Source of the DNA: Terriglobia bacterium
GTDB taxonomy: Bacteria > Acidobacteriota > Terriglobia > 20CM-2-55-15
Length of the DNA stretch: 64,000 bases
NCBI GenBank assembly: GCA_965263045.1
Contig: CBDHGK010000041.1
Location: 5,894,002-5,958,001, forward strand
Direction: 5' to 3'
Shown: positions 1 through 64,000 of the stretch, piece after piece
Layout of the letters: every line of letters starts with the position of its first letter
How positions within the stretch are numbered: the first letter of the stretch is position 1
The notes under the pieces: generated by a model
What the model saw: only the letters and a program-made list of their open reading frames with translations
Databases searched by the model: none
What the model was told of the DNA's origin: nothing
Position numbers and translations under genes: made by a program

Positions 1-329
1 AGCTCGAGGGTCGCGACGTGTTCAGAGGGGGTGAAAACAACATCGTCGTGTACTCAATCAACGCGGTAACCGGAGAACCCACCGCAATCCAGCACATCGA
101 GACGCGTGCCATACATCCGCGCACCTTTCACATCGACCCGAGCGGGCGCTTGCTTGTGGCCGAGCACAATCTGGCTGTCAACATCAGAGACGGCGATGAA
201 ATACGGACCGCGTCCGCCGGCCTGTCGGTGTTCCGTATCGGCGATGACGGCAAGCTTACATACGTGCGCAAGTACGATGTGGATGTCGGCGACCAGACCA
301 TGTTCTGGATGGGAATGGTGGGGCTGTAA
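1..329 (+). CDS. C-terminal part (5' truncated at window edge) of a beta-propeller lactonase-family protein (6-phosphogluconolactonase / 3-carboxymuconate cycloisomerase-like)
   Basis: ORF 18..329 reads like the final propeller blades of the lactonase family (IDPSGRLLVAEHN, SVFRIGDDGKLTY). The reading frame is open to position 1. Confidence 0.5.
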   Translation, partial: LEGRDVFRGGENNIVVYSINAVTGEPTAIQHIETRAIHPRTFHIDPSGRLLVAEHNLAVNIRDGDEIRTASAGLSVFRIGDDGKLTYVRKYDVDVGDQTMFWMGMVGL

Positions 330-509
330 ACAGTCCGTAGATTCGTCACGCCGACTGGAGGGGCAGGCACGTTATCACCGGACCCGGCCTGGATTAGCGG
401 TGGATTTGCGGTGGGCCACTGGTTCGACGTGTGCCGAGACCACTTGGCGGAAGGAACAGGTGGCGCGGATTCGGCGTCACCTCCCACGGTGTTCAATATA
501 GAGGGACTT

Positions 510-1850
510 ATGACATCAGAGAATCAGCATCAGACCTTTGGGCGCCCCTGGCTGAAGATTGCCGCGCAAGCCGCGATCGCGGTGCACCTCATCGCGTTCG
601 GGTCCGCATTCGGGCCCGCGCTCGGTGCCCAGGGCAACGCCGGGCATTGGGTTGGCACCTGGGCGACGGCGCTGGTCGAGCGCCCCGTGGTCGTGGCTCG
701 GCAGGCGGACCGACAGGGACAGCGGGGGCAAGCGACCTCACGGGTATCCTCGTTCAACAACCAGACGCTTCGGCAGATCGTGCACGTGAGTCTCGGTGGG
801 CGCGAGATCCGCGTCGTCCTCAGCAACGCTTTCGGCACAGCGCCGCTAAAGATCGGTGCAGCGCACGTTGCGCGGCGCGATACGAATTCCACCATCGTCG
901 AGGCCACCGGCCGGCCCTTGATGTTCGACGGGAGCGCCGCCGTCACCATTCCGGCCGGAGCGTCCCTCACCAGCGATCCGGTCAACCTGGCCCTACCCTC
1001 GCTCTCGGACCTGGCGATCGACATTTACATTCCGGGCGACACAACAGCCGAGAATCTGGCGCTCACCACTCACAACGGCGCACAGCAGACGAGCTACGTT
1101 TCCACAGCTGGCGATCATGTGGGTGTGCTCGATCTTCCGCTCGCGAAGACGACTGGGTCGTGGTTCTTCCTGGCTCGTGTGGAAGTCATGGCGCCCGCAG
1201 CGGTCGGCGCCGTCGTTGCCTTTGGCGATTCGATCACCGACGGCACCCGCAGCACGCCGGACTCGAACAATCGCTGGCCGAATGAGCTCGCTCGACGCCT
1301 GAACGCGGAACAGACTGGCATGGCTGTGCTCGATCTCGGTATCGGGGGCAACCGGCTGCTGCTCGACGGCACCGGCCCCAACGCGCTGGCCCGGCTCGAT
1401 CGCGACGTGCTCGCGCAGCCGGGCATAACGCATTTGATCGTTCTTGAAGGCATCAACGACATCCGGCACACCGGCATCGACCGCGATCTCGGGATGCCTC
1501 CGGTGACGGTGGCCGACCTCATCATGGCCCATAAGCAGATTATCGAGCGGGCGCACGCGCACGGGGTGAAGGTAATCGGTGCAACGCTGACGCCGTTCGA
1601 AGGCAGCCTCTGGACCCCGGAGAACGAAGCCAAGCGCCAGGCGGTTAACGACTGGATTCAGAGCGGTGATGGTTATGACGCGTTCATAGATTTTGACGCG
1701 GTCACACGCGATCCGCGTCGTCCGACCCCACTGAATCCAATGTTCGATTCAGGCGATCACATTCATCCAAACGACGCCGGCTACCGCGCAATGGGGACCG
1801 CGATCGATCTGGCGGTCTTCGGGACCGGCCTGCTGTCGAACACGAACTGA
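510..1850 (+). CDS. Secreted SGNH/GDSL family hydrolase (lipase/esterase-like)
   Basis: GDSITDG block I motif and DHIHPNDAGY catalytic His block. ATG at 510 (MTSENQ...) is followed by a hydrophobic signal-like segment. The longer ORF starts at 411. Confidence 0.75.
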   Translation: MTSENQHQTFGRPWLKIAAQAAIAVHLIAFGSAFGPALGAQGNAGHWVGTWATALVERPVVVARQADRQGQRGQATSRVSSFNNQTLRQIVHVSLGGREIRVVLSNAFGTAPLKIGAAHVARRDTNSTIVEATGRPLMFDGSAAVTIPAGASLTSDPVNLALPSLSDLAIDIYIPGDTTAENLALTTHNGAQQTSYVSTAGDHVGVLDLPLAKTTGSWFFLARVEVMAPAAVGAVVAFGDSITDGTRSTPDSNNRWPNELARRLNAEQTGMAVLDLGIGGNRLLLDGTGPNALARLDRDVLAQPGITHLIVLEGINDIRHTGIDRDLGMPPVTVADLIMAHKQIIERAHAHGVKVIGATLTPFEGSLWTPENEAKRQAVNDWIQSGDGYDAFIDFDAVTRDPRRPTPLNPMFDSGDHIHPNDAGYRAMGTAIDLAVFGTGLLSNTN

Positions 1851-1975
1851 TGGGTGGTTGAAGCGGCGCCGTCCCCGGGGCACCGGCCGACCCGGGCCGT
1901 GCTTGCCTCAACATCACAGAGGCCGTCCCGCAGGGATGTTGTGCGACGACGCACTCAAATAGCGGGTTCTCTCGT

Positions 1976-2518
1976 GTGACGGAATCAAGGGCGAGTGCTT
2001 CGAGCTGGTATGTCCTGACCGGACGGCCGTGCTCAGGAATCAGCACGACGGTGGCAGCCCTGAGGGCTCGCGGTTATCGCACCGTACGGGAGGCCGCGCG
2101 CTCGATCATCGACGAAGGTGTCGCCGAGGGTCGGACCGCCGAGATGATTCGCTCCGACGACGCCCAGTTTCAGCGGGACGTACTGAAGCGAAAGGTCGAC
2201 TCCGAAAGAAGATTGCCCAAGGACACCGTCGTCTTCCTTGACCGCGGGCTGCCCGAGAGTATCGTCTATTACTCGATTGCCGGACTGGATCCAGAGGAAG
2301 TCGCCGGCGTCTGCAGCCGGGGAATCTATCGCAAAATATTCTTTATGGCGCCCCCGCCCTACGAGCCCAACTATGCCCGGAGTGAAAGCGCGGCGGTGCT
2401 CGAACAACTGGAGCGAGAGTTGAGGTCTGTCTATCTCGATCTGGGCTATGAGGTGGTGTTCATTCCGGTCGGGACTGTTGAAGCACGAGTCGAACGGATA
2501 CTCCAGCATGTCAGCTGA
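1976..2518 (+). CDS. AAA-family ATPase / P-loop NTPase (AAA_28-like)
   Basis: YVLTGRPCSGISTT P-loop-like motif near the N-terminus. Size is 180 aa. Confidence 0.45.
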   Translation: MTESRASASSWYVLTGRPCSGISTTVAALRARGYRTVREAARSIIDEGVAEGRTAEMIRSDDAQFQRDVLKRKVDSERRLPKDTVVFLDRGLPESIVYYSIAGLDPEEVAGVCSRGIYRKIFFMAPPPYEPNYARSESAAVLEQLERELRSVYLDLGYEVVFIPVGTVEARVERILQHVS

Positions 2519-2811
2519 GGCTTGGATTCTAAACTCTGACAGGGGCGACAGATTCACTTGGGCCTGTAGGCCCCCTACTGGAGGTGTGGCACCTGCCTCA
2601 CATAGGGCGTTTATCACGATCCTCTATCGTCGTTTCATGGGAGTCGAGATATCGCTTGGCCCCGATCCCTTCCATAGATTAGATTTGGCTCATTCTACGC
2701 CGATCTGGACGGTGTACATTAATTCAACCTTGATTATGAGGTTGAACGTGGATAGTGATAGTTGGGAGCATTTTCTGACGCTCAGCCAACGTGACCCATA
2801 GCGGTGCCGAC

Positions 2812-3444
2812 ATGCCCGATGACCACCATCATTCACACGATCCACAGGATGGCTCCGAATTGTCGGAAATGCAGATCAGGGTCCGTTCCCTGGAGACGGT
2901 TCTGTCGGAGAAGGGCTATATCGATCCGGCGGCGCTGGATGCCATCGTCGAGGCTTTTGAAACCCGCATCGGGCCGCACAATGGCGCGCAGGTTGTCGCC
3001 CGTGCCTGGAACGATCCACAGTTCAGGAGTGAACTCCTTGAGGATGCGACCCGGGCGGTCAATGCCATGGGCCATGTCAGCTCCGTCGGCAGCCATCTCA
3101 TTGCCGTTGCCAACACCGAATCGACGCACAATATCGTCGTGTGCACGCTCTGCTCCTGCTATCCATGGGAAGTGCTGGGGCTGCCTCCGGTCTGGTACAA
3201 ATCGGCGCCGTATCGTTCCCGGGTGGTGATCGAGCCCAGAAAGGTGCTGTCGGATTTCGGCCTTAGCCTGCCCACGGACACCGAGATCCGGGTCTGGGAT
3301 TCGACCGCGGAAACAAGGTTCCTGGTGGTGCCCGCCCGACCCGCCGGAACGGAAGGCTGGAGCGAGAAACAACTCGCCACCCTGGTCACCCGCGACAGCA
3401 TGATCGGTACGGGTCTGGCAAAGAACCCGGAAGACGCTGCGTGA
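2812..3444 (+). CDS. nthA: Nitrile hydratase alpha subunit, cobalt type
   Basis: VCTLCSCYPW metal-binding motif (Thr variant = Co-type), plus PPVWYKS and RVWDS blocks typical of NHase alpha. Start could be 2791 or 2812. Confidence 0.85.
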   Translation: MPDDHHHSHDPQDGSELSEMQIRVRSLETVLSEKGYIDPAALDAIVEAFETRIGPHNGAQVVARAWNDPQFRSELLEDATRAVNAMGHVSSVGSHLIAVANTESTHNIVVCTLCSCYPWEVLGLPPVWYKSAPYRSRVVIEPRKVLSDFGLSLPTDTEIRVWDSTAETRFLVVPARPAGTEGWSEKQLATLVTRDSMIGTGLAKNPEDAA

Positions 3445-4097
3445 CCAACTCGATCCACGACATGGGCGGCATGCACGGTTTTGGCCGGGTGCGTCCGGAA
3501 GCCGATGAGCCGGTATTCCACGAGCTCTGGGAAGGACGCGTCTATGCTATGCAGCGGGCCATGGGTCCCCTTGGCCTGTGGACCATCGATATGGCGCGCG
3601 CATCGCAGGAGACGCTGCCGCCGGATCTTTATCTCAGGGCGTCCTATTACGAACGCTGGCTGTGTGGTCTCGAGCGCCGCGTTGTCGAGCACAATCTCGC
3701 CGGTGCCGATGAACTCGAAGCGGGACAATCGCTCAGGACCGTCGACAAGCCTGATCGAATCTTCACGCCCGATGACGCGAGCCGCATGACGCGCGGAAGC
3801 TTCGAACGGGATGCATCGAACCCGCCCCGGTTCAAGGCCGGCGACGGCGTCCGGACGAGGAACAGCAACCCAGAGACGCATACGCGTTTGCCGCGCTATG
3901 CGCGGGACAAGTTGGGAGCAGTCGAAGCCGTTCGCGGATGCTACGTCTATCCCGACTCGGTCGCCGCAGGCGAGGGTGAAGATCCGCAATGGTTGTACAC
4001 CGTGATGTTTCACGGCCAGGAACTGTGGGGAGCAGGCAGCGATCCATCGGTGAAGGTTTCGATAGAGGCGTTCGAACCCTACCTGGTATCGGCATGA
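3441..4097 (+). CDS. nthB: Nitrile hydratase beta subunit
   Basis: N-terminal HDMGGMHGFG block and C-terminal YTVMFHGQELWG block typical of NHase beta. Its start overlaps the alpha-subunit stop (ATGA). Confidence 0.85.
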   Translation: MTNSIHDMGGMHGFGRVRPEADEPVFHELWEGRVYAMQRAMGPLGLWTIDMARASQETLPPDLYLRASYYERWLCGLERRVVEHNLAGADELEAGQSLRTVDKPDRIFTPDDASRMTRGSFERDASNPPRFKAGDGVRTRNSNPETHTRLPRYARDKLGAVEAVRGCYVYPDSVAAGEGEDPQWLYTVMFHGQELWGAGSDPSVKVSIEAFEPYLVSA

Positions 4098-4483
4098 GCG
4101 AGATCCACAGGGACACCGCGCGCCACGCCCTGGACGAGGTTCCCAGCATCCCGCGCAACGCTGACGGGCCAGTCTTCAGGGCGCCCTGGGAAGCACAGTC
4201 CTTTGCTATTACACTGGGACTCTACGATCAGGGCCTGTTCACGTGGAAAGAGTGGACGGCTGCGCTTGTCATGGAGATCAAACGCGCACAGGAAGCGGGC
4301 GATCCCGACACCGGCGAAACCTACTACCTGCACTGGCTCGCCGCCCTGGAACGGATCGTTGCGGAAAAGGGTGTGACCGACGCTTCGACGCTTGGCCGAT
4401 ATCGCGATGCGTGGCGTCGGGCCGCGGACCGAACGCCACATGGTCAGCCCATCCTCCTTGACCCCTGGGATATTGAGACCTGA
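4094..4483 (+). CDS. Nitrile hydratase accessory/activator protein (beta-homologue, P14K-like)
   Basis: About 129 aa with a FRAPWEAQSFAITLGL block that resembles the N-terminal region of the NHase beta subunit. ATG overlaps the beta-subunit stop (ATGA). Confidence 0.7.
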   Translation: MSEIHRDTARHALDEVPSIPRNADGPVFRAPWEAQSFAITLGLYDQGLFTWKEWTAALVMEIKRAQEAGDPDTGETYYLHWLAALERIVAEKGVTDASTLGRYRDAWRRAADRTPHGQPILLDPWDIET

Positions 4484-4690
4484 GCCTTCACTGGCGCTCG
4501 CATAACCTCCGCAATTCGGGGGCCCAATGGAGTCCTGGTAGCGGTCTGTGACTGCCCGATATTGAGCGTTCAGGCATAGGAGACCGACCGAAGGACGGTG
4601 GACCCTATGCTGAGAAATGCCCGCACCCACAGTGTAAACTCGACATTAACCACGGGCTGCTGACGCACCCTGGGTGTTAGCATCGATATC

Positions 4691-4882
4691 ATGTCCAACG
4701 AATCTCACGAGAACCCGCCGTTGCCCTGCGATGATCTGTCGCGAGCCGAGTACAGCGACGACGGCGTCGATCTCACGCTGATCCGATGGATGCTTTCGCT
4801 GACTCCCGCGCAGCGATTACAGGTGCTGCAGCAAAACGTCCGTTCGATCGAGAAGCTACATGGTCGACTCTCCAACCGTTGA
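4691..4882 (+). CDS. Small hypothetical protein (63 aa), possible partner of the downstream nucleotidyltransferase
   Basis: ORF with an ATG start. Its end overlaps the start of the nucleotidyltransferase reading frame. Confidence 0.3.
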   Translation: MSNESHENPPLPCDDLSRAEYSDDGVDLTLIRWMLSLTPAQRLQVLQQNVRSIEKLHGRLSNR

Positions 4883-5290
4883 TTTCGTCGCTATCCTCGA
4901 GACCCTGTCGGCGAACGCTGTCGACTTTGTCGTCGTGGGCGGGGTGTCGGCCGTGTTGAACGGGGCTCCCGTATCAACGTTTGATCTGGACATCAGCTGT
5001 TGTCTACACGATCGGGTCCTCTTTATGTGCTGGGAACGATCGGGCGAGGCCTGAGCTATGAGGACCTTGCTCCCCGTTGTTCGGATAGAGAGATTTCCAG
5101 CGGACTCGAGATTCGTGTTCTCAACCTGGAGACGCTGATCGAAATCAAGGAAGCGATAGCCAGTGAGAAGGACCAGGCGACACTACCGATACTGCGACGC
5201 GCTAGAGGCGATCCGGGACTCGAACAAGTGAACGGGCCATTCGCCCGACACACGAAGGTTGTTGTGAAAACGCAATGGCAGTGCTACTAA
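4860..5290 (+). pseudogene. Nucleotidyltransferase-family gene (MNT/AbiEii-like NTase fold), frameshifted and internally deleted
   Basis: The N-terminal VDFVVVGGVSAVLNGAPVSTFDLDI block is in frame 0 (4860..5054). The C-terminal block (IRVLNLETLIEIKEAIASEKDQATLPIL) is in frame 2 (4985..5290). The segment normally between them is absent. Confidence 0.5.
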
Positions 5291-5332
5291 GAGATGGCGG
5301 CCCGCTTGCGCGGCCACGAAAGGAAAACACTG

Positions 5333-6217
5333 ATGCGGCCTCTTTCTAAATCCGGAAACGTGCTTGCCTGCGTGTCGGTTTGCCTCATGTTTGCCGTGTC
5401 GGCCGGGGCGTATCCCGTTGTCTGGCATCTGTCGGACGAGGATTCAGACATCTACATCCTGGGAACAGTCCACGTCCTGCCACCCGGACTGGAATGGCAA
5501 AGCGACGAGATCAATGCCGCGTTCGAGGGCGCCGACACGATTTGGTTCGAGGCTCCCGTGGCGGATCCGGCGGCGCAGATGGAGACGGTGCAACTCATAT
5601 ATCAGTACGGACTCAACGAGCCGGACAATCCTCTCTCAGAGCAGATCAGTGCGGAAGGTCAGGCCTTACTCGCCGGGATCATATCCCGCTACGGCATCGG
5701 GGCGACCGACCTGGATGCCATGCGACCGTGGATGGCGGCAATGACGCTGAGTCTCGCCCTCATTCAATCGCTGGATTACGAGCCGAAATCCGGGGTGGAT
5801 TTCGTGCTGTGGAGAAAAGCCAACGGCAGCGGGAAAGAGATCGCGTACTTCGAAACGCTCGAACAACAGGTGCGCTTCATGGCGGACCTGCCGCCCGAGA
5901 TCGAGGCCGCCTACCTGGAACAAACCCTCAAGGATTTCGAAGGCAGCGAAGCCCAACTCGAAGAACTCGTTCAAGCATGGAACGCTGGAGACATTCGAAC
6001 GATAGACCGTGTGATGAACGGAGAAACGCGTGATGCGGCGCCGGAGGTCCACGATGTACTCCTCGTTGAGCGGAACCGGGTCTGGCTTCAGACGATCAAG
6101 GAAACGCTCGCGGGCTCGGGCACAGACTTCATGGCGGTGGGTGCGGGCCATGTGGCCGGGCCCGACGGCCTGATCGAACTCCTTCGCGCGGAAGGATTCG
6201 AGGTTGCCGGCCCATAA
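5333..6217 (+). CDS. TraB/GumN family protein (secreted)
   Basis: YILGTVHV motif and overall TraB/GumN-like sequence. Signal peptide begins at MRPLSKSGNVLACVSVCLMFAVSAGA. Confidence 0.7.
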   Translation: MRPLSKSGNVLACVSVCLMFAVSAGAYPVVWHLSDEDSDIYILGTVHVLPPGLEWQSDEINAAFEGADTIWFEAPVADPAAQMETVQLIYQYGLNEPDNPLSEQISAEGQALLAGIISRYGIGATDLDAMRPWMAAMTLSLALIQSLDYEPKSGVDFVLWRKANGSGKEIAYFETLEQQVRFMADLPPEIEAAYLEQTLKDFEGSEAQLEELVQAWNAGDIRTIDRVMNGETRDAAPEVHDVLLVERNRVWLQTIKETLAGSGTDFMAVGAGHVAGPDGLIELLRAEGFEVAGP

Positions 6218-6274
6218 GGCCTGACCGCGACAGGTGAATCCTCGTTGCGCCCCGCCTCTACCGGAGGAAGATTG

Positions 6275-7723
6275 ATGCGGACCCTGCCCAATGGTTTGAT
6301 TGCCCCCAATGGTGTGATCGCCTTTGTTAAGCGCGATTGTCCGACCTGCACCCTGGTCGAACCCGTACTGGAGCGAATCGGGAGTGCGCCCGGTTCATTG
6401 ACGGTTTATTCACAGGACGATCCGGACTTTCCAGCAAATGTCGCCAACGTGATTGACGACCGCAGTCTGGAACATTCCTATCTGTTTCAGATCGAGACGG
6501 TCCCGACCTTGCTCCGTGTTGAAAACGGTGGCGAGGTGGGCCGGACCCTTGGATGGCATCGCGCAGAGTGGGAGGCATTGAGCGGAATCGGCGGGCTCGG
6601 AGCAGGCCTGCCGGAAACCCAACCGGGATGCGGGTCGATAAGCGTGGAGCCCGGGACGGCCGAGCAGTTGGCCGTCCAATTTGGAGATGCCGTCCTGGCT
6701 GCCCGGAAAGTCGAGGTTGGGTCTTCAGAAGACGAAGTGGAGGCGTGCTTCGAACGTGGGTGGACCGACGGGCTGCCTGTGGTGCCCCCGACCGAAGGGA
6801 GGGTTGTGCGGATGCTGGAAGGCACCGGCCGTTCCCCCGATGAGGTGGTGGGAATCGTGCCACCCAACTACAACCGATGCACAGTTGAAAAGGTTGCGAT
6901 CAATGCAGTGATGGCCGGATGCAAGCCGGAGTATATGCCGGTAGTGCTGGCCGCTGTTGAAGCAGCGTTGATGGAAGAATTTGGAATGCACGGTCTGCTC
7001 GCAACCACGTTTTTTGCAGGACCGATGGTCGTCGTCAATGGACCAATTGCGCCCGAAATAGGGATGAATTCGGGGATCAACGTCCTGGGCCAGGGCAACC
7101 GGGCAAACGCCACCATTGGCCGAACGCTTCAACTGGTGATCCGCAACGTGGGCGGAGGGGTCCCGGGTGGGGTGGACCGGGCGATGCAGGGCAATCCGGG
7201 AAAGTATACGTTCTGTTTTGCGGAGCGGGCACAGGACTCGCCGTGGGATTCTCTGGCCCTCGAACGCGGATTCGCCCGGGGGGTATCCACCGTGTCGCTG
7301 TTCGCTGCCAGCGGGGTGACACCGATCATGGATACGGCATCCCGGGAGCCGGAGGGACTGTGCCGCTCCATTGCCGCCTGCCTCAAAGCCGTAGGGCACC
7401 CCAAGCATGCGAACGGTCCCGGCCCTGTGCTGGTGATTTCGCCCGAGCACACGCGTCGGTTCCAGGACGCGGGATGGTCGAAGGCCCGGTTTCGCGAGAT
7501 GCTGGATCGATGCCTGGAGGTTCCGGTCGCACAACTGGTTTCCGGGGCAGGGGGGATTGCGGAGGGGATTTCAGAAAAACGGGCGGCGGGTCGCGAGACG
7601 CTGCCCAAGTTTCGGCCGGGGACCTTACATATTGTACGGGCCGGTGGAGACGCAGGTTTGTTTTCATCGATCATTGGCAGTTGGGGAGGGAGTCAATCCG
7701 TTTCGAAGGAGATTGTGAAATGA
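6275..7723 (+). CDS. Thioredoxin-like domain protein (CPTC motif) with a large uncharacterised C-terminal domain
   Basis: N-terminal FVKRDCPTCTLVEPVLERIG thioredoxin-fold CxxC motif. The C-terminal domain is unrecognised. Stop overlaps the start of the UGSC selenoprotein (ATGA). Alternative start at 6245. Confidence 0.5.
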   Translation: MRTLPNGLIAPNGVIAFVKRDCPTCTLVEPVLERIGSAPGSLTVYSQDDPDFPANVANVIDDRSLEHSYLFQIETVPTLLRVENGGEVGRTLGWHRAEWEALSGIGGLGAGLPETQPGCGSISVEPGTAEQLAVQFGDAVLAARKVEVGSSEDEVEACFERGWTDGLPVVPPTEGRVVRMLEGTGRSPDEVVGIVPPNYNRCTVEKVAINAVMAGCKPEYMPVVLAAVEAALMEEFGMHGLLATTFFAGPMVVVNGPIAPEIGMNSGINVLGQGNRANATIGRTLQLVIRNVGGGVPGGVDRAMQGNPGKYTFCFAERAQDSPWDSLALERGFARGVSTVSLFAASGVTPIMDTASREPEGLCRSIAACLKAVGHPKHANGPGPVLVISPEHTRRFQDAGWSKARFREMLDRCLEVPVAQLVSGAGGIAEGISEKRAAGRETLPKFRPGTLHIVRAGGDAGLFSSIIGSWGGSQSVSKEIVK

Positions 7724-8241
7724 AGGAGACACTTGTGATACTGGATCCCACGTCAGAACAGCAACCGGCCGAGCGCAAACGTGTGGATCGGCCCGAATCG
7801 CTGGAGGGCTTGACGATTGGATTGCTGGATATTTCAAAAAACCGGGGTGACGTCTTTCTGGACCAGGTGGCATCCCGTTTGGTCGACCGGGGCTTGAACA
7901 TAAAGCGCTATCGGAAGCCGACGTTTACGCGGCCGGCGCCTGTAGGGCTCCAGCAGAGGATTGCCACAGAGTGCGATGTTGTTGTGGAAGGTCTGGCCGA
8001 CTGAGGGTCGTGTACAACGTGCAGTGTGCACGATACGACCAATTTCGAAGGCCGGGGTATTCCGGCCGCATTCGTAGCGTCGGAGCCGTTTCGAGAAGCC
8101 GCCACTGTCCAGGCGACGGCATTGGGACTGGATGCTGCTCGGATCTTTGTTCCACACCCGATTCAGGATCGGACGGATGCTGAAATGCGGGCGCTTGCGG
8201 ATGGGGCTCTCGAAGCACTTGTAAAATCCGTTTCGGCCTGA
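7720..8241 (+). CDS. UGSC-family selenoprotein, with an in-frame UGA at 8002-8004 read as selenocysteine
   Basis: ORFs 7243..8004 and 8026..8241 share one frame and are separated only by TGA. Translation across it gives ...VVEGLAD-U-GSCTTCSVHD..., the exact UGSC motif. A hairpin lies 3-35 nt downstream. Confidence 0.7.
8007..8039 (+). promoter_or_regulatory. Candidate bacterial SECIS hairpin for the UGSC selenoprotein
   Basis: GTCGT...CGTGCA-GTG-TGCACG...ACGAC stem-loop. The apical GUG loop sits about 22 nt after the UGA. Confidence 0.4.
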
Positions 8242-8320
8242 AATCGGCCACGCCTGCAGCAGGTGTAGCGTAGGTCCGGAAGACACCGGGGACGCACAGA
8301 AGACCTAGATTGGAGGGACT

Positions 8321-9892
8321 GTGGAGACACCTCTATCACCTCTCGAGTTCCAGCGGCGTGCGCGCTCTCTCTATCCGAATCGGGAGGCCGTCGTCGACGG
8401 GTCGACGCGCCTGACCTACGAGGAGTTTTTCGACCGCTGCGACCGCTGGTCTGCGGTGCTCGAGCGTCTGAGTGTGAGCAAGGGCGACCGCGTCGCCTAC
8501 GTTTCGCCGAACACCCATCAGATGCTCGAGTCGTTCTATGCCGTGCCCCAGATCGGGGGCGTTCTCGTTCCTATCAACTTCCGACTGAAACCCCACGAGA
8601 TCGAGTACATCGTCGTGCACAGCGGGGCGTCGGTCGTGTGTGTGGACGGGGAACATCTCGAAGCGCTCGAATCCCTGCGCAGCCACTGCCCCGGCGTCCG
8701 GCACTTTGTGGCGCTCGGGGGACAGTCCGACGGCTGGGAGCCATACGAGACGTTGCTCAAGGCTGAATCCGGGAGTTTCGAGCGTCCTTCGGTTGACGAG
8801 GGCGACCTGCTCACAATCAACTACACGAGCGGGACGACCGCCCGGCCTAAGGGCGTCATGATTACCCATCGCAACGCGTACATGAACGCGATCGGAACGA
8901 TGCTCCATTTGACGATGACCAGCACAGACCGGTATCTGTGGACGTTGCCGATGTTCCATGCCAACGGCTGGACCTTCGTCTGGATCGTGACCGCTGTGGG
9001 CGGTACACATGTATGTCTGCGCAAGGTCGATCCGGCCAGGGCGTTCAAGCTGGTCCGCGACGAGTCGGTGACGATGCTTTGCGCGGCGCCAACGGTGCTG
9101 ATCGGACTGGCCAACGCTACAGACGAACAGCGGGGCGAGGTGGGGTCGGGTGTGCGGGTCCTGACGGCCGGAGCCTCTCCGGCCGCTGCGACGATTCAGC
9201 GGATCGAAAGTGAGCTGGGCTGGGAGCTCACGCAGGCCTATGGTTTGACCGAAACGGCTCCGTTAATCTCCATCTGCGAGCCGCGACCCGAGCACGCCGA
9301 ACTCAGCCTCGAAGAGCGCTCCGTCATCAAAGCCCGCCAGGGTGTGGAACTGATCACCTCGGGGGAGTTGTGCGTGGTTGACGAAGAAGGCAACCCCGTA
9401 CCGCGAGATGGTCGGACCCTCGGCGAGATCGTGGTTCGCGGCAATGTCGTGATGCAGGGCTATTACGAAGACCCCGAGGCGACCGCGGAGGCCATGCGGG
9501 GCGGATGGTTCCACAGTGGTGACGCTGCAGTCGTGCACGGGGACGGGTATATCGAGATTCGCGACCGGTTCAAGGACGTGATTATCAGCGGCGGGGAGAA
9601 TATCTCTTCGGTGGAGGTCGAGGGTATTCTGATGCGCCATCCGGGGGTTCAGGAGGTGGCCGTCGTGGGGATGCCCGACGCAGAGTGGGGCGAGACTCCC
9701 CATGCGTTCGTGGTCCTGGCCCGCGATGCCACACTGACTGAAGCGGACCTGATCCGGCATGCGCGGGACCACATGGCCCATTTCAAGGCTCCCCGAAAAG
9801 TCCGGTTTGTAACCGAGCTGCCGAAAACCGCGACCGGAAAGATCCAGAAATACGTGTTGAGGGGCGGTCGGAGCGCAATTTCCGTTCAGTGA
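8321..9892 (+). CDS. AMP-dependent acyl-CoA synthetase/ligase
   Basis: TSGTTARPKGV AMP-binding motif, GYYEDPEAT and C-terminal TATGKIQK blocks. Length is 523 aa. Confidence 0.85.
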   Translation: METPLSPLEFQRRARSLYPNREAVVDGSTRLTYEEFFDRCDRWSAVLERLSVSKGDRVAYVSPNTHQMLESFYAVPQIGGVLVPINFRLKPHEIEYIVVHSGASVVCVDGEHLEALESLRSHCPGVRHFVALGGQSDGWEPYETLLKAESGSFERPSVDEGDLLTINYTSGTTARPKGVMITHRNAYMNAIGTMLHLTMTSTDRYLWTLPMFHANGWTFVWIVTAVGGTHVCLRKVDPARAFKLVRDESVTMLCAAPTVLIGLANATDEQRGEVGSGVRVLTAGASPAAATIQRIESELGWELTQAYGLTETAPLISICEPRPEHAELSLEERSVIKARQGVELITSGELCVVDEEGNPVPRDGRTLGEIVVRGNVVMQGYYEDPEATAEAMRGGWFHSGDAAVVHGDGYIEIRDRFKDVIISGGENISSVEVEGILMRHPGVQEVAVVGMPDAEWGETPHAFVVLARDATLTEADLIRHARDHMAHFKAPRKVRFVTELPKTATGKIQKYVLRGGRSAISVQ

Positions 9893-10043
9893 ACGTCGAA
9901 CAGGCCGAGGTCACTGGTTGCCTCGAAACCGGTGTCCGGGATTCAGAAACCGCGGGTGGCGGTAGTCGCCCGATGTGGATCACTGGTTTTGCTATCGATT
10001 TCTGTCCATAACGTGTAAGTTCAGATCGGGAGAGAGAATAGAA

Positions 10044-10604
10044 GTGAGAATCATCGCGAGCTTGATTCAGTGCATGGCGCTCACCTTAGTCCTGGGGTGG
10101 GCATTGCCGCCGTTGTATGCACAGGACACCAATATGGAACAGTTCCGCTGGTTTGAACTCGAGCGCCGATCTGAACTCAGCGAAGTCCCCGACACCCGGG
10201 GGTCCACGGAGAATCGGTGGGGGCGTTTTCTGGAGAATCTGGAAGGACTGGAAAAGTTTGGTGTCCAGGACTGGCACATTGAATCGAACCCGGATGCTGG
10301 TGAAGATGCGGGCGCAGAGGTTGGGCGAGACCTGGAAGAGCGATCGAAGAGCCTCGGGCGGGTCGCAGGCGAGATCCGTGAGTTGTTCCAATGGTATTTC
10401 AATGTGCCGACGCCCGAGATTGACTCAATTTCGGCAGAAGCCCTCGACGAACGACTCGTACGGATCACGTCCAAAGTCAACGAGGTCATCCCCTTGGTCA
10501 TCGCGGCGGTCGACAGCCAGGCCGCGCTGGATGTGGAAGCATTCCCCCGAATGATGCGCGGCCTCGCTGAAATTGAAGCGCTCACTCAAGCCTTGCAAAA
10601 ATAG
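10044..10604 (+). CDS. Hypothetical secreted protein
   Basis: GTG at 10044 gives a signal peptide MRIIASLIQCMALTLVLGWALPPLYAQ. The body is acidic and helical with no recognised domain. Confidence 0.4.
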   Translation: MRIIASLIQCMALTLVLGWALPPLYAQDTNMEQFRWFELERRSELSEVPDTRGSTENRWGRFLENLEGLEKFGVQDWHIESNPDAGEDAGAEVGRDLEERSKSLGRVAGEIRELFQWYFNVPTPEIDSISAEALDERLVRITSKVNEVIPLVIAAVDSQAALDVEAFPRMMRGLAEIEALTQALQK

Positions 10605-10675
10605 GGACCGCGTGTCGGCTCGATGGTCAAGCCGGTGCAGCAAGTGACTCAAGTCGATAGCGGAGGGTTTCAGAT

Positions 10676-11113
10676 GTGGCGAGAGTTGTAGAGACAATCC
10701 ACCACACCAATGCGCCCAAAGATGTCTGGATGCCCTATGCCCCCGGCCTGAAAGTCAACAAGGGGAACATCCTGTTCGTTTCTGGTTGTACCGCAGCCCC
10801 GGTCTACCATTCCCATCCTCACAAACCGGAGGAGTTTGAATCGATTCCCGCAGATATGGGAGAGCAAACGCGCATTGCGTACGAGAACGTGAGGCGGACG
10901 GTCGCAGCGGCCGGGGGCAGTCTGGATGATGTGGTCGATGTGACCCGGTTTATCGTAACCATGGACGAGCAGGACGCGGCCAACAGAGCCCAGGCCGAGT
11001 TCTTTCCCAACCACATGCCAGCGTCAACGACGGTCGGGGTGACCTGTCTAGCAACCGACCCCAGGTGCAAGATCGAAATCCGTGCGATCGCCGTGATCGA
11101 TGACGGGTCATAG
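10676..11113 (+). CDS. RidA family protein (YjgF/endoribonuclease L-PSP fold)
   Basis: 145 aa with a RidA-like sequence throughout (VVDVTRFIVTMDE...). Confidence 0.75.
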   Translation: MARVVETIHHTNAPKDVWMPYAPGLKVNKGNILFVSGCTAAPVYHSHPHKPEEFESIPADMGEQTRIAYENVRRTVAAAGGSLDDVVDVTRFIVTMDEQDAANRAQAEFFPNHMPASTTVGVTCLATDPRCKIEIRAIAVIDDGS

Positions 11114-11352
11114 TTCCGTTTGACCCTTTTGCAGGACGGACGTCGTCGCCCCAGATCTGCTCCGTGCGAACCACGACCCTGTGCCGGGGGGAGGGAGGTC
11201 TCAGAGCGCCGAAACGGAAGAGCGCGCCCGGGAGCCGACAGAATCGTCAACTCCCGAACCCACAGCTGCAGCTATCGACGGGCAGACGGCTGTCCATGTC
11301 GGGACTTTCACATGCGGCCCGATCCGGGTTCGAGCTGTCCTCTCGACAACGG

Positions 11353-12117
11353 CTAGTTTCGGGAGATCCCGCGGCTGACGGGGTTCCCGTGAACTTCGAT
11401 CCAGTCCACACCGCTGTTCCCGTTGGTCCCGTGACCGGCCCCGCGCATCAGGTCGGTGAAGCCGACCTCGTCGACGCGGCTGAAATCCACGTCTGTCTTC
11501 CAGTCGGAATCTCTCGCCACGGCCATCCCCGTTTCTTCGATCATGCGCCAGCGTGGAACGTCTGCAAGATAAAATTCGGTTTCGCGCCAGTAAGACGATT
11601 CCGGCTCCACGTAGTCGGCCGCCAGCATGGTGCCGTCGGCAAGTTTTATGAGCAGCCGGGTCTGATACAAGCTCCGGGTCCGGGTGCGCCATCGAATCTT
11701 GGCAGGCCCCCGCAGGTCGAGATAGTTGTTCTTGTGCCTCAGCATGAGGCCCCAATTGTCTTCGGTGACGCCCGACCAGATATAGCTGACGCTCTCACCC
11801 GGTCGCGCTCCGTCGACGGCCTGCTGCAGCAGGAGCCCGGACTCATATTCGGGGACCGCTTTCGCGCCCGGACCGTACAGTTTCATCTCCACATTAGCGT
11901 TCGTCACGTGCTGTTCGGTCAGCGCGACGGGAGTTGGCGAGTTCGGCTGGGGCCCGCGCAGATTGCTTTCGTCCACGATGTTCGGGAAGCTCTCCCGGAA
12001 AAGCAGCCTCGCGGATGTTGGCGCATCTGAGGCCGTGTTCTGGGCGGCCTCGGCGAATGTGAGTCCAGCGGAGCCAATCAATAGGACAGAAAACAGAACA
12101 TAGGCTGTTCGTCGCAT
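11353..12117 (-). CDS. Hypothetical secreted protein
   Basis: Signal peptide MRRTAYVLFSVLLIGSAGLTFAEA. The overlapping plus-strand ORF 11164..12030 is judged antisense. Confidence 0.4.
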   Translation of the reverse strand: MRRTAYVLFSVLLIGSAGLTFAEAAQNTASDAPTSARLLFRESFPNIVDESNLRGPQPNSPTPVALTEQHVTNANVEMKLYGPGAKAVPEYESGLLLQQAVDGARPGESVSYIWSGVTEDNWGLMLRHKNNYLDLRGPAKIRWRTRTRSLYQTRLLIKLADGTMLAADYVEPESSYWRETEFYLADVPRWRMIEETGMAVARDSDWKTDVDFSRVDEVGFTDLMRGAGHGTNGNSGVDWIEVHGNPVSRGISRN

Positions 12118-12427
12118 CAAATATCCCTCCGTCATTTGCACAATGACGTTCTTTGACGGTCGTTGTTTTGTTGTGTGTTCGAGGTTTCGGCAGCATATAC
12201 GACTGGGAGTCGGCTGTCCACAGGACTGGCTCTACACCGTGATGGGTGCCCTGTGACGCCCGGACTACGCAGCTCAAGCGCGAAGTTGTCACGATCCAAC
12301 TCTCCGCTCTGTGTCCCAGGACGCTCTTCTTATGGAAGACTGAACGCCACTAGTCCCTGAACAAGCGTGATTGATGAGGAATTGAAAGTGGAATAACCGC
12401 CGAAGTACCCGAAATGCCCCCTCTCCG

Positions 12428-14060
12428 TGCGAAAAAAACCTTGGACAGATTCTTTGGAGAAGGAGGCATTTCAGATGAACGATTATACGCGCAAGAACAT
12501 GAGGAACCGCAAGCGGCGAATTGAGCGTCGGCTTGGGGATCGGAATTGGAAAGATCAGGCGAAGCCGATGCTGTCGGCGCGCAACATCCGGTACGAGATG
12601 GGAGACCGGATGAGGGGTCTGTCGGTGGGCGGCATCGGAATGATGCATCAGGTGGCGCGGCGGACCGGACTGATCGAAGCCATCGACAAGGACGTGCATG
12701 TGCTGAAGCGGCATCTGCCCTACCAGGAATCGGATCACGTGTTGAACATCGCCTACAACGCGTTGAGTGGGGGCACGTGTATGGAAGATATCGAACTGCG
12801 GCGCAATGACGAAGTGTATCTGGACGCGTTGGGAGCACAGCGGATTCCGGATCCGACCACGGCGGGAGACTTCTGCCGGCGATTTGAGGAAGACGACGTG
12901 GAGTCGCTGATGGACACGTTCAATAAAGTGCGGCTGAAAGTCTGGCGCCAGCAGCCCGATGCGTTTTTCGAGGAAGCGGTTCTGGAGGCGGACGGGACAT
13001 TGGCCCCAACCACCGGAGAATGCAAAGACGGGATGGACGTGGCCTACGACGGGACATGGGGTTATCACCCACTGTTGATTTCGCTGGCGAACACGGCCGA
13101 ACCGTTATACCTGGTGAACCGGAGCGGCAACCGGCCCTCGCATGAGGGAGCGGCCAAACGGTTCGATCAGGCAATCGCGTTGTGCCAGCGTGCGGGGTTC
13201 GATCAGATCCTGCTGCGCGGGGACACCGACTTCAGCCAGACCCGGTATTTGGATGGATGGGACGACCAGGGCGTGGGCTTCATCTTCGGCATCGACGCGA
13301 TGAAAAACCTGGTGGCCCGGGCCGACCAATTGGAGCCGGACTGCTGGGCGCGCCTGGAACGTCCCGCCAAGTACGAGGTAGCCAGCCAACCCCGCCAGCG
13401 TCCCGACAAGGTCAAGGAACGGATCGTTCGGGAGCGTGACTTTGAGAATATCCGCTTGCGGGGCGAGGATGTGGCCGAGTTTGCGTATCGGCCCGGAGCC
13501 TGCGATCGGGACTACCGCGTCGTTGTGGTGCGAAAGAATCTGTCGGTGGCCAAAGGGGAGCAGGTGTTGTTCGACGACATCCGGTACTTCTTCTACATTA
13601 CCAACCGTGCGGATCCTGCGGACCAGATCGTGATGCGTGCGAATCAACGGTGCAATCAAGAGAATCTTATTGAGCAGCTCAAGAACGGCGTACACGCCTT
13701 GGGGATGCCGGTCGGGGATCAGACCAGCAACTGGGCCTACATGGTGATGGCCTCACTGGCCTGGACACTGAAGGCGTGGTTTGCGTTATTGCTGCCCGAA
13801 ACCGGACGTTGGGGCCAGAAGTATCAGGCCGAGAAGCAGACCGTGCTACGCATGGAGTTCAAAACGTTCCTGAACGCCTTCATGCTCGTGCCTTGCCAGC
13901 TCGTGCGTACTGGTCGGCGCATCGTCTTCCGGCTGATGGCCTGGAACCCGTGGTTGCCAGTCTTGTTTCGTGCCGTGGATGTGTTGCGTCAACCTCTGCG
14001 ATGCTGACCCGATCATGGATCTGAGCCCGGGCGGTCGAGGTCCCGGTTTCTTTCAACCCT
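12428..14060 (+). mobile_element. IS1380-family insertion sequence (~1.63 kb)
   Basis: A single DDE transposase ORF is flanked by imperfect inverted repeats: left GCGAAAAAAACCTTGGAC (~12430) and right GTCCCGGTTTCTTTCAAC (~14043, reverse complement GTTGAAAGAAACCGGGAC). Confidence 0.5.
12475..14007 (+). CDS. IS1380-family DDE transposase
   Basis: Family-typical blocks NALSGGTCMEDIE, YDGTWGYHPL and LLRGDTDFS. Strong SD (GGAGAAGGAGG) upstream of the ATG at 12475. Confidence 0.8.
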   Translation: MNDYTRKNMRNRKRRIERRLGDRNWKDQAKPMLSARNIRYEMGDRMRGLSVGGIGMMHQVARRTGLIEAIDKDVHVLKRHLPYQESDHVLNIAYNALSGGTCMEDIELRRNDEVYLDALGAQRIPDPTTAGDFCRRFEEDDVESLMDTFNKVRLKVWRQQPDAFFEEAVLEADGTLAPTTGECKDGMDVAYDGTWGYHPLLISLANTAEPLYLVNRSGNRPSHEGAAKRFDQAIALCQRAGFDQILLRGDTDFSQTRYLDGWDDQGVGFIFGIDAMKNLVARADQLEPDCWARLERPAKYEVASQPRQRPDKVKERIVRERDFENIRLRGEDVAEFAYRPGACDRDYRVVVVRKNLSVAKGEQVLFDDIRYFFYITNRADPADQIVMRANQRCNQENLIEQLKNGVHALGMPVGDQTSNWAYMVMASLAWTLKAWFALLLPETGRWGQKYQAEKQTVLRMEFKTFLNAFMLVPCQLVRTGRRIVFRLMAWNPWLPVLFRAVDVLRQPLRC

Positions 14061-14142
14061 TCAAACAGACACGGCGAGGCGGCAACTGAAACAGATACAA
14101 CACGAACCGCATACCTGGAAAAAGCGATCTGGGAACGGGAGC

Positions 14143-16167
14143 TTATGCCTCCAATTTTACGGCCGTGAACCGGCCGTTTGTCCACTGGTTATGCGCTTGT
14201 TTTGGGACTAGTTCGGCGGAGTGCAGGCTGTCCCCAATCGCAACGACGATGTATTGACGCGCTCCAACCATGTAGCTCACCGGCGGCGCGGTCGTGCCGG
14301 CCTCAAGCTCCCTCTCCCAGACAGTTGCCCCGGTTGCTTTATCGTAGGCGCGGAACATGTGCCCCCCGCTGTTGGTGACGATCTCGGGGGGCATCCCCGG
14401 CGGGACGCGTGGGTCATTGTCAAAATCAATGTTGGTTTGTCCTTCGCCGATGAATAAGAGCGTCTTCGTCAGCAGGGGCGAAGGTCGGCCCGGGCTGCCC
14501 AGAGGGCCTACATTCAGATGTGCAATCGCCGGGTGGTCACGCGGACCATCGCCGTTGGGCACCATCCAGACATGTTCCCCGGCGTTCATGTCGACCGCCG
14601 TAATCCTACCGTAGGGTGGTTTGAACAGAGGTAGTCCTCGCGGCCCGCCGATCCATTGTCGCATCCCTTTCACATAGCGAAGGTTTTGCCGTTCGGGATC
14701 GCCCTCCTGAATGTCGGCCACGAAAGGAGACGTAATCGATGGGATATATAGAATTCCCGTGTCGGGATCGAAGGCAGCGCCCTGGACGTCCGCTCCACCT
14801 TGAGAGCCGGGAAGCTGAATCGTCCCTAACGTGTCATTCGGGCCATCTCCGCGAACCGACGGTGGGGTGAACAGTGGGCCTGTGACGTAGCGTTCAGCGA
14901 TTTCAAGCGCTTCAGCGCGAAGCTCCGGTGTGAAATCGATCAGGTTTTCTTCAACGGAGCCCTGCAGGTCGAACGGTGGTGGCTTCGTCGGGAACGGTTG
15001 CGTCGGCGAAGTTTGCTCGCCCGGTGTAGTCGATGGGGGTGCTGGACGTTCTTCGATCGGCCACACCGGTTCACCTGTCGCGCGGTCAAAAACGAACGCA
15101 AATGCCTGTTTCGTGATCTGTGTGACCGCTTTGACCGCCTGGCCGTCCACGGTGATGTCCATCAGGATCGGGGCCGCCGGGAGGTCATAGTCCCACAAAC
15201 CGTGGTGGACCGTCTGATAATGCCAGACCCGCTCGCCGGTTTCCGCGTCCACCGCGACCAGGCTCTGTCCGAACAGGTTGTCGCCGATCCGGTGGCCCCC
15301 GTACATATCGTTGGTTGGCGATGACAGCGGCATGTATATGTAACCGAGTTCTTCGTCCGCACTGAAAAGTGACCACACCGGCACGTGGCCGGTGTAGGAC
15401 CACGATTCATCTTCCCAGGTGTCGGTACCGAACTCTCCTGCCTGGGGGATCGTGTGAAAGATCCAGCGCAGGTCGCCGGTCTCGACGTCGAAAGCGCGCA
15501 CGTCCCCGCGTATCGCCTCTTTGGTCGTGAACGTATCCGACATCGACTGTCCCACGACCACGACATCGCGCACCACCATGGGTGCGCCGCCCCAGACGTA
15601 GAATGCCCCTTCCGCCAGACCCGTCGTCAGATCGACCCGGCCCGCGTCGCCGAAATCAGGGTACAACTCTCCGGTCTCCGCATTGAGGGCGTACAGATAC
15701 CGGTCGCGCTGTACAAGGACTCTCGCGTCGGTTCCATCCGACCAGTACGCGACTCCACGAGTACTCGTTCCGAACAGATCATTGACCCCACCATAGGGTT
15801 CCTGAACCCAGATCGTCTCACCTGTTTCCGGGTCAAACGCCTCCACCAGACCGATCCCGTTCGGGATGAAGGCCATGCCATCAACCACCAGAGGCAGGGC
15901 CACATAATTGTTCGGGTAGAGCAGCGCCGGATTCATGTCCAGGTAGTGAGCGTCGACCCCCGGACGGCGCCACGCCACCTGTAGGTCGTCGACGTTGGTT
16001 GCATCGATCGTGTCCAGTGGAGTGTACTTCGTGCTGCCGGAGTCGCCGCCAAAGGCACGCCACTCGCCACCGGCCGCGCCCAGTTGCGCCTGAAGCGAGG
16101 GAACCAGCAGCAGCGAACCCATCAGTGCATGAGTCAAGAACAGGAACAACCTTGCCGGCGCGTTCAT
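14143..16167 (-). CDS. PQQ-dependent dehydrogenase, methanol/ethanol family (secreted quinoprotein)
   Basis: Signal peptide, then W-motif propeller repeats and a VWHYQTVHHGLWDYD active-site block. Confidence 0.8.
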   Translation of the reverse strand: MNAPARLFLFLTHALMGSLLLVPSLQAQLGAAGGEWRAFGGDSGSTKYTPLDTIDATNVDDLQVAWRRPGVDAHYLDMNPALLYPNNYVALPLVVDGMAFIPNGIGLVEAFDPETGETIWVQEPYGGVNDLFGTSTRGVAYWSDGTDARVLVQRDRYLYALNAETGELYPDFGDAGRVDLTTGLAEGAFYVWGGAPMVVRDVVVVGQSMSDTFTTKEAIRGDVRAFDVETGDLRWIFHTIPQAGEFGTDTWEDESWSYTGHVPVWSLFSADEELGYIYMPLSSPTNDMYGGHRIGDNLFGQSLVAVDAETGERVWHYQTVHHGLWDYDLPAAPILMDITVDGQAVKAVTQITKQAFAFVFDRATGEPVWPIEERPAPPSTTPGEQTSPTQPFPTKPPPFDLQGSVEENLIDFTPELRAEALEIAERYVTGPLFTPPSVRGDGPNDTLGTIQLPGSQGGADVQGAAFDPDTGILYIPSITSPFVADIQEGDPERQNLRYVKGMRQWIGGPRGLPLFKPPYGRITAVDMNAGEHVWMVPNGDGPRDHPAIAHLNVGPLGSPGRPSPLLTKTLLFIGEGQTNIDFDNDPRVPPGMPPEIVTNSGGHMFRAYDKATGATVWERELEAGTTAPPVSYMVGARQYIVVAIGDSLHSAELVPKQAHNQWTNGRFTAVKLEA

Positions 16168-16222
16168 CAGTCAATCCTCCCGTGTCGGAACGCCAGAATC
16201 AATCGAGAGTCAGTGGGCGTTT

Positions 16223-16505
16223 GAGGGATGCTAGCAGCCCGTGGCATAAGTCTCAAGGGCCGCGTTACGGCCAAACGGGGCCGGATTCTAGGAGGCGACG
16301 ACGCTGCAATGCTCATTCATTGCGAGGAGTCGGCGACAACGAAGACGGCCCCGTATCGCCGTAACCCTATGGGCGCAGGGGGGTTCGGGCCACAGGCTTT
16401 GTCCCTCGTCGGTCACGATGAAAAGACATCGTTCCGCTCCTCACTTCGCGCCTGCAACACGAAGACCCCTCCGCGCGGCCCTTGAGACTTATGCCACGGG
16501 CTGCT
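16223..16505. repeat. Perfect 32-bp inverted repeats (16223-16254 and 16474-16505) flanking a 219-bp core
   Basis: AGCAGCCCGTGGCATAAGTCTCAAGGGCCGCG and its exact reverse complement, read directly from the sequence. It lies in the divergent intergenic region between the two PQQ dehydrogenase genes. Confidence 0.85.
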
Positions 16506-16939
16506 GGGGCTAGTTTTGAGCCATGTCAAAGGAATAACTATTCGCAAACGAGAATCTTCGCGGACGGGCTGGAAGAACGGAGACAACGGGTGCAGCAGCG
16601 GCACGCGATCTCTGTTTAGAATTCCGAATCCGGCAATGCGCGCATGAGCGGTCAACGTTTAATAGCGGGCCCTATGTTTTCCATGAGATTCCGCTTCGCG
16701 CGCCGGGTAGAATTGCGTGATCAACCATTTGGACCTGATTCGGAACTCCGATCCAGGTCGCACGTGCTGTGGTCCCGAACTGCACGATCGTTGACTCCAC
16801 AGTAGTGCTCATTTTTCTCTTCCCGTCCCGGAAGCCTATTTGAGTAGAATAGCGGGTGAATTCTAAAAACGTTTCGGTCCAGTCCGGGTCATGGGCCGTC
16901 CCGACCCGAAGAAAAGCGGTCGACCCTTGGGGGATAGAG

Positions 16940-19012
16940 ATGAAAAATAAGGACAAACGGTGGCAGCGGTCGGTGACATTCAAGTGGCTCATTGCGGCAC
17001 TCGGCATGCTGGTTATTGCGCCAACAGCGGTCTTGTCCCAGGGACCGGGAGTCGAGAACGGGCAGTGGTCCTACATCGGCGGGGACGCCTGGCACACACG
17101 CTACACCCAGGCGAGTGAGATCAATTCCTCCAACTTCGAAAACATGGAGGTCGTCTGGGAGTGGAACGCGGCGAGTTTCGGCTCAAGTACCCCGCGGTCA
17201 ACACCCACCTACGTCGACGGTAAGTTGATCACGGTCACCGGCGAGCGTCGGCATATCGTGGCTCTAGATCCCGAAACGGGAGAGCTTCTCTGGAGTTATT
17301 CTGAGCCGATGACCGCGCGCTACGAGTACTCCATGCGAAAGGGTTACGGAAAAGGGATCGCGTACGGTGAGATCGACGGCCGCGGCGTCGTATTTCTAGC
17401 GACACCCGCATTTTTCCTCCACGCCATCGATGCCGAGACCGGCCTGCACCTTGAAAACTGGGGCACGAGGATAGGGCTGGAGGGCTTCCCGGAGACGGGC
17501 GTCGTGGATCTGCTGCCACCCCTTATCGCGGATTGGGACCGGTGGCTGGAATCCGGCGAAGAGTACGATCCTTATTACGGAATCCCCCTGGAGCTGGGCT
17601 ACATCACGGCATCGTCCCCGCCCATTGTTGTGAATGGCACCGTCGTCGTGGGGAACTCCGCGGAGCAGGGGTACAACCAGACCCGCATCGAGAACGTTCC
17701 CGGCGACATCCTCGCGTTCGATGCGCGGACCGGCCAGTACAAGTGGAAGTTCCACGTCATCCCGCGACCGGGTGAGTTGGGACACGAGACGTGGGAGAAC
17801 GATGCCTGGCAGTGGACGGGCGATGTCTCGTCCTGGGCGCCGCTATCCGCCGATCCGGAGCTCGGGTTGGTCTACGTTCCGACGAATGGTCCCACCATCG
17901 ATTACTATGGCGGGTTCCATCCCGGGGATAACTTATTCGGCACGAGTCTGATCGCTCTCGATGTCGAGACCGGTAACCGGGCCTGGCATTACCAACTGGT
18001 TCACCACGACATTTGGAACTACGACACCCCGACGGCGCCAATACTGATGGACGTGACGGTCGACGGGGATGAGATCCCCGGCGTCTTTCAGGTCACCAAA
18101 CAGTCGTTCGTTTACGCTTTCAACCGGGAGACCGGTGAGCCGATCTGGCCCATCGAAGAACGGCCCGTACCGCAATCCCGGGTACCCGGTGAGCAGCTCT
18201 CTGCAACGCAACCGTTTCCGACCCGACCGGCGCCGTTCGACATCCAGGGGAGAACTGAGGAACACCTCATCGACTTTACGCCCGAGATTAAACGCAGGGC
18301 GATGGAAGTGGCGCTCGAGAACAACCTGTTCGTCCCCCTGTTCAGCCCGCCGACCCATGTCGGCGACCCGGAACTGGTGGTGCCGGCCCGGGCGTGTCCG
18401 GGCGGGGGCGGCGGCGCGAACATTACCGGACCGCCTGTCGCCGATCCGGTGGCGGGCGTAATCTTCATCAACTCGCAAAGCGCATGCACCACGATCCATC
18501 TCGCACCGGCGTCGGACTCTCCATTGGACGGACCCGCGCAGACGGGGACCAACCACTCCGACTACTCGAGAGCGATCGACGTGGAAGCCCCGCCCAGAAC
18601 GGAGACCCTGGATGGGCTCTCAATCTGGAGGGGACCGGTCGGGCGGATCACGGCGATCGATATGAATACAGGGGAACACCTCTGGGTGGTCCCGCACGGG
18701 GATGCGCCTCGAGAGCAACAGGAGCTGATCCGGAATCACCCGTTGCTCCAGGGGATCGAGGGTGTTCCGGCGAATCCCGGCCGCCTCGGCCAGGCCGCTA
18801 TGTTGACGACGCCGACGCTGCTGCTTGCTTCAGGTCAGACCAGCGATGGCGCGCCGCACCTGTTCGCAATCGACAAGCAGACCGGTGAGCGTGTCGGGGC
18901 TGTGGAGATACCGGACGTTTCGCGGTACGGCATGTCGAGTTGGGTCCACGAAGGACGCCAGTACGTCATCGTTCAGCTCGAAGACGGTCTGGCGGCGATG
19001 GCGTTGCGCTGA
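16940..19012 (+). CDS. PQQ-dependent dehydrogenase, methanol/ethanol family (paralogue of 14143..16167)
   Basis: Signal peptide from MKNKDKRW..., AWHYQLVHHDIWNYD block and the same domain order as the divergent neighbour. Confidence 0.8.
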   Translation: MKNKDKRWQRSVTFKWLIAALGMLVIAPTAVLSQGPGVENGQWSYIGGDAWHTRYTQASEINSSNFENMEVVWEWNAASFGSSTPRSTPTYVDGKLITVTGERRHIVALDPETGELLWSYSEPMTARYEYSMRKGYGKGIAYGEIDGRGVVFLATPAFFLHAIDAETGLHLENWGTRIGLEGFPETGVVDLLPPLIADWDRWLESGEEYDPYYGIPLELGYITASSPPIVVNGTVVVGNSAEQGYNQTRIENVPGDILAFDARTGQYKWKFHVIPRPGELGHETWENDAWQWTGDVSSWAPLSADPELGLVYVPTNGPTIDYYGGFHPGDNLFGTSLIALDVETGNRAWHYQLVHHDIWNYDTPTAPILMDVTVDGDEIPGVFQVTKQSFVYAFNRETGEPIWPIEERPVPQSRVPGEQLSATQPFPTRPAPFDIQGRTEEHLIDFTPEIKRRAMEVALENNLFVPLFSPPTHVGDPELVVPARACPGGGGGANITGPPVADPVAGVIFINSQSACTTIHLAPASDSPLDGPAQTGTNHSDYSRAIDVEAPPRTETLDGLSIWRGPVGRITAIDMNTGEHLWVVPHGDAPREQQELIRNHPLLQGIEGVPANPGRLGQAAMLTTPTLLLASGQTSDGAPHLFAIDKQTGERVGAVEIPDVSRYGMSSWVHEGRQYVIVQLEDGLAAMALR

Positions 19013-19140
19013 TTCAATCGGCGCCGGAGAAGATTCAGAAACCAACAGAGATTCTCAGAACTGGATGTGGGTCACGCTGGCGGGTCCGTCCCCGCCGTGC
19101 ACCGACTCTGAACGGACTCGAGACGTGAAGGAGAAGAAAA

Positions 19141-20289
19141 ATGAGTGACATGCGATGGTTGTTCCTCACCCGATGCGGCGTGGCGCTCGCGGCCACCTCG
19201 TCCCTGATGCTCGCCGCGTGCGCCCCCAATCCGCCGCCTGAGCCAGAAATGGGAACAGGCGCCCCGACGGCGACGACCTCGAGTGAATTCGTCGACCGCC
19301 AGCTACCGAACCCCACGGGTGAGGTGATGCTGAACTGGGCACCGCTTCCGGATGGTCGGGAGTGGGGATCGACGGCCGGCATCGACATCGGTCCCGATGG
19401 GCATATCTGGACTTACGACCGTTGCGGCGGGCTGGCGCTGGCAGGCGGTTGCGAGGAGAATCCCGATCGGGATCCGATCTTCAAGTTCAACAAGGACACC
19501 GGCGAGATGATGACGAGCTTTGGCGCGGGGCTTTTCGTACTCCCGCATGGGCTCCACGTCGATGCAGAGGGAAACGTCTGGGTTACCGACTCCCAGGGCA
19601 ACGAGGCCGGGACGAAGGGGCATCAGGTCATCAAGTTCAGCGCGGACGGCGAGGAACTCCTGCGCCTGGGGACGCCCGGACAACCGGGCAGCGGTCCCGG
19701 TCAACTTAACGAGCCGTGCGACGTGATCACGGCGCCGAACGGTGACATTTTCGTCTCCGACGGGCATAGCGGCCAGAGTCCGGATCCGCCTCCGGGCGCC
19801 ACGGGGCGCATCCTGAAATTTGACAGTGAGGGCAACTTCATCACCTCGTGGGGCGAACTCGGTTTCAGGCCCGGCCAGTTCCGCACGCCGCACGCGCTGG
19901 AGTTCGATTCCGAGGGCCGACTGTATGTGGCCGACCGCGGCAATCATCGGATTCAAATCTTCAGCCAGGACGGCGAGTTGCTCGACACGTATTTGCACTA
20001 CAGCCGGGTCAGCGGGCTGTTCATCACGGACGACGACACGCTCTACGCGATCGATTCGGAATCTGACGCCCAGCGCCATCCGGGATGGCGCACCGGGGTG
20101 CGAATCGGTCCCGCGGGCGAGGACCGCGTGACGGCCTTCGTGCCACCCCACGCCCACGACACACGCGTATTGCAGGGTGTGGCCGGCGAAGGCGTGGCGG
20201 TTGATGCGGACGGCAACATCTACGCCGCAGAAGGCCCCGGATCGCGTCCGGTCGCCGGCGGTGGCATCACGAAGTACGTGGTCCCGTAG
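19141..20289 (+). CDS. NHL-repeat beta-propeller lipoprotein
   Basis: Lipobox (LMLAAC). Repeated NHL-like units (GQFRTPHALEFDSEGRLYVADRGNHRIQIF). Confidence 0.7.
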   Translation: MSDMRWLFLTRCGVALAATSSLMLAACAPNPPPEPEMGTGAPTATTSSEFVDRQLPNPTGEVMLNWAPLPDGREWGSTAGIDIGPDGHIWTYDRCGGLALAGGCEENPDRDPIFKFNKDTGEMMTSFGAGLFVLPHGLHVDAEGNVWVTDSQGNEAGTKGHQVIKFSADGEELLRLGTPGQPGSGPGQLNEPCDVITAPNGDIFVSDGHSGQSPDPPPGATGRILKFDSEGNFITSWGELGFRPGQFRTPHALEFDSEGRLYVADRGNHRIQIFSQDGELLDTYLHYSRVSGLFITDDDTLYAIDSESDAQRHPGWRTGVRIGPAGEDRVTAFVPPHAHDTRVLQGVAGEGVAVDADGNIYAAEGPGSRPVAGGGITKYVVP

Positions 20290-20583
20290 GCCACGCACGC
20301 ACTCGCTCGGCCGACGGGCGTCAAGGTTACGCCCGCCATCCAGGAGGACTGTCTCACGGCGGCCCGGGCGGGCGCTATCTTCACTTTGGACCTTGAAAAA
20401 AATCGGGTCGCCGCGGATTCGCTGGCTTTCGCTTTCCGGATCGACCCGTTCGCCCGCAACTGCCAACTGGCCGGCATCGACGACCTCGAGTATATCCTCC
20501 GGCATGAGGACGCGATCAAGGCCTTCGAGGCCAGGAACGATTAATCTGGGGACGGCGACCGAATACGGTCTCTGTCCCGAATG

Positions 20584-21924
20584 TCAGTAGGACGCAGCGA
20601 TCGACTCGAGCCGCTGCTGGATGTCGGCTTCAGGTATCCACTGCCCGCGAACCATCACGCCCCGACGCTGGGCGACGTGGCCCACATCCTCGAGGGGGTT
20701 GGCTTCCACAAGAATCAGGTCGGCGCGCGCGCCGACGCTGATCGTTCCGAAATCATCTTCGTTACCGAAGTACTCCCCGACAGCCCGCGTGCCGGAAGCG
20801 ATCACCTGGTAAGGCGACATGCCGGCCTCGACCATCCGCTCCATCTCTCGATGAATGGAGAAGCCCGGGACGCTGAAGACCTGTGGCGAATCGGTCCCGA
20901 GCATGATGCGTGCACCTCCCTCGTGCAGCGCCGTGAGGACGCGCATCCGGTTGGCGATCAACCTCCGAGCTGCGGCAGGGTCGAAGGCTGGATCGCCGAG
21001 AGCCCGGTCGATCCGCACCGTCCACTGCTCGACCATTGCCGGCGGCATGTACTTTGTTTCAGGATACGACACGACGGTTTCGCGCGGGATCGTGCCCCGG
21101 AGAACCTCCCATAGCGCCATTGTCGGTACGGCCCATGCACCGGCTTCTCGCGTCATCTCCACGACTTCCGCCAGACGGGCCTCGTCGAGATTCCCCGCCA
21201 CATCGGCCAGATACTGCACGTAACCGTCCAAGTGGTCGAAGGTCTCCTGGCCCGACTCGATTGCATGAATCAGGCCGACATCGGCCGGCACATGCCCCCC
21301 GAAGCGAATCCCCTCTTCGTGGGCTGTCTGAGCCATCGCGTCGTAAGTGGGAACGCTCAAACCGTTCTGAACCTTCAGCAGATGCCAACCCTCTGATTTC
21401 TGCGTCCGGACTCTCTCGATGGCGGCGTCGGGCGAGGTGACACTCTCGCCGTTGAAGCTGGGGCCAGCCAGATACAGACTGGGTCCTACCAGCTCCCCGG
21501 CATTCACGCGGTTTCGCAGCGCAATTTGGCCATCCCTACCCTGCATCCCGCGGACTGTGGTGACGCCGTTGGCAACATAGAGGAAAAGGACGTCTTCGGT
21601 GAGCTGCTGTGGCTGGTCCGGCCCTGGAATATGGCCATGCATTTCACCGAGTCCCGGCATCAGATACAGGCCGTTCCCATCGATGCGCGCTGCATTGGCG
21701 GGTACATCAACGCTTTCGGCCGGCCCGACGGCCACAATTCGATCCTCGCGCGTGAGGACGGTCTGACCCGGAACAACCTGTTCGAAGTCCATCCGCACGA
21801 GATTGACGTCGATAAACGCGAGGCCGGAACCGCCCGCATCGGTCGCAGGCGGAGCCTCGGCCGGCGCGCACGACACAGCCAGTATGACAAGTCCAGTCAG
21901 GAAGACAGGCAGTTTGACATTCAT
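20584..21924 (-). CDS. Amidohydrolase family protein (metal-dependent hydrolase), lipoprotein
   Basis: GEMHGHIPGP metal-binding HxH block. Amidohydrolase-like sequence throughout. N-terminal signal with Cys lipobox. Confidence 0.75.
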   Translation of the reverse strand: MNVKLPVFLTGLVILAVSCAPAEAPPATDAGGSGLAFIDVNLVRMDFEQVVPGQTVLTREDRIVAVGPAESVDVPANAARIDGNGLYLMPGLGEMHGHIPGPDQPQQLTEDVLFLYVANGVTTVRGMQGRDGQIALRNRVNAGELVGPSLYLAGPSFNGESVTSPDAAIERVRTQKSEGWHLLKVQNGLSVPTYDAMAQTAHEEGIRFGGHVPADVGLIHAIESGQETFDHLDGYVQYLADVAGNLDEARLAEVVEMTREAGAWAVPTMALWEVLRGTIPRETVVSYPETKYMPPAMVEQWTVRIDRALGDPAFDPAAARRLIANRMRVLTALHEGGARIMLGTDSPQVFSVPGFSIHREMERMVEAGMSPYQVIASGTRAVGEYFGNEDDFGTISVGARADLILVEANPLEDVGHVAQRRGVMVRGQWIPEADIQQRLESIAASY

Positions 21925-22035
21925 TCGAACCTCCGCGATTCAGAGTGGGAAGGACCTACGATTTCACAGGATGGTGAAGGCGTCAAACAATAGTCACCAA
22001 TTCTGGAAGGATCGCCGGGAGGGAATCGAGATCGG

Positions 22036-22270
22036 CTATGTCGGTGTGCGAAGACCGTTCGGCGCGAAAGCGGTCCACGTTCTGGTCCAGGGTGCCAATT
22101 GAACTTTCACGAAGTTGGCATAGACTGCGTAGAGCGCAACCATCCACTTGTGATTCTCGAACTTCTTCCTGAATCCCTTGGTCAGGCGAGTGAACCAACG
22201 CATGTGCATGCGCATGGTGAGGTTCTGGCGGTCTACATGTGACCTTGAAATTTGCTTGGGATCCGAGCTT
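22036..22270 (-). pseudogene. C-terminal remnant of an IS transposase (resembles the IS1595/ISXO2-like C-terminus)
   Basis: ...MRMHMRWFTRLTKGFRKKFENHKWMVALYAVYANFVKVQLAPWTRTWTAFAPNGL matches the conserved transposase C-terminal tail. Nothing transposase-like lies upstream of it. It sits in a lower-GC patch. Confidence 0.4.
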
Positions 22271-22383
22271 TCGTATCGAGAGGTTTCTTGCAAATGAATT
22301 CCACCTGTAGTTAGATTTCCGCGATGACACGGACACCCGGTTCGATGATGGCAGCCGGCATACCGCTCAAAGGAGGCAATGTC

Positions 22384-23880
22384 ATGAAGTCTGGCGCATG
22401 GAAGGTCGACCGACGTCTTCTCGGCTGGCTCGCCCTGTTCTGTTTGGGAGCCTGCGGCGGACCTGCTCCCGAAGGACCGTACCAGGCCACGGGGATGAAG
22501 ATCGGAGAAGTGACCGATACACAGGCAATCGTCTGGACCCGGCTGACCCGGTCTCAGCAACGCGTTGGCAGCGAAGCCCCCATGCCGGAGTTTCTATATC
22601 GGACCCCCGGGAACGATGCACTCGTCGAGGCGGCCGGAGGCCCGTCTTTTCCCGTCGACTGGGTGCCCGTCGTCCAGTATCCGGATGGTTTTACGATTGA
22701 TACGATCGAGGGCGCGGTCACCGGCGCTTCAGGCGAAACACGGGTGCTGTACCGGGCGGGTGATTCAGACAACTGGCAATCGACGGATTGGGCAGCGGTG
22801 GACAACGGGCGGGACTTCACCCGCCAGTTCACCTTGACGGGCCTCTTGCCCGCGACGGAGTACGCACTGCGCGTCGAGGCGCGCCGCTCCGAGAGTGAGA
22901 TAGTTGGTTCATCGCTCGATGGCCGGTTTCGAACGGCGCCGTCACCGGATCAGCCCGCGCGACTCGTTTTTGCAGCGACCACCGGGACGGAGTACCCGGA
23001 TCAGGATGCACCCGGGGGCGGCTTCAGAATTCACCAGTCCATGATGGATCTGGGCGTCGATTTCTTCGTGCACACCGGGGACATTCTGTACTACGACCGC
23101 TGGGCGAAGAGCGTTGATCTTGCGCGCTGGGGCTGGGCGCGGATGTTCAGCCTCCCGACCCATCTCGAATTTCACCGGCAGGTTCCGACCTACTTCATGA
23201 AAGACGACCACGATACGTGGCAGAACGACACGTGGCCAACCCATGAGAGTCTCTTCATGGGTGACTTCACGTTTCAGAACGGGCTGGATACGTTCAGGGA
23301 ACAGGTTCCGATGGGTGATCGAACCTACCGGACGTTTCGGTGGGGCCAGGATGTACAGATCTGGCTTGTTGAAGGTAGGGACTACCGTAGCGCGAATCCG
23401 GACCCGGACGGGCCGGAAAAGACGATCTGGGGAGCGGAGCAGAAAGCGTGGTTTAAAGATACCGTCGAGGCCTCTGATGCCGCTTTCCGCATCCTGATCA
23501 GCCCGACGCCTTTCGTGGGCCCGGATGCCCCGGACAAATCCGACAGTCATGCCAACGATGCATTTACTACCGAGGCCCGTGAGCTCAGGGCGTTTCTGAC
23601 CGAGCACGACATGATCGTCATTTGTGGTGACCGCCACTGGCAGTATGTTTCGGTGCACGAGGAAACCGGGTTGAGAGAGTTCGCAACCGGGGCGGCCAGC
23701 GATGAGCACGCCGGTGGCTGGACGCCCGGTGATGTACGCCCCGAGCATCGATACCTCAATGTCGTCGGAGGTTTCCTGTCAGTCACGGCCCAACGCCGCG
23801 AGGATACGCCGACCCTGACGCTGCGCAACCACGGCGTCGACGGCGAAGTCCTCAACGAAACCGAACTCGGCACTGAGTAG
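22384..23880 (+). CDS. PhoD-like phosphatase / alkaline phosphatase D family lipoprotein
   Basis: Lipobox LFCLGACGG. PhoD-like metallophosphatase blocks (FVHTGDILYYD, ICGDRHWQY). Confidence 0.65.
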   Translation: MKSGAWKVDRRLLGWLALFCLGACGGPAPEGPYQATGMKIGEVTDTQAIVWTRLTRSQQRVGSEAPMPEFLYRTPGNDALVEAAGGPSFPVDWVPVVQYPDGFTIDTIEGAVTGASGETRVLYRAGDSDNWQSTDWAAVDNGRDFTRQFTLTGLLPATEYALRVEARRSESEIVGSSLDGRFRTAPSPDQPARLVFAATTGTEYPDQDAPGGGFRIHQSMMDLGVDFFVHTGDILYYDRWAKSVDLARWGWARMFSLPTHLEFHRQVPTYFMKDDHDTWQNDTWPTHESLFMGDFTFQNGLDTFREQVPMGDRTYRTFRWGQDVQIWLVEGRDYRSANPDPDGPEKTIWGAEQKAWFKDTVEASDAAFRILISPTPFVGPDAPDKSDSHANDAFTTEARELRAFLTEHDMIVICGDRHWQYVSVHEETGLREFATGAASDEHAGGWTPGDVRPEHRYLNVVGGFLSVTAQRREDTPTLTLRNHGVDGEVLNETELGTE

Positions 23881-24266
23881 CTTCAGAATCATCGACGTAA
23901 GGTGGATGCGGTTGACTGGTGCTGGGTTGCACTGCGCTACCGCAGGGCTCGCCCCGTCGTTAAATCTCACGCGGAGATCGTCCAAGCCGGAAGCACCCGA
24001 GCAAATATGGAGGTAACCGAGCGGTTGAGGCTGTTGCTTAAGGGCTGCGACAGTTCGTGACGGCACGACTGCCCACAACCGTTGCCAAACAGTTCGGATC
24101 TTGGCAAACGGCAGTTCATGGGACGCGCGCAGTCGGGTAGGGTTCCCGATGACGTTATCCGCCTGGAAGTGTCACCGGGAGCAGGGCATAGTGGCTCCCG
24201 CGCCGTCATCTTATTAGACGATGCGGCTCGGGAACCACTCTGGACTTCGGTGCTGGCCGTGGTGGC

Positions 24267-25211
24267 TTAAGCCGCGGGTGCGCGTACGTACTGGTTAAAC
24301 CAGTAAATGGTCCGCGTCCAGGCCTGTTCCGCCGTCACCTTGTTGTATCGTTCCGGCGTGGCGTCGTTGAAGAAACCATGCACGGAATCGGGATAGATGT
24401 GGCCTTCATGCGGGATGTTGTTGCTCCGCAATGCCGCTTCATAAGCGGGATAGGCGCTGACCAGGCGTTCATCGAGCCCGCCGTGGTGGATGAGCATCGC
24501 CGCCGAGATTCTCGGGACGTCCGCAATATCGGGCCCGCCGCCATAAAATGGGGCTGCTGCTGCCAGATCCGGCCCCAGCAGCACAGCCAGCGTATTGGAC
24601 ATGCCCCCGCCGAAGCAGAAACCGGTTACGCCGATGTTCCCGTTGCTGTCTGGACGCGCTTTCAGCCACTGTGCGGCGGCGACGAAGTCCTGTGTCAACC
24701 TCGCGCGGTCGATCCCACGAAACATCTGGCCGCCTCTGTAGTCGTCGTCAGGATAACCGCCTACCGTCGCCAGGGCATCCGGCGCAAACGCCATGAAGTT
24801 CTCCAGCGCGAATCGCCGTGCAACGTCCTCGGTGTGCGGGTTGAGTCCCCGATTCTCGTGAATGACGAGGATTCCGGGCAGCTGGGATGGGGTGTCGCTG
24901 CGCGAAGTGGCGCTGAAGGGTTTCACAAGATAGCCCGAGATATAGCCATTCCCATCGGGTGAGGGCACGGTCTCATACGAGGCCCGAATCCGCTCGTCAT
25001 CCCTGCGAACCTGCTGCCCCAGTGCATAGTTCGGCATCAAAGCCTTAACAATCGCCGCAGCCGTCAGCCCGGCGACGGCAAATCGCTGGACCTTGGATAA
25101 AAACTCACGACGATCGATCTCGCCGTGAATGTAGCGTGTGTACAGTTCGACCGCTTCCGCGGGTATTTTCTTCTGTTCCATTGCTGGCTCCTTTTGTTCC
25201 GTAGCTTCCAT
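24267..25211 (-). CDS. Dienelactone hydrolase family protein with a Tat-type signal
   Basis: RREFLSKVQRFAVAGLTAAAIV twin-arginine motif. Alpha/beta-hydrolase blocks (GVTGFCFGG). Two in-frame ATGs (25211, 25181) lie inside a 30-bp tandem duplication. Confidence 0.75.
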   Translation of the reverse strand: MEATEQKEPAMEQKKIPAEAVELYTRYIHGEIDRREFLSKVQRFAVAGLTAAAIVKALMPNYALGQQVRRDDERIRASYETVPSPDGNGYISGYLVKPFSATSRSDTPSQLPGILVIHENRGLNPHTEDVARRFALENFMAFAPDALATVGGYPDDDYRGGQMFRGIDRARLTQDFVAAAQWLKARPDSNGNIGVTGFCFGGGMSNTLAVLLGPDLAAAAPFYGGGPDIADVPRISAAMLIHHGGLDERLVSAYPAYEAALRSNNIPHEGHIYPDSVHGFFNDATPERYNKVTAEQAWTRTIYWFNQYVRAPAA

Positions 25212-25565
25212 TGCTGGCTCCTTTCACCCGGACGAGGATATCATTGCCCGCGCTACTTCTGAACCCTGTAACTCAATTGATCGTTTGTGGCTCTCGGTAC
25301 CATCCGAAACGGGACCGGAGACACAGTGTCCTGACGGGAATAGCGAGGCGCGAGTCAGCGGTCGATGTCCCCATATCGACGACTCCTCGCAACGAAGATT
25401 TCGCCGGCTGACTCTGTCGGCCCGAGACTTCAGGCGACCCGTGTTGACCGATCGATATCGATGACGGCGGCGGTCAATTGCGAGGGCTTGAGAGTTTGAT
25501 TGCGTCTAATTTCTTCCCCGAGTATTCTTTATCGAGTTTTCCATCCGGCGCGTAAGCCGCACCCT

Positions 25566-26705
25566 ATGACTCTTAAATCAGGCACAAAGTTGGCAACGGC
25601 CCTCGCTCTGATTCTCCTTCCGGTGGCCCTCAGCCTCGTGTACCGGAACCTGACCGCGTTCCCGGCAGAGATCACAATTGTGACCGGGCCTGAAGGGGGC
25701 AAATACGCTCCGTTGAGCGCGAATTTCGCCGCTGAGATCGAGGAGCAGCTCTCTGTAAGGGTCAACGAGGTTCAAACCAACGGTTCACTTGAGAACCTGC
25801 TGTCTCTTGAATCGGGCATGGCGGATCTGGGACTGTACCAACCGGGTACGCTTGAAATGTTCGAACGATATCTGCCGGGTACTGTGGAACAGGCGAGAGC
25901 CGCGCTTGCGAATTCCGCGGGGAGCATAGATGTATCCGTCGTGGCCAACCTGTACTCGCAGCCCGCACATTTCTTTGTTCGCCGCGCGGCCGGCATCAGC
26001 AGCCCGGCCGATCTGGAAGGAAAGAGTGTCGCGGTCGGGTTAGAACCGTCCGGAGACAGGGCCATGAGCCTCGTGATCCTGGATCACTTCAGTCTGATTG
26101 GGGAAGTTAGAAGTATGGAGTTGCCCTACACGGAAGTTCAGCAGGGATTTCGCGACGGCACACTGGATGCCGCCTTCATCACGTTAGGCTCAGACGCCCA
26201 GGTTTTTGCAGATCTGGCGGCTTTAGACGACGTCGAGTTGATCGGTGTGCCAACGGCGTCAGCCCTCGCAACCAGGTATCAGTTCATTTATACCTACGAT
26301 ATTCCGGCCGGACGACACCGGGTCCGCCCGCGTCAAGTGCCGGACTCTGACATTCAGACGGTGGCGGCAGGGGCGCAGCTGCTGGCCAGGACGGACCTGC
26401 ACCCGGGCCTAGTGGAGGAGATTGCGAGGATTGCCCTGAGCCAGACATTTTCAAAGTCCAACAGGCTGGACGAACTGGCCGAGGGAGGCCGGAATTTTGC
26501 GCTCGGACGACCTGACTTTCCGATTCACGCCGGCGCAAGGAACTTCTACGAACCCGGATCCCGCCCGGTCCGTTTGTTTGACGAGGCGATGGCAGGGGTC
26601 CGGCCGGCTGTGATGTCGGTCGCAATTGCCATAATCGTGCTATTGGGATGGCGTCGGGAAAAAAGACTGGAAAAGGAAGCACAAGACCTGACGATGTATC
26701 CTTGA
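25566..26705 (+). CDS. TAXI-family TRAP transporter solute receptor-like protein
   Basis: Signal peptide. ITIVTGPEGGKYAPLSANFAAEIE resembles TAXI receptors. There is a C-terminal TM helix. Confidence 0.5.
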   Translation: MTLKSGTKLATALALILLPVALSLVYRNLTAFPAEITIVTGPEGGKYAPLSANFAAEIEEQLSVRVNEVQTNGSLENLLSLESGMADLGLYQPGTLEMFERYLPGTVEQARAALANSAGSIDVSVVANLYSQPAHFFVRRAAGISSPADLEGKSVAVGLEPSGDRAMSLVILDHFSLIGEVRSMELPYTEVQQGFRDGTLDAAFITLGSDAQVFADLAALDDVELIGVPTASALATRYQFIYTYDIPAGRHRVRPRQVPDSDIQTVAAGAQLLARTDLHPGLVEEIARIALSQTFSKSNRLDELAEGGRNFALGRPDFPIHAGARNFYEPGSRPVRLFDEAMAGVRPAVMSVAIAIIVLLGWRREKRLEKEAQDLTMYP

Positions 26706-26826
26706 CCGGCTGGTCCTGGGGAGTGTGCGCCGCCAAGCGACAGGCGCCCCCCCCCCAGTGCCGCCTTGCGACCCGCCGGAATCGGGCGCTGCGATGACCG
26801 TTCCTGTTGCCCGTTGACCTGCCTCT

Positions 26827-28272
26827 TTACCACACACCGATCACTTTCCACCACAGCCCGCCGATGCCCAACCAGATGATGAGGTTCACGACGCTGATCA
26901 GGCCCCCTAACTTCCACCAGTCACCCATCTCGACGTAACCCGAACCAAAGAGGACAGGTGCCGGGCCGGCTCCGTAGTGGGTCAGGCTCCCGAAGAGATT
27001 GCTGAAAAATCCCAGAACCAGAGCGGCCAGCAACGGCGGTGTGCCGACCGACACCGCGACAACGAGGAATGCCGAATACATCGCGGTGACGTGAGCGGTA
27101 TTGCTCGCAAACAGATAGTGACTGTAGAAGTAGCTCAAACTGATGACGAGGAAGGCCGCGACCCAACCGAATCCCTCGACGAAACCGCTCATGGTTTCGC
27201 CGAACCACGGAATCAGGCCCAGGTCATTCAAATGCCGCGCCATCATGACCAACGCCGAAAACCAGACCAGGGTATTCCAGGCCCCGCGTTCCTGGAGAAT
27301 GTCCTCCCAGGTCAGTGTTCCGCTGACGAGGAGCAATCCCAGCCCGACAAAGGCTGCCGTGGTTGCATTGAGCGCCAGCGCGCTGCCGAAAATCCATAGG
27401 ATCAGCAGCATGAAAAACGTTGCTGCCATCATCCATTCCCCGTGCTTTGGGGATCCCATTTCCGCCAGTTTCTCCCGAGCCATGCGGGGAGCGGAGGGTG
27501 TCTCTTTGACTTCAGGGGGATACAAAACATACAGGAGCCAGGGAACGACCAGCAGACTGATGAGACCTGGAACGGCCGCAGCCACGGCCCAGCCAGTCCA
27601 TGTGATTTCGATTCCAAGGTCACGCGCAAGCCCGGCCGCAACAGGGTTGGCCGCCATGGAGGTCAGAAACATCGCGCTGGTGATGACGTTTGCCTGGAAA
27701 GAGGACTTGATCAGGAATGCCCCGATCTTTCGCGCCGTGCCGTTTTCGGGAGAGCTGTCGTAGGAGACGGCGATCGACCTGACAATCGGGAATATGACGC
27801 CTCCGGCCCGGGCCGTATTGCTTGGAATGGCCGGCGCCAGGACCAGATCTGTTGCGGCGATTCCATAAGCCAGACCGAGGGATTTCTTTCCTGTGAGAGC
27901 GATGAAAACGTAAGCGATGCGGGTTCCGAGCCCGGTCTTGATGAAGCCCCTGGAGATAAAGAAAGCGATCACGATCAGCCAGATCGTGCGGTCCGCGAAG
28001 CCACCGAGCGCTTCGTCGATGCTGAGGATGCCGGTCGCCGCCGTTGCGGTGATGCCCAGCAGTGCAACGGCCGCCATCGGCAGCGGCTTTGCGATCAGTC
28101 CGACGATCGTTGCTACGAAAACAGCCAGGAGATGCCAGGCACGCTCATCGACGCCCATGGGCGCGGGTACAAACCAGATGGCCGTGCCGATCAATACCAC
28201 GATCAGCAGCATCTTCAGATTGACTGCGTTTGTTTTCTCGGTTGGTGGCATTTCGCAATCCTTTCCGGACAA
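26827..28272 (-). CDS. DASS/SLC13-family anion:sodium symporter
   Basis: Multi-pass membrane protein, 481 aa. The sequence matches divalent anion:Na+ symporter family permeases. Confidence 0.7.
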   Translation of the reverse strand: MSGKDCEMPPTEKTNAVNLKMLLIVVLIGTAIWFVPAPMGVDERAWHLLAVFVATIVGLIAKPLPMAAVALLGITATAATGILSIDEALGGFADRTIWLIVIAFFISRGFIKTGLGTRIAYVFIALTGKKSLGLAYGIAATDLVLAPAIPSNTARAGGVIFPIVRSIAVSYDSSPENGTARKIGAFLIKSSFQANVITSAMFLTSMAANPVAAGLARDLGIEITWTGWAVAAAVPGLISLLVVPWLLYVLYPPEVKETPSAPRMAREKLAEMGSPKHGEWMMAATFFMLLILWIFGSALALNATTAAFVGLGLLLVSGTLTWEDILQERGAWNTLVWFSALVMMARHLNDLGLIPWFGETMSGFVEGFGWVAAFLVISLSYFYSHYLFASNTAHVTAMYSAFLVVAVSVGTPPLLAALVLGFFSNLFGSLTHYGAGPAPVLFGSGYVEMGDWWKLGGLISVVNLIIWLGIGGLWWKVIGVW

Positions 28273-28442
28273 TCAGATCCTGGGGTTCATTCCCGGGATC
28301 GGTCGTTGTCATGTGCTACAAACATCAAGACGACAGGGAATGCCGCGCGAACCGCCTATCTTCGAAATATCTGCAATTAACCACGCCTGGACTGACAATT
28401 CGCTGGAATTAGTAGCTGAACTGGTTCTGGCCGACGTCCCGG

Positions 28443-30578
28443 TTAAACGGATGCGGGTGTCGCCCGAGGGGACCGCAGGTTTCGAATGACGAGGGCGGTG
28501 AGCACCGCAGCCAGCAATGCGCCCAGAATGAGCCAAAATTCAACCGGAACGACGGGAGCGTATTCCTGCTGAACGAGGACTACGAATTCCGAGTCCGCGA
28601 CCGGCGCGAAGCTTGCGAACCAACGGCCGCCGTATTCTCCGGCGGTCCGCTCATTCAACGATGCAACCGGGTCCCTGTATTCCCCGGTCGATCCCCCATC
28701 CATGGCGGCCAGGTAACTTTCCGGGAACCAGACCGGGTCAATTCCGCGTTCGTAGCCGGGATGGAGAAGGACCATGAAATCTGACGCACCCGCAGGCGGC
28801 GTCCCGGTCTCTCCGGGTACCAGGAACGCATCTCTCGGGGCGAGTAGAGTCGTGACGAAGCCCGGCTCTTCAATTCCGGGAAGGCCCATCTGTTGACTCG
28901 TCGTGACCGTCGCCACCACAACACCCACGTTCTTTCCCTGGTGCCGCACCCACGCTGAGACTGCGAACTTGTACAGTTCGTCGGAGAGCGCCCTGAAGGT
29001 TTGCGAGACATAGGTGCTATCCACAATCTCGGCCTCGCTCAGGCCCTCATAATAATCGCGCTTGCTGAAGTCCACACCGTCTGTGTCGGGCGACATCTCC
29101 GGCCATCGCGCCACGATTGCCCCGTTTCGGTCGTCGATGACGAACCAGCTTTCGAACGGAGATGATCCGTTCAGATCGACACGGCTGTTCCCGGATTCCA
29201 TCATGAATTCCTGCAGGGCCAAGGGCTCCTGCTGCACCAGCAGTGCCCCGACTTCAGGGTCCCGGGCAACGGAGATTACGGCCTGACTGAATTGTTGAAG
29301 TCGGATCTCGAGTGTCTCGGCCTGTTGCCGAGCCAGTGTTGCCTGGGCCCGACCCGGTTCACCGAGTCGGTCTGCGACGTTCACCCCGACCAACGCCATA
29401 AGAGCCACCAGGACCGCAGCGAGGCCCACTCCCACCGGGTTTCTGAGACACCAGAGCTTGACGCGCTCTCCCGTCTTTGGGGGTTTGGCTTCAGTCGGCA
29501 TGTGAGCCAGCCAGCGATCAATATCCTTGGCAACACCCTCAGCGGATCGGTAACGATTGCGAGGATTCTTCTCCAGGCACTTCATGCAGATTGCCTCGAA
29601 CGTGGGATCGATGGCCGGATTCAACTCTCGCGGGGGCCGGGGTTTCTCCATTGGATCAGAGACGAGGTGCAAGGTTTCGTTGAGTGTCTCGCCCCAGAAA
29701 GGCGCCTCACCGGTTTGTAGCGCGTACACAATCGTTCCGATCCCATAGACGTCGCTGAGGGTCGTCACGTCTTTGCCTGTGGCCTGCTCAGGCGACATGT
29801 AACTGGCCGTTCCGACAACACTCCCGTAGGCGGTGATGTCGGGATCGGACCCTCCCGCGCCCTCGTGCCGGAGGGCTCGAGCGTCTATCGGCTTTGCAAG
29901 TCCGAAGTCACTGACATACGGGCGGTCAGACCCGGCTTCGTCGGTGTCCAGCAGGATATTCGATGGCTTCAGATCGCGATGGAGGATCAGTTGCTGATGG
30001 GAGTAATGAACCGCCCGGGATACGCTTACCATCAGCCGCGCCCCGGATCGGGGATCGTCAATGAACCGGTCCAGGTGGGTCTCGAGACTGCCGCCCGGGA
30101 TGAATTCCATGCTTATGAACTGACGCCCCTTGTAATCCTTGACGTCGAACACGCGTGCGACGTTGGGGTGGCTGAGCTGGGCCATGCTCTGGGCGTCGAA
30201 GAGGAAACGATTCGCTTCAGCCGCCGTGGCCTGGGTGCCGGACTTGCTGACTTTCAGGGCCACCCACGTCTGCAATTGTTGATCGAAGGCCTTGTACACG
30301 ACGGCCTGTCCGCCCTCACCGAGTCGTGTCACGTCGGTGTAGCGTTCGGACTCGGGTGGAGCAGCGTACACGCAGTCGAAACGGCCCTGGGCTGCATCTT
30401 CGTTCTGGAAGTAGCTGTTGAGATGCGGTGCCAGTTCCAGGTAGTCGCCAAAGTACCGTTCCCGCAACAAGCCCAGTTGCACGGAATCTCTGTCGTGGGT
30501 TGCGGCCTCGTCGTTGTAACGGGCCAGCACCTCGTCCAGCTTCGGGGTTTCATCGCGAGAGTCTGAAGGTGTTTTCAT
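28443..30578 (-). CDS. Serine/threonine protein kinase with TM segment and extracytoplasmic sensor domain
   Basis: HRDLKPSNILL catalytic loop and DFGLAK. A TM helix and a ~300-aa C-terminal domain follow the kinase domain. Confidence 0.8.
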   Translation of the reverse strand: MKTPSDSRDETPKLDEVLARYNDEAATHDRDSVQLGLLRERYFGDYLELAPHLNSYFQNEDAAQGRFDCVYAAPPESERYTDVTRLGEGGQAVVYKAFDQQLQTWVALKVSKSGTQATAAEANRFLFDAQSMAQLSHPNVARVFDVKDYKGRQFISMEFIPGGSLETHLDRFIDDPRSGARLMVSVSRAVHYSHQQLILHRDLKPSNILLDTDEAGSDRPYVSDFGLAKPIDARALRHEGAGGSDPDITAYGSVVGTASYMSPEQATGKDVTTLSDVYGIGTIVYALQTGEAPFWGETLNETLHLVSDPMEKPRPPRELNPAIDPTFEAICMKCLEKNPRNRYRSAEGVAKDIDRWLAHMPTEAKPPKTGERVKLWCLRNPVGVGLAAVLVALMALVGVNVADRLGEPGRAQATLARQQAETLEIRLQQFSQAVISVARDPEVGALLVQQEPLALQEFMMESGNSRVDLNGSSPFESWFVIDDRNGAIVARWPEMSPDTDGVDFSKRDYYEGLSEAEIVDSTYVSQTFRALSDELYKFAVSAWVRHQGKNVGVVVATVTTSQQMGLPGIEEPGFVTTLLAPRDAFLVPGETGTPPAGASDFMVLLHPGYERGIDPVWFPESYLAAMDGGSTGEYRDPVASLNERTAGEYGGRWFASFAPVADSEFVVLVQQEYAPVVPVEFWLILGALLAAVLTALVIRNLRSPRATPASV

Positions 30579-31174
30579 CAGCCTGTCTGCTTCTGGGTGT
30601 CGGGACTATCTGACCGCTCCAGTTCCTGGCACAACGCTTTCAACCCACGCCTCAGCAGGCCGGCGACGCTGGCCTTGGTCCGGTTCGTGAACTGAGCGAT
30701 TTCCTCGGGCGACCAGTCTGCCAGATGCCGGAGTTCGACCGCAGTCCGTTGATCTTCAGGGAGGGTTTCCAGCGCCCGGACCAGATGCATCTGTCGTTCG
30801 TGCCGTGCCAGATGCTGGCTCGGCGAGGTCTGGGCCAGGACCCGCATCCGGATCATGCGGACATCGGAATTTTCTATCGTTTCCTGATAGACCGCCTCCA
30901 GCGCCGCGTCGCGTTTCTTACGGAGGAAGTGGCGTTCCTTATCGATCAGCTCGTTTCTGAGAATCTGTCTCAGCCAGGCCATGAACTCTTCCGGTGTCGT
31001 GCCCTTGAACTGTTTCTCCCGTTGATGGGCCCGCAGCATGACACTCTGGACGAGATCCGATGCATCCACCTTGGCCCGCACCGGTCCGGCGCCGGCCAAC
31101 AGCACTCGGGCCAATCCCATCAGGTAGGACCGATACGAATCCAGGGGAAGTGTAGGACTAATATCGGTTGGCAT
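30578..31174 (-). CDS. ECF-type RNA polymerase sigma-70 family factor
   Basis: Sigma region 2 (DLVQSVMLRAHQ) and region 4 (DWSPEEIAQFTNRTKASVAGLLRRGL). Stop overlaps the kinase start. The longer ORF extends to 31309. Confidence 0.7.
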   Translation of the reverse strand: MPTDISPTLPLDSYRSYLMGLARVLLAGAGPVRAKVDASDLVQSVMLRAHQREKQFKGTTPEEFMAWLRQILRNELIDKERHFLRKKRDAALEAVYQETIENSDVRMIRMRVLAQTSPSQHLARHERQMHLVRALETLPEDQRTAVELRHLADWSPEEIAQFTNRTKASVAGLLRRGLKALCQELERSDSPDTQKQTG

Positions 31175-31295
31175 TGCCGGCAACTCTCGGTACAGGGTGA
31201 CAGTTGGTGACCCAAGTGTAACCCAATCCAAAGCTGAGCCCTGACGAACATCACGGGTGGGGACTGGACCGGTGATCGTCACCCGTATACTGTAC

Positions 31296-32711
31296 CTAAC
31301 GCGCACCACGCGTCGCTCCTGGAGGTACCGACAGATCCAGCCCCATTTGTTGGGCGACGATGAGCTGCATCATTTGAGCAAAATCAGTGGATGCCCGGTC
31401 GGTATCGCCAGCCCCGCCCGCACCCCCACCGCCACCCATGACGAGTGTCGGCACCTGACGTTGGGCATAAGCGCTTGCCCAGACCTGCTGTGCCTGTACA
31501 TAGGCGTGCAGTTTTTCCTGCAAGGCCCCGTCGGCCTGGAGAACGAGTCGCTTTCTTTCGGCCTCTCCCTGACCGAGGAGGATTTCTTCCTGCTTTTTCG
31601 CAGCGGCGGCCTGCCGGTCGAGCTCTGCAACCTCGACCCGCTGCCCGGCTTCAACCAGGGCTTGGACTTTTTCAAACTCGGCGACTTCCAGCCGCTGCTG
31701 TGCCTGAACCACCACTCGAATCTTCATCTGCTCTTCCGCGTACCGCTCCCGTGCCACGTCCGCCTTACCTTCCGCCTCGACCATCAGGGCTTCCTGCTCC
31801 GCCTGCTGGGCCTTGGCCATTGCGGTCGCCACCGCCATGAGCGCGGTCTGCTGAGTGCCGATCTGTTCGCGAACTTTCTCTGTGTAGTCAAACTGCTTGA
31901 CCTCGAAGTTCGCGAGCGTAATGCCGAGTCCATCCAGAGGATTTCGCTGATAGATCGGGTCCCCGTTCTCCTGCTTCTTGATTATCTTGAAGGTCTTCGT
32001 CACCTCCTGCCCCGACACCGGATCCACAACCTTTCGGGTTTCCTCCTCCGTTTCGTAGAGTCCGTTCTGGATCTGATCCCACGCCCAGTAGACATAGTCT
32101 GCACGCCTTTCCGAGTACGACTCGCGCGCAGACATCAGATTTGCAGTGAAGCGGAGGGCGTTCCTCACAACGGGGAGGATGAGCTTCTGTTCGAGCTCTG
32201 TGTAGTCGGCGTAGCCGTACTTGGTCACCACGTCGATGGCCTGCCGTTCGGAACTGGGAAGAATAATGCGCAGGGTGCCGGACACATCACAGAGCGAACC
32301 GTCATTGAAGCGCACTTCGATGGCCTGGGCCGACCCGCTCTCGTCGCTCACAAAGAAGAAGGTCTCCGCTTTCGGCCAGGTCACGATGTTGCTGAATAGC
32401 TGCAGCCACATTCCCGGCATCAGCTTGGCATCCATCTTGCCGCTGACGACCATCTGCCTAACCTGGTAGGAGTCCTGACTGACGGTCTCAACAATCCCAT
32501 AGCCCAGTACGGTCAGCATTCCCAGGATCGACCCCACGGCAGCAAACTGCTTGAATGACAGCAATAATGCGCCTGTCGAGCTTATCCGGGAGCTGAGACG
32601 CGTCGCTTTCAAGCAAGCGCCAAGGAAGGCCATTGCGGCGTTCTTCGCATTTTCTGCACTGCGTTCCCGTTCTGGCCTTGGTTTCGGTTCGTCCAATAGA
32701 CCCATGATCAA
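31296..32711 (-). CDS. SPFH/Band-7 (flotillin-like) domain protein
   Basis: SPFH domain, then a long A/E/Q-rich coiled coil and a glycine-rich tail. Confidence 0.75.
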   Translation of the reverse strand: MIMGLLDEPKPRPERERSAENAKNAAMAFLGACLKATRLSSRISSTGALLLSFKQFAAVGSILGMLTVLGYGIVETVSQDSYQVRQMVVSGKMDAKLMPGMWLQLFSNIVTWPKAETFFFVSDESGSAQAIEVRFNDGSLCDVSGTLRIILPSSERQAIDVVTKYGYADYTELEQKLILPVVRNALRFTANLMSARESYSERRADYVYWAWDQIQNGLYETEEETRKVVDPVSGQEVTKTFKIIKKQENGDPIYQRNPLDGLGITLANFEVKQFDYTEKVREQIGTQQTALMAVATAMAKAQQAEQEALMVEAEGKADVARERYAEEQMKIRVVVQAQQRLEVAEFEKVQALVEAGQRVEVAELDRQAAAAKKQEEILLGQGEAERKRLVLQADGALQEKLHAYVQAQQVWASAYAQRQVPTLVMGGGGGAGGAGDTDRASTDFAQMMQLIVAQQMGLDLSVPPGATRGAR

Positions 32712-33179
32712 TGCCTCCTGATGTCGTCGATTAAAGTTCTAACTCTCTTCTTCGGATCCTCACAATGCTTACAAGGACTAGGACGACAAATCCAAGCGCA
32801 GGGACCGCGGAAATTTCAGAGCGGCTATAAACTAATGAGCCATTCATCATCACGTACCCTTCTGAACTGGATTGAATAACGGAAGGAACAGGGAGCGGAA
32901 TTGAAGTTGCCGCTCATTCGGGGAAGGGAGAGTACGAGGGTGCTGTATTCCGAATGATTGCAGCTGAGCGCTGCTTGGCAAGACTCACTCTGAATCGATT
33001 CGGGATGTCGGGGCCCGACATCCTTTGAAAGGCTGCGGGCAGACCGCCCCGGCGCTTTGATTAGCGAACGTTTTTCCGAGTGCGTCGCTTCACTCTGCCC
33101 CCAACGGCCAATCGGTTGCCCGATGACGGGCTCTCAGTTCGCGGGAAGCGTGAACGATGCGGGTTTCGAATTCGTCGCT

Positions 33180-34532
33180 TCACTCGCCGATGGCGATCAG
33201 GTTCTGTCGGGTGCGGATATACCATTTTCCGTCGACCAGCGCCGGTGAGGCCAACACAGGCTCTCCGATGTCATTCACGCGTAGTATTTCGAAGTTCCTG
33301 CCGGCGTTGAGCACAAAGGTCTCGCCGTTGTCGTTGGTGAAAAACACCTTGCCGTCCACGGCAACGGGTGAGGCTGAAAAGCCCTCCCTCCGGGCAACTC
33401 CGAGCCGTCCCTGCCAGAGGCTATCCCCCGTTCTCGCATCGAAGGAAGTGGCGATGCTGGCCATGTCGTTGACGATGTAAAGCTGGTCCGCGTAGAGAAT
33501 CGGAGACGGAACGAAAGGAGAGCCCCTGGGGCTCGACCACACCACATGGCTGGCTGTGACGTCGCCCGTGCCGCCGGGACGAATCGCCATCGTCGGACCG
33601 GCGCGACCCGAGGAACAAAAAAGCATCCCGTAGCCGACGACGGGGGTGGGGATCACTTCGAACGTATTGCCGTCGCACCACCAGAGTTCCTCTCCGGATT
33701 CGGGATCATAAGCTTGGACCCGGCGCTGGCTGTGGACGATGATTTCGTCATGACCGTCCACGTGGATGGCGATCGGCGAACCCCACCCGACGCTGGCTCG
33801 CCGCGCGGTCCGCCACAGCATGTCGCCTGTCCGGGTGTCGAATGCGGCAACGAACGAACCGGCGGAGTGATCCTGAAAAATGATGAGGCGGTCTTTGTAG
33901 ACCAGGGGTGATCCGGCCGTGCCGTGATAGTTGCTGATCTGGCCGATATCCTGAGTCCAGATCAGTGCGCCGTCCATACTGAACGCCATCAGTCCGCGGG
34001 CGCCGAAAGAGACATACACCCGTTCACCGTCGGTCGTCGGCGTCGCGGAGGCGTGACCATTCTTCTGATGCAGCCGTTCCCGGCTCCCGTCGGGAGCGAA
34101 GCCCTCCCACAGCATCATCCCGTCGGATCTCCGGTAGGCCAGAAGCGACAGCCGCTGGCCGCCGTCATAGGACGTCGTCAGGAAAATCCGGTCATCCCAC
34201 ACGATGGGCGACGAGTTCCCGCTCCCCGGGACGGACATTCTCCACAGTACGTTTTCAGTTTCCGACCAGGTGTCGGGATAGCCGCTGCCGGGAACCAGCC
34301 CCTGGCCCGAAGGACCGCGCCAGCGCGGCCAGTATTCGGCGCCCTCGCCTTCGACGGGAATCATTTGAATTCCGGATTCCCCTTCGGGTCGGGCGGGTTC
34401 GTTGATTCCGGCCTGGGGGACTGCTTCGACCCCACGGGGTCTGCCCCCCAGCGCCACCAGCCCCAGCAGGGCTGCGATTGCTGCACCGATCGCCAGGAAT
34501 GTCTTTCTGTCGGTGGTCCTGTTGTTCTTCAT
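33180..34532 (-). CDS. PQQ-like beta-propeller repeat protein (BamB-like fold), secreted
   Basis: Signal peptide. WPRWRGPSGQG motif and repeated propeller blades. Paralogue of 43424..44737. Overlaps the permease stop. Confidence 0.65.
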   Translation of the reverse strand: MKNNRTTDRKTFLAIGAAIAALLGLVALGGRPRGVEAVPQAGINEPARPEGESGIQMIPVEGEGAEYWPRWRGPSGQGLVPGSGYPDTWSETENVLWRMSVPGSGNSSPIVWDDRIFLTTSYDGGQRLSLLAYRRSDGMMLWEGFAPDGSRERLHQKNGHASATPTTDGERVYVSFGARGLMAFSMDGALIWTQDIGQISNYHGTAGSPLVYKDRLIIFQDHSAGSFVAAFDTRTGDMLWRTARRASVGWGSPIAIHVDGHDEIIVHSQRRVQAYDPESGEELWWCDGNTFEVIPTPVVGYGMLFCSSGRAGPTMAIRPGGTGDVTASHVVWSSPRGSPFVPSPILYADQLYIVNDMASIATSFDARTGDSLWQGRLGVARREGFSASPVAVDGKVFFTNDNGETFVLNAGRNFEILRVNDIGEPVLASPALVDGKWYIRTRQNLIAIGE

Positions 34533-34545
34533 CGGATACCTCAAC

Positions 34546-37500
34546 TCATTCTTCCCGAAGCGCCGGCAACAAGGGTGACCGGAAGGCCGCAACGGTCGCA
34601 GATAGCGATGCTGCCAATCCGACGGCCAGCACCCCGCCTAGGAGTCCAAGGACCAGTGTGCCGGGAAGTTGCCCCCCTCGATCCCAGATCACGGGTGCGG
34701 TGGCGAGAAAGGCTGAAGCGGCGCCCGTCAGCAGGCCGGCGACCAGCAGCGTCACGCTTTCGGCCATGGACATCAGCAGAAAATCCCGCTGCTGGTAGCC
34801 CAGGGCGCGCATGAGGGCCAGTTCCCGTCGACGCTCCAGGATGTTGCGCAACATCACGGCACCCAGGCCGACGGTTCCAAGCAACAGACCCAGACCGCCG
34901 AGCATCTGAAACGTCGACAGATAGGTGTTCTCGACCTGGTGGAACCGGGCCAGGTAGTCGGCGGTCGGTGTGGCGGACCCTCCGAAATCCAGCAGGGCGT
35001 TTTCGATCGACGCTACCGATGCTCCGACCCGGCCGGGTTCGGTCTCCACCAGCAGGAGACGATAGCCTTCGTGTTCGGGAAACAGGTCCAGAAAATTTTC
35101 CTCCGACATCACGAGCTCGCCCTGGAATATGCTGTCATCCAGAGCCGCCACGAGTCGCAGGCGAATCGATCGGTTTCCTGCCGTGATGACGATCTCATCA
35201 CCGAGTGCCCGATGCAGGACGTAGGTCATGGAGTTTGCGTCTCCAATCACGGGGATCGCACCGTCGGGTTCCTGACGATGGAGGAGCTGCCACGGATTGG
35301 CGCGTTCGGCTTCGGTCGAGGCCAGGGAATCGAGGAAGGCGAAACGGCCCTGTTCGATGAAGGCATTGCTGGGGGCCACAATCCGGGGGTTCGTCGGTTC
35401 GTAAAGGTTCAGACAACTGGCATCATCGCCTCCCCGGACGCGGAATGGCGCTACGCCGACCGAATCGAAGCCGCCCAGTCCGAGCAAGGCCTGGCCTTCG
35501 GTGCCGCTCGGGTCCTGTGAGAGCGGCAGCAGCGACTCGACGCGTACCGTGTACCCGCCCAGTCCCGAATCGGGACCGAGATCTGTAATCGTGTCTCTGC
35601 GGAAAGCGTCGACGGATAACAGGATGAACGTGGCTGAAGCGATCATGCCAATCGCGGTGACGCTTCGCGCCGGTCTGTAGGTGGCGTTTCGAAAACCCAG
35701 CCTTGAAACCGGCCACCAGCCCTGCCCCTGGAGCGCTTGTTGCCCGCCCCCACGAAAGCGGACCAGCAGAAAACACAGGCTGGCCGCCAGCACCGCCATT
35801 CCGCCACCGAAAAAGCCAGCGGCCCGTTCGACGAAACCAAATCCCGCGCCGGCGATGAGGACGGTACCCAGCCCGCTGAGCACAAACAGTCCCACGCGTG
35901 CCAGGCAGTTTCGACTCCGGGTTCCGCCGACGGTTTCATCGGACAGTTGTCCGGCCAGCAGGCGACGTTCGGATACTGTGGCGAGGCCACCGAGGGTCGA
36001 CCAGATGCAGGCCATGGCCGCAACAACACCGCCGGCTGCGCCCCCAGCAAGCGATGTGGCAGAAACATGCAGGCCGACGGCGGTAGTGCCTACCGCATCG
36101 ACCCACCAGGTGCCCAGCGCCGTGACCAGCAGCCACGCGTAGCCCAGCGCACCCACCACGCCGATAATGGCACTCACCGAGGAAAGCACGAGGCCCTCGG
36201 TCAGGAACAGTCCCCGGAGCATGGCGGGGGTAAAGCCGACCGATCGCAGCAACCCGACTTCGGGTCCCCGTCCTTCGACACTCAACTTGAAGAACAACGC
36301 CGCCAGCATGAGTGCCGAAACGACGAGGAAGAAACTGAAGTACACGAAGTACTCGCTGAAGTTCGTGGCGCCGCGCGAAGCTTCAAGACTCACAGATCGC
36401 ACCGAACGGACTTCCAGTCCCACACCTTGCGCATTCAGTGTCGTTCCCAGACGTTCGGCGTAGCTGGCGGCCCTCTCCTCAAACCCGGCAGGGTCTGCCT
36501 CAGCCGGGTTCGAAGTAAAGCGAATAGACGAGATCGAACCGTATCGGGATTGCCAGAGTTCACGGCCGACTTCGAGAGAAACGAAGGCCTTGGGCGTCGT
36601 TCGATAAAGCTCCCAAAACCGTTCATCGATGGGACGGATTCGACCCAAATCGATCGGAAATGGTGGGTCCCAATCGCCCACGGCCGCCGAATCGGTGATG
36701 CCCGGATAGTTTGGAGCCATCGCCCGATCGCCCGTCTCGACGGGAACGACTGCGGCCACTTCGAATTCCGCCGTGCGGGTGACCAACTGCCCGGGGTCCT
36801 CCCAGACGAAGTATTCCATCGACAGGCGGTCACCGGATGAAACCCCCAGGTCGTTTGCGGCCCAGTCGGTGAGGACAACCGGGGCGACGTCGGACCTTGC
36901 GGTCGGATTTGCCGCCGGAAGGAGCGTTCCAAGGTCAGTCGCGGTCACGAGTGAATACGGAATTTCACCTCGAGCGTTTCCCAGGCTGTTGACGAGGTAG
37001 GTGAATATTGGCCGGGCTTCCAGGTTGAGGGCCGTCGCAGCTTCAAGAGCGATCTGTTCTTTCTGATCGTCGATCAACCCTCCGGAGCCTTCGAGGATCA
37101 TCGCCCCGGCCGGCTCCATCAGTCTGAGGTTCAAACCCTGGTCACCCAATTCAGCTTCACTTTGAACGATGTTCTTGAGTGCCGCCGTAGCGATATCTTC
37201 GTCTGTACTGCCATCTCTGTTTTCGGAACTTGTGGACACAAGCAGCAGGTTGACGCGTTCCCCAAGATCGAGGTCCGCCTGGACCCGGTCCATCGGAAGA
37301 AAGACGGCATACACCTCCCCCTGAGTCGCGTCGAGAGAAAACTCGCCGAGTGCTTCGCGCCTGACCACAGCCGCGACATTCGCCCGGATGGTGCGGCCCA
37401 CGTCCTCCCTGTTTCCGTGGATCGATTCGAGTGGGATCTCCGACGGTCGCTGCACCCGAACCAGGATCGTATCGCCGGGTCCGGCATCGATCGCTTCGGC

Positions 37501-37938
37501 CAGGGCCGGGCTCAGGAGCGCCTCACGGCCCTCGGGACCAGTGATCTCGTCGACGCCGTGAAACCGCCAGAACCCGTCATCAACACCGTAGACGCGCACC
37601 TGGTTCGCACGGCCGTCTCCGGTTTGTGTCGTGACGAGACCTTCGGCCAGGATGACGGGTGAGACATCGTTGAAGTTGTCCTCGAAATCGGGATGGGAAA
37701 GCAGATCTGCGGCCAGCGTCTCCCGGAAGAAGTCGGTGGACATCACGATCTGATCCGTATTCCCAATCCGCTGGAGAACGAGGTCCCGGAGGCTGCCGCG
37801 GACGGAGTCGCCGACGAGCAGGGCGCCGGAGAGGACGGCGACGGCTGTTGCGATTCCCAGAACCACAGCGATGTTCGTCCGCCAGTAGAACATCAGGCTT
37901 TGAACAATAAGTCGTCTGCGTGTAATCGGTTTAGACAT
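34546..37938 (-). CDS. ABC transporter permease with two FtsX-like modules (MacB/LolE-like), 1130 aa
   Basis: Two sets of four TM helices, each preceded by a large periplasmic domain. Adjacent to the ABC ATPase gene. Confidence 0.8.
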   Translation of the reverse strand: MSKPITRRRLIVQSLMFYWRTNIAVVLGIATAVAVLSGALLVGDSVRGSLRDLVLQRIGNTDQIVMSTDFFRETLAADLLSHPDFEDNFNDVSPVILAEGLVTTQTGDGRANQVRVYGVDDGFWRFHGVDEITGPEGREALLSPALAEAIDAGPGDTILVRVQRPSEIPLESIHGNREDVGRTIRANVAAVVRREALGEFSLDATQGEVYAVFLPMDRVQADLDLGERVNLLLVSTSSENRDGSTDEDIATAALKNIVQSEAELGDQGLNLRLMEPAGAMILEGSGGLIDDQKEQIALEAATALNLEARPIFTYLVNSLGNARGEIPYSLVTATDLGTLLPAANPTARSDVAPVVLTDWAANDLGVSSGDRLSMEYFVWEDPGQLVTRTAEFEVAAVVPVETGDRAMAPNYPGITDSAAVGDWDPPFPIDLGRIRPIDERFWELYRTTPKAFVSLEVGRELWQSRYGSISSIRFTSNPAEADPAGFEERAASYAERLGTTLNAQGVGLEVRSVRSVSLEASRGATNFSEYFVYFSFFLVVSALMLAALFFKLSVEGRGPEVGLLRSVGFTPAMLRGLFLTEGLVLSSVSAIIGVVGALGYAWLLVTALGTWWVDAVGTTAVGLHVSATSLAGGAAGGVVAAMACIWSTLGGLATVSERRLLAGQLSDETVGGTRSRNCLARVGLFVLSGLGTVLIAGAGFGFVERAAGFFGGGMAVLAASLCFLLVRFRGGGQQALQGQGWWPVSRLGFRNATYRPARSVTAIGMIASATFILLSVDAFRRDTITDLGPDSGLGGYTVRVESLLPLSQDPSGTEGQALLGLGGFDSVGVAPFRVRGGDDASCLNLYEPTNPRIVAPSNAFIEQGRFAFLDSLASTEAERANPWQLLHRQEPDGAIPVIGDANSMTYVLHRALGDEIVITAGNRSIRLRLVAALDDSIFQGELVMSEENFLDLFPEHEGYRLLLVETEPGRVGASVASIENALLDFGGSATPTADYLARFHQVENTYLSTFQMLGGLGLLLGTVGLGAVMLRNILERRRELALMRALGYQQRDFLLMSMAESVTLLVAGLLTGAASAFLATAPVIWDRGGQLPGTLVLGLLGGVLAVGLAASLSATVAAFRSPLLPALREE

Positions 37939-38010
37939 GGTGGCCCGTGTGCCTGTGGAGTCGTTGTTGCCGACGGATTGATAAGTGCATCTTACGTACC
38001 TCTTGGCTAC

Positions 38011-38697
38011 CTATGATTCAACCCGACCGAGCCGCCCTTCTGCAAGTTCAAACCGTATCGGAAACTGTGCAGCAAAACGGGCACTGTGCGTCACCGCGAT
38101 CAGGATGTTCTGTTGGGCCCGGTGCAGTTCAAGCAGCAGCGACGCGACAGTCTCCGCCGTTGCTGCGTCGAGGTTGCCGGTGGGTTCGTCACACAACACC
38201 AGGCGGGGTTGCCGGATTAACGCACGGGCGATGGCCACACGCTGCTTCTCCCCACCCGACAACTGCCCGGGCCGGTGGTCGATCCGGTCTTCCAGGCCGA
38301 CCTGATCGACCAGGGAACGCGCATAGGAGCCAGGGTCTGGAGGCGTTTCGCTCAATGGCCCATGCCGCGCGAGAGTCGGCACCAGGACGTTCTCGAGGAC
38401 GGAGCACTGGGGCAGCAGACAGTGGTCCTGGAAAACGAAGCCGATCCGGGAATTGCGGAAAGCCGCCTGTTCGGAACGACTCATGGCAAACAAGTCCTGT
38501 CCGTCCAGGCTTACCGTACCCGCCGACGGTGGCTCCAGACCTCCAAGCACGTAAAGGAGCGAACTCTTGCCGCTGCCCGATGGTCCCATGATCGCCGCGG
38601 CTTCGCCGGGTGCGAGGCAGAGGTTCACATCGGACCATACGACGAGGGGACCTCGTGGGGTCGGAAACTCCTTGTTCAGATGTGAGACTTCGAGCAA
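38011..38697 (-). CDS. ABC transporter ATP-binding protein (LolD/MacB type)
   Basis: Walker A GPSGSGKSS, signature LSGGEKQRVAIARAL, Walker B LVLCDEPT. Confidence 0.85.
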   Translation of the reverse strand: MLEVSHLNKEFPTPRGPLVVWSDVNLCLAPGEAAAIMGPSGSGKSSLLYVLGGLEPPSAGTVSLDGQDLFAMSRSEQAAFRNSRIGFVFQDHCLLPQCSVLENVLVPTLARHGPLSETPPDPGSYARSLVDQVGLEDRIDHRPGQLSGGEKQRVAIARALIRQPRLVLCDEPTGNLDAATAETVASLLLELHRAQQNILIAVTHSARFAAQFPIRFELAEGRLGRVES

Positions 38698-38757
38698 TGG
38701 TCCCTCTGAAATTCCTCGCCGGGCCGGGTACCGGAGAAATTTCTTTACCGGGAAGCC

Positions 38758-40101
38758 TTATCCGCCCAGCGGAGCACCCGCAGGGTGCAGGGTGCCCGCT
38801 CCAGACCCGTTGTTCAACACTGAGTCATAGAGTGCAACCAACCGGTTCGCCGAGCCCCGCACGGAATAGTGTGCGTGGACGCCCCGCAGTCCCTGTCGGC
38901 CGAAGGTATCCCGAAGTTCCCGATCGTTCCACAGTTGCCACAGACCCTCCGCCAGGCTGTCCGCATCGTCGGCTTCGACCAGCAATCCACCTCCGGTCTG
39001 TTCGACGATTTCCGTGAAGGCGCCCCGGCGGGGTTGAACAACCGGCACGCCGTTGGCCATGGCCTCGAGCAGGAACAGGCCTTTCGGCTCATCATAGGTT
39101 GCCGGGACTGAAAGGACGTCAAGTTCCTGGAGAAACGCAAGTTTTCCGTCGCGGTCCACGACACCCCGGTAGGAAAACTCGTTCGCGTAGCCGGCCCCGG
39201 CAAGGGTCTCTCGAACCTCGCTCATGTATTCGGCGTGCGCCGGTGCAGTGTAGCCTGCGACCTTAAGCCGTACCGAAGCATCCCCTGCCCGTTGCCTGAA
39301 CCGGATGTAGGCTTCGGCCAGGATATGCAAACCCTTTTCCGGTGCAACCCGCGCGAAATATCCGACGCGAAAATCAGCCTTCCTTTTCCGGGATGGGCGG
39401 CTTTCGGGATAACCCGCAAGGTTGATACCGAGAGGCACGACTCCGATGCGTTCCTCAGGGATTTCAAGGTACTCCGTCATGAAGCGGCGGCAGTACTCGC
39501 TGACGGCGACGAACCGGTCCACCGTTGAGATCTGTGCCCGGATCAGATCGAGTGCCTGTTCGCGATAGGGAGGCCGCAATCCGTCAATGAAGAGTTCTTC
39601 TCCCTGCAGCGTGCAACAGACAGGCCGATCGAATTTCTCGCGCAGCGGTTTGGCCAGCGCAATCAGCAGCGAGTTGGGCAGATTGATGATATCGGGCGTG
39701 GGCTGATGACCGATCCAGTCGGCGAGTTTCTCGAATTCCTTGCGCAGGGCGCTGTGTTCGCCTTCGAGCATGGAAATTGTGAGATCACCCAACAGTTGAG
39801 GGTCGTTCGAGACCGCGCGTCCCGCAACATGGTCGATTACCCAGGGGGAGTCCCACAGCCGGTCCAGGAATCGGGGAGTTTTCCGGAAAAACGGGAAATA
39901 CTGCTGCAGATAAACGCTGATACCCCCGAACAGGACATGTGGGCGGCTGGCGTTGGGTTCGTCCGTCCGTGTGGGCGTGTAGACCGGTACGAGAGTGCAG
40001 TCGTGCCCAAGCGATAGTAGTTCCCGTGCCAGTGCGTTGTCGCGGGCGCAACTCCCGCAATACATTCCCGCCGCGCCGGCTGTGATCGATAAAATCCGCA
40101 T
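38758..40101 (-). CDS. GT4-family glycosyltransferase
   Basis: GT-B fold with the EAMANGVPVV block. The N-terminus (AGMYCGSCARDN) is unusual. Confidence 0.8.
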   Translation of the reverse strand: MRILSITAGAAGMYCGSCARDNALARELLSLGHDCTLVPVYTPTRTDEPNASRPHVLFGGISVYLQQYFPFFRKTPRFLDRLWDSPWVIDHVAGRAVSNDPQLLGDLTISMLEGEHSALRKEFEKLADWIGHQPTPDIINLPNSLLIALAKPLREKFDRPVCCTLQGEELFIDGLRPPYREQALDLIRAQISTVDRFVAVSEYCRRFMTEYLEIPEERIGVVPLGINLAGYPESRPSRKRKADFRVGYFARVAPEKGLHILAEAYIRFRQRAGDASVRLKVAGYTAPAHAEYMSEVRETLAGAGYANEFSYRGVVDRDGKLAFLQELDVLSVPATYDEPKGLFLLEAMANGVPVVQPRRGAFTEIVEQTGGGLLVEADDADSLAEGLWQLWNDRELRDTFGRQGLRGVHAHYSVRGSANRLVALYDSVLNNGSGAGTLHPAGAPLGG

Positions 40102-40220
40102 TCACTCGGGTTCGTTCGTGGGCGATTGTTCTCGGTTAGAAGTGGATTGCTTGTTGGTTTCTTGATGGTTCGAAGAGATTATCTTATTCCTCTAAACGCC
40201 TCGGCCGCCGCCTCGTTGTT

Positions 40221-40355
40221 CACCCGCACCGTGGGACCGGTGCGGGTAATTTTGGGGGACTGCTTTAACCTTTCCTCAATCCCTATAGGCCCCGCCATCA
40301 CGATGATGGCGGGGGTCGCCGATCGTTCAGACAGGATGTCTGAAAGAACGATCGA
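40221..40355 (-). ncRNA. Copy 1 of a conserved three-hairpin structured element (candidate cis-regulatory leader RNA). Strand is inferred.
   Basis: H1 CCCGCACCG-TGGGAC-CGGTGCGGG, H2 CCCGCCATCA-CGA-TGATGGCGGG, H3 CGATCGTTC...GAACGATCG with an inner hairpin. Lies 119 nt upstream of the GT4 start on the minus strand. Confidence 0.5.
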
Positions 40356-40391
40356 GCGAAATCCCAAATCAGAAACTTTCAACCGAGCCCA

Positions 40392-41819
40392 TTAGCTGAA
40401 CGGCGCGTCCTGAAATGCGCGTGCGCGAAACAGAAAGTCGATGATGTTGCCCTCGTGGGGTTGCAGCCAGTTGAGCTTCGTCGTAGGCACCGGCCCCAGA
40501 TTCAGCCGGTCGATGTTCACGGCGTCGACGAGGCGACGGCGGAATCCGTCGTCGTTGGTGATCGCGCTGCACACCAATGTCGGTCCGATGGCCCGAATCA
40601 TTTCGGCTTCCGGGCATTCTACGACGGAGACAAAGGGGAACATGTATTCCTTGCCCGCGATCGCGGCTTCCGGTGACTCGGCGTGGATCACCGTTGGCAG
40701 CAAATAGTCGGCCAGGCCGGCATCGACCACACGCTTCCCGTCCCGATACATTGCAGTGACATCCCGGACGCCGGGGGCCTCGAGATCGGCGTCGATCGAT
40801 TGTGAAATCGATTCGGCCACTCCGGTGACCGTGAACGCGGCCAGGGCGGCTTCGGGATCTTCCGGGGGACGCGGGTGTATCCGGGCCAGTCGCCCGGCCA
40901 GGGCGTCGGCAATCTCGCCGCCATGCCGGCTCACCCATATCCCGGAAGCGTTGATGCAGCTGCGGCCACTGTTAATTGCCACGCTCTCCACCATCAGGTC
41001 CAGGTGTTGCTCCCAGTCGTCCACCTGGTCGTCACCTATGAGAATCTTCGAAAAGCCGGGTCCATGCGCCTGGACTCGCGGATCACTCCGGTAACGCGCC
41101 ACTGTGGCTTCGCCGCCGAATATGAGGCTGCGGCTCGAAGCGTCCAGCACGGCCGCGCCGACATCGGCTTCGCCCGGATAGATGGAAATGGATTCGGTCG
41201 GAATACCAGCATCAAAGAATGCGTTGGCCATTCGATAGGGCGTCCAGGGTTCCTGGGGGCCGGGCTTGAGGACGAGGCCGATCTGCAACGCGACGATGGG
41301 CAACCACAAGGCGTGGACACCGGGGGAGTTGGACGGCAGAACGACGCTGAGCACGGGGCTCTGGGCCTGGTAGCTGATCGGAACCCCACGCTCCTCGCCG
41401 AAACCCCGGTTAAGGACCTCGAGATCCAGTCCGCGCGTCAGGGATCGGAGGATGGCCGGCATTTCGGAAAGCACGAAGCGGTTCTTTTCCATGTTGGCCC
41501 GGCACATGTTTTCCGGTAACCCGGTGCTGGCCGACTGGGCCCGCACGAACTCCTCAGGCGTCTGCGCGCCATCGCCCATGGGAACCGTGGCGGACATGAA
41601 CGTCTCACCCGCACGCTGCACGCGGTCCATTAGTTCGTTGATCGGAATCGCCCGCAGCGCGTCGCGGGCGGTCTGAGCCTTGCGCATGTCCCGCTGGATC
41701 AGTCCGCTGTTGGCACGCCCGATCCGTGCGACGGGTTCACCGGTTGAGAAATGGACGACTTCGTCCATATCGAGGCTGTCGTAGGGTTGACCCCAGCGCA
41801 GTACGGGAATTGTAATCAT
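40392..41819 (-). CDS. Aldehyde dehydrogenase superfamily protein, LuxC-like acyl-CoA reductase candidate
   Basis: 475 aa. Catalytic Cys context NSGRSCINASG. Sits immediately downstream of the LuxE-like adenylating enzyme (3-nt gap). Confidence 0.65.
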   Translation of the reverse strand: MITIPVLRWGQPYDSLDMDEVVHFSTGEPVARIGRANSGLIQRDMRKAQTARDALRAIPINELMDRVQRAGETFMSATVPMGDGAQTPEEFVRAQSASTGLPENMCRANMEKNRFVLSEMPAILRSLTRGLDLEVLNRGFGEERGVPISYQAQSPVLSVVLPSNSPGVHALWLPIVALQIGLVLKPGPQEPWTPYRMANAFFDAGIPTESISIYPGEADVGAAVLDASSRSLIFGGEATVARYRSDPRVQAHGPGFSKILIGDDQVDDWEQHLDLMVESVAINSGRSCINASGIWVSRHGGEIADALAGRLARIHPRPPEDPEAALAAFTVTGVAESISQSIDADLEAPGVRDVTAMYRDGKRVVDAGLADYLLPTVIHAESPEAAIAGKEYMFPFVSVVECPEAEMIRAIGPTLVCSAITNDDGFRRRLVDAVNIDRLNLGPVPTTKLNWLQPHEGNIIDFLFRARAFQDAPFS

Positions 41820-41821
41820 TC

Positions 41822-42937
41822 TTAATACACGCCCACCGTCGTTGTCGAAACAAGCTCACGAAAGGGCCGGACGCCGCTCACCCCATCCCAGGGATAGAGT
41901 TCGCCGGGGGGCTCGCGCTCGCCCTCGTCCCGTTCAAGGAAACCGGGCATGAAGAACTCCTGCGTCAATGTCGTCACCCGGACCCGGCCGGTCTCGCCAT
42001 ATGCCACAACATGTCCGTCCTCATCGGGATCGACGACCTCGATTACGGCACGGGGTTGGGGGGCATGGTAGGTAATCTTGTAGCCGTTGTGGGGTCCGCT
42101 CGGAGCACTGGGGGCGAGACCCATCATCGTGTTTCCGTAGGTGGGCGTCATGTATGCGCCGTCGAGCAGTTCTTCGTGGGCGAATCGGTTCCACTGAGGT
42201 GTGAATTCAGTGCCCCCAGAGAAGATACCCGTAATGCCTTCCCTGTGAATCGACGTGTCCATCGATTCGAGCCGCAGGGCCAGGGCCTCGAGCAGTTTTG
42301 GCGTCGTGAACAGACAGCGGATGTCGTGCTTGGCCCGGAGGATGGTTACGGCCTGGTCGATCACATGGTTTTTGTACGCGTTCAGGTGATCGGTCCACCC
42401 CTTCTGGATCAGCTTAATCACCCAACGGGGATCCAGATCCACAAGAAAGCAGATGCCCCCACGGTATTGAGCCAGGTGCTCGACCGCCAGGCGCAGCCGG
42501 CGGGGACCGGAAGGGCCGACCATGAGCCAGTTCGACCCTCTCGGGAACGACTCTTCGGGCAGCGTATCGCTGAAGAGTTCGTAGTCGGTCCGAAAGTCCT
42601 CGCAGTTGATGCGCGTCTTGGGGATGCCGGTGGTACCACCTGTTTCGAAAACGAACACGGGTTTGTCGGCCAGGCCGCGGGGCACCCACCGGCTGACCGG
42701 ACCTCCGCGCAACCACTCGTCTTCGAACTCACCAAAACGGCTCAGATCGCTGAAACTTTGAATTTCTGAGAGAGGGTCCCAACCGAGTTCCGTGGCTCGC
42801 TCGAGCCAGAACGGAGTTCCGGTTTTCGGGTCGAAGTGCCAGGCGACAACCTCCCGCACCCAGGCGTCGAGTGCTGTACGGGCAGCTTCCACCCGGGCGG
42901 GCACGGCCTGAGCATTTCTGGAACCGGTGTCTGCCAT
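41822..42937 (-). CDS. Adenylate-forming enzyme, LuxE-like acyl-protein synthetase / PaaK-like ligase family
   Basis: FETGGTTGIPK AMP-binding P-loop. 371 aa from the MADTGSR... start, which matches LuxE/PaaK size. The longer ORF extends to 43021. Confidence 0.6.
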   Translation of the reverse strand: MADTGSRNAQAVPARVEAARTALDAWVREVVAWHFDPKTGTPFWLERATELGWDPLSEIQSFSDLSRFGEFEDEWLRGGPVSRWVPRGLADKPVFVFETGGTTGIPKTRINCEDFRTDYELFSDTLPEESFPRGSNWLMVGPSGPRRLRLAVEHLAQYRGGICFLVDLDPRWVIKLIQKGWTDHLNAYKNHVIDQAVTILRAKHDIRCLFTTPKLLEALALRLESMDTSIHREGITGIFSGGTEFTPQWNRFAHEELLDGAYMTPTYGNTMMGLAPSAPSGPHNGYKITYHAPQPRAVIEVVDPDEDGHVVAYGETGRVRVTTLTQEFFMPGFLERDEGEREPPGELYPWDGVSGVRPFRELVSTTTVGVY

Positions 42938-43108
42938 AGCCGAAACAGTATAGCGAATTGTTGGATGGGTGGGATGAGGGTTTGGGGGGCATGGTGCCGG
43001 GCGTTGGAGATGGTAGTGCATCGGTTCTAGATTGCAGGTGATATCCGAATGAATCCATCAACTTATTACCCTGACGCCTCAGCTCCGCCGCTTTAATATG
43101 AAAGCCGT

Positions 43109-43271
43109 CCACCCGCACCGTGGGACCGGTGCGGGTTCTATTGGGAGGGAACCAGGAATTCCGTCGTTCCTTATAGGTCTTGCCATCATGATGATGGCGA
43201 GGGTCGCTGGTCGTTCGGACCACGCGTGGCACGTGTGCCACGCGACAAAGATGGTCATCCGAAAGAACGAC
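43109..43271 (-). ncRNA. Copy 2 of the conserved three-hairpin structured element
   Basis: H1 is identical (27 nt). H2 is CTTGCCATCA-TGA-TGATGGCGAG, with compensatory changes relative to copy 1. H3 has a conserved outer stem and a different, larger inner hairpin. Lies 87 nt upstream of the LuxE-like ORF. Confidence 0.5.
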
Positions 43272-43423
43272 CGAGCGATTCCCTTCTATTCTATACGGCT
43301 GAGCAAATACCAACTGAGGCACGATCTTCCCTTTGGACAGGTTGTCGAGATGAATCCGGGTTCATTTATACTGCCCCTAAGCGACAGAAGCAGAGGAATT
43401 TGATGCAACCTTCAAAAAGTTGA

Positions 43424-44737
43424 ATGGCGATTCTGTGCCTGGTCCTGACGATGGCTCTGGCAGTGTCCGCTATTGCTCAATCGCAGGCAGACGCAGAACG
43501 TTACTGGGGGCAGTGGCGGGGACCCATGGCAACCGGGGTGTCGGAAACGGCCAATCCGCCGGTCCAATGGAGTGAGACGGAGAACATTCGCTGGAAAGTG
43601 GAGATTCCAGGCCGTGGCAGCAGCTCACCCGTTATCTGGGGCGATCGGGTATTCGTGACATCGGCTGTTCCCGTGGGCGTGGATGGCGACGCGGCGCACG
43701 AGACGCGGGGTGGTGTGGAGCCTCGCGAGGCCCATCGATTTGTCGTTCTGGCGCTCGACCGCAGCGACGGCAGCGTCGTCTGGGAAAGGACCCTCCGGGA
43801 ACAGGTTCCCCATGAAGCGGGGCACTTTCGAAACTCCAGCTGGGCATCCAGTTCTCCCGTCACCGACGGCGAGCACCTGTTCGTCTATTTTGAGTCTTTC
43901 GGTCTCTATGCCCTCGATCTGGACGGAAACCTGCTTTGGGAGAAAGACTTCGGTGACAAAGGCCAGCGGAACCAGTTCGGTGAGGGGAGCACACCGGCGT
44001 TGTACGGCAATCGCCTGGTCATTGTCTGGGACCATCAGGGAGGCCAGTCCTTTGTCCTCGCGGTCGACAAACACACGGGAGCGGAAATCTGGCGTGTCGG
44101 TCGCGATGAAATCGACTCCTGGGCCACGCCCCTTGTCGTGGACCACGGAGGAGGGCCACAGGTGATCGTCCCGGGAAGGAACAGCCTGCTCGGCTACGAT
44201 CTCAGTGACGGCAGTATTGTCTGGGAGAGTCCCGGTTTGACGATGAACCCGATTCCGTCACCCGTTGTCGAGGACGGGCTGCTGATCGCCATGAGCGGTT
44301 TTCGGGGCAACAACCTCAAGGCCATCCGGCTCGACGATGCCCGCGGTGATATCAGTGAGACCGGAGCGATTGTCTGGGAGTTGAATCGGGATACGCCGTA
44401 CGTACCCTCGCCGCTGCTCTATGACGGCATCGTCTACTTCCTGAAAACGAATTCGGGGATTCTGTTCGCGTACAACGCAGCAACGGGCGAACCGTTGTTC
44501 GAGAATCAGCGCCTTCAGGGCCTGCCCAACGTATTTTCGTCTCCGGTAGGCGCACAGGGCCGCGTGTACCTGACCGGCCGTGAAGGGAGCACGCTCGTTA
44601 TTCGTCGGGGTACCGATTTCGAAGTGATGGCGATGAACACTCTCGACGACGGTTTTGACGCGTCTCCGGCGCTGGTCGACAATGAAATATACCTACGCGG
44701 AACCCGCTACCTCTACAGCATTGGTGAGGAATTCTGA
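43424..44737 (+). CDS. PQQ-like beta-propeller repeat protein (BamB-like fold), secreted
   Basis: Signal peptide, WGQWRGPMATG motif and repeated blades. Paralogue of 33180..34532. Confidence 0.65.
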   Translation: MAILCLVLTMALAVSAIAQSQADAERYWGQWRGPMATGVSETANPPVQWSETENIRWKVEIPGRGSSSPVIWGDRVFVTSAVPVGVDGDAAHETRGGVEPREAHRFVVLALDRSDGSVVWERTLREQVPHEAGHFRNSSWASSSPVTDGEHLFVYFESFGLYALDLDGNLLWEKDFGDKGQRNQFGEGSTPALYGNRLVIVWDHQGGQSFVLAVDKHTGAEIWRVGRDEIDSWATPLVVDHGGGPQVIVPGRNSLLGYDLSDGSIVWESPGLTMNPIPSPVVEDGLLIAMSGFRGNNLKAIRLDDARGDISETGAIVWELNRDTPYVPSPLLYDGIVYFLKTNSGILFAYNAATGEPLFENQRLQGLPNVFSSPVGAQGRVYLTGREGSTLVIRRGTDFEVMAMNTLDDGFDASPALVDNEIYLRGTRYLYSIGEEF

Positions 44738-44767
44738 TATATGTGCGGCGCGACCGCTGGTTAGCCG

Positions 44768-45508
44768 TCAAAAGCGTAGCTTCAGTGCCAGGCTGCCGGC
44801 AAACCCGTCCAAAGATTTTCGAAACCCGGCGGCGCCTCCAATAAGCCTGTAGCCCGCTCCAACACTCAAACGGAATCGCTCTGAGATGTTCACGATGAGG
44901 TTAACTTCGGGCTCAGCAACGAAGAAACTCACGCTTGATGCCCTGTCGGGCCCATCTGGGATCTTAAGTTCGGAGCTCGCACCATTTGCCTCATCTTCGC
45001 TGCCTTCACTGCCGCCTTCATTCATTGCGTCCGGGATATCCACGGCGCTCTCGATACCCATCGCCAGCGTTGCACTCCCACCCCCGATGAGGATGCGCCC
45101 GGATACATTCACCAAAGATCTTTCGTTGACGAAGTACTCGAAAACACCACCGCCGTAGCTCATCTCGTCGCCATCGGACCCGCTAACGAGCTGGTACCAA
45201 CTCCCACCGACCAGATAGTTCCGGTTGATCAACCAGCCACCGTACGCACCCGCAAGAATCGAATCGTCATTGCCTATCTGGGTGAACTTGAATTCGGGAA
45301 CGACCAAGTATTCGAAGTCGCTGGCAAGGAGTGTTGCCGTTCTCTCAGCATCTTGAGCGAGGGCGGCCGGAGCCGCAACCAGAGCCAGGAGTATCGCCAA
45401 AAGGAATCGTATCGATGGTACCTCCGCGCGGCCCCCCTTCAGATTCGTTCTGCCGCGTGACGCGCTAAATGAAGTGACGCCAACGGTGGGACCCTGTGCG
45501 ACGACCAC
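44768..45508 (-). CDS. Hypothetical outer-membrane beta-barrel-like protein (start uncertain)
   Basis: Signal-like LLAILLALVAAPAALAQ. Alternating amphipathic strands. C-terminal ...ALKLRF ends in an aromatic residue. The true start is probably internal to the listed ORF. Confidence 0.4.
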   Translation of the reverse strand: MVVAQGPTVGVTSFSASRGRTNLKGGRAEVPSIRFLLAILLALVAAPAALAQDAERTATLLASDFEYLVVPEFKFTQIGNDDSILAGAYGGWLINRNYLVGGSWYQLVSGSDGDEMSYGGGVFEYFVNERSLVNVSGRILIGGGSATLAMGIESAVDIPDAMNEGGSEGSEDEANGASSELKIPDGPDRASSVSFFVAEPEVNLIVNISERFRLSVGAGYRLIGGAAGFRKSLDGFAGSLALKLRF

Positions 45509-45861
45509 ATCGTTCGTGTGGACGGGAGGGATGTCGCTGGGGGCGAATGGCCAATGTTAAATAGGTCCACACGCACACCGATGGATTGCTGACGGGTACC
45601 TGTCGCTACGACCCTGTGTCTTGGATCAATCGCATCGTGGAACCCGTTCGTTGACTACCGCAAAAACGGTGACACTCCACTCTGAAGTTTCCCTGAAGCC
45701 TTGGTGGGGAAGTCTTGTCTGTGAGGGCGGTTCCGAAATTAAATTAAAGGTTCAGTCGGATTTGACACAAGTTGAGGCGAGGTGGGACGCCCCTGGGCGT
45801 GGAAGGCAAACGCGCCGGCCCGATTCGACCCAGAACAACGCGACGGCAAACAAGATCCTCG

Positions 45862-46809
45862 TCAGCGGGCGGCCTCGGCCCGCTCCCGGGCGAGTTGGGC
45901 CTGAAAATCACGTTCCCGTTGTCCGAGACTTGCCCGGCACTGCTCCGGTGCGTAGAAGGGATTGGGCTGTTCGCCCGCGAGCAGGCGGTTCATTTTATCG
46001 ATGAGTCCGAAGCCATCCGCGTGCCCTTCCGTGAAGAAGTCGCAGGAGAGTTGCCTCGCCCTCCGCAGCGTGTCGGCATAGTCTTCAGCGATGGTGGGCC
46101 AGTCGGCGTTGTTGACGAACGGCTGCCGGATGCCCCCGATGCCGCCCCAGAACACGAACGTCCGACGCTGGCCGCCGTCGTCCACCTCTGTCGTCCAGGT
46201 CGTTGCGCCGCGGGTGTGCCCGGGAAAGACGTGGGCCGTTAATGTGGTGCCACCGAGCGTCACCGCGTCACCGGTCCGGATGTAGCGATCCGGTGTCACC
46301 GGCTTGAATCGTGGTGTTCCATCGGCGCCAACCCCGCCGCCTTCGGCCAGGGATGCCCCGTCGGCTTCCGACATCACCACCTGGGCACCGGTGAGTTCCT
46401 TCGTCACGCTATGGGCTTCAATGTGGTCCGCATGGGCGTGGGAGTTCAGCATAAATTTGATGTCCCGCATGTTGAAGCCCAGTTCTTCGATGTTTTGACG
46501 GATCCAGGGCGCGTCCCGCTCGTAGGTGCTGTCGATCAGAATATGCCCCTCGGGCGTCGCGATCAGGTACACAGTCATATCGGTTCCGCCGACGTAGTAG
46601 ATATTCCCGACGATCTTAAATGGCGTCACCTTTTCGCTGATCCGCCTTCCATCGGCGCCCCGCTCACCGCCCTGGCCGGACCCTGTCACGGCGGAGGCCA
46701 TCAGCAACACAAAAAGCACTGCCCGGAACAGGGTCCAGGGCGGTATCGAACCACGACGCCATCGAGTTTCGTAGCATCTTGAATCCATCGGGCACCTCCT
46801 GAAACTCAC
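45862..46809 (-). CDS. MBL-fold metallo-hydrolase (subclass B3-like)
   Basis: HAHADHIE (HxHxDH) motif. Signal peptide present. Confidence 0.75.
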   Translation of the reverse strand: MSFRRCPMDSRCYETRWRRGSIPPWTLFRAVLFVLLMASAVTGSGQGGERGADGRRISEKVTPFKIVGNIYYVGGTDMTVYLIATPEGHILIDSTYERDAPWIRQNIEELGFNMRDIKFMLNSHAHADHIEAHSVTKELTGAQVVMSEADGASLAEGGGVGADGTPRFKPVTPDRYIRTGDAVTLGGTTLTAHVFPGHTRGATTWTTEVDDGGQRRTFVFWGGIGGIRQPFVNNADWPTIAEDYADTLRRARQLSCDFFTEGHADGFGLIDKMNRLLAGEQPNPFYAPEQCRASLGQRERDFQAQLARERAEAAR

Positions 46810-46961
46810 TCTACTCAGTGAGGATAGTCAAAATCAGAACACTTTCGCAACGAGGTTTAGGGGAGATTAACGTTAGTGTGTGGGGATTCGGCAACTCAGG
46901 CAAGTGCCAACGCGGCTGAACAAGTCAACTCCAGAATTCCCGCTGAGATCCCGGAGAAGTT

Positions 46962-47171
46962 TCATAGTGCGATGATTTTGTCTCGGAGGAATTGGAGGCG
47001 AATCATCCCGGGCCGGTGGTCCGACTCAAAGTGACACTCGACACCGTCTCTCACAGCCAGTCGCAGGTCTTCCAGATTATCCGCTTCGGTGAAGACCGGC
47101 ACGAACAACGCCTTCGCCTCGTACCCGCCTTCGGTAGACTCCACAACCGAACAAATATTCTCGTCGGACAT
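46962..47171 (-). CDS. HicB-like antitoxin-fold protein (orphan)
   Basis: MSDENICSVVESTEGGYEAKALFVPVFTEADNLEDLRLAVRDGVECHF resembles the HicB/UPF0150 family. No HicA partner was recognised. The longer ORF extends to 47393. Confidence 0.4.
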   Translation of the reverse strand: MSDENICSVVESTEGGYEAKALFVPVFTEADNLEDLRLAVRDGVECHFESDHRPGMIRLQFLRDKIIAL

Positions 47172-47762
47172 ACCCAACCATTCTCCGATTGAAGAGCGTC
47201 GCACTATGCCGCCCCACACGCACTGACGTCGTATCGAAGCGATTTCGAGCTTCATCGGCGCCGGTTTCGATCGGAGCTTAGAATGAATATTCCTCAACGA
47301 CAGTTTGTGCTCTGCTCCCCAATTATCGATTGGTGCTCTGAGAGATCGTAAATCCTCTTTCAAGTGTAACGAAGTACGACACCCTCCAAACACCCTTCAA
47401 AATAGATACGAACTAAATTGAATCAATAACATAGACGATTCGGGCAGTTTGTATGCCGCCGGAATTACTTACGATTTCTCTGCGGTGTTTCAGAGCGCAT
47501 AATTTGCGTTTTGTCGGTTTGTGTTAAGCCTGACAGCGCTTAAAGTGTTGATACTAATACGGAACCGGTCATGGGAAAGTTCAGACACAAGCATATGGAT
47601 GAAGGATGGCCCTTGTCTTGCTTGTCATAATATTGACACTTATGACAGAATATTGACGAAAACATATATCGGCTGTGGGGCGGCAGTCCGGGTGAGTGCC
47701 GCCGATCATCGTCGCAGAAGACGGCCGTCTTTCAAAATCGTCAAACTTACAGGAAGCGATAC

Positions 47763-48488
47763 ATGACCAAAATCAACTTATTCATAGTGATGGGATTCTT
47801 GGCTGCAATGGTCTATGCCCCACCCGCATACAGCGATTCGTTCGGTTTCGAGGGCGTCACCCACGGAACGATATTGAATACCCAGTTTTCCGGTGTCACG
47901 ATCAGCGCGGTAAATCTGGGTGGTGGCCCGGACCTCGCGGTCGCGTTCGACACCACACAGATATCAACATCAGACCCGGACCTGGAAGACCCGTGGGCCG
48001 CTGGAAACTTGGCCTCCACGACAGCCCTGGGGAATATCCTCATCATCCAGGAAAACTCGACGGGTATCGGTGACGGCGTCGCTGACGATCCCGACGACGA
48101 AGGAAGTCGTCCGTCGGGTCAGTTGATTCTGGCCTTTCATTCTTCCTACAGCAGCTTCGGGTTCGATCTCGTCGATGTTGAAGACACAGTGGCGACTCCG
48201 GTGGGCGAACGAGGTTTTTTAGAGTTCTACAGCGGCGCCGCCCTGGTCAAGACGGTGCAATTTATGGACTTCTCAGCCGGTGGACTGCTCGACAATGGTG
48301 CGATTTACGGCAACCGTTCCGCGAACCGAATCACGGCCTTCAGTGTCGGGACATTTGACCGAGTTGTCGTCAACCTCGGTGGTTCCGGAGGTATCGACAA
48401 CATCCAGGTTCCCGAGCCCACGACGCTCTTACTCCTGAGCATGGGTTTGACGGGGCTCGCGCTTAGCCGCAAACGTCCCCGGAAATAG
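47763..48488 (+). CDS. PEP-CTERM sorting-domain secreted protein
   Basis: C-terminal VPEPTTLLLLSMGLTGLALSRKRPRK (PEP motif, TM helix, basic tail). N-terminal signal peptide. Confidence 0.8.
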   Translation: MTKINLFIVMGFLAAMVYAPPAYSDSFGFEGVTHGTILNTQFSGVTISAVNLGGGPDLAVAFDTTQISTSDPDLEDPWAAGNLASTTALGNILIIQENSTGIGDGVADDPDDEGSRPSGQLILAFHSSYSSFGFDLVDVEDTVATPVGERGFLEFYSGAALVKTVQFMDFSAGGLLDNGAIYGNRSANRITAFSVGTFDRVVVNLGGSGGIDNIQVPEPTTLLLLSMGLTGLALSRKRPRK

Positions 48489-48838
48489 TCAAGGATCAGG
48501 ATTGGGTGAATCTCATCCTTCGATCATATGGCCAGCCGTCGGAGTTTTGTCGCATAGGAACGCACACAAAAGGCGAAGAGCACACAGATCAAGCTGGCTA
48601 AGGTCGGAGGTGAAAGTTCCCGACCCCGCGTACTCGGGGTTCCAACTTCCGGCCGATCGTGCGGCCGGCCCGGGGGCGTACTGCCCGGCTCGGGTGAAAG
48701 TCAATATCCCCGCCCCATCCAACCACGCATTTTAGTCCCTGCCTGCGCTGTTTCTCGGCTCAATCTGATTCCGCCGTTCTGCCGCCTCAACTCAACGTAA
48801 GAGCTCAATAGGCGGGGACACCTTAGGCCGAAAGCCGA

Positions 48839-49897
48839 TCATTCCGCGGCAGATTCCACCGAAGCGAGATCCCTCGATACCTGCTGTAGGATCTTCAGTG
48901 AACGATGGCACGCAATGGGATCGAAAATTCGAACCGTTGTGATCAACTCGTCGGCACCGGTCTGCTCCAAGAAGTGGCCGACGCTCTGTCGCAGTGAATC
49001 GGGGGAACCCACGAACGCATATCGAAGCCTCCTCTCCACCGCCAGTTTCTCCTGCGGCGTCCAGTAGGCCTCGATATCGTCGACGGGCGGACCGAAGGGC
49101 TCCCGAAGACCACGCATCATATCTGTCGACGCCGCCTGTTGCGACGTGAACAGCCACCGGGCCTCGTCGTCCGTATCGGCCGCCACGACATTCATTCCGA
49201 CCATCGCATAGGGTTGGTCGAGATCATCCGATGGGCGAAAGCCTTTCCGGTAGGCTTCCAGCGCGTGCATCAGATAGTCGGGCGCAAAGTGAGATGCGAA
49301 GGCATAGGGAAGCCCGAGTTGGGCGGCCAATTGAGCGCTGAACAGACTCGATCCGAGCAACCAGACTGGAACCGACAACCCGGTGCCGGGAACGGCACGC
49401 ACACTCTGTTGGGGCAGGGCCGCACGGAAATACGACTGCAGCTCCAACACATCTCGCGGAAAATCGTTGTCGGAACCTGAGAGAGTGCGTCGTAAGGCGT
49501 GTGCTGTCCGACGGTCCGTACCCGGTGCACGACCCAGTGCCAGATCGATGCGGCCGGGGTAAAGGGATTCGAGAGTGCCGAAATGCTCGGCGATTACGAG
49601 GGGCGCGTGATTGGGCAGCATCACTCCGCCCGCGCCCACGCGAATCTTTTCGGTTGCACCTGCGACGTGCCCGATCAGGACGCTGGTCGCCGCGCTCCCG
49701 ATCCCGCTCATGTTGTGATGTTCAGCGAGCCAGTATCGTTTGTAGTCCAGCTTTTCCGCCAGTTGTGCCTGCTCGCGCATCAGGTGGAAAGCGTGGCGGG
49801 CATCGCCGCCCGCCCGGATCGGGGCCAGGTCCAGTATCGAAATCGGAGTCACAATCGCTAATTCACAGCCCGCGGGGCCTTTTGACGCGGGAGGCAA
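48839..49897 (-). CDS. LLM-class (luciferase-like) flavin-dependent oxidoreductase
   Basis: TIM-barrel LLM family sequence (ISILDLAPI..., [18 protein letters not shown]). Confidence 0.75.
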
Positions 49898-50113
49898 CCT
49901 CTTCGGGTTTGGCGGCGGGTCCGATCACCGTTGAATCAGACTACAGATTGGAACTGACGTCAATCCGGAGGTCACATCGATGCAAAACCTGCGGTTCCGA
50001 TCGCGTTCGCGATTCCCCGGTTCTTAGATCCCCGTCCCATTGGCCGGAGCCGTAGACTAATGTGGTGAGTACTGGCATAATCGCCGTCAAACGATGGAAC
50101 AGGGGGCTGACTG

Positions 50114-50779
50114 ATGAGCGAATCGCGACGCTTGGCACTATTGATTTCCGTTACGTTGTGTTTGGTTACGATCCCACCCCGGGCATTCGCACAAGAAGGA
50201 CCGTATCCGTCCGAATCCGGCAAGATTGAGTACACGGTCGAAGGGGTGCAAAGTGGCACCATGATCCGCTATTGGAGAAATTGGGGATTCGAGCGGGCCG
50301 AGTTTAACGATTTGAGCGTGTCGATGTTCGGAATCAGTCAGGTGACCCGCACCCATACCATCACCAACGCCGATACCGTGACCAGCATCGATTTGACGGA
50401 CAACACCGCGACTCAAATCCAGAACCCGGTATCCGACTTTTACGACATGTCGCCGGACGAATTGGAGAACCTCAATCAGACGATGATGCAGAACCTGGGC
50501 GGGCAACTGACCGGCACCGAAGTGATTGCGGGTCAGGAGTGTGAAGTCTGGGAAGTGGCCTCGATCGGGGGGAATATGTGCTTGTGGAGCGGCGTGGAGC
50601 TTCGGAATTCCGGTGGGCTCGGCGGCATTTCGGTCACGATGACGGCGACCCTCATTGATACGAGCGATCCGGGCGAGGAGCCTTTCACGGTTCCCGCTGG
50701 CGTCACATTTTCCACGCCGGGAGCCGGCACCCCCAACATTCCCAACCTCGAGGATCTGCTGCAGGGCCTGGGCCAGTAA
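50114..50779 (+). CDS. Hypothetical secreted protein
   Basis: Signal peptide MSESRRLALLISVTLCLVTIPPRAFAQ. No recognised domain. Confidence 0.4.
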   Translation: MSESRRLALLISVTLCLVTIPPRAFAQEGPYPSESGKIEYTVEGVQSGTMIRYWRNWGFERAEFNDLSVSMFGISQVTRTHTITNADTVTSIDLTDNTATQIQNPVSDFYDMSPDELENLNQTMMQNLGGQLTGTEVIAGQECEVWEVASIGGNMCLWSGVELRNSGGLGGISVTMTATLIDTSDPGEEPFTVPAGVTFSTPGAGTPNIPNLEDLLQGLGQ

Positions 50780-50785
50780 GCGGAT

Positions 50786-51130
50786 TCAGCCAAACACGCG
50801 GGTGTAGGTGGGCTCGTCGAATCCGACGATCAATGTCCTGCCCTGTCGAAGCGCCGGGGCCCGGAGCTTCCCATTACGGCAGATGGCTTTCAACAGGTCG
50901 TCCGGCCCCGGTTTCTGTTTTCTGAGATCGAAAAAGACCACTTTCTTACCGACACAGGCATAGATTTGATCGACCTGATTGATCAGGTCCAGGACCTCTG
51001 CTGCCCGAACAGCAACCTTCCGTGCGTTCACCTCTGCCTTGATTTCAACTTTGTGTTGCGCAAGAAACTCCTGCGTCCGTCCACAGGTCTTTCAAGAGGG
51101 TCGATGATAACTCCAGTCCAACTGAGGCAT
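50786..51130 (-). CDS. ArsC/Spx-family (glutaredoxin-fold) selenoprotein with UxxC motif. In-frame UGA at 51094..51092 read as selenocysteine.
   Basis: The ORF track lists only 50786..51031 (GTG start). The frame continues upstream across a single TGA to an ATG at 51130. That gives MPQLDWSYHRPS-U-KTCGRTQEFLAQHKVEIKAEV..., which aligns the UGA with the catalytic Cys of ArsC (YHNPRCSKSR). Length 114 aa matches ArsC/Spx. Confidence 0.65.
51070..51087 (-). promoter_or_regulatory. Candidate SECIS hairpin for the ArsC-like selenoprotein
   Basis: mRNA reads UGA-AAGA-CCUGUG-GACGGA-CGCAGG: a 6-bp stem with a 6-nt G-rich loop, starting 4 nt after the UGA. The stem is short, so confidence is low. Confidence 0.3.
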
Positions 51131-51575
51131 GGTCCCTACTCCGGGTTGCAGGCCTGGTTTTGGAGACAGACCAAATCAGGCGTATCGCGATCCCTACCGG
51201 ACCCTGTGATTGCAGTTCGGCGGGACGCATAATGACGGGGGATGATTCCTGTTGTCAGTCCCTCCCGCGGATCAGTATAGCAAGCGGCTTTCGGCGTGCA
51301 GGATCTCCGGTTCCAGCCGCGAGTCTCTGTCTTGCCACCGCCGTCGGGTTTCGTGCAGCCTAACAGACGCCTCACCCCGCTACTCCCAGAGTGTGTCGTG
51401 CCGTGCCCTGCGGACACTACCGGTCCCGAATATGCCGGTTACAGTGATCTTGCCCGATCGTGGCGCTATGATAACGATCGGCGGCGGAACTGGGCGCGGC
51501 GGGCCCAGGCGGGAACGGTGCCAGACCGCGTTGCCCGCCGGCAGGAATCAGATGCTCGATAAACACTAATAGAGG

Positions 51576-53573
51576 TTGCGTGTCATGAATGAGAAGAAAA
51601 ATTCGCTGAAGTGGTACCGGGTGGCGGACGTCGACGAACTCGGGTCGGGCCGTGTGAAAACCGTAACGGCGGACACGCAATCGATGGCGCTGACCCACGT
51701 CAACGGTGAGTTCACCGCGATGGATAACCGGTGCCCACATCAGGGAGGTCCACTCGGCGAAGGGTCCATCGAAGTCGGCGTCGATGATCAGTGCTGGTTG
51801 CGCTGCCCCTGGCACGGTTGGGACTTCGACCCGCAGACGGGCCGACCGCCGGGCGGACACGAGGACAGCGGTCAAACCCTCTATCCCCTTGAAGTGCGGT
51901 CAGACGGTATTTATGTCGGGCTTCCGACTGAGGTGCCCCGGGTCGACACCGTCACCGACGTCATGGCTGAAACGATGACGAACTGGGGCGTGGGCACCGT
52001 CTTTGGGATGGTGGGCCACTCGAACCTGGGACTGGCCGACGCACTGCGTCTCCAGGAGGAGAAAGGCCGCCTGAAATACTACGGGGTCCGTCACGAAGGT
52101 GCGGCTGCCTTCGCCTGCTCCGGCTATGCGAAGCTTACGGGCCGGCCCGCAGCCTGTCTGACGATCGCCGGTCCGGGTGCGACCAACCTGATGACCGGGC
52201 TCTGGGATGCGAAAGTGGACCGGGCGCCGGTTCTGGCACTGACCGGTCAGGTTGATGTGCAGGTCCTCGGACCCGGGGCTTTTCAGGAAATCGATCTCGC
52301 GGCAGCATTCGCACCCGTGGCCCGCTTCAGTCAAACCGTGCTCCATACCTCCAAACATGCGGAGCTGATGACGCTGGCGTGCAAGAGCGCCATCGTCGAA
52401 CGCGATGTGGCCCACTTGATCTTTCCCGACGACGTCCAGACCCTTCCCGCCTCGGAGTCGGGCCGCGCCTCAACTCCAGATGGCCGGGTGTCCGTTCCAA
52501 CAATTGCACCCGACGACGCGGTACTGAATGACGCGATTGCCCGGATCAACAAATCGGCGCGACCCATCATCGTCGTCGGCTATGGGGCGCGCGACACGAT
52601 GGGCGACATTGTCGACCTGGCCGAGCGACTGCACTCGCCCGTCCTGACGACGTTCAAAGCCAAGGGCCAGATCGCCGATCATCATCCCCTGGCCGCGGGT
52701 GTCCTGGGCCGTTCGGGAACGCCCGTGGCGAGTTGGTTCATGAACGAGTGCGACCTGATCCTGGCCCTGGGGGCCTCGTTTTCCAACCACACGGGAATCA
52801 CCCCGACGAAACCCATCATCCAGGTCGATTTCGATCGCATGGCACTGGGCAAGTTTCATCCCGTGACGGTGCCGCTGTGGGGGGAAATCGGCGTCACATC
52901 CCGACGCATGGCCGACAGGATCTCCCAGCCAGCCGGGTCCATCGACCAGCGGCCCGAACTCGTCGAACGCTGGGCGATCTGGCGCGAGGAAAAACGGAGC
53001 CGGATCAACGATGATCAGGGCCGGGGACTAAATTCTGCGGCCGTCTTCGCCGCGCTCACAACTGCGATTCCTGCCGACGCCATTATCGCCGTCGATGTCG
53101 GAAACAATACGTATTCTTTCGGGCGGTACTTTGAATGTCAGGACCAGCGGATCCTGATGTCGGGCTATCTGGGCTCCATCGGGTTTTCGTTTCCCGCGGC
53201 AATGGGCGCGTGGGCTGCGACCGAGGACGGCGACGCATACAGAGGACGCAAAGTCGTGTCTGTCAGCGGCGATGGCGGATTCGGTCAGTACATGGGTGAA
53301 TTTACAACGGCCGTTAAATATGGCATGAACATCACCCACGTCCTGCTCAACAACTCACAGCTCGGCAAGATTTCCAAAGAACAGCGTGCCGGTGAGTGGC
53401 CCGTGTGGCAAACGGCGCTGCACAACCCCAGTTTCGCCAGCTACGCCCGGGAGTGTGGCGGCAAAGGCGTGCGGGTGACTCGGTCGGAAGAACTCGCTCC
53501 GGCACTGGCCGAGGCCCTGGCCCATCCTGGCCCCGCACTCGTTGAGATTGTCACTGATGCCGACCTGATTTAG
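51576..53573 (+). CDS. Fusion protein: N-terminal Rieske [2Fe-2S] domain plus thiamine-diphosphate-dependent enzyme (POX/ALS family)
   Basis: The Rieske CxH...CxxH block is CPHQGGP...CPWHGW. It is followed by all three domains of a TPP enzyme: N-terminal Pyr (GVGTVFGMVGHSN), central, and C-terminal PP with GDGGFGQYMGEF. Confidence 0.75.
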   Translation: MRVMNEKKNSLKWYRVADVDELGSGRVKTVTADTQSMALTHVNGEFTAMDNRCPHQGGPLGEGSIEVGVDDQCWLRCPWHGWDFDPQTGRPPGGHEDSGQTLYPLEVRSDGIYVGLPTEVPRVDTVTDVMAETMTNWGVGTVFGMVGHSNLGLADALRLQEEKGRLKYYGVRHEGAAAFACSGYAKLTGRPAACLTIAGPGATNLMTGLWDAKVDRAPVLALTGQVDVQVLGPGAFQEIDLAAAFAPVARFSQTVLHTSKHAELMTLACKSAIVERDVAHLIFPDDVQTLPASESGRASTPDGRVSVPTIAPDDAVLNDAIARINKSARPIIVVGYGARDTMGDIVDLAERLHSPVLTTFKAKGQIADHHPLAAGVLGRSGTPVASWFMNECDLILALGASFSNHTGITPTKPIIQVDFDRMALGKFHPVTVPLWGEIGVTSRRMADRISQPAGSIDQRPELVERWAIWREEKRSRINDDQGRGLNSAAVFAALTTAIPADAIIAVDVGNNTYSFGRYFECQDQRILMSGYLGSIGFSFPAAMGAWAATEDGDAYRGRKVVSVSGDGGFGQYMGEFTTAVKYGMNITHVLLNNSQLGKISKEQRAGEWPVWQTALHNPSFASYARECGGKGVRVTRSEELAPALAEALAHPGPALVEIVTDADLI

Positions 53574-53715
53574 AAATGCGGGCGCACGGGCGCCCGTTGA
53601 GAGATCCCTCGGCCCGGGCGCACCACAGACCGCGATCGATTGACCCGCGACGGTTCAGCGCACGTTGTTCAGGGTCCTGGGCTCCGCCCCGCGGAGCTTC
53701 GCGTACACTGGAACC

Positions 53716-54645
53716 ATGAACGCCCCCCCGAAGGTTGTCGTGATCGGCCCTGGCGCCGTAGGCGGATACTTTGGCGGCAAGCTGGCCCTCAATGGAGCAG
53801 GGCTGACGCTGGTGGGACGGCCGGGACTTCGGGGTGCTCACATGGAGACGCTCGCACGCGACGGCCTGCGCATCGAGGCACGCGATCTGGAGGCGACCAT
53901 TCCGGTCAAGGTCACCGACGACCCCAGCGTGGTTGGTGATGCCGACCTGATACTCGTCGCCGTGAAAACGCTGGACACTCCCGCGGCTGCCCGCGCTATC
54001 GCGCCCCACCTCCCTCCGGACGCCATTGTCGTCAGTTTGCAGAATGGGGTCGACAACGTCGATCGACTGGCAGCGGGTGGGGTGGATGCCCTCCCGGGGG
54101 TGGTCTACGTTGCCGTCGCCATCGACAGTCCCGGTGTGGTCACACACCGGGGCCGTGGCGATCTGGTGATTGGGCATGCCACCCGCGCGGATGACGTGCA
54201 GCGTGTGGCCGACTGGTTCGAGTCGGCCGGCGTGCCCAGTCGTGTGTCCGACCGGATCGAAGCAGAATTGTGGGGCAAGCTGGTGATCAACGCCATGGCC
54301 AACGCCATCAGCGCGTTGACCGGCGCGCCCTACGCCACCGTTGCGGGACACGAACCGTCGATGGGTGTGGCGATGGACGTCGCCGCCGAGGCCTTCCGCG
54401 TTGCGCGCGCGGCGGGGATCGGGCTGGATGAGGCAGCGGTCACCGCCGAGGCGGCGACGATCTACGGAGCGATGGGCCAGGCAACCTCCTCCACACAGCA
54501 GGATATCGCGCGGGGTAAACCCACCGAGATCGACGCGCTCAACGGCGTGATCGCACTGAAGGGAAAGGCCTTGGGTGTTCCCACCCCCGTCAACCGGGCC
54601 CTGTGGGCTCTTGTTTCTCTGCGTGAACAGATCGAGGCGCGCTGA
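53716..54645 (+). CDS. panE: 2-dehydropantoate 2-reductase family (ketopantoate reductase-like) oxidoreductase
   Basis: Rossmann VVVIGPGAVGGYFGGKLA, and an ApbA/PanE family C-terminal domain. Confidence 0.7.
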   Translation: MNAPPKVVVIGPGAVGGYFGGKLALNGAGLTLVGRPGLRGAHMETLARDGLRIEARDLEATIPVKVTDDPSVVGDADLILVAVKTLDTPAAARAIAPHLPPDAIVVSLQNGVDNVDRLAAGGVDALPGVVYVAVAIDSPGVVTHRGRGDLVIGHATRADDVQRVADWFESAGVPSRVSDRIEAELWGKLVINAMANAISALTGAPYATVAGHEPSMGVAMDVAAEAFRVARAAGIGLDEAAVTAEAATIYGAMGQATSSTQQDIARGKPTEIDALNGVIALKGKALGVPTPVNRALWALVSLREQIEAR

Positions 54646-54799
54646 AGCGTACGACAATCAGGCCAGGGGTTGATCTTTCCTACCCCAGCCGGAATCACGC
54701 CGTCATCGGCCAACTGGTCTTTGGCCGGGCTTCGCGCGGAGCAGCAGGACGTCGCTGCTTTCTGTGCCCCTCATCAGCCGCGCCGTCTACATCGACTGC

Positions 54800-55255
54800 T
54801 TATGCCGACCCTCGCTGCTCAATCTGCTTCACGTGATGCCGCAGATGGTCCAGATAGTCCTCGACCAGAAAGCCCAGTGTGACCGGATCGCCCGACCCGA
54901 TGCGGCACTGTATGCTGAGTGAACCTTCCGGAATACGTCGGATCGTTTTGGAAAGCTGACGGTTGGACAGAACCCAGAAGTCGATCAACTCCAGCCACGG
55001 GTGATCCTGGTAGCCCTGCAGTTGGACCCACGCGTCCTGAGCGTATCCCGGAAACTCGAACTCGGCCACCTGTTGAGCCCGGACGAATCGTTGCTGATTA
55101 TTGGCGGCCGAGTCGACCAGATGCCCGACGATTTCCTTGGTAGACCACGCTTCAGGCCGTGGTTTGGCGGCGGCGTCCGCATCCCCGATGGCTCTGAGAC
55201 GAATCGCGACTTCGTCCACTTCGGAAACGAGCTTATCTGCCAATTGTTGAACCAT
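54800..55255 (-). CDS. DinB/YfiT-like family protein
   Basis: 151 aa four-helix bundle with His-containing blocks typical of DinB_2. Confidence 0.55.
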   Translation of the reverse strand: MVQQLADKLVSEVDEVAIRLRAIGDADAAAKPRPEAWSTKEIVGHLVDSAANNQQRFVRAQQVAEFEFPGYAQDAWVQLQGYQDHPWLELIDFWVLSNRQLSKTIRRIPEGSLSIQCRIGSGDPVTLGFLVEDYLDHLRHHVKQIEQRGSA

Positions 55256-55337
55256 GTGTCACCTGCCATGCGAAGCGGCATAGCGGACTGGGGCTGACAG
55301 GCGGGCCGTCAGCACCAGTCAAGAGCAATCCGCCTCT

Positions 55338-55814
55338 CTATTCCCCAAGAGTCCGATACTTCCCACCATAAAAGAGCAGGGGCTCTCCCCCACCCAGATC
55401 GCCTCCGACCACTTCACCGACGAACATATCGTGATCCCCGGCTTCAAGGACGCCGGTCAATTTGCAGTCCAGATATCCCAGCGTGTCTTTAAGAATCGGC
55501 GCTCCGGTCCCGGAGTCGGTCCACTCCAGGCCCGTGAAGTCTTTCGGACCCGGTGTGGCAAAACGTGTGGATATATCTTCCTGGCTTTGAGTCAGGATAT
55601 TGATCGCGTAACACTGCCCGTCGTTCAGACATCGGTGGATCATCGCTTTCTTTTCCACCGAGACCACAACCAGCGGAGGATCCAGCGAGAGCGACATGAC
55701 CGCGTTGGCCGTCATCGCTGTAATTTCACCATCGCCATATCGGGTGGTCACCACCGTCACACCTGTCGCGAACTGTCCCATGATCTGCCGTAGCAACTTA
55801 GCGTCAAATGCCAT
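55338..55814 (-). CDS. Flavin reductase family protein (NAD(P)H:flavin oxidoreductase, split-barrel)
   Basis: GQFATGVTVVTT...AMTANAVMSLSLDPPLVVVSV family block. 158 aa from MAFDAKL. The longer ORF extends to 56066. Confidence 0.7.
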   Translation of the reverse strand: MAFDAKLLRQIMGQFATGVTVVTTRYGDGEITAMTANAVMSLSLDPPLVVVSVEKKAMIHRCLNDGQCYAINILTQSQEDISTRFATPGPKDFTGLEWTDSGTGAPILKDTLGYLDCKLTGVLEAGDHDMFVGEVVGGDLGGGEPLLFYGGKYRTLGE

Positions 55815-56253
55815 GTCTGTCCTTTCTCTGTTGCCACCTTTTTCAAAGGCGGATAGGAAAAATAGGAAGCCCACGGGCAGTATAGCCAGACTGCAGGAAA
55901 AAAGTGGATGGGGAATTTGACCGTTTCCCGGTGCGGATCCCGGCTCGCGGGTTGGATCGCACAGCCACAGATGCATGCAATGCGCGGTCACCGTACTGGT
56001 TGGTCTTTTCCGTAACGCCTCTTGATACAGTCCAACGGCATCTCCGCCGGCCGAGGACAGAGCCATGCGTTTTGTTCCGGGGCCGTCTCAGATCAACCAC
56101 GGCATAGAAAGGCACAGTAAGTGAATTGACAAAACGACAGATCGTCTCCAGTCTGGCGCCGACGGCTCGGTCGGTAACAGAAGCGCATTTGGATGGTCCA
56201 GTCCGGACACTTCGGGTTAAATGTCATCACAGAATACTCAGGAGGAGAACACG

Positions 56254-57351
56254 ATGAACGAATGGTTAACCAGAGCCTCACGCCGAATACTCATGCTTGC
56301 GATGGTGCTGGGATTAGCAGCACCGCCGCTGATGGCGCAGTTTCCGCCGAATATCAATGCCGCCGCGCCGGATGTGACCGATACGCATTTGCAGATCTGG
56401 GGCGAACGTTTCCCGCCGGGTAGCGAAGTGTGGCTGGCCGACCAACGGTTGACGGGCTTGGTCGTGGACCCGAGCGGCAATTTGATCACCGCGCTGCTTC
56501 CCCCCGTGCGAATTCATGGAACGTTTATGCTGCGAGTGGTCGAGCCCTCCCTGGGGAGGCTGGGGCGGTCCAATTTTTTTGAAGTGACGTTGGGAGCGAT
56601 CGGCCTTACAGGTGCCGCGGGTACGGATGGTGTGGACGGAAGTGATGGAGTGGATGGGGTCGACGGAGTGAACGGATTACCCGGGGCTCCTGGATTGCCG
56701 GGAGTCAATGGGGCGAATTGCTACGACGGGATCGGGATGACGGTGGCGGATTGCCAGGGAGCGCAGGGTCAGCCCGGACAGCCGGGATCGGATGCGGACG
56801 TGTGTGCGGTATACGCAATTCTTGGACAGGTGCCACCATTTGGCTCGGGGCTGCCGTGCGCCCCGACGATGCGGTTTGTGGACAACGGGGATGGAACGAT
56901 TACGGATAACCAGACGGGTCTGATGTGGGAGAAGAAGACGGCGTGCGGAGCCCAAGACCTTAACGATCCTCACTGCGTGGAGAATCGCTATGCGTGGTCA
57001 ACTAGTTTTCTTGACCCGAACGGCACGTTGTACAGCGATTTTCTTGTAAAATTGAACAGCGCCAGCCCCGAAATCGATAGTGTTACTGGCGAACTCACGG
57101 AGGTATACGGGGACTGGCGGATACCGACTCGAGCTGAACTGGAGGGCATTCTGGTGGAGCCTAATCCGTGCGGGCCGACACCGTGCATCGATGCGGCATT
57201 CGGTCCGACCCAGGCGTCCTTCTACTGGTCGTCGGCTACCAACGCCCTCTTTCCGCTCGACGCGTGGTTCGTCGACTTCAACAATGGCTTCGTGTTCTTC
57301 AACCTTAAGGGCAGCGGCAACTACGCGCGCGGGGTGCGAGGCGGCCGGTGA
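56254..57351 (+). CDS. Secreted collagen-like repeat protein with a C-terminal DUF1566 (Lcl C-terminal) domain
   Basis: Signal peptide. About 12 G-x-x triplets. DUF1566 blocks TGLMWEKK and DWRIPTRAELEGIL. Confidence 0.7.
   Translation: MNEWLTRASRRILMLAMVLGLAAPPLMAQFPPNINAAAPDVTDTHLQIWGERFPPGSEVWLADQRLTGLVVDPSGNLITALLPPVRIHGTFMLRVVEPSLGRLGRSNFFEVTLGAIGLTGAAGTDGVDGSDGVDGVDGVNGLPGAPGLPGVNGANCYDGIGMTVADCQGAQGQPGQPGSDADVCAVYAILGQVPPFGSGLPCAPTMRFVDNGDGTITDNQTGLMWEKKTACGAQDLNDPHCVENRYAWSTSFLDPNGTLYSDFLVKLNSASPEIDSVTGELTEVYGDWRIPTRAELEGILVEPNPCGPTPCIDAAFGPTQASFYWSSATNALFPLDAWFVDFNNGFVFFNLKGSGNYARGVRGGR
56611..56718 (+). repeat. Collagen-like G-x-x triplet repeat region (coding)
   Basis: GLTGAAGTDGVDGSDGVDGVDGVNGLPGAPGLPGVNG. 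Confidence 0.6.
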
Positions 57352-57734
57352 TGTCTTATTTGCTTATTTGATTCGGGGGTCTGGGGGGCTTGCCCCCCAG
57401 CGTATCCCCCGGGGTGACCAGAAATGAGACGGCAATGGCGTACACGGAGCACCTAACCAATTACAACAGCGTATACGATATCTGTCTGTACCGGGCAGAT
57501 GATCCAGGGCTTGGGACGGCATCTCAGGTATTCGAGCAGGTTGGGTATACAGGGCAGCGCCTGACGGATGTTGAAGTTGGGGGTTAAAGGCTCGGCTCAA
57601 TTCCCGGAGCGACAATTCTCCAGAATTGATCCAGTGAGTGGCCGAGGGCGGCACCGGATTCGACCACGAATGCATTCGACCAGAGCGTTAGCTTGACGGG
57701 AAGATGCGCATGGCCTTGGGCGAAAGGGAATGAA

Positions 57735-58073
57735 CTATCGGCCGAGCAGAGCTGCGACGATGGAGAGCAGGATGGCGACCTGAATGCTGACCAACCAGTG
57801 GAACTGACGGGCGACTTCCTGGCGAAACAGGTCTGCCTTCTGGTCCAGGGCGTCGATTCGAGAACCCAATTCTTCGCGAAAGCGATCCAATTTCTGGTCC
57901 AGAGCGTCGATCCGAGAACTCAAATCTCCGCGAAAGCGATCCATCTTTTGATTCACGGAATCGACTCTCCCATTTAAGTGGAGCAGAAGTTCTCGAATCT
58001 CTCCAAATCCCCGGGAGTGTTCGTCCAACTTGCCTTCCAAGAAAGCCACCCTTTCCTCTAAAGATGGAGGCAT
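57735..58073 (-). CDS. Coiled-coil protein with C-terminal TM anchor and 18-aa tandem repeats
   Basis: DRFRGDLSSRIDALDQKL / DRFREELGSRIDALDQKA repeats, encoded by a 54-bp tandem repeat (~57840-57950). C-terminal hydrophobic helix. Confidence 0.5.
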   Translation of the reverse strand: MPPSLEERVAFLEGKLDEHSRGFGEIRELLLHLNGRVDSVNQKMDRFRGDLSSRIDALDQKLDRFREELGSRIDALDQKADLFRQEVARQFHWLVSIQVAILLSIVAALLGR

Positions 58074-58478
58074 GCAGAACCTCCGTCCCGATTATATCGC
58101 GGAGTGCATTGTTTCATGCCTTATTCCAAGCATGTCGGATGCCGTTCGCGAATGAGACACTTTGGGCGGGAAAACTCGCGCAGATAGGGAATTCGGGTGC
58201 GTTTAATTCGCACCAAATGCGACTTAAGGGGAGGGCCTTGTCGGGGAACCGAGCGCGCGCGTACGCGATTCGAGCGGCCTTGAGGCACCATTAGAGGGAC
58301 CGGCACCCGTTCGGTCGATTCATCTGCTTCGACGGGATGCACCGTGCTCCTCGAGGGGGAACCCATGAGCGACAAGCCGCATGACCGGCGATGGGGATCC
58401 CAACTGCAGCTTCCGCCCACCGGTTCGCATATGTGCCAGCGACATGTGTAACCCATAGCGGCACACTGCGACCAAGCG

Positions 58479-58760
58479 ATGATTCAGTCATTCGAGGAAG
58501 CGAGACTGAAGCGTTCTTTTGAAACGGGGAATAACAAAGGCATTCCACCGCGCATGGTGCGGCGCATCGAACGACGTCTGGCCGCTCTTGACGATGCCAC
58601 GGCACGGATTGATCTGGGACAGTTCCCCGGAATTATGCTCCACGCAACAAAGGGCAATCGCAAAACCGAGTGGGCGGTGTGGGTGACCGGTAGCTGGCGA
58701 ATAACGTTTAAGTTTGCCCGTGGGAACGTGGTGGACGTGGACCTTGAGGACTATCATTAA
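58479..58760 (+). CDS. higB: HigB-type toxin (RelE/ParE superfamily)
   Basis: MIQSFEEARLKRSFETG...LHATKGNRKTEWAVWVTGSWRITFKF...VDLEDYH closely matches the HigB consensus. Confidence 0.8.
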   Translation: MIQSFEEARLKRSFETGNNKGIPPRMVRRIERRLAALDDATARIDLGQFPGIMLHATKGNRKTEWAVWVTGSWRITFKFARGNVVDVDLEDYH

Positions 58761-58851
58761 CCGTGTTCACTCCGGGATGCACCGCGTGGACTGAACGTCT
58801 GCATCAGTTTGTGTAGCAGTTGGCAATAGTAGATGAATGGGGGGCGACTCC

Positions 58852-59598
58852 ATGAAGCGAGAAAAGCGAGCACTGCGTGCTATACATCCCGGGGAAATGA
58901 TCCGGGAAGAGATACTGTCGGAACTGGATATGAGTCAGGCCGAGTTTGCCGGTCGACCGGGCGTCTCTCGCAGGGCTTCTTCAATGTCGGACTCGAACGT
59001 TCATATCACCGGAAGGAGACCCACAGTGACCATCAACCGGCTAACTCGATACGTTGCTTCCGGCTTTTTCGCCATGCTGCTGCCCCTGCTCGCTCAGGCA
59101 CAAGAGCCAGTTCGGTCCTTTGAGCAACTGGACGTGCAAATGATGCTTGCGGAAGGGGATGAGGTTCGGCTCGTCGACGTCGACGGCGTGACGGTCAATG
59201 GCCGCTTTGAGTCGGTTTCCGCTGATTCGATGGATGTGGTTGTTGATGGAAGCCGGCGCTCGATACTCGAAGAGTCCGTTCGGGAGATCAGGTTGCAACG
59301 GCCGGATTCGCGTGAGAATGGCGTGCTCATTGGTCTCGCCGCGGGCGTGGGTGCGGGTTATGTCGGTGTGGTCAGTGCATGTGATCTCCCCGACCCGGAA
59401 TGTGGGGCCAATGTAGGCGCAATCTTGTTCCCGGTTTTCGCCGGCGTCGGTGTCCTCGCTGGTTTTCTGATCGATCACCTGATTCACGGTTACGACACTG
59501 TGTTTGAAGCTCCGAATCCTGCCCAAAGTAGCCGCATCGCGATTTTTCCGGTTGTCGAGAAGCAGGAGAAAGGCATCCAGGTCAGCATTTCTTTCTGA
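58852..59598 (+). CDS. HigA-like HTH (XRE-family) N-terminus, continuous in frame with a 190-aa secreted/membrane module. The module has its own SD-GTG at 59026.
   Basis: IHPGEMIREEILSELDMSQAEFAGRPGVS resembles the HigA HTH. No stop occurs until 59598. The internal start is ggaAGGAGacccacaGTG, followed by a signal peptide (MTINRLTRYVASGFFAMLLPLLAQA) and two Gly-rich TM segments. Confidence 0.5.
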   Translation: MKREKRALRAIHPGEMIREEILSELDMSQAEFAGRPGVSRRASSMSDSNVHITGRRPTVTINRLTRYVASGFFAMLLPLLAQAQEPVRSFEQLDVQMMLAEGDEVRLVDVDGVTVNGRFESVSADSMDVVVDGSRRSILEESVREIRLQRPDSRENGVLIGLAAGVGAGYVGVVSACDLPDPECGANVGAILFPVFAGVGVLAGFLIDHLIHGYDTVFEAPNPAQSSRIAIFPVVEKQEKGIQVSISF

Positions 59599-59750
59599 TC
59601 TTGCTCTCTCCTGATCGCGACGCCCGACCCATCGTTTAATCCTTTCTAAGTCAATAATATTCTGAACCACGCCGAATACGATCGGGGTAACCGGAAGAGG
59701 TAGTACCGCCGTTGAGGAGTCTTTAGTCAATTTTTTCGGGGAGGGCGCAC

Positions 59751-59915
59751 ATGACTGCACCACGTGTATCTCAGAAATACATGGGATTGATTGGAAAGTT
59801 TTCGCTTCGTCCAATTCGGTCCGATCTGGATTTGAAAGAGGCTGACAGTCCTCACCTCTGTGCGACCCGGACATGCTTGCACCAACCGAAGAAAATGATA
59901 GAGGCAGAGCTATAA
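59751..59915 (+). CDS. Possible small ORF (54 aa) with an SD and a downstream terminator-like hairpin/T-tract
   Basis: GGGAGGG lies 6 nt before the ATG. Followed by AAAACGCGGCCGCCTCGTGCCCGACGCGTCCCGTTTTT. Lower GC than surrounding genes. Not in the ORF track because it is under 60 aa. Confidence 0.2.
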   Translation: MTAPRVSQKYMGLIGKFSLRPIRSDLDLKEADSPHLCATRTCLHQPKKMIEAEL

Positions 59916-60165
59916 AACGCGGCCGCCTCGTGCCCGACGCGTCCCGTTTTTATTGACCTTGAAACCCACCTGTAGTCTTATTCATCCAATACCAGCCGGC
60001 GCTCATAGTGGCCACCCTACAATCCGGCCCCAAACTCCTGAGAGTGGTGTGGGAGAGGTGCAAGGTGTCCGTGACAGCCGGTCAATGCGCTGGTGTCGCC
60101 ATCAGGACATTCCCCGGGGAGTTCGCACGTGATGCGGAGCTTCCCGTTCAACAAGGAGCAGCCAG

Positions 60166-61845
60166 ATGTTCAGGAAGTGGAATCAAACGGTCATCGGTCT
60201 CATTGGAACTGTGTTGCTGGCCCTCGGCTGCTCGACAGATCCAGCGGGTGATATTGCCGCCGATACGGTGGCGGCCCCGGAAGGCCACAGTGGGGTCATT
60301 CAGGGAGTGGTCTCGGATTCGTCCGGGCAGCCTCTGGCGGGAGCTTTTGTAAAGTTAAAGAACGCCGAACGGCGCCTGACGTTTATGTACATCAGCCAGG
60401 ACGAAGGGCGTTACGCAGCCACCAAACTGCCCGAGGGGAGCTACCTCGTGCAGGGTGTCGGAAACGAATTCGAGAGCGCCTGGTCCGCCCCCGTGGAGGT
60501 ATCGGATCACGGGACGGCACAGATGGATCTCGCGCTCACAGTCGGGCGGGCGCCGGCCCTGCCGGCGGCATGGCCACGGAGGGTGCCCGAGCATATGGCG
60601 ACGGCGAGCACTCTTCCTGCAGGGCGCGGCAAAGAAATTATCATGGCGCGCTGCACCGGCTGTCATTCCGAAGCCAGTGTGATTACCCGGCGAGTTGACC
60701 GCGAGACCTGGGAATCCACCATAACTGAAATGCGTGAGGAGATGGTCGGCGTCGATCTGCCCGACCTCAGCGATGACGACGTCAGCGTCTTGCTGGATTA
60801 TCTCACCCAGAACCTGCCGCCGATGCCGCCGCCCGATCCGAACAGCCGCTTGATGCGGACACTGTTGGCTGGCGAAGCCAGGAACTACCGTGTGGTGCAA
60901 TACGATGTCGAAAATGCACTGGTCGAAAACCACGATGTCGCAGTGGATCCCTGGGGAGTGGGCTGGGCCAACCAGCGTACCGGCGGCAAAATCAGCCGTT
61001 TCGATCCCGTCTCTTACGAATACAGCGAAATCGGCCCACCGCTATATACGGCCGAGCGCGCACGTCCCGGCAATCTGCAGATCAGCAGGGACGGCATCAT
61101 GTGGTTTGCCGATCCGTTCGAGACACGCTGGCTGAGCTACGACATTGCTGCCGACCAATGGACCGACTGGCCCTTCCCGAGCGGCGAGATCCGCGGACCA
61201 GTCCAGGGAAACAGCATGGTGCTGCATCCCGACGGTTCGGTCTGGTCCTCCGGCCCGGGCGCCGCAAGGAGACTGGATCCGGCCACGGGCGAATGGAGCG
61301 CATGGGATACGCCGACCTGGACGGCGACCGAGGAGAATCCCGGCGGTTACGGCATCACGGTCGCCGGTGACGGGCGGGTCTGGATGGCTGAAAACCTGGT
61401 GGACCGCCTGGCGCGTTTCGACGGACACACCGGAGAGGTGGTTGAGTTTGACGTCCCGGTGGAGGGCACCTCCTATCCACGCCGGATGGACCATGACGGG
61501 GAAGGCAATGTCTGGATCGGGTTGTGGGGGACCGGAAACATACTGAAGATTGACTACAGGACGGACGAAATGACCGTCATCGAGCCTCCGATTCCATACA
61601 GCGGTGCTTACTCGATCGATTTTGACGAGAGCAAAGACCTGCTGTGGGTGACCTTGCACACGGTGGACATTATCGCGCGGTACGATCCCAGGACCGGAGA
61701 GTGGCTGATGTTACCGCTGCCACAGGCGGAAACCGACGTGAGGCGCCTGGAAGTCGACCAGAACAACCCGAACCGCATCTGGTGGAGCAGCAACGCTTTC
61801 AACGCCAGAATCGGATACGTTGAACTGTTGGACAGCGCGGGGTAG
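60166..61845 (+). CDS. Lipoprotein with carboxypeptidase-regulatory-like N-domain, a c-type haem motif (CTGCH) and a C-terminal beta-propeller (Vgb-lyase/NHL-like repeats)
   Basis: Lipobox LALGCS. CxxCH at ARCTGCHSE. Repeated blades (ITVAGDGRVWMAEN...). Confidence 0.6.
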   Translation: MFRKWNQTVIGLIGTVLLALGCSTDPAGDIAADTVAAPEGHSGVIQGVVSDSSGQPLAGAFVKLKNAERRLTFMYISQDEGRYAATKLPEGSYLVQGVGNEFESAWSAPVEVSDHGTAQMDLALTVGRAPALPAAWPRRVPEHMATASTLPAGRGKEIIMARCTGCHSEASVITRRVDRETWESTITEMREEMVGVDLPDLSDDDVSVLLDYLTQNLPPMPPPDPNSRLMRTLLAGEARNYRVVQYDVENALVENHDVAVDPWGVGWANQRTGGKISRFDPVSYEYSEIGPPLYTAERARPGNLQISRDGIMWFADPFETRWLSYDIAADQWTDWPFPSGEIRGPVQGNSMVLHPDGSVWSSGPGAARRLDPATGEWSAWDTPTWTATEENPGGYGITVAGDGRVWMAENLVDRLARFDGHTGEVVEFDVPVEGTSYPRRMDHDGEGNVWIGLWGTGNILKIDYRTDEMTVIEPPIPYSGAYSIDFDESKDLLWVTLHTVDIIARYDPRTGEWLMLPLPQAETDVRRLEVDQNNPNRIWWSSNAFNARIGYVELLDSAG

Positions 61846-61955
61846 AGAAGCGACGGGGTACTCCCATCGAACACGACCATTGGAGTTGCCCCGGACATGT
61901 CTGTGCGAACTGGAGTGAATGTCCGATGACACTCGGGCATTGAAGGACAACGGCC

Positions 61956-62343
61956 GTGAAGCAATCGCAGTGGATAACGATCGTGGCTATTGTCTGTTTC
62001 CTGGGTGCCGGGGCAGCCGCGAAGGTACCGTCACAGGCGCAGGCCCCGGATCTGATTCTGTCGAACGGATAGATCGTCACCATAGACGACCGCTTCACGA
62101 TTGCAGAAGCGGTGGCCGTGGCCGGTGAACGTATCGTCGCGGTCGGCACGAATCAGGAAATTGCCCGATTGTCCGGTCCCAACACCCGAACGATTGATCT
62201 CGGGGGACGGACGGTCACTCCCGGTCTGATCTGCTGGTTCTGGACCGCGACTACCTGACGATTCCAGCCGACGAGATCAAGGACATCGAGTCGGCAATGG
62301 CGATTGTTGGCGGAAGAATCGCCTACGATGCCGGGCGGGACTG
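61956..62343 (+). pseudogene. Remnant of a secreted amidohydrolase gene: N-terminus fused to C-terminus by a ~1.2-kb internal deletion, plus an in-frame TAG
   Basis: GTG at 61956 gives a signal peptide (KQSQWITIVAIVCFLGAGAAA). Then PDLILSNG-TAG-IVTIDDRFTIAEAVAVAGERIVAVGTNQEI...RTVTPGLI runs straight into DLLVLDRDYLTIPADEIKDIESAMAIVGGRIAYDAGRD, in a different frame. Confidence 0.55.
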
Positions 62344-62344
62344 A

Positions 62345-62941
62345 TTATCGATATCCGTCGTTGACGGTGGCGTCTTTCGAATCGGGCAAGCCGAGCCGCC
62401 GGCGCCGGCGCTCGCTGAGAAACGTCGGTTGAGGCGGTGCGGGGACGGGGGGCTCGTGTGAGTCCCGTTTCCGGCGCCGGCGCGACAACTCCAACCGGAG
62501 GCTCTCTTCCCCCCGCGCCATCGCCCAGCCGTGATTTGCGGCGAAGACCGGCCGTATCAGGACCGACAGGTAGCGCAGCAGCGGCTTCCGGGCCGTGACT
62601 GTCCAGACGTACTCGACCCGCACATTCGGGCCGTCCGCCGTGAACGTCCAGCGTCCCTCTCCTTCGAAGTCCCCTGAGGCGCGCAGCACGATGCGGCTGG
62701 GACGAAGCATCTCGACGGTACGGGCCTTCCATTGGAGGACATAGGGGAGCCACCCCTTCGACACTAAGCGAACGACTTTGCCGATCCCATCGTCATCGCC
62801 GGCTTCGAGCACTTCAACCTGCAACCAGACGGCCGGCCACCACCTGGCGAACGCGGCCGGGTTTTCGATGACGCTGTAAACTTCTTCGGGCGTCGCTTCG
62901 ACACGCCAGCGTGTGACGAAGCGATACTGAGTGCTGAGCAT
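62345..62941 (-). CDS. SRPBCC (polyketide cyclase/START-like) family protein
   Basis: N-terminal 150 aa match the polyketide_cyc2 pattern. Basic, low-complexity tail. Confidence 0.6.
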   Translation of the reverse strand: MLSTQYRFVTRWRVEATPEEVYSVIENPAAFARWWPAVWLQVEVLEAGDDDGIGKVVRLVSKGWLPYVLQWKARTVEMLRPSRIVLRASGDFEGEGRWTFTADGPNVRVEYVWTVTARKPLLRYLSVLIRPVFAANHGWAMARGEESLRLELSRRRRKRDSHEPPVPAPPQPTFLSERRRRRLGLPDSKDATVNDGYR

Positions 62942-62951
62942 CTAAACCTGA

Positions 62952-63746
62952 TCACTTCGATCGATTTCGCTTGTCGGATGCAACGGTGGCGAGCTCCAGC
63001 ACTACCGGGCAGTGATCCGAACCCGTAATATCATTGAGAATATCGGCGTTCTTGATCTGGCCTGTCAGGGTCTCCGATACAAGAAAGTAGTCGATTCTCC
63101 AGCCCACGTTGTTTTGCCGCGCGTTGGCGCGGTAGCTCCACCAGCTGTACTTGATCGCATCGGGATTCTTATATCTGAAGGTATCCACGAATCCGGAGGC
63201 GATCAGATTATCCATTCCGTCGATTTCAGCCTGCGTATATCCCGGGCTCTTGTTGTAGTTGGGTTTGGGGCGGGCGAGGTCAATGTCGGTGTGCGCAACA
63301 TTGAAATCGCCACACAGCACCACAGGCTTTTCTTTTTCCAGTTTCTTAAGATACTTGAGGAAATCCGCATCCCACTGTTGTCGATACTTCAGCCGTTTGA
63401 GTCCATCACCGGAGTTGGGAGTATAGGCCGTCACAACGAAACAGGAAACCAATTCGACAGCGATGACCCGACCCTCCAGATCATGCGCCTCAACACCAAT
63501 GTCTGCGCGGACGGAGAGCGGTTCCTCCCTGCATAAGATCGCCGTGCCCGAATATCCCTTTTTCTCGGCGGAATTGGTGATGATGCGGTAGCTGTCAATA
63601 TCGGCGAGAGCTTCGAGGACTTGATCGTCCTGGGCTTTGGTTTCTTGCAGGCAGAACACATCAGCGTCCAGGCTCTCGAAGGAAGCCGCAAAGCCCTTTT
63701 TGATTGCGGCACGAACGCCATTAACGTTCCAGGAAACTAAGCGCAT
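62952..63746 (-). CDS. xth: Exodeoxyribonuclease III
   Basis: MRLVSWNVNG..., CLQETK, GDFNVAH, SDHCPV blocks of the ExoIII/APE1 family. The longer ORF extends to 63803. Confidence 0.85.
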   Translation of the reverse strand: MRLVSWNVNGVRAAIKKGFAASFESLDADVFCLQETKAQDDQVLEALADIDSYRIITNSAEKKGYSGTAILCREEPLSVRADIGVEAHDLEGRVIAVELVSCFVVTAYTPNSGDGLKRLKYRQQWDADFLKYLKKLEKEKPVVLCGDFNVAHTDIDLARPKPNYNKSPGYTQAEIDGMDNLIASGFVDTFRYKNPDAIKYSWWSYRANARQNNVGWRIDYFLVSETLTGQIKNADILNDITGSDHCPVVLELATVASDKRNRSK

Positions 63747-64000
63747 GGATCTTTCCTGCTTGTGGCTCGGTTTGCGATTCTGTCCGTCATCCTTGCTGCA
63801 CAATATAATACCGGATCAACTGCAGCTGAGTTGATCTACAGGCAATTCAAAGACTGTTTCGTATTCGCTTCGTAAGAAAAGCGTAAGGCGGCGAGCGTCG
63901 AACGCGGCCGAGGAGCACTGCGGCGGCGAGCCAGAATCCCCACGACAGCCGCTCAGCCAGGGACAGCATCCGCAGATGCTCCCAGGCAAGCCAGGGCGTC

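Follow-up and report, generated by a model that had tools for sequence, protein, structure and literature searches.

What is a long and perfect inverted repeat doing between two divergently oriented PQQ dehydrogenase genes? The 64-kb window (the whole stretch of 64,000 nucleotides analyzed here) contains a single long perfect inverted repeat, a 32-nt sequence (AGCAGCCCGTGGCATAAGTCTCAAGGGCCGCG) with arms at 16233-16264 (+) and 16474-16505 (-). A repeat match of this kind arises in 0 of 100 dinucleotide-preserving shuffles, and the 32-mer has no third occurrence in the window when up to three mismatches are allowed. The original prediction gave the repeat sequence and the right arm correctly, but placed the left arm at 16223-16254; as a result of this 10-bp error its 219-bp spacer and ~283-bp unit should read 209 nt and 273 bp. 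Its location of the repeat between PQQ dehydrogenase paralogues is borne out by the Pfam matches and the orientation of both flanking genes, whose products are 37% identical. Several readings had been offered for the repeat, among them a recent MITE-like insertion, a long-range hairpin, a recombination site and an operator for both genes. We conclude, with a probability of about 90%, that the perfect-arm unit is a 269-bp MITE copy moved by an IS5/IS1182-like IS, i.e. ordinary selfish DNA.

The boundaries of the element differ slightly from those of the repeat. At the outer edges of the 32-nt arms, 2 nt (AG on one side, CT on the other) derive from the CTAG target duplication; since CTAG is itself palindromic, each apparent arm is lengthened by 2 nt, and 32 nt are seen instead of 30. 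Coordinates of the element, its parts and the flanking genes are collected in Table 1. The family profile described below matches the window once (nhmmer, 16232-16505, E=2e-83), and the window copy represents the compact form of the family. Its arms differ from the consensus TIR at three positions (G>T, C>T and G>A), each mirrored in the other arm. The same variant is present at one end of P0141, a second copy on the source contig, and a third copy there, P0137, is of the consensus type. The variant in common with P0141 indicates that the mirrored changes are a subfamily trait rather than a sign of very recent insertion, and the decay of the target duplication (CTAG/CTGG) argues likewise. A target-site duplication had been suggested as a check on the insertion; it is found at three of four positions and lost at the fourth, and the description of the insertion as recent is therefore not clearly supported.

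Table 1. Positions of the MITE copy, its parts and neighboring features in the 64-kb window
Feature	Position	Strand	Basis or remark
PQQ dehydrogenase 1 (left gene)	14143-16167	-	PF01011 E=1.6e-174
Candidate hybrid promoter toward left PQQ dehydrogenase	16228-16256	-	Consensus scan only
85-codon ORF through element, spurious	16228-16485	+	Even codon-position spread
Left target-site duplication, CTAG	16231-16234	.	4-bp model
MITE core, 269 bp, non-coding, non-autonomous	16235-16503	+ (family orientation)	Boundaries from 4-bp duplication model
Left TIR, 30 nt, CAGCCCGTGGCATAAGTCTCAAGGGCCGCG, presumed transposase binding site	16235-16264	+	Three derived bases (T, T, A), mirrored in right arm
Internal hairpin arm 1 of three-way junction	16264-16365	+	Fold helices 2-5
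Internal hairpin arm 2 of three-way junction	16373-16473	+	Fold helices 7-10
Right TIR, exact reverse complement of left TIR	16474-16503	-	31/31 under G...C definition
Right target-site duplication, decayed to CTGG, 3/4 matching	16504-16507	.	4-bp model
PQQ dehydrogenase 2 (right gene)	~16940-19012	+	PF01011 E=2e-148

A search for further copies, which the original prediction had proposed, finds at least two more on the source contig and others on related contigs. The query was a protein made by translating the unit in six frames and concatenating the stop-free peptides. Seven called 'proteins' read through element copies, two of them (P0137 and P0141) on the source contig and five on other contigs. 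Together with the window copy, this gives at least three copies on the 6,469,549-bp source contig, where the window's own proteins (P0001) are also recorded, a lower bound that derives from gene calls that happen to overlap copies. DNA copies are evident at unrelated loci, namely L002, L004 (two), L008, L009, L010 (two), L011, L012 (three) and L013 (two). At least 12 copies are present in related metagenome contigs, whose host lineage is probably Acidobacteriota, at a density of 2-3 copies per 7-21 kb locus. Two tandem copies lie between lpxI and an oxidoreductase gene in L004-L007, one copy lies within a LigT/ThpR gene of L010, a locus that also has an older copy, and one lies within an S8 peptidase gene of L011; three copies are found in L012 and two in L013. 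The single copy in L002 (L002:8120-8501), a locus retrieved independently via a dehydrogenase homologue, lies directly 3′ of the 80%-identical orthologue of the window's left PQQ dehydrogenase, in a locus otherwise unlike that of the window. The proximity of this MITE to the same dehydrogenase family is probably a coincidence.

Ten copies, the window copy and nine others, align well (alignment A1), with TIRs of 30-31 nt and a conserved interior. Independent copies from other samples and assemblers (JGI and ENA contigs) are 84-92% identical to the interior of the window copy. Length variation is restricted to helix tips, where three optional modules are found, including 24-nt tandem repeats. 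These repeats occupy the tip of the first inner hairpin at L011:1880-1950, L012:10220-10300 and L013:10290-10630, reaching ~14 units in L013; other family members carry two optional hairpin extensions, and lengths across the family range from 269 to 666 bp. We also note an older lineage (L004:4408-4683 and L010:2453-2723) that retains the core and a 32/207-209/32 architecture with quite different arms. Its interior is better conserved than its TIRs, which is unusual for a MITE.

Alignment A1, or alternatively the pattern CAGCCCGTGGCAKAAGTCYCRAGGGCCGCG with mismatches allowed, can serve as a profile of the family. A scan with the conserved-core pattern added two JGI contigs and matched no viral contig. 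With the 85-codon ORF that crosses the element as query, an exhaustive HMMER search returned 78 cluster representatives at E<=1e-3, 38 of them at E<=1e-10, most being short orphan ORFs; the element is thus common in public assemblies, where gene callers frequently mistake it for a gene. Scans for the exact 19-mer TIR core found a chance match in a Microbulbifer coding region among species-representative genomes and nothing among JGI metagenome contigs; the window's TIR variant is too specific for exact words. The plasmid collection contained no match to the element.

How the element inserts can be read from its flanks. The dinucleotide TA adjoins 16 of 20 element ends, compared with a background TA frequency of 2.5%. 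A TA duplication of the IS630/mariner type was considered and rejected because the outer positions co-vary, as in L020 (TTAG/TTAG), L011 (CTAA/CTAA) and L012a (CTAT/CTAT). With a 4-bp duplication the MITE copies L004A (CTAG/CTAG), L011 (CTAA/CTAA) and L012a (CTAT/CTAT) agree at all four positions, and most other copies, including the one in the window, agree at three. The family core then has the termini CAGCCCGTGG...CCACGGGCTG.

A comparison of filled and empty sites is provided by the LigT/ThpR gene of L010. Removing the element and one duplication from this gene yields a 184-aa protein whose residues 1-181 align without a gap to PDB 1vdx (PH0099, LigT-like, 184 residues). The reconstructed protein matches Pfam LigT_PEase contiguously over profile positions 3-87; with the element left in the gene, only positions 25-87 are matched, after the insert. 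Removal of the element from the glyoxalase gene of L012 (a contig at 2x coverage) does not restore the frame. For the window locus there is no orthologous empty site among the homologues found, the nearest dehydrogenase homologues being only 80% identical and not syntenic. We note that the intragenic copies at L010:4071-4381 (LigT/ThpR) and L011:1816-2224 (S8 peptidase), also on contigs at 2x coverage, are called as in-frame fusions.

The transposase that moves a non-coding element must come from elsewhere, and a candidate partner was identified through L012, where a degenerate IS with ends resembling the MITE TIR adjoins a MITE copy. The two lie back to back at one CTAT site in a glyoxalase-family gene (CTAT-IS-CTAT-MITE-CTAT; L012:2447-4304), an arrangement that points to two successive insertions into the same tetranucleotide. 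The transposase reconstructed from this degenerate IS, used as a query, retrieves a large family of 435-475-aa proteins with DUF772 and DDE_Tnp_1 domains. One of these, P0279 (467 aa; PF05598 and PF01609), is encoded by an IS with ten genomic copies of 1,487 bp (one of 1,503 bp). The left end of this IS is CAGCCCGTGGTTAAAGTCC... and the right end is ...ACTTCTGCCACGGGCTG. In reverse complement, the right end is identical to the consensus MITE TIR at 18 of 18 positions, counting the flanking G, and the left end agrees at 17 of 20; the outer 17 nt of the consensus-subfamily TIR are those of the end of the autonomous IS. Perfect 4-bp duplications flank all ten copies (CTAG in nine and TTAG in one), and the degenerate IS of L012, a related eleventh copy, has a perfect CTAT duplication.

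The partner has both the DDE_Tnp_1 transposase and the 4-bp YTAR duplication that mark the IS5 family. Among NCBIfam models the best match of P0279 is IS1182 (NF033551), at 168 bits against a cut-off of 270, and the IS5 models score 89 bits against a cut-off of 140; with both scores below cut-off, we describe the partner as IS1182-like or IS5-superfamily only, and this assignment is approximate. The ends of IS5 have no known relation to the TIR sequence CAGCCCGTGG... of the present family. None of the 120 matches listed for the partner transposase lies on the source contig. The sole transposase gene in the 64-kb window belongs to an IS1380-family element next to the left dehydrogenase, unrelated to the MITE; this element was considered as the partner and rejected because its inverted repeats (ACTAGTCCCTGAACAAGCG) bear no relation to the MITE TIR. 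Both kinds of end occur within one genome in a 62-bp chimeric mini-element, in which a MITE-type left TIR is joined directly to an IS-type right end (L015:2693-2752, flanks CTAG/CTAA), located 90 bp from a full copy of the IS.

The properties by which MITEs are generally recognized can all be found in this family: (i) a length of roughly 50-700 bp (269 bp for the window core and 269-666 bp for its relatives); (ii) TIRs, perfect over 30 nt in the window and 27-30/31 in other copies; (iii) flanking target-site duplications; (iv) multiple dispersed copies per genome; (v) neither a transposase nor coding capacity; (vi) TIRs in common with an autonomous IS and (vii) evidence of insertion, from the filled and reconstructed empty site in the LigT gene of L010. 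The MITE-like insertion first suggested for the locus is thereby confirmed by further copies with target-site duplications.

In our model, a DDE transposase supplied in trans by the ~1.49-kb IS5-superfamily (IS1182-like) IS would recognize the 30-bp TIRs, which have the same termini as the IS (5′-CAGCCCGTGG...), insert the element at a YTAR tetranucleotide, mostly CTAG, and duplicate that target. The window copy would have inserted between the two dehydrogenase genes, at a distance of 67 bp from the start of the left one. The arms may have been kept perfect since both must fit one transposase, and selection on the hairpin or correction by template switching may also have contributed to their identity. 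For the older lineage, where the architecture is retained and the arms have changed, the ten sequences available contain hints of selection on the fold or of arm correction by template switching. At its present location the element could be either neutral or the donor of a hybrid promoter to the left gene, and a read-through transcript, if any, would be expected to form a very stable hairpin.

Two important questions to address for this interpretation are (i) whether the conserved interior encodes a product and (ii) whether it is conserved as a structure. For the first question, a small protein appeared plausible at the outset, as the frame through the element stays open in 8 of the 11 copies, whose lengths are often multiples of three. 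This candidate was rejected for lack of a third-position bias: variable alignment columns are distributed 23/22/27 over the three codon positions, a spread that indicates an open frame without selection at the protein level and hence a spurious ORF. The ORF also has no Pfam match.

For the second question, the predicted folding energy of the unit is about -170 kcal/mol for each strand (z about -11); the arms pair as an outer stem that encloses two inner hairpins. RNAalifold applied to the family (alignment A1, n=10) predicts a three-way junction. The first hairpin arm contains the best-conserved core of the family, ACAACGAAGAC..CCGT.TCGCC. Standard pairs account for 96.5% of the cells of the alignment, and compensatory (two-sided) changes are seen in 25 of 86 pairs, compared with 1-7 in slid controls; none of 500 shuffles reaches the observed values. 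Most compensatory pairs fall in the outer helix, i.e. the TIRs, where they are also expected from the transposase requirement that both TIRs share, and a few fall in inner helices 2, 3, 7 and 8. The long-range hairpin of the original prediction is thus borne out only insofar as the element is able to fold and this fold is conserved across the family.

The interior equals the TIRs in conservation and contains compensatory pairs, which is not required of purely selfish DNA and counts against our main reading. The dispersed element might instead function as a structured module of RNA or single-stranded DNA, with transposition merely the means of its spread, acting as a transcript stabilizer, terminator, insulator, RNase III target or small RNA. 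This proposal is compatible with a MITE and draws on the very stable fold of both strands, the pairing and compensation statistics, the presence of some compensatory pairs in inner helices that are not transposase sites, the confinement of length variation to helix tips and the architecture and core that the older lineage (L004B and L010b) preserves despite its differing arms. We nevertheless consider it unlikely. The covariation comes mostly from one divergent sequence among only ten, neither strand folds better than the other, as is to be expected of palindromic DNA, and Rfam contains no relevant match at E<=10 for the window region or at E<=1 for five loci with copies. The occurrence of copies in either orientation and within ORFs further argues against a dedicated transcription unit.

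The ends of the element may have consequences for the neighboring gene. The start codon of the left PQQ dehydrogenase lies 67 bp from the element core, with GGGAGG upstream of the ATG. A scan for consensus matches, which assumes that sigma-70 rules apply in this phylum, identifies a candidate promoter directed toward this gene, in which TTGAGA in the TIR would serve as the -35 box and TGcTAGCAT, after a spacer of 17 nt, as an extended -10 that spans the junction between the element and its flank. The predicted transcription start lies near 16221, which is 54 nt before the left ATG and ahead of the GGGAGG ribosome-binding site. Judged from these motifs, the TIR -35 and junction -10 could drive the left gene. 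TTGAGA faces outward at both ends of the element and is due to the TIR changes of the window subfamily, the corresponding consensus TIR sequence being TCGGGA. A more ambitious combination, in which the interior is a functional RNA cargo of the transposon and the ends of the window subfamily are portable outward promoters that rewire neighbors such as the PQQ dehydrogenase, has in our view only a small chance of being correct.

For the right gene, the ORF opens at 16856 and the probable start is at 16940 (MKNKDKRW..., with a signal peptide), ~436 bp from the element. The consensus scan finds no usable -10 box at the right end of the element. Given this result and the distance to the right gene, the joint control of both dehydrogenases that had been envisaged is unsupported.

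A location between divergent genes, and perfect inverted repeats around a short segment, would also be expected of an inverton in which a recombinase flips the 209-bp segment and directs a promoter toward one dehydrogenase or the other; repeated inversion would likewise keep the arms identical. This arrangement is very improbable here. No serine or tyrosine recombinase is present among the ~40 large ORFs of the 64-kb window, which also leaves the suggested recombination site without support, the consensus scan detects no inward-facing promoter in the interior, and copies of the unit, which has an IS partner and is flanked by 4-bp target duplications, are scattered over many unrelated loci, some of them in coding genes. 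We regard a long palindromic operator, or operator pair, for a regulator of both PQQ dehydrogenases as no more credible. Such a role is suggested by the divergent intergenic location, but other copies adjoin unrelated genes (lpxI, LigT, S8 peptidase and glyoxalase) and P0002, the 80%-identical homologue in L002, has no copy upstream, the single copy of that locus being downstream. The original prediction held that further copies with target-site duplications would rule out an operator, and such copies exist. An assembly artefact, for example a fold-back chimera at a palindrome, is the least probable explanation of all, for although long-read or amplification errors can yield perfect palindromic arms, the interior is not palindromic overall and closely resembles copies from other samples and assemblers.

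The MITE reading can be placed among known systems. IS5 is reported to generate a 4-bp target duplication of the YTAR type (PMC5009759), and genes downstream of an IS5 insertion can acquire a fusion promoter from it (PMC11894529). The partner IS resembles IS5/IS1182 elements in its DUF772 and DDE_Tnp_1 domains and in its YTAR-type duplications (CTAG, TTAG, CTAT and CTAA). As a derivative of such an IS, the present MITE has the termini of the IS and not its interior, and it differs from IS5/IS1182 systems in its long TIR (30 nt) and highly structured interior. In Neisseria, the ends of CREE/NEMIS elements provide outward promoters, and hairpins in their transcripts are processed by RNase III (PMC2649163, PMC5039591). 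Like CREE, the present MITE is small, multicopy and intergenic, with long TIRs and a TA-containing target, and in both cases the ends can create outward promoters (a candidate here) and transcripts can form hairpins (predicted here). The two have no sequence similarity, however, and CREE is roughly 100-155 bp with a TA duplication, whereas the present MITE is 269-666 bp with a 4-bp YTAR duplication and, unlike CREE, has an identifiable autonomous partner.

Rickettsia palindromic elements (RPE) are palindromic and mobile; they occur in-frame in protein-coding genes, and the element itself is crossed by an ORF (PMC10969869). The in-frame copies in the LigT gene of L010 and the S8 peptidase gene of L011 are reminiscent of this behavior. 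Unlike RPE, the present copies are mostly intergenic, their substitutions have no codon-position bias and their hosts and sequences are different. Invertons of the fimS and Bacteroides types are similar in being short segments bounded by inverted repeats upstream of genes; the MITE differs from them in being dispersed and multicopy, with target duplications, an IS partner and no recombinase in the 64-kb window.

Elements of this kind are well known, and what is new here is a MITE family and its IS partner from a poorly studied, probably acidobacterial lineage. Both appear to be uncatalogued, with no Rfam match and no description found in the literature. Only its structured interior, and the promoter that it may carry from site to site, go beyond the routine. 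For annotation, the result removes the spurious 85-codon ORF together with dozens of similar 'hypothetical proteins' called from copies of the element.

Mobile DNA is present on both sides of the left PQQ dehydrogenase gene: the MITE lies in its promoter region, and the IS1380 element extends into its 3′ end. Compared with its orthologues, this gene may therefore be expressed differently and encode a different C-terminus. The IS1380-family IS extends over 12349-14212, with a transposase gene at 12427-14007 (+; NF033539, E=6e-83) and inverted repeats at 12349-12367 and 14194-14212, and overlaps the 3′ end of the dehydrogenase ORF. Homology of the left dehydrogenase to its paralogues and orthologues ends near residue 653, which indicates that the last ~22 codons and the stop are IS sequence. 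A cluster of homologous dehydrogenases has a named member from an Acidobacteria MAG, and the ORFs of the window, which include an ADOP-type permease, CarboxypepD_reg, PEP-CTERM and a Ser/Thr kinase, fit an acidobacterial content.

Several minor features were observed elsewhere in the window. A 46-codon ORF (MSTTVESTIVQFGTT...; 16672-16811, -), preceded by GGGAAGAG, lies between the MITE and the right dehydrogenase gene, where the intergenic DNA is lower in GC, and an imperfect inverted repeat of 15 nt is found at 16619-16633/16734-16748. Two copies (90% identical) of a 39-nt REP-like hairpin repeat, GTyCACCCGCACCGTGGGACCGGTGCGGGT..., flank an aldehyde dehydrogenase/AMP-binding gene pair (40218-40256 and 43107-43145). 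Finally, two 54-nt units that are 78% identical lie in tandem at 57816-57923, and a weaker third copy is found 36 kb away at 22058-22111.

Follow-up and report, generated by a model that had tools for sequence, protein, structure and literature searches.

The window, by which we mean the whole 64,000-nt stretch of DNA that was analysed, contains on its minus strand a gene for an EhpF-like adenylating enzyme (LIG, here the ligase; positions 41822 to 42937, 371 aa), followed by a gene for an EhpG-like reductase of the aldehyde dehydrogenase (ALDH) fold (here the dehydrogenase; 40392 to 41819, 475 aa). The ligase reading frame is open up to 43021 (41822 to 43021, 399 aa), and an internal ATG at 42937 gives the 371-aa product; homologues of the ligase are 369 to 371 aa long and begin at the position of this internal ATG. 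The first-pass annotation had placed the two genes 3 nt apart; the tight spacing was confirmed, although the distance from stop codon to ATG is 2 nt (TAA GA ATG). Downstream on the same strand are genes for a GT4-family glycosyltransferase (38758 to 40101, 447 aa; Pfam Glycos_transf_1 and Glyco_transf_4), an ABC ATPase of the LolD/YbbA/FtsE type (38011 to 38697, 228 aa; Pfam ABC_tran), a Type VII ABC permease (34546 to 37938, 1130 aa; Pfam MacB_PCD and two FtsX domains), and a beta-propeller of the BamB/PQQ_2 type (PQQa; 33180 to 34592; Pfam PQQ_2, 89 bits). A paralogous PQQ_2 propeller (PQQb; 43424 to 44737; 100 bits), about 35% identical to PQQa, is encoded divergently on the plus strand. 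These genes and their sizes, the co-oriented downstream block, the divergent paralogue, and the motifs FETGGTTGIPK in the ligase and SGRSCINASG in the dehydrogenase were all found as annotated at first pass. In addition, two copies of a structured repeat lie on the minus strand: copy 1 (40183 to 40359; 198 bits in the covariance-model (CM) search) in the 290-nt spacer between the dehydrogenase and GT4 genes, and copy 2 (43062 to 43278; 172 bits) with its 3' end about 125 nt before the ligase start codon.

EhpF was the sole strong solved relative of the ligase, and the match covered nearly the full length. Compared with the PDB, the ligase matched EhpF (3hgu/3l2k) with an E value of 8e-43 over residues 51 to 388 of the 399-aa reading frame, and a profile of the ligase family retrieved EhpF with an E value of 5e-45, about 340 of 369 residues being covered. 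An EhpF homologue encoded in the ehp cluster of an E. coli plasmid was matched at 35% identity with an E value of 2e-57. In Pfam at E ≤ 10, only AMP-binding was found (28 bits, under its cut-off), with the profile aligned as far as position 374 of 384, and AMP-binding_C was not matched; the ligase has the ANL N-terminal domain only. In NCBIfam at E ≤ 0.01, the only match was a DVU_1553-family ligase, and neither the PaaK equivalog nor the C-terminal subdomain was found. Streptomyces homologues of the ligase carry the NCBI name "arylcarboxylate reductase". Furthermore, natural fusions occur elsewhere in which an EhpF-like domain is joined to a class-III aminotransferase or to a Zn alcohol dehydrogenase, both of which are enzyme types that use aldehydes. 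The ligase is encoded in at least 586 genomic stretches of a one-genome-per-species collection.

The only Pfam match of the dehydrogenase at E ≤ 10 was Aldedh (67 bits, over its cut-off), and BLASTP aligned its residues 27 to 473 with the EhpG homologue (E 4e-27). Cys288, which lies in SGRSC, aligns with the catalytic Cys of ALDH and is invariant in the family, and when residues were mapped onto KauB and compared throughout the family, Asn164 was seen to be retained. The position of the general-base Glu is occupied by His252 in the window dehydrogenase, whereas it is Gln in EhpG and Gln, Tyr, or Leu among EhpG-like proteins. The whole family conserves Cys and Asn and lacks the general-base Glu; judged by these residues, the dehydrogenase is predicted to be non-hydrolysing and looks like a reductase. 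An AF2 model of the dehydrogenase made from 19 close homologues had a pLDDT of 58.8, a low confidence, and provided no structural support.

Both proteins are thus homologous over their full length to EhpF and EhpG, which belong to the D-alanylgriseoluteic acid phenazine cluster of Pantoea agglomerans. The ehp cluster of the E. coli plasmid has the same gene order, ligase followed by ALDH, and the same 2-nt gap as the window pair. As in the window, the EhpF-type ligase lacks the ANL C-terminal domain, and its ALDH partner keeps Cys and Asn without the general-base Glu. The pairs differ in that the identity is just 35% for the ligase and 23% for the dehydrogenase, and in that EhpF and EhpG have a phenazine-type aromatic context, whereas the window pair has GT4 and Type VII ABC neighbours. 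Another difference is the very tight conservation of the Vicinamibacterial clade, in which the ligase is approximately 70 to 88% identical across the class and is more conserved than the dehydrogenase partner and the ABC ATPase. Comparable pairs were found in Burkholderia, Streptomyces, and Halalkalicoccus. When five EhpF-like genes with an ALDH gene nearby were examined, four were in chorismate-derived aromatic clusters and one was in a haloarchaeal transporter context; no chorismate or aromatic biosynthesis genes were found near the window pair, which sets it apart from all characterised contexts.

The same two-protein logic is described for GriC and GriD of the grixazone pathway of Streptomyces griseus, to which the window pair was likened by the published description and by NCBI product names. 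Their substrate is 3-amino-4-hydroxybenzoate (3,4-AHBA), which GriC, an AMP-binding protein, converts to the acyl-AMP and the ALDH-like GriD then reduces to the aldehyde (PMC10179220). The matches to the EhpF/EhpG family and the missing Glu, together with the lack of a match to the LuxE or LuxC models, indicate that the pair is best read as a two-component carboxylate reductase of the EhpF/EhpG type; it is a known kind of system and not a new one. By analogy, the pair probably acts on a carboxylic acid, reducing it to the aldehyde. The 371-aa ANL enzyme without a C-terminal domain would adenylate the acid to form an acyl-AMP, and the acyl group would then be handed to Cys288 of the ALDH-fold partner. 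Because this partner is without the hydrolytic Glu, we propose that the thioester stays unhydrolysed, and it may then be reduced to the aldehyde. The homology, the state of the key residues, and the order of the genes were computed here, and the proposed chemistry follows the literature on GriC/GriD and the EhpF family.

The first-pass annotation had assigned the pair to LuxE and LuxC and had suggested a fatty-acid or lipid substrate. According to this explanation, the ligase would acylate itself on a C-terminal Cys as LuxE does and pass a fatty acyl group to the dehydrogenase, which would act as LuxC and supply a lipid or glycolipid pathway with fatty aldehyde. Indeed, the logic is shared with the LuxE/LuxC system of luminous bacteria (7XC6), in which an acid and ATP give an acyl intermediate, then a thioester on the reductase Cys, and finally the aldehyde. 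The superfamilies also agree (ANL for the one protein, and for the other the ALDH fold with a catalytic, acyl-carrying Cys, here Cys288), LuxE likewise has no C-terminal subdomain, the sizes of 371 and 475 aa fit, and the genes are tightly adjacent. In addition, the EhpG homologue of the E. coli plasmid gave a faint match to NCBIfam LuxC (21 bits; cut-off 750), and the ABC ATPase and permease weakly matched DevA and DevC, which are glycolipid-exporter families. However, neither Pfam LuxC (PF05893) nor Pfam LuxE (PF04443) was matched by the window proteins at E ≤ 10, NCBIfam LuxC (NF052251) was not matched by the dehydrogenase at E ≤ 0.01, and the LuxE chain of 7XC6 was not retrieved by the ligase family profile at E ≤ 10. 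LuxE is marked by a short C-terminal motif, TRxxKGCxLS, with the acyl-accepting Cys364 (PMC9157457). This motif is missing from the ligase, whose C-terminus (...VSGVRPFRELVSTTTVGVY) contains no Cys. Moreover, a LuxD-like thioesterase and LuxAB are lacking. The four aromatic clusters and the one haloarchaeal transporter context of the EhpF-like genes lend no support to a fatty-acid or lipid substrate. Membership in the LuxE/LuxC families is consequently very unlikely, and what stands of the earlier assignment is the tight coupling of an adenylating enzyme with an ALDH-fold reductase in one gene pair, a mechanistic analogue of the LuxE/LuxC acid reductase. A luciferase-like gene about 6 kb from the pair belongs to the MsnO8 family and not to LuxA/B; it is not conserved beside the pair, being missing there in the closest relative (L001), and was rejected as an analogue of LuxAB.

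It is also quite improbable that the two genes form an ordinary catabolic pair, that is, a PaaK-type aryl-CoA ligase and an NAD+-dependent aldehyde dehydrogenase, each working in its usual direction. This explanation agrees with the JGI names of the homologues ("PaaK-like adenylate-forming protein" and [quoted passage not shown]) and with the Pfam Aldedh match, which exceeds its cut-off. However, the ligase is without the ANL C-terminal domain, which performs the thioester-forming half-reaction, and the dehydrogenase is without the general-base Glu required for thioester hydrolysis. In addition to the lack of a PaaK match to the window ligase, the EhpF homologue of the E. coli plasmid scored only about 18 to 19 bits against the PaaK models, whose cut-offs are 646 to 700. 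The obligate adjacency with the 2-nt gap, which is kept from Enterobacterales to Acidobacteriota and archaea, also argues against such a catabolic pair.

As to the genes downstream of the reductase pair, the nearest solved relatives of the GT4 protein were PimA, MshA, and BshA, a generic match. In NCBIfam, the ABC ATPase matched LolD (231 bits) and YbbA (188 bits; cut-off 336), with all matches under the equivalog cut-offs. The permease is an internally duplicated FtsX-type protein with 10 helices predicted from its hydropathy profile, and periplasmic domains are predicted between helices 1 and 2 (about 490 aa) and between helices 7 and 8 (about 230 aa). The presence of MacB_PCD and FtsX domains places the permease in the Type VII ABC superfamily at large. 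MacB has its ATPase fused to a four-helix permease, forms a homodimer, and is accompanied by an adaptor gene (MacA/HlyD). The exporter had been described at first pass as MacB-like; in topology the permease is instead of the YbbP type, with 10 predicted helices and a separate ATPase, and the HlyD/MacA-type adaptor family was matched by none of the seven cluster products of the window. The reported topology of YbbP likewise comprises 10 helices, periplasmic domains between TM1 and TM2 and between TM7 and TM8, and a separate ATPase (PMC12646458).

The window system thus resembles YbbAP-TesA of E. coli in having a separate ATPase, a single 10-helix permease chain with two periplasmic domains and a pair of linking helices, a periplasmic protein encoded next door, and no adaptor gene. 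As for differences, the permease did not match YbbP significantly in sequence: a phmmer search of the PDB (E ≤ 0.01) found YtrF and 5xu1 only, the YbbAP entries 9GE6-8 being presumably included in the searched copy. Furthermore, the first periplasmic domain of the window permease (about 490 aa) is far larger, and the neighbour is a beta-propeller, whereas it is the TesA hydrolase in E. coli; the propeller may be a partner of the permease. The likely start of PQQa is the ATG at 34532, which is 13 nt past the permease stop codon and is followed by a hydrophobic N-terminal segment; the N-terminus of PQQb has a signal-peptide-like segment.

Subsequently, the gene order was compared in 82 relatives, mostly Vicinamibacteria, using tblastn with the seven cluster proteins of the window. 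The dehydrogenase gene followed the ligase gene in 78 of 79 loci, and the ABC ATPase or permease was encoded downstream in 58 of 66. The GT4 gene was downstream of the pair in 29 of the 66 loci and upstream in two (L065 and L078), in which it has been shifted but is still within the cluster. The intergenic gaps within the cluster are often 2 to 30 nt in the relatives. A propeller gene came after the permease gene in at least nine other loci; the PQQb orthologue had the same position in L001 (88% identity) and was 1 to 7 kb away in several other loci. The co-oriented block of GT4, ABC ATPase, and double-FtsX permease, for which synteny in related genomes had been proposed as a check, is therefore conserved in relatives. 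In L001, a 4.5-kb toxin-antitoxin/IS island parts the dehydrogenase gene from the GT4 gene, and in four loci beyond the main clade or on its edge (one Pirellulales, one Terriglobia, and two unclassified Acidobacteriota; L080 to L083) the pair stands alone. These results suggest that the reductase pair and the GT4/ABC half can work apart, and the putative link of the pair to the GT4 and ABC genes rests on synteny within one class.

The two structured elements are direct repeats of approximately 180 to 215 nt on either side of the 2.8-kb pair. A 26-nt core is identical in both copies (0 chance matches expected), the copies are 75 to 80% identical with a subtype specific to each position, and copy 2 carries an extra 31-nt hairpin. 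The intergenic regions that hold them (290 and 393 nt, longer than the elements themselves) gave folding z values of -4.9 and -4.3 against shuffled sequences. In a CM search of 83 sources, the element was found only in the window, L001, and L002. L002 has an orthologue of copy 1 at the same position and no upstream copy, and L001 has only an orthologue of copy 2, with a related, shorter insertion. Three metagenome copies adjoin dapF-like, YgfZ-like/DnaJ-like, and M48-peptidase-like genes.

We give little credence to the proposal, made at first pass as leader-RNA control, that the elements are riboswitch-like cis-regulatory leaders co-regulating the ligase-dehydrogenase and GT4-ABC units. Both copies are on the sense strand with their 3' ends about 80 to 125 nt before a start codon, the fold is stable and shows some compensatory as well as G-U changes, and each position is orthologously kept in one close relative. 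However, about 78 other loci that have this cluster lack the element, and in many of them only 2 to 30 nt separate the dehydrogenase and GT4 genes. The other copies are in spacers of convergent genes or on the 3' side of unrelated genes, with one upstream of the dapF-like gene. No terminator and no obvious expression platform was present, and a promoter and terminator scan of the spacers gave matches no more frequent than in shuffled sequence. Rfam gave nothing at gathering thresholds for the whole window, and at E ≤ 10 over positions 39900 to 43600 only a chance-level c-di-GMP-II match inside the ligase gene. A search for another conserved leader in front of the ligase gene in other clades yielded nothing beyond similarities that upstream coding genes explain.

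The other suggestion, in which a mobile two-gene cassette, with the direct repeats as its ends, was inserted into a GT4-ABC operon that already existed, is hardly credible: although the repeats flank precisely the 2.8-kb pair, the pair keeps its position relative to the ABC/permease genes in 58 of 66 loci without any repeats, the GC content is even throughout the region, no integrase or transposase is present, the relatives have single copies, and the divergence of the two copies and their position-specific subtypes indicate that they are old. The elements, as compared among these sequences, are lineage-restricted, dispersed, structured intergenic repeats and would lie apart from the conserved system; the two copies may still have some regulatory influence locally.

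Taken together, we favour with moderate confidence the combined reading that the pair is an EhpF/EhpG-type ATP- and NAD(P)H-dependent reductase, that it belongs to a Vicinamibacterial cluster with a YbbAP-like Type VII ABC system, often together with GT4 and a secreted propeller, and that the dispersed repeat is outside this system. The aldehyde or a derived alcohol may be glycosylated, handled by the ABC machine at the cell envelope, or both. A bolder proposal, which we regard as speculative and rather unlikely, is that in Vicinamibacteria the reductase is coupled to the YbbAP-like ABC system, the periplasmic propeller, and GT4 in an undescribed envelope system, in which a (glyco)conjugate derived from the aldehyde or an alcohol would be made and then extracted or presented at the inner membrane. 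If true, it would make this carboxylate reductase the first to serve the cell envelope in a housekeeping role and not secondary metabolism.

Vicinamibacteria rank with the most abundant bacteria of soils, and only very few members are in culture; the five- to six-gene cluster is conserved in many of their species. The EhpF/EhpG (GriC/GriD-like) assignment offers a concrete hypothesis for the bench and corrects a likely mis-annotation as LuxCE or as PaaK and aldehyde dehydrogenase. As small acid-to-aldehyde biocatalysts that work without a carrier protein, two-component carboxylate reductases have practical interest, and the large, tightly conserved clade is a ready enzyme source.

A PADLOC scan for defence relevance, run after a borderline "GT4-conflict" Pfam match, gave nothing relevant. 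Clustering of the neighbouring ORFs, in which the high GC content of the DNA let shadow ORFs intrude, served only to reveal a DUF4399 insert and a divergent transporter-like gene.

The genes claimed in the first-pass annotation were all found in the window at their places. The ORF of the ligase, the adenylating enzyme of the pair, lies on the minus strand (41822-43021) and encodes 399 aa, or 371 aa when translation starts at the ATG at 42937. Because thousands of homologues are 369-371 aa long, this internal ATG was regarded as the real start. After a gap of 2 nt (TAA GA ATG), which had been reported as 3 nt, the ORF of the aldehyde dehydrogenase (ALDH)-like protein follows (40392-41819, minus strand, 475 aa). 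The motifs FETGGTTGIPK and SGRSCINASG were both found in the window proteins. Also on the minus strand are the genes of a GT4 glycosyltransferase (38758-40101), an ABC ATPase (38011-38697), a permease of 1130 aa that matched the MacB periplasmic-core domain once and FtsX twice (34546-37938), and a PQQ_2/BamB-type propeller (33180-34592). The gene of a paralogous propeller (43424-44737) is divergent to the cluster.

The pair had been assigned to the LuxE/LuxC families, and this assignment failed in the profile searches. With Pfam at E<=10, the LuxE profile did not match the ligase, whose sole match was a sub-threshold AMP-binding domain, and the LuxC profile did not match the ALDH-like protein, to which Aldedh alone was matched (67 bits). 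The LuxC model of NCBIfam was likewise not matched by the ALDH-like protein at E<=0.01, and LuxE of entry 7XC6 was not retrieved by the ligase search of solved structures even at E<=10. The one strong solved relative of the ligase was EhpF (3hgu/3l2k), aligned over nearly its full length with an E of 8e-43, or 5e-45 when the family profile of the ligase was used. An E. coli plasmid bears an ehp-type phenazine cluster in which 2 nt separate the gene of an EhpF homologue from the downstream gene of an "aldehyde dehydrogenase family protein" (EhpG). Both window proteins aligned with these products end-to-end, the ligase at 35% identity (E 2e-57) and the ALDH-like protein at 23% identity (E 4e-27). 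The same order, with an ALDH-family gene directly after an EhpF-like gene, was observed in Burkholderia, one Streptomyces plasmid, and the archaeon Halalkalicoccus; on a second Streptomyces plasmid, the ALDH-family gene is about 2 kb from the EhpF-like gene and on the opposite strand. Streptomyces homologues of the ligase carry the NCBI name "arylcarboxylate reductase". The EhpF-like family is small at 50% clustering (308 representatives at E<=1e-30). Judged by sequence homology, the pair belongs to the EhpF/EhpG family, and by analogy it would add a new member to the two-component carboxylate reductases of this family.

The earlier idea of an acid-reductase pair held as a functional analogy: the pair would resemble LuxE/LuxC in its way of working, but its family is EhpF/EhpG. 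The proposed lipid substrate was not upheld. A luciferase-like monooxygenase gene 6 kb from the pair (48839-49897, minus strand) was considered and rejected as a Lux component, being of the MsnO8 family of LLM oxidoreductases (418 bits) with just 25 and 21 bits for the LuxA and LuxB models; it was not present in the corresponding region of L001, the closest relative.

The 371-aa ligase has no ANL C-terminal domain. LuxE also lacks this domain and instead has a short C-terminal motif, TRxxKGCxLS, the cysteine of which is acylated (PMC9157457). No cysteine is present in the tail of the window ligase (…VSGVRPFRELVSTTTVGVY), and a LuxE-type acyl-protein intermediate is thus unlikely. In the ALDH-like protein, the catalytic Cys is retained as Cys288 and the oxyanion Asn as Asn164. 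The Glu that acts as general base in hydrolytic aldehyde dehydrogenases (LELGGKS) is replaced by His252 in the window protein and by Gln, Tyr, or Leu in EhpG-like proteins. With this Glu missing, a thioester on Cys288 would escape hydrolysis, which fits a reductase working in the acid-to-aldehyde direction. A comparable two-protein logic, compared here by its published description, is that of GriC/GriD (PMC10179220, citing Suzuki et al. 2007), in which an AMP-binding protein makes the acyl-AMP and the partner protein then forms the aldehyde from it by reduction. Furthermore, an exhaustive library search revealed natural fusions (proteins P0326 and P0380) of the EhpF-like domain, one with a class-III aminotransferase and one with a zinc alcohol dehydrogenase (824 and 725 aa long, respectively). 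Both fusion partners are aldehyde-consuming, and the fusions suggest acid-to-amine and acid-to-alcohol routes elsewhere.

The ligase family comprises >8000 clusters (90% identity) at about 75-88% identity, and the ligase is encoded in at least 586 genomic stretches of a one-genome-per-species collection. Nearly all of the 80 listed loci were labelled Acidobacteriota, class Vicinamibacteria; one, at 69%, was from Pirellulales. On this basis, the window was assigned to a Vicinamibacterales-like genome. Four loci (L014, L038, L067, and L068) carry MAG titles of Bifidobacteriaceae, Bifidobacterium, or Acidimicrobiia together with a Vicinamibacteria-type cluster (ligase identity 76-79%); these bins are probably mislabelled or contaminated.

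To examine synteny, the seven window proteins were compared by tblastn with 82 non-redundant loci, and the neighbourhood was found to be conserved in relatives. The ALDH gene followed the ligase gene in 78 of the 79 testable loci. Of 66 loci, 58 had the ABC ATPase or permease gene downstream on the same strand, and the GT4 gene was downstream in 29 of 66 and upstream in 2 more. Intergenic gaps in related loci are often 2-30 nt, which is operon-like. Two Marinacidobacterales genomes have the GT4 gene relocated upstream of the ligase gene yet still in the cluster, which speaks for functional coupling over inherited gene order. One sub-clade is devoid of GT4, and in many of its loci an additional 0.5-1.4 kb of sequence sets the ligase gene apart from the ALDH gene; 10 of these loci carry a small secreted-protein ORF there, and the one scanned matched DUF4399 (L032, 9186-9707, with a lipoprotein-like signal). 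In four loci (one Pirellulales, one Terriglobia, and two unclassified Acidobacteriota; L080-L083), the pair occurs without the other cluster genes; therefore, the reductase is the autonomous core of the cluster. Across the class (L004-L083), identity was 69-88% for the ligase, 62-90% (mostly 64-75%) for the ALDH, 55-82% for the ABC ATPase, 54-82% for GT4, and 42-77% for the permease. The ligase is thus more conserved than its partners, which is unusual for a presumed secondary-metabolism-type enzyme. The hypothesis on the pair, which is testable, concerns a conserved cluster of an abundant, poorly studied soil lineage rather than a new kind of system.

In about 10 loci (L007, L008, L018, L021, L028, and others), a divergent gene starting 60-150 nt upstream of the ligase gene encodes a multi-pass membrane protein of about 450 aa with the look of an MFS transporter, which could be a putative substrate importer. 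In L001, a 4.5-kb toxin-antitoxin/IS island (12681-16851) parts the ALDH gene from the GT4 gene. It contains an rve-family transposase and three toxin-antitoxin pairs (PemK/MazE, HigB/HTH, and RelB-like) and occupies the position of repeat copy 1 in the window; the ALDH-GT4 spacer appears to be an insertion hot spot.

The ABC ATPase belongs to the LolD/YbbA/FtsE type. For the permease, 10 helices were predicted, with large periplasmic domains between helices 1-2 and 7-8 and a linking helix pair in the middle. The same topology has been reported for E. coli YbbP; no sequence similarity to YbbP itself was detected. None of the seven cluster gene products matched an adaptor-protein family, and the ABC ATPase is encoded separately and not fused to the permease. 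Therefore, the previous label "MacB-like exporter" is right at the superfamily level only. A secreted propeller gene follows the permease gene in the window and in at least 9 other loci, and its product could be the periplasmic partner of the permease. GT4 is generic, its nearest solved relatives being PimA, MshA, and BshA. The association of the pair with a YbbAP-like ABC system is class-wide and has not been described before.

Two structured elements flanking the pair as direct repeats were confirmed on the minus strand, copy 1 at 40183-40359 and copy 2 at 43062-43278. Their 26-nt hairpin core is identical, for which the chance expectation was 0 matches, and both intergenic regions in which they lie fold far better than shuffled controls. 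A covariance model built on the four copies first found detected both window copies of the element, the L001 copy ahead of the ligase gene, and the copy in the ALDH-GT4 spacer of the relatives L002 and L003; by this model, the element was absent from the other ~78 loci. The copies sort into position-specific subtypes, indicating that both sites are old; the element of each site is missing in one relative, where it was lost or never gained. An exact scan of metagenome contigs with the hairpin core yielded three more full-length copies (128-166 bits), all on marine metagenome contigs (L089, 914-1102; L090, 886-1074; L091, 275-485). One precedes a dapF-like gene by 76 nt, one is between convergent YgfZ-like and DnaJ-like genes, and one is 3' of an M48-peptidase-like gene. 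Modular insertions, namely a 31-nt hairpin and a 12-nt TTTCATA..TAAAG block, occur in the family. The consensus from seven copies has 50 pairs, 6 of them with compensatory changes, and several are G-U on the sense strand. Rfam contained no family for the element. From its sequence and occurrence, it thus appears to be a lineage-restricted, dispersed, structured intergenic repeat, probably transcribed within the neighbouring mRNAs, and it may locally affect the stability or polarity of mRNA. Leader-RNA control, which had been proposed for the cluster, was not supported, the element being not specific to it, not found in the ~78 other loci, and placed by unrelated genes elsewhere. That the copies are terminal repeats of an inserted module was refuted by the pair lying at the same place without repeats in 58 of 66 loci and by the uniform GC.

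Just downstream of the cluster (28443-31309, minus strand), a Ser/Thr protein kinase is encoded whose Cache-domain match is weak and below threshold (24.9 bits against a cut-off of 45). Its gene is directly followed by that of an ECF-type sigma factor, and a protein of 471 aa that weakly matches SPFH is also encoded here; these genes were not kept with the cluster in L002. At 51576-53573 on the plus strand, a 665-aa ORF fuses an N-terminal Rieske [2Fe-2S] domain with all three domains (N, M, and C) of a thiamine-pyrophosphate enzyme, an architecture that is uncommon.

What the first reader, a model, noticed from the sequence alone, without database searches (positions are those of the whole stretch)
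40221..43271. Two copies of a conserved multi-hairpin element in the leaders of the GT4 gene and the LuxE/LuxC-like pair: candidate novel structured regulatory RNA
There are two elements in the same orientation, 40221-40355 and 43109-43271. Both share an identical 27-nt hairpin H1 (CACCCGCACCGTGGGACCGGTGCGGGT).

A second hairpin, H2, keeps its pairing through compensatory changes. Copy 1 is CCCGCCATCA/TGATGGCGGG and copy 2 is CTTGCCATCA/TGATGGCGAG, so C:G becomes T:A and C:G becomes T:G.

A third hairpin, H3, has a conserved outer stem, again with a compensatory A:T to G:C change. Its inner arm is a completely different hairpin of a different size in each copy. A variable stem-loop of this kind is typical of structured RNAs.

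Several conserved single-stranded blocks are also shared: TTGGG.GG, CCTTATAGG and GAGCGA.TCCC.

Read on the minus strand, copy 1 sits 119 nt upstream of the GT4 start. Copy 2 sits 87 nt upstream of the LuxE-like ORF. Copy 2 is also upstream of the plus-strand PQQ-propeller gene at 43424. I do not recognise either as a known riboswitch class.
Basis: seen in the sequence. Interest (0 to 1): 0.85.

Follow-up and report, generated by a model that had tools for sequence, protein, structure and literature searches.

The report
Decayed mobile repeat with conserved hairpins
The two "regulatory RNA" copies are old, immobilised members of a roughly 280-bp miniature transposon family (MITE) scattered beside unrelated genes in related Acidobacteriota, not a gene-specific riboswitch, although their multi-hairpin core has been kept by selection and probably acts when transcribed within operons.

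Summary
Both copies exist, H1 is identical in the two, and H2 and H3 covary. No Rfam family matches.

The unit is larger than described, about 273-323 nt. It belongs to a dispersed family:
- At least 22 copies lie in one Terriglobia MAG, and 13 lie on marine metagenome contigs.
- Canonical copies have 21-24-bp terminal inverted repeats and CTAG ends.
- They lie beside functionally unrelated genes.
- The 5' end often sits exactly on the TAG stop codon of a co-oriented upstream gene.

This is MITE architecture, not a riboswitch.

The five-hairpin core is not junk:
- 46 pairs are 95% paired, and 12 pairs show changes on both sides.
- At the orthologous LuxC-GT4 site in three genomes the core is about 89% identical or more. 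Fourfold-degenerate sites in the flanking genes are 41-59% identical, and the transposon arms have decayed.
- Copies between same-direction genes are almost always in the sense orientation.

Best reading: this is an undescribed MITE family whose structured core is retained. It most likely works as a co-transcribed intercistronic or 3'-UTR RNA module, comparable to ERIC, Correia or REP elements. That function is inferred, not shown.

Novelty: new member of a known kind. Interest is moderate.

The parts
40122..40396 (-). Copy 1, the full element (about 275 nt). It is a decayed MITE lying between the LuxC-like stop codon and the GT4 start.
   Evidence: nhmmer with the full-length family profile gives E = 1.5e-73. 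The boundaries come from the family alignment and the inverted-repeat scan.
40375..40396 (-). Copy 1, remnant of the 5' terminal inverted repeat (sense strand CTAATGGGCTCGGTTGAAAGT). It contains the LuxC-like stop codon TAA at 40392-40394.
   Evidence: The arms 40122-40143 and 40375-40396 are 22 nt long and 73% complementary. The remnant aligns with the family consensus CTAGTGTCCTGAGTCAGAAGT.
40122..40143 (-). Copy 1, remnant of the 3' terminal inverted repeat. It ends about 22 nt upstream of the GT4 start codon at 40101.
40181..40363 (-). Copy 1, structured core. In sense order it holds H3, H2, the variable H4, H1, and then the H5 and AGAGnAAnAAGAT segment.
   Evidence: The covariance model R1 scores 197.7 bits, E = 2.6e-50.
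40316..40359 (-). Copy 1, hairpin H3 (outer stem TCGC/GCGA plus CGATCGTTC/GAACGATCG, with a short inner stem).
40290..40314 (-). Copy 1, hairpin H2 (CCCCGCCATCA / TGATGGCGGGG).
   Evidence: Four of its 10 pairs show changes on both sides across the family.
40221..40247 (-). Copy 1, hairpin H1 (10-bp GC-rich stem). On the plus (antisense) strand it is followed by TAATTTT and looks like a terminator.
43003..43325 (-). Copy 2, approximate full extent of the element. The arms have decayed and no terminal inverted repeat is detectable. It lies in the divergent spacer between the LuxE-like and PQQ-propeller genes.
   Evidence: nhmmer gives E = 2.6e-61. No terminal inverted repeat was found.
43060..43282 (-). 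Copy 2, structured core. H3 carries a long inner insertion, and there is an extra 13-nt hairpin after H1 (subfamily B).
   Evidence: The covariance model R1 scores 160.7 bits, E = 1.6e-40.
43110..43136 (-). Copy 2, hairpin H1. It is identical to H1 of copy 1.
43179..43202 (-). Copy 2, hairpin H2.
43204..43278 (-). Copy 2, hairpin H3 with the long inner hairpin.
40392..41819 (-). LuxC-like acyl-CoA reductase gene (Pfam Aldedh). Its stop codon abuts the 5' end of copy 1.
41822..42937 (-). LuxE-like adenylate-forming enzyme gene, with a probable true start at 42937.
38758..40101 (-). GT4 glycosyltransferase gene, immediately downstream of copy 1.

Best explanation

An intact member is about 283 bp long. 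It has 21-24-bp terminal inverted repeats, (C)TAGTGTCCTGAGTCAGAAGT ... ACTTCTGACTCAGGACACTAG, and a non-coding core of five hairpins.

**How it moves (inferred).** A DDE transposase supplied in trans, of the IS5 or IS630 type, inserts it at CTAG/TA targets. In a GC-rich genome these are very often the TAG stop codon of a gene. Copies therefore end up directly behind one gene and often in front of the next gene of an operon.

**What happens after insertion.** The arms decay, but the roughly 190-nt core is held by purifying selection with compensatory changes.

**How the core works (inferred).** The core is transcribed in the sense direction, which is the window's minus strand, together with the flanking genes. 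Its stack of long GC-rich hairpins then acts as an intercistronic or 3'-UTR RNA module, either as a barrier to exonucleases or as a processing site. This would uncouple the expression of neighbouring genes, as reported for ERIC, Correia and REP elements. I put this mechanism at about 40%.

**In this window.** Copy 1 lies between the LuxC-like gene and GT4. Copy 2 lies in front of LuxE.

**Shown versus inferred.**
- Shown: family membership, terminal inverted repeats, dispersal, unrelated gene contexts, orientation bias, covariation, and conservation at orthologous sites.
- Inferred: the transposition mechanism, transcription of the element, and the RNA-level function.
For: **Dispersed family**
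- A core-pattern scan of 185,579 genomes found at least 22 copies in one Terriglobia MAG (CBDCKF01). One more lies in CBDCLE01 and one on a 3.8-kb contig of a MAG (L009).
- 13 further copies lie on JGI metagenome contigs.

**MITE architecture**
- The alignment with flanks shows terminal inverted repeats and CTAG ends.
- The consensus folds with a 24-bp terminal stem.
- Inverted repeats: L013 21 nt at 90%, L051 38 nt at 76%, window copy 1 22 nt at 73%.
- 13 of 25 copies start with NTAG and 12 of 25 end with CTAG.
- Open reading frames are not consistent in strand or frame between copies.

**Gene context**
- Flanking genes are functionally unrelated: amidohydrolase, CobN, ThyX, RmlC, DnaJ, GcvT, Era, TctB/C, methylmalonyl-CoA mutase and others.
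- In about 10 copies the upstream co-oriented ORF ends exactly in the element's first TAG.
- Between tandem genes the ratio is 11 sense to 2 antisense. All Pfam-verified tandem cases are sense.

**Mobility**
- L074 has a copy between GT4 and the ABC gene that the window and L002 lack.
- More distant orthologous operons lack all copies.

**Structure**
- 46 pairs are 95% paired, and 12 pairs have changes on both sides. No shuffle of 500 reaches the observed values. Slid controls give 30-46% paired.
- There are additional compensatory H1 variants: GCAGCG/CGCTGC and GCGCCG/CGGCGC.

**Selection at orthologous sites**
- At the LuxC-GT4 site, the window versus L002 shows the core 89% identical. The arms are 37-55% identical, and fourfold sites of flanking genes are 41-51% identical.
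- Window versus L074 fourfold sites are 51-59% identical, and the three-way alignment of the H3-H2 region is nearly invariant.
- Orthologues are more alike than the two paralogues in the window (core 78%). This argues against concerted evolution.

**Strand**
- The sense strand folds better in 32 of 36 copies.

**Precedent**
- MITEs at the 3' ends of genes are co-transcribed and modulate mRNA stability (review PMC3184786).
Against: - No autonomous element with the same terminal inverted repeats was found. The only IS seen next to a copy (L023) has different repeats.
- The target-site duplication cannot be resolved, because CTAG is palindromic and no clean empty site could be aligned.
- In several copies the 5' terminal 12 nt differ from the consensus, so the arms are not complementary (L036, L057, L043).
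- Wobble counts do not pick a strand. G:U versus A:C is 33 versus 23 cells, spread over 14 versus 14 positions. The constraint could therefore be on DNA hairpins.
- There is no transcript evidence. No canonical promoter or sense-strand terminator was found in the element.
- The copies used for conservation profiles were selected with a core pattern, which inflates core conservation at about 23 positions.
- The copies are related to one another, so the statistics overstate independence.
- One orthologue (L001) has lost the core of the LuxC-GT4 copy to an inserted island. The core is therefore dispensable there.
Confidence: 0.72

Rival explanations
1. It is a purely selfish MITE with no host function. 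On this view the core is conserved for one of three reasons. The active master copies may need it for transposition. Hairpins may be repaired by intrastrand template switching (quasi-palindrome correction). Or dispersed copies may homogenise one another by gene conversion.
For: - The MITE architecture and dispersal fit.
- Wobble pairs and A:C mismatches are equally frequent, so there is no RNA strand signature.
- A hairpin-loop inversion in L062 points to DNA-level hairpin events.
- L001 lost the core at the LuxC-GT4 site without losing the operon.
Against: - The orthologous copies have decayed arms, so they can no longer transpose. Yet their cores are about 89% identical while neutral sites are 41-59% identical.
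- Unpaired core segments are also conserved (GATTTCG; AGAGnAAnAAGATnATC). Hairpin repair cannot explain that.
- Paralogues within one genome are less alike than orthologues, and the two L074 copies carry different H1 variants. This argues against gene conversion.
- A strong sense-orientation bias exists between tandem genes.
Confidence: 0.2
2. It is a gene-specific cis-regulatory leader RNA (riboswitch-like) controlling the GT4 and LuxE/LuxC genes.
For: - It is a structured element with covariation and no known family.
- Both window copies lie upstream of, and in the sense direction relative to, genes of one operon.
- The element is retained at the LuxC-GT4 site in three genomes.
Against: - The same element lies next to dozens of unrelated genes.
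- It usually starts at the stop codon of the preceding gene, and 7 copies lie between convergent genes.
- It has transposon-type terminal repeats.
- Most LuxE/LuxC/GT4 operons have no copy (L005-L008, L073, L075).
- The helices are long and nearly perfect, without the irregular conserved junctions typical of aptamers.
Confidence: 0.04
3. It is a mobile DNA-level regulatory cassette. An outward-facing promoter in the conserved 3' segment (…GCCGAGGCGTnnAGAGTAAnAAGATAATC, with GATAAT/TAAGAT as the -10 element) would drive the downstream gene. H1 would act as a terminator for antisense transcription.
For: - The AGAGTAAnAAGATnATC segment is unpaired yet conserved among orthologues and across the family.
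- The sense orientation points towards the downstream gene in all tandem contexts and in front of LuxE.
- H1 followed by a T-rich tail is terminator-like on the antisense strand.
- Correia elements are a precedent for MITE-borne promoters (PMC3184786).
Against: - The sigma-70 consensus scan found no promoter inside the element.
- The candidate -35 region is poor.
- 7 copies face a convergent gene, where a promoter would produce antisense RNA.
- This model does not explain why the H3/H2 hairpins are the most conserved part.
- The U-tract after H1 has only 3-4 U.
Confidence: 0.12
4. It is a family of independently transcribed small RNA genes (trans-acting sRNAs) that happens to be repeated.
For: - The fold is stable and conserved.
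- Multi-copy sRNA families exist in other bacteria (my own knowledge).
Against: - No promoter or sense-strand terminator signals were found.
- Many copies abut a stop codon with no spacer and lie 5-40 nt from the next start codon.
- Terminal inverted repeats and CTAG ends are unexplained by this model.
Confidence: 0.03

Closest known systems
ERIC / IRU elements of Enterobacteriaceae (127-bp MITE-like imperfect palindromes)
   Same: - Both are non-coding repeats with terminal inverted repeats and TA-containing flanks.
- Both lie in transcribed intergenic regions, often just 3' of genes, and are reported to be co-transcribed and to affect mRNA stability (PMC3184786).
- From my own knowledge of Wilson & Sharp 2006, ERIC copies at orthologous sites evolve more slowly than their surroundings. 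The same is seen here.
   Different: - There is no sequence similarity.
- This element is twice as long.
- Its core is five separate hairpins rather than one long imperfect palindrome.
- It is found in Acidobacteriota.
- It shows a strong orientation bias.
- Insertion at TAG stop codons is prominent.
Correia elements (CREE/NEMIS) of Neisseria
   Same: Both are MITEs with terminal inverted repeats and a TA target. Both are dispersed near many unrelated genes and co-transcribed, with effects on transcript processing and promoters carried by the element (PMC3184786).
   Different: - Correia elements are 104-157 bp long, and their function lies mainly in the terminal repeats (an RNase III stem, promoter boxes, an IHF site).
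- In this family the arms decay and the internal core is the conserved part.
bcr1-type repeats of the Bacillus cereus group and pneumococcal RUP/BOX repeats
   Same: These are small, non-coding, MITE-like repeats predicted to form conserved RNA secondary structures. They are listed among bacterial intergenic repeats in PMC3184786. The detail on their structure is from my own knowledge.
   Different: They come from unrelated sequences and hosts, and have different targets (for example TTTAT for bcr1). None has this five-hairpin core.
REP/BIME elements (REPtrons)
   Same: Both are GC-rich hairpins just downstream of genes. REP elements can protect upstream mRNA and sit inside operons, which is the functional analogy I propose.
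   Different: REPs are 20-40-nt single palindromes with a GTAG/CGTC head and are mobilised by RAYT (Y1) transposases. They have no long terminal inverted repeats, so this element is not a member.
IS5-family and IS630-family insertion sequences (candidate source of the transposase)
   Same: Both families are known to target CTAG/TA (my own knowledge). In L023 an IS5-family IS sits in the MITE's terminal CTAG and is itself flanked by CTAG.
   Different: That IS has unrelated terminal repeats (GGCGTGTTAACAC). No transposase with the MITE's repeats was found.

Membership tests
MITE (miniature inverted-repeat transposable element) | Terminal inverted repeats | tested here: met
   - The consensus forms a 24-bp terminal stem.
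- L013 has 21 nt at 90% complementarity and L051 has 38 nt at 76%. Window copy 1 has 22 nt at 73%.
- The repeats are decayed in copy 2.
MITE (miniature inverted-repeat transposable element) | Small size and no coding capacity | tested here: met
   - Copies are 260-323 nt long.
- Subfamilies differ by a 13-nt indel and by H3 inserts of roughly 23 to 33 nt.
- The longest open frames differ in strand and frame between copies.
MITE (miniature inverted-repeat transposable element) | Many dispersed copies within a genome, beside unrelated genes | tested here: met
   At least 22 copies lie on two contigs of MAG CBDCKF01. Their neighbours are functionally unrelated.
MITE (miniature inverted-repeat transposable element) | Target-site duplication | tested here: inconclusive
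   - Both ends carry (C)TAG.
- This is compatible with a TA or a CTAG duplication.
- The palindromic target and the lack of an alignable empty site prevent a decision.
MITE (miniature inverted-repeat transposable element) | Presence/absence polymorphism at orthologous loci | tested here: met
   - L074 has a copy between GT4 and the ABC gene, where the window has a 60-nt spacer.
- L002 and L073 lack the copy upstream of LuxE.
- L005-L008 and L075 lack all copies.
MITE (miniature inverted-repeat transposable element) | An autonomous partner IS with the same terminal repeats | tested here: not met
   - No matching terminal repeat was found outside known copies in any fetched locus, apart from one orphan repeat in L030.
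- The IS in L023 has different ends.
- Whole genomes could not be scanned, so this is absence in a limited sample.
Riboswitch / gene-specific cis-regulatory leader | Association with a functionally coherent set of downstream genes | tested here: not met
   The neighbours span unrelated functions.
Riboswitch / gene-specific cis-regulatory leader | Location in the 5' UTR of the regulated gene, with an expression platform | tested here: not met
   - The 5' end coincides with the upstream gene's stop codon in about 10 copies.
- 7 copies lie between convergent genes.
- There is no sense-strand terminator or sequestered RBS.
Riboswitch / gene-specific cis-regulatory leader | Conserved secondary structure with covariation | tested here: met
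   46 pairs are 95% paired, and 12 pairs have changes on both sides.
Any Rfam 15 family | Covariance-model match at or near the gathering score | tested here: not met
   - The window has no match at gathering thresholds.
- There is nothing at E <= 10 over the two copies.
- The only hit is a chance-level PrrB/RsmZ match (20 bits against a gathering score of 44) in one metagenome copy.
REP/BIME (RAYT-mobilised) | A 20-40-nt single palindrome with a GTAG/CGTC head and no long terminal repeats | tested here: not met
   The unit is about 283 nt long, with 21-24-bp terminal repeats and five hairpins.
IS200/IS605-derived PATE | Subterminal hairpins without terminal inverted repeats, with insertion 3' of a short target and no duplication | tested here: not met
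   Terminal inverted repeats are present and the ends are symmetrical CTAG.
Co-transcribed regulatory MITE (ERIC/Correia-like function) | Transcription with the flanking genes and an effect on mRNA processing or stability | not testable with these tools
   Support is indirect only: orientation bias, a better sense-strand fold and selection on the core.

The most novel reading that the evidence does not exclude
The roughly 190-nt five-hairpin core is a genuinely functional structured RNA, a new class of cis-acting operon-internal element. It might act as a processing or stability insulator, or as a protein-binding platform. It uses a MITE as its vehicle: transposition seeds it behind stop codons across the genome, and the host then keeps useful copies under purifying selection long after the transposon ends have decayed. 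That retention is seen at the LuxC-GT4 site in three genomes whose synonymous sites are nearly saturated.
Probability: 0.3. Interest if true: 0.6.

Novelty: new member of a known kind. Interest (0 to 1): 0.38.

Why it matters
- **Annotation.** It removes a false lead. This is not a new riboswitch for a lipid or glycosyltransferase operon.
- **A new family.** It documents a repeat family I found no description of, in poorly studied, mostly uncultured Acidobacteriota. Neither Rfam nor two full-text literature searches on MITEs returned it.
- **Exaptation of a mobile element.** The transposon arms decay at or beyond the neutral rate. The hairpin core stays about 89% identical across genomes whose fourfold sites are only 41-59% identical.
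- **If the core works as RNA.** It would be an example of regulatory structure spread by transposition into stop codons. That mechanism could rewire operon expression in a whole lineage.
- **Metagenomics.** The family is a useful marker for assembly and binning of these genomes. One copy sits on a 3.8-kb contig of a MAG labelled Gammaproteobacteria.

Tried and rejected
- **Rfam.** I searched at gathering thresholds and at permissive E-values, on the window and on four canonical copies. Nothing relevant was found.
- **BLAST against plasmids.** blastn of the consensus against 72,556 plasmids gave no match.
- **Autonomous parent.** An exact IUPAC search and a fuzzy search (up to 4 mismatches) for the terminal repeat in all 75 loci and the window found only known copies and one orphan in L030. 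The IS5-family IS adjacent to the L023 copy was rejected as the parent because its terminal repeats differ.
- **Empty site and target-site duplication.** I compared the GT4-ABC spacers of the window, L002 and L074. They are too diverged to align, so the duplication stays unresolved.
- **Strand assignment from wobble pairs.** G:U versus A:C mismatch counts were not decisive. A comparison of folding energies favours the sense strand, but the copies are not independent.
- **Promoter and terminator scans.** There is no sigma-70-like promoter inside the element. The only terminator-like site within the core hairpins is H1 on the antisense strand, with a weak T-tract.
- **Small ORF in the core.** Rejected, because indels and inconsistent frames rule out a conserved reading frame.
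- **Composite transposon.** I considered that the two window copies form a composite transposon around LuxE/LuxC. This was rejected because the same operon order exists in relatives without any copy.
- **Concerted evolution.** Considered as the cause of core conservation. It is disfavoured because orthologues are more alike than paralogues within one genome.
- **Further copies.** A covariance-model search found no further or more diverged copies in the window or in the element-free orthologous loci.

Full report
**1.

The window contains two same-orientation copies of a multi-hairpin element.
- The 27-nt hairpin H1 occurs exactly twice, at 40221-40247 and 43110-43136. No match appeared in 100 shuffles of the window.
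The inner arm of H3 is a different, longer hairpin in copy 2.
- Both regions fold much better than shuffled sequence on either strand, with z-scores from -5.5 to -7.9.
- Nothing in Rfam 15 matches, either at gathering thresholds or at E <= 10.

**2. Gene context**

The genes lie on the minus strand. In order they are a LuxE-like adenylating enzyme, a LuxC-like reductase (Pfam Aldedh), a GT4 glycosyltransferase, and then an ABC ATPase and a MacB/FtsX-type permease.
- Copy 1 lies between the LuxC-like gene and GT4.
- Copy 2 lies in the divergent spacer between LuxE and a PQQ-propeller gene.
- LuxE homologues are 369-372 aa long, so the true start is probably 42937 rather than 43021.
- The operon is conserved at about 80% amino-acid identity across thousands of Acidobacteriota sequences.

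**3. Related loci show two old insertion sites**
- The closest relatives carry a copy at the same places. L001 has one upstream of LuxE. L002/L003 and L074 have one between LuxC and GT4.
- More distant operons have none (L005-L008, L073, L075).

**4. The element is a dispersed repeat with transposon ends**

A scan of one genome per species (185,579 genomes) with a core pattern returned 51 loci.
- nhmmer confirmed 22 or more true copies in a single Terriglobia MAG (CBDCKF01). One more lies in another Terriglobia MAG, and one lies on a 3.8-kb contig binned as Gammaproteobacteria.
- A JGI metagenome scan added 13 copies from a handful of samples.

- It ends in inverted repeats: (C)TAGTGTCCTGAGTCAGAAGT ... 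ACTTCTGACTCAGGACACTAG.
- The consensus closes with a 24-bp terminal stem.
- The inverted-repeat scan recovers arms of 21-38 nt in canonical copies. In window copy 1 it finds a 22-nt, 73% complementary remnant at 40122-40143 and 40375-40396. Copy 2 has lost its terminal repeats.
- 13 of 25 copies begin with NTAG and 12 of 25 end with CTAG.
- There is no conserved reading frame.

Small size, terminal inverted repeats, dispersal, no coding capacity and a palindromic TA-containing target together make up the anatomy of a MITE.

**5. Contexts rule out a gene-specific leader**

Genes flanking the Terriglobia copies are functionally unrelated. They include an amidohydrolase, a carboxylesterase, CobN, ThyX, RmlC, a 5'-3' exonuclease, GcvT, DnaJ, a tannase, CoaE, TctC/TctB, a rhomboid protease, methylmalonyl-CoA mutase and Era.

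The position of the copies is nevertheless not random.
- In about 10 copies, including window copy 1 and L002, a co-oriented upstream ORF ends exactly in the element's first TAG or TAA.
- Between tandem genes the element is in the sense orientation 11 times and antisense twice. Every Pfam-verified tandem case is sense.
- Seven copies lie between convergent genes.
- Only the LuxE copy lies between divergent genes.

Landing on stop codons is what a CTAG/TA-targeting transposon would do in a GC-rich genome. In L023 an IS5-family IS has inserted into the MITE's own terminal CTAG and is itself flanked by CTAG.

The orientation bias needs selection or a mechanism. One candidate is that H1 followed by a T-rich tail looks like a terminator on the antisense strand. 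Antisense copies inside operons would then be polar. The U-tract is weak, however.

**6. Mobility**
- L074 carries an extra copy between GT4 and the ABC gene. The window has only a 60-nt spacer there, and L002 has none.
- In L001 the LuxC-GT4 copy was disrupted by a 4.4-kb island of IS and toxin-antitoxin genes, leaving only its 3' part.
- I could not find an autonomous element with matching ends in the sequence available.
- I could not align an empty site, so the target-site duplication (TA or CTAG) is unresolved.

**7. The core is constrained**

On 36 cores, a structure of 46 pairs (H3, H2, the base of H4, H1 and the H5 closing stem) is 95% paired.
- 12 pairs have changes on both sides. No shuffle of 500 reaches the observed values, and slid controls give 30-46% paired.
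- Further H1 variants keep the pairing: GCAGCG/CGCTGC and GCGCCG/CGGCGC.
- Across the Terriglobia copies the core columns are 0.92-0.95 conserved, against about 0.7 for the terminal repeats. The caveat is that 23 core positions were fixed by the search pattern.

The strongest evidence comes from orthologous sites.
- Between the window and L002, fourfold-degenerate sites of LuxE, LuxC and GT4 are only 41-51% identical. The H3-H2-junction core is 89% identical and the arms are 37-55% identical.
- Between the window and L074, fourfold sites are 51-59% identical, and the three-way alignment is almost invariant through H3 and H2.
- For copy 2 versus L001, the H3-H2-junction core is 89% and the H1+H5 region 94% identical, against 66-69% at fourfold sites.
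- Orthologues are more alike than the two paralogues in the window (78%), and the two L074 copies carry different H1 variants. Gene conversion is therefore not a good explanation.

The core has thus been held by purifying selection after the ends stopped being functional.

**8. Which strand, and what does it do?**
- Wobble versus A:C mismatch counts do not decide the strand: 33 versus 23 cells, at 14 versus 14 positions.
- The sense strand, which is the window's minus strand, folds better in 32 of 36 copies, by 4.6 kcal/mol on average. The copies are not independent.
- Together with the orientation bias, I favour transcription in the sense direction as part of the flanking mRNAs.
- No promoter and no sense-strand terminator consensus lies inside the element.

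My best mechanistic guess, at about 40%, is a co-transcribed intercistronic or 3'-UTR hairpin module that blocks exonucleases or directs processing. It would thereby uncouple the expression of neighbouring genes. MITEs at the 3' ends of genes are reported to be co-transcribed and to change mRNA stability (review PMC3184786).

The alternatives are:
- an outward promoter in the conserved unpaired AGAGTAAnAAGATAATC segment;
- a purely DNA-level or selfish explanation.

**9. Comparison with known systems**

The element works like ERIC, Correia and bcr1-type MITEs and is analogous to REP/BIME. It shares no sequence with any of them.
- It differs from Correia in that the internal core, not the terminal repeats, is the conserved part.
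- It fails the defining features of REP (a short single palindrome mobilised by RAYT), of IS200/605-derived PATEs, of riboswitches and of every Rfam family.

I file it as a new member of a known kind, an undescribed MITE family of Acidobacteriota with a selected structured core.

**10. Verdict**
The element is structured, conserved and unannotated, but it is a mobile repeat rather than a dedicated regulatory RNA of these genes.
- Interest is moderate (0.38).
- The most novel reading still open is that the core is a new functional RNA class spread by a transposon vehicle. I put that at about 0.3.

Noticed in passing
L023:3065-3880: An IS5-family insertion sequence of about 815 bp sits exactly in the terminal CTAG of a MITE copy and is flanked by CTAG on both sides. 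It has an ORF1 with a DUF4096 domain, an A8 run suggesting programmed frameshifting, and terminal repeats GGCGTGTTAACAC.
   Followed up: partly
L001:8684-13188: A 4.4-kb island has replaced most of the LuxC-GT4 copy of the element. It carries IS3-type transposase genes (HTH_Tnp_1, rve) and three toxin-antitoxin gene sets (a RelB-like antitoxin, PemK/MazE, HigB/HTH). Only the 3' part of the element remains, at 13089-13188.
   Followed up: partly
L074:4364-4647: An extra copy of the element lies between GT4 and the ABC ATPase gene. It is absent from the window, which has a 60-nt spacer at 38698-38757, and from L002. This is a presence/absence polymorphism.
   Followed up: yes
L062 versus L071/L066/L069 (H1 loop): The H1 loop in L062 (GAGGAAC) is the reverse complement of the loop in the other three copies (GTTCCTC), with the same stem. 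This is a hairpin-loop inversion, which suggests DNA-level hairpin events.
   Followed up: no
L041:4691-4900 and 6580-6885: A heavily decayed copy lies upstream of a ThyX-domain gene and an intact copy lies downstream of it. L017, L038 and L063 also carry two copies each: within 8 kb in L017 and L038, and adjacent on a 1.5-kb contig in L063. I did not test whether this pairing exceeds chance.
   Followed up: no
window:41822-43021: The listed LuxE-like ORF (399 aa) is probably too long. Homologues are 369-372 aa, which places the start at ATG 42937.
   Followed up: partly
window:34546-43021 and loci L002, L005-L008, L074, L075: A five-gene cluster is conserved in order, and its LuxE-like protein at about 80% amino-acid identity, across many Acidobacteriota. 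It comprises a LuxE-like gene, a LuxC-like gene, GT4, an ABC ATPase and a MacB/FtsX permease. Its product is not obvious; it may be an exported glycolipid.
   Followed up: no
window:57798-57965: Three tandem units of 54 nt, 62-72% identical to a related stretch at 22040-22099. They are probably a coding repeat.
   Followed up: no
L009 (JAPUJX010000610.1, 3.8 kb): A canonical copy of this Acidobacteriota repeat lies on a short contig of a MAG labelled Gammaproteobacteria. This may be a binning error.
   Followed up: no

Follow-up and report, generated by a model that had tools for sequence, protein, structure and literature searches.

A predicted ArsC-family selenoprotein of 114 residues annotated as a truncated 81-residue open reading frame

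A minus-strand gene at 50786..51130 of the window (the whole 64-kb stretch of DNA that was analyzed) very probably encodes a true representative of the ArsC-family selenoproteins already known, with a predicted selenocysteine (Sec) at an in-frame UGA, 51094..51092. The open reading frame runs from ATG 51130..51128 to the terminal TGA 50788..50786, a length of 114 codons plus stop supported by the frame reading, the profile score and the orthologues described below, and the TGA at 51094..51092 is its sole in-frame interruption. A preliminary description of this DNA had extended a shorter ORF upstream across this single TGA to ATG 51130, giving 114 aa, and both frame and translation are exactly as it claimed. 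The translation of 50786..51130 reads MPQLDWSYHRPS, the TGA, and then KTCGRTQEFLAQHK through to a C-terminal VFG that completes the 114 codons before the stop; with both ends written out, it is MPQLDWSYHRPS, TGA, KTCGRTQEFLAQHKVEIKAEV...GKLRAPALRQGRTLIVGFDEPTYTRVFG, stop. On the minus strand, the DNA around the Sec codon is TCT TGA AAG ACC TGT. The TGA (51092..51094), assigned from a TGA/Cys column in the orthologues, would specify residue 13, the first of a U-K-T-C redox motif, and the TGT (51083..51085) specifies residue 16, the putative resolving Cys of UxxC, a position aligned with Cys13 of Spx that holds Cys in 35 of the 38 Sec-type sequences and Ser in the other three.

The start of the gene is intact. 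Upstream of the TGA, back as far as the preceding in-frame stop, no in-frame ATG, GTG or TTG occurs other than ATG 51130, and 14 in-frame codons separate that stop from the start; a Shine-Dalgarno-like GGAG (51139..51142, minus strand), recognized by reading the sequence, is positioned 8 nt 5' of the ATG. Further upstream, ~100 nt from the ATG, is a weak consensus match to a sigma-70-like promoter, CTGACA-18-CATTAT (51229..51258, minus strand); with 1 match found against 0.3 expected, the motif carries no evidence of function. The mechanical ORF list holds only an 81-aa piece at this locus (50786..51031, minus strand; P0001), which starts at GTG 51031 and is also the public call, an annotation artefact: gene callers shorten the 114-aa protein to 81 aa by taking the Sec UGA for a stop, and they choose GTG 51031 because an AAGG/GAGG-like purine run precedes it.

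The full-length protein belongs to a curated family. With Sec replaced by Cys, it scores 117.1 bits against NCBIfam NF041106.1, "ArsC family (seleno)protein" (ArsC_rel_Se_1), above the curated cutoff of 85 bits; residues 4-109 align to model positions 1-107 of 107, and replacing Sec by X lowers the score to 110 bits, still above 85. The 81-aa call reaches 67.6 bits, falls short of the 85-bit cutoff and covers model positions 32-107 only, so that the first 31 positions are missing; what the short ORF annotates is thus a truncated member of a known selenoprotein family. The earlier placement of the protein among ArsC/Spx-family selenoproteins with UxxC is borne out by the score of 117 bits vs 85, while the Pfam ArsC profile itself, PF03960, stays below its gathering threshold of 24 bits: its match of 20.8 bits (E = 5e-4), which aligns residues 8-110 with profile positions 1-77 of 79, indicates a relationship no closer than the superfamily. 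A precomputed PF03960 match exists for some homologues (P0016, P0020, P0037 and P0040). The Spx/MgsR model TIGR01617 gives 26.2 bits vs a cutoff of 75, and 20-40 bits for the Cys-form homologues; TIGR02196 and Pfam Glutaredoxin match the 114-aa protein weakly.

The identity of residue 13 rests on its orthologues. A homologue search over 5.8 billion proteins returns 53 clusters, most of them 66-102 aa long with inconsistent starts downstream of the TGA column. Five full-length metagenomic homologues (P0020, P0023, P0029, P0031 and P0035) have Cys at the Sec column (e.g., HRPGCKTCG), and the HR..C..C of the Cys forms falls exactly on it; four full-length homologues have "W" there, and in the DNA of one of these, a Tara Oceans contig (L045), the W codon is TGA. 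A scan of one genome per species yields 39 loci, of which 38 span the N-terminus; their hosts include Terriglobia, Solibacteraceae, Planctomycetota, Zixibacteria, Methylomirabilia, Ignavibacteria and others, at least five phyla. The Sec column is TGA in 37 of the 38 and TGC (Cys) in the remaining locus, L031, and the recurrence of the TGA in 37 independent genome loci is more than chance. Conservation of Cys or Sec at this column and the existence of Cys-containing orthologues, both proposed earlier as checks on the assignment, are thereby confirmed: Cys is present in L031 and the five metagenomic homologues, and all six Cys codons are confirmed on DNA (L031 and L040-L044).

Conservation extends upstream of the TGA. 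The peptide that precedes it, (M)xx(V/I/L)DWSYHR(P/N)(G/A/S), shows protein-level conservation in all the loci and across phyla, and its 12 residues are continuous with the Cys-form homologues. The preliminary description had named as refuting its proposal a family whose members start at the GTG and have no conserved N-terminus, a case excluded by the cross-phylum conservation of DWSYHRP. The closest relatives, from Terriglobia and Solibacteraceae, are 64-80 % identical and keep the same architecture. In three loci, the motif is UxxS instead of UxxC, the residues after the TGA being KTSAKTQ, TSSKRAQ and TTSAKTQ in L030 (e.g., L030:253-307), L032 and L034, respectively; these loci keep the downstream hairpin described next, and they echo the "ArsC 1, UxxS" class of the GOS survey (PMC2398784).

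Downstream of the UGA, the coding sequence contains a SECIS-like hairpin, CGCAGGA-GUU-UCUUGCG (51059..51075, minus strand), recognized from comparative pairing and codon bias, with arms at 51075..51069 and 51065..51059 and a GUU loop at 51068..51066. The stem starts 16 nt after the UGA, the element occupies positions 20-36 counted from the U of UGA, the loop G-U falls at +27/+28 on the same count, and the whole is embedded in the codons for T-Q-E-F-L-A. The same hairpin, equally far from the UGA, recurs in all Sec-type sequences but the two most distant ones, L037 and L038. When the 36 Sec-type sequences are aligned without gaps, 96.7 % of the cells pair and the GUU loop is invariant. Compensatory double changes occur in three of the seven pairs (G-C to U-A once, A-U to G-C twice), and one more pair alternates between G-U and A-U; when the 3' partner is slid as a control, pairing drops to 28-71 % with almost no double changes.

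Synonymous codons within the hairpin are almost fixed: Thr is ACG in 27 of 28 cases, Glu is GAG in 33 of 33, Leu is CUU in 34 of 38 despite six possible codons, and Ala is GCG in 26 of 34, whereas a nearby Val codon spreads about equally over its four synonyms. Protein conservation alone therefore cannot explain the hairpin. The few substitutions are coupled across the stem, Glu GAG to Gly GGG accompanying Phe UUU to UUC and Gln CAG to Arg CGG accompanying Leu CUU to CUC. The local folding energy is -6.1 to -8.5 kcal/mol in 36 of the 38 Sec-type genes vs 0 to -4 in all six Cys-form genes, every one of which lacks the stem; even L042, a Cys form with nearly the same peptide (KTQDFLA), has UUA and GCC codons that break the pairing. 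The hairpin is thus tied to the UGA, not to the protein.

[quoted passage not shown] Judged by sequence comparison, this hairpin is a bacterial SECIS, because it is 96.7 % paired and covarying, its codons are near-fixed and the Cys forms do not have it; the SECIS that had been expected after the UGA would thus be this conserved, covarying element with a loop G. Support for the hairpin is comparative: the 65 nt that follow the UGA, folded as a single sequence, give z = -1.35, which is not significant. Searches with Rfam produced no SECIS match, either across the whole window at the gathering threshold or in 50700-51300 at a permissive E-value, and returned one chance lncRNA match only.

The preliminary description had pointed to a short G-rich hairpin following the UGA. 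A hairpin that is probably the one meant exists, CCUGUG-GACGGA-CGCAGG (51070..51087, minus strand), and it is not the conserved element, which is the overlapping 51075..51059. Considered as a SECIS candidate, the proximal hairpin 51087..51070 was rejected: it is 79.5 % paired among 36 Sec-type orthologues, its covariation is not above that of shuffles, its outer pairs are unpaired in about half of the sequences, and it is present in the window and unconserved outside Terriglobia. Its 3' arm is the 5' arm of the SECIS, which makes the two structures mutually exclusive.

The SECIS resembles those of the E. coli fdhF type in being an intra-ORF hairpin soon after the UGA with G-U in its apical loop. 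The fdhF element has G23/U24 in its loop and contains a bulged U; the present hairpin is shorter, with 7 bp and a 3-nt loop, has no bulged U, and its loop is ~4 nt further from the UGA. In the two most distant Sec-type loci, both from Planctomycetota (L037:951-1005 and L038:3031-3085), the TGA is kept and the consensus GUU hairpin is missing; other local hairpins are predicted there, e.g., ACCUUC-CUC-GAAGGU in L038. These differences suggest SECIS turnover within the family.

In the mechanism that we propose, this organism would recode UGA 51094..51092 to Sec, with SelB and Sec-tRNA(Sec) recruited by the 17-nt hairpin 51075..51059 inside the coding sequence, and translation would terminate at the second UGA, 50788..50786, which is not followed by such a hairpin. 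One mRNA would thus carry a Sec-UGA and a stop-UGA told apart by the downstream hairpin alone. In the folded protein, Sec13 would sit at the N-terminus of helix 1 and pair with Cys16 as U-x-x-C, and the two residues may cycle through an intramolecular selenenylsulfide. Domain/profile and RNA-family searches found no SelA, SelB or SelD gene and no tRNA-Sec within the 64 kb. A search of the window for readable-TGA segments with a redox-motif filter and codon-usage scoring, too noisy at 60 % GC, did not locate the other selenoprotein gene that the preliminary description had counted in the window.

Other ways of reading the TGA have to be weighed against this mechanism. A suppressor tRNA, instead of Sec-tRNA(Sec), could insert Cys or some other standard amino acid at the UGA, the candidate decoders being a selC*-type tRNA-Cys(UCA), possibly acting via a SelB paralogue, or an acidobacterial allo-tRNA. 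Opal suppressors of the selC* tRNA-Cys type are known, as are allo-tRNAs whose anticodons are suppressors, the latter reported in Acidobacteria; however, selC* is reported from Firmicutes, Thermodesulfobacteria, Nitrospirae and Proteobacteria, not from Acidobacteria (Mukai et al., PMC5389517). Cys is functionally acceptable at the Sec column, as the Cys-form homologues indicate, yet TGA and a SECIS are maintained together in five phyla, as is classically the case where Sec insertion depends on SelB, and the name that NCBI curators gave to the family is (seleno)protein. Suppression by such a tRNA is, on balance, very improbable.

The gene might instead be a relic in a lineage that has lost Sec decoding, where translation would stop after 12 residues and at most an 81-aa GTG-initiated fragment would be made. 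Selenoprotein loss is frequent in bacteria (PMC1794560), the Sec machinery was not found within the 64-kb window, and the 81-aa ORF is what the public annotation records (P0001). Against decay stands a gene in which the start codon, Shine-Dalgarno sequence, N-terminal peptide, UxxC and a SECIS hairpin identical to the consensus are all intact, as is the architecture of the closest relatives at 64-80 % identity; the 81-aa fragment, for its part, has neither strand 1 nor helix 1 of the fold, nor the active site, and scores below the NF041106 cutoff. Loss of decoding appears very improbable. A still simpler alternative takes the TGA as a true stop that separates a 12-codon leader ORF from an independent 81-aa gene, the upstream similarity being coincidental. 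The purine run before GTG 51031 could serve such a gene, but the peptide before the TGA is conserved across phyla and continuous with the Cys-form homologues, the truncated calls start inconsistently, at lengths from 66 to 102 aa, and some orthologues have Ile or Leu in place of the Val encoded by the GTG; a genuine stop at the TGA is extremely improbable. Decoding of the UGA as Sec is thus the reading preferred here.

Among solved structures, Spx regulators are closest to the family profile (3l78, E = 6e-6). The AlphaFold (AF2) model of the Cys-form homologue P0020 has a pLDDT of 88.6 and a thioredoxin-like core; in this model, Cys13, the equivalent of Sec, is predicted to cap the N-terminus of helix 14-25, where the redox-active residue canonically sits, and the middle subdomain contains a beta-hairpin. 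What the 81-aa fragment misses of this fold is its first strand and first helix, together with the active site. A Foldseek search of the PDB with the P0020 model places Spx, YffB and "ArsC-related" proteins first, followed by glutaredoxins, with TM ~0.52-0.55. Alignment with B. subtilis Spx by hhalign (97 % probability) is full length, puts UxxC on C10xxC13 and LRAP on LRRP, and is consistent with the PDB matches of the family profile. The corresponding alignment with R773 ArsC is partial and has 28 % probability, with Sec on Cys12. Sec thus aligns with the catalytic N-terminal Cys, on Spx Cys10 and R773 ArsC Cys12 alike, as the preliminary description held.

The active site of R773 ArsC consists of the catalytic Cys12 and an Arg60/Arg94/Arg107 triad. 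In the weak 28 % alignment, the position of Arg60 is G/K and the aligned region stops before Arg94 and Arg107; the invariant R90 in LRAP may, by its sequence context, correspond to R94 of ArsC. Like glutaredoxin-coupled ArsC of the R773/E. coli type (PF03960), the protein belongs to the superfamily, aligns its Sec with Cys12 and shares the YH(N/R)P.C context. Unlike those enzymes, it scores 20.8 vs 24 with PF03960, aligns at 28 % in hhalign and has a CxxC-type motif that is absent from ArsC itself. No ars genes are found near the selenoprotein gene, either among its neighbors in the window or in the neighborhoods of the 39 loci. The arsenate reductase likeness noted earlier thus holds for superfamily membership and for the alignment of Sec with Cys12, and gives way beyond that, as Spx and YffB are nearer by sequence and fold.

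With Spx/MgsR (PDB 1z3e, 3l78 and 6gho; TIGR01617), the family shares the position of the CxxC switch, and Foldseek probability is 1.0. The Gly52 region of Spx is the contact surface for the RNAP alpha-CTD; here this region falls in an alignment gap, there is no C-terminal extension, and Sec replaces Cys10. The family also differs from Spx/MgsR in its TIGR01617 score (26 bits vs 75), in its TM of ~0.52-0.55, in the beta-hairpin of the middle subdomain and in its hosts, which are Acidobacteriota, Planctomycetota and other non-Firmicutes phyla. YffB (PA3664, PDB 1rw1) and the YruB/NrdH-type glutaredoxin-like proteins resemble it in their thioredoxin-like fold and in an N-terminal redox motif at helix 1; its scores with them are much weaker, however, and those proteins differ in length and lack Sec.

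The protein is closer to Spx/YffB than to true arsenate reductases, by sequence and fold, and represents a distinct subfamily of the ArsC/Spx superfamily, with the look of a small UxxC oxidoreductase. Roles as an arsenate reductase or as a regulator of the Spx type are both improbable for it, and the "arsenate reductase" label of the family is probably a misnomer; its predicted activity is most likely that of a small selenol/thiol-disulfide oxidoreductase. A more speculative idea, for which we would hold out little expectation, would make the protein a redox sensor or regulator that depends on selenium, a "seleno-Spx" outside Firmicutes, instead of a housekeeping oxidoreductase. This idea arises because the TGA is kept in 37 of 38 loci, Spx proteins are the nearest structural relatives and the 17-nt SECIS is near-identical across phyla, its nucleotides almost the same from Terriglobia to Planctomycetota, Zixibacteria and Ignavibacteria. 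If it were true, the near-invariant SECIS would be the outcome of a recent transfer between phyla or of an exceptionally strict recognition code of SelB. The small oxidoreductase remains the preferred assignment.

The selenoprotein family is already known, and the error is limited to the public gene call. "ArsC-like" was among the bacterial selenoprotein families listed in 2006 (PMC1794560), the GOS survey of 2008 distinguished "Arsenate reductase (ArsC) 1, UxxS" and "Arsenate reductase 2, cd03032, UxxC" (PMC2398784), and a 2022 review includes "Arsenate reductase-like protein, COG1393, UxxC" (PMC9312934). The finding is thus not new, because ArsC-like selenoproteins have been in print since 2006 and the protein passes a dedicated NCBIfam model. 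It agrees with the ArsC-like/COG1393 UxxC selenoproteins of Zhang, Gladyshev and co-workers in having Sec first in UxxC, a length of ~114 aa, and Sec and Cys forms in one family; from the known NF041106/ArsC-like selenoproteins it shows no substantive difference, although public data annotate the present copy as an 81-aa ORF. The understanding of Sec decoding is unchanged. The main value lies in annotation: in the public record, as in most metagenomic orthologues, the listed product is 66-102 aa long and has no active site, and such truncated calls hide the selenoprotein, so that selenium use is under-counted in soil Acidobacteriota and Planctomycetota. Annotation pipelines gain a compact SECIS consensus, i.e., a 7-bp stem with a GUU loop, 16 nt past the UGA, in T-Q-E-F-L-A codons.

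Genomic context offers no clue to the substrate, since no neighboring gene is conserved beyond close relatives across the 39 loci, where only antisense shadow ORFs and close-relative synteny are seen. Its two neighbors in the window are a Rieske-TPP enzyme, transcribed divergently, and, on the other side, an uncharacterized secreted protein in convergent orientation. The former, 665 aa at 51576-53573 on the plus strand, is an unusual domain fusion of an N-terminal Rieske [2Fe-2S] domain with a complete thiamine-pyrophosphate enzyme made up of TPP_N, TPP_M and TPP_C. Elsewhere in the window, an amidohydrolase ORF, 20584-21924 on the minus strand, ends at TGA 20586..20584 and is followed in frame by an open stretch of 400 aa (19303-20505) without a Pfam match; this stretch is probably a high-GC shadow ORF, a long ORF being present on the opposite strand. 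No Pfam family was found for the long ORFs 6245-7723 (plus strand), 31296-32711, 53551-54657 and 59041-59874 (all minus strand), and 57352-59040 is a gap of 1.7 kb without a convincing ORF; at these ORFs and in the gap, the true genes may lie in other frames. A DDE-type transposase (DDE_Tnp_1_4; 12427-14007, plus strand) marks a mobile element. Two full PQQ-dependent dehydrogenases face each other at 14143-16167 (minus strand) and 16856-19012 (plus strand), and two PQQ_2 beta-propeller proteins are encoded at 33180-34592 and 43424-44737. The protein at 47763-48488 (plus strand) carries a PEP-CTERM sorting motif at its C-terminus, which is consistent with the soil Acidobacteriota-like origin indicated by the closest orthologues of the selenoprotein.
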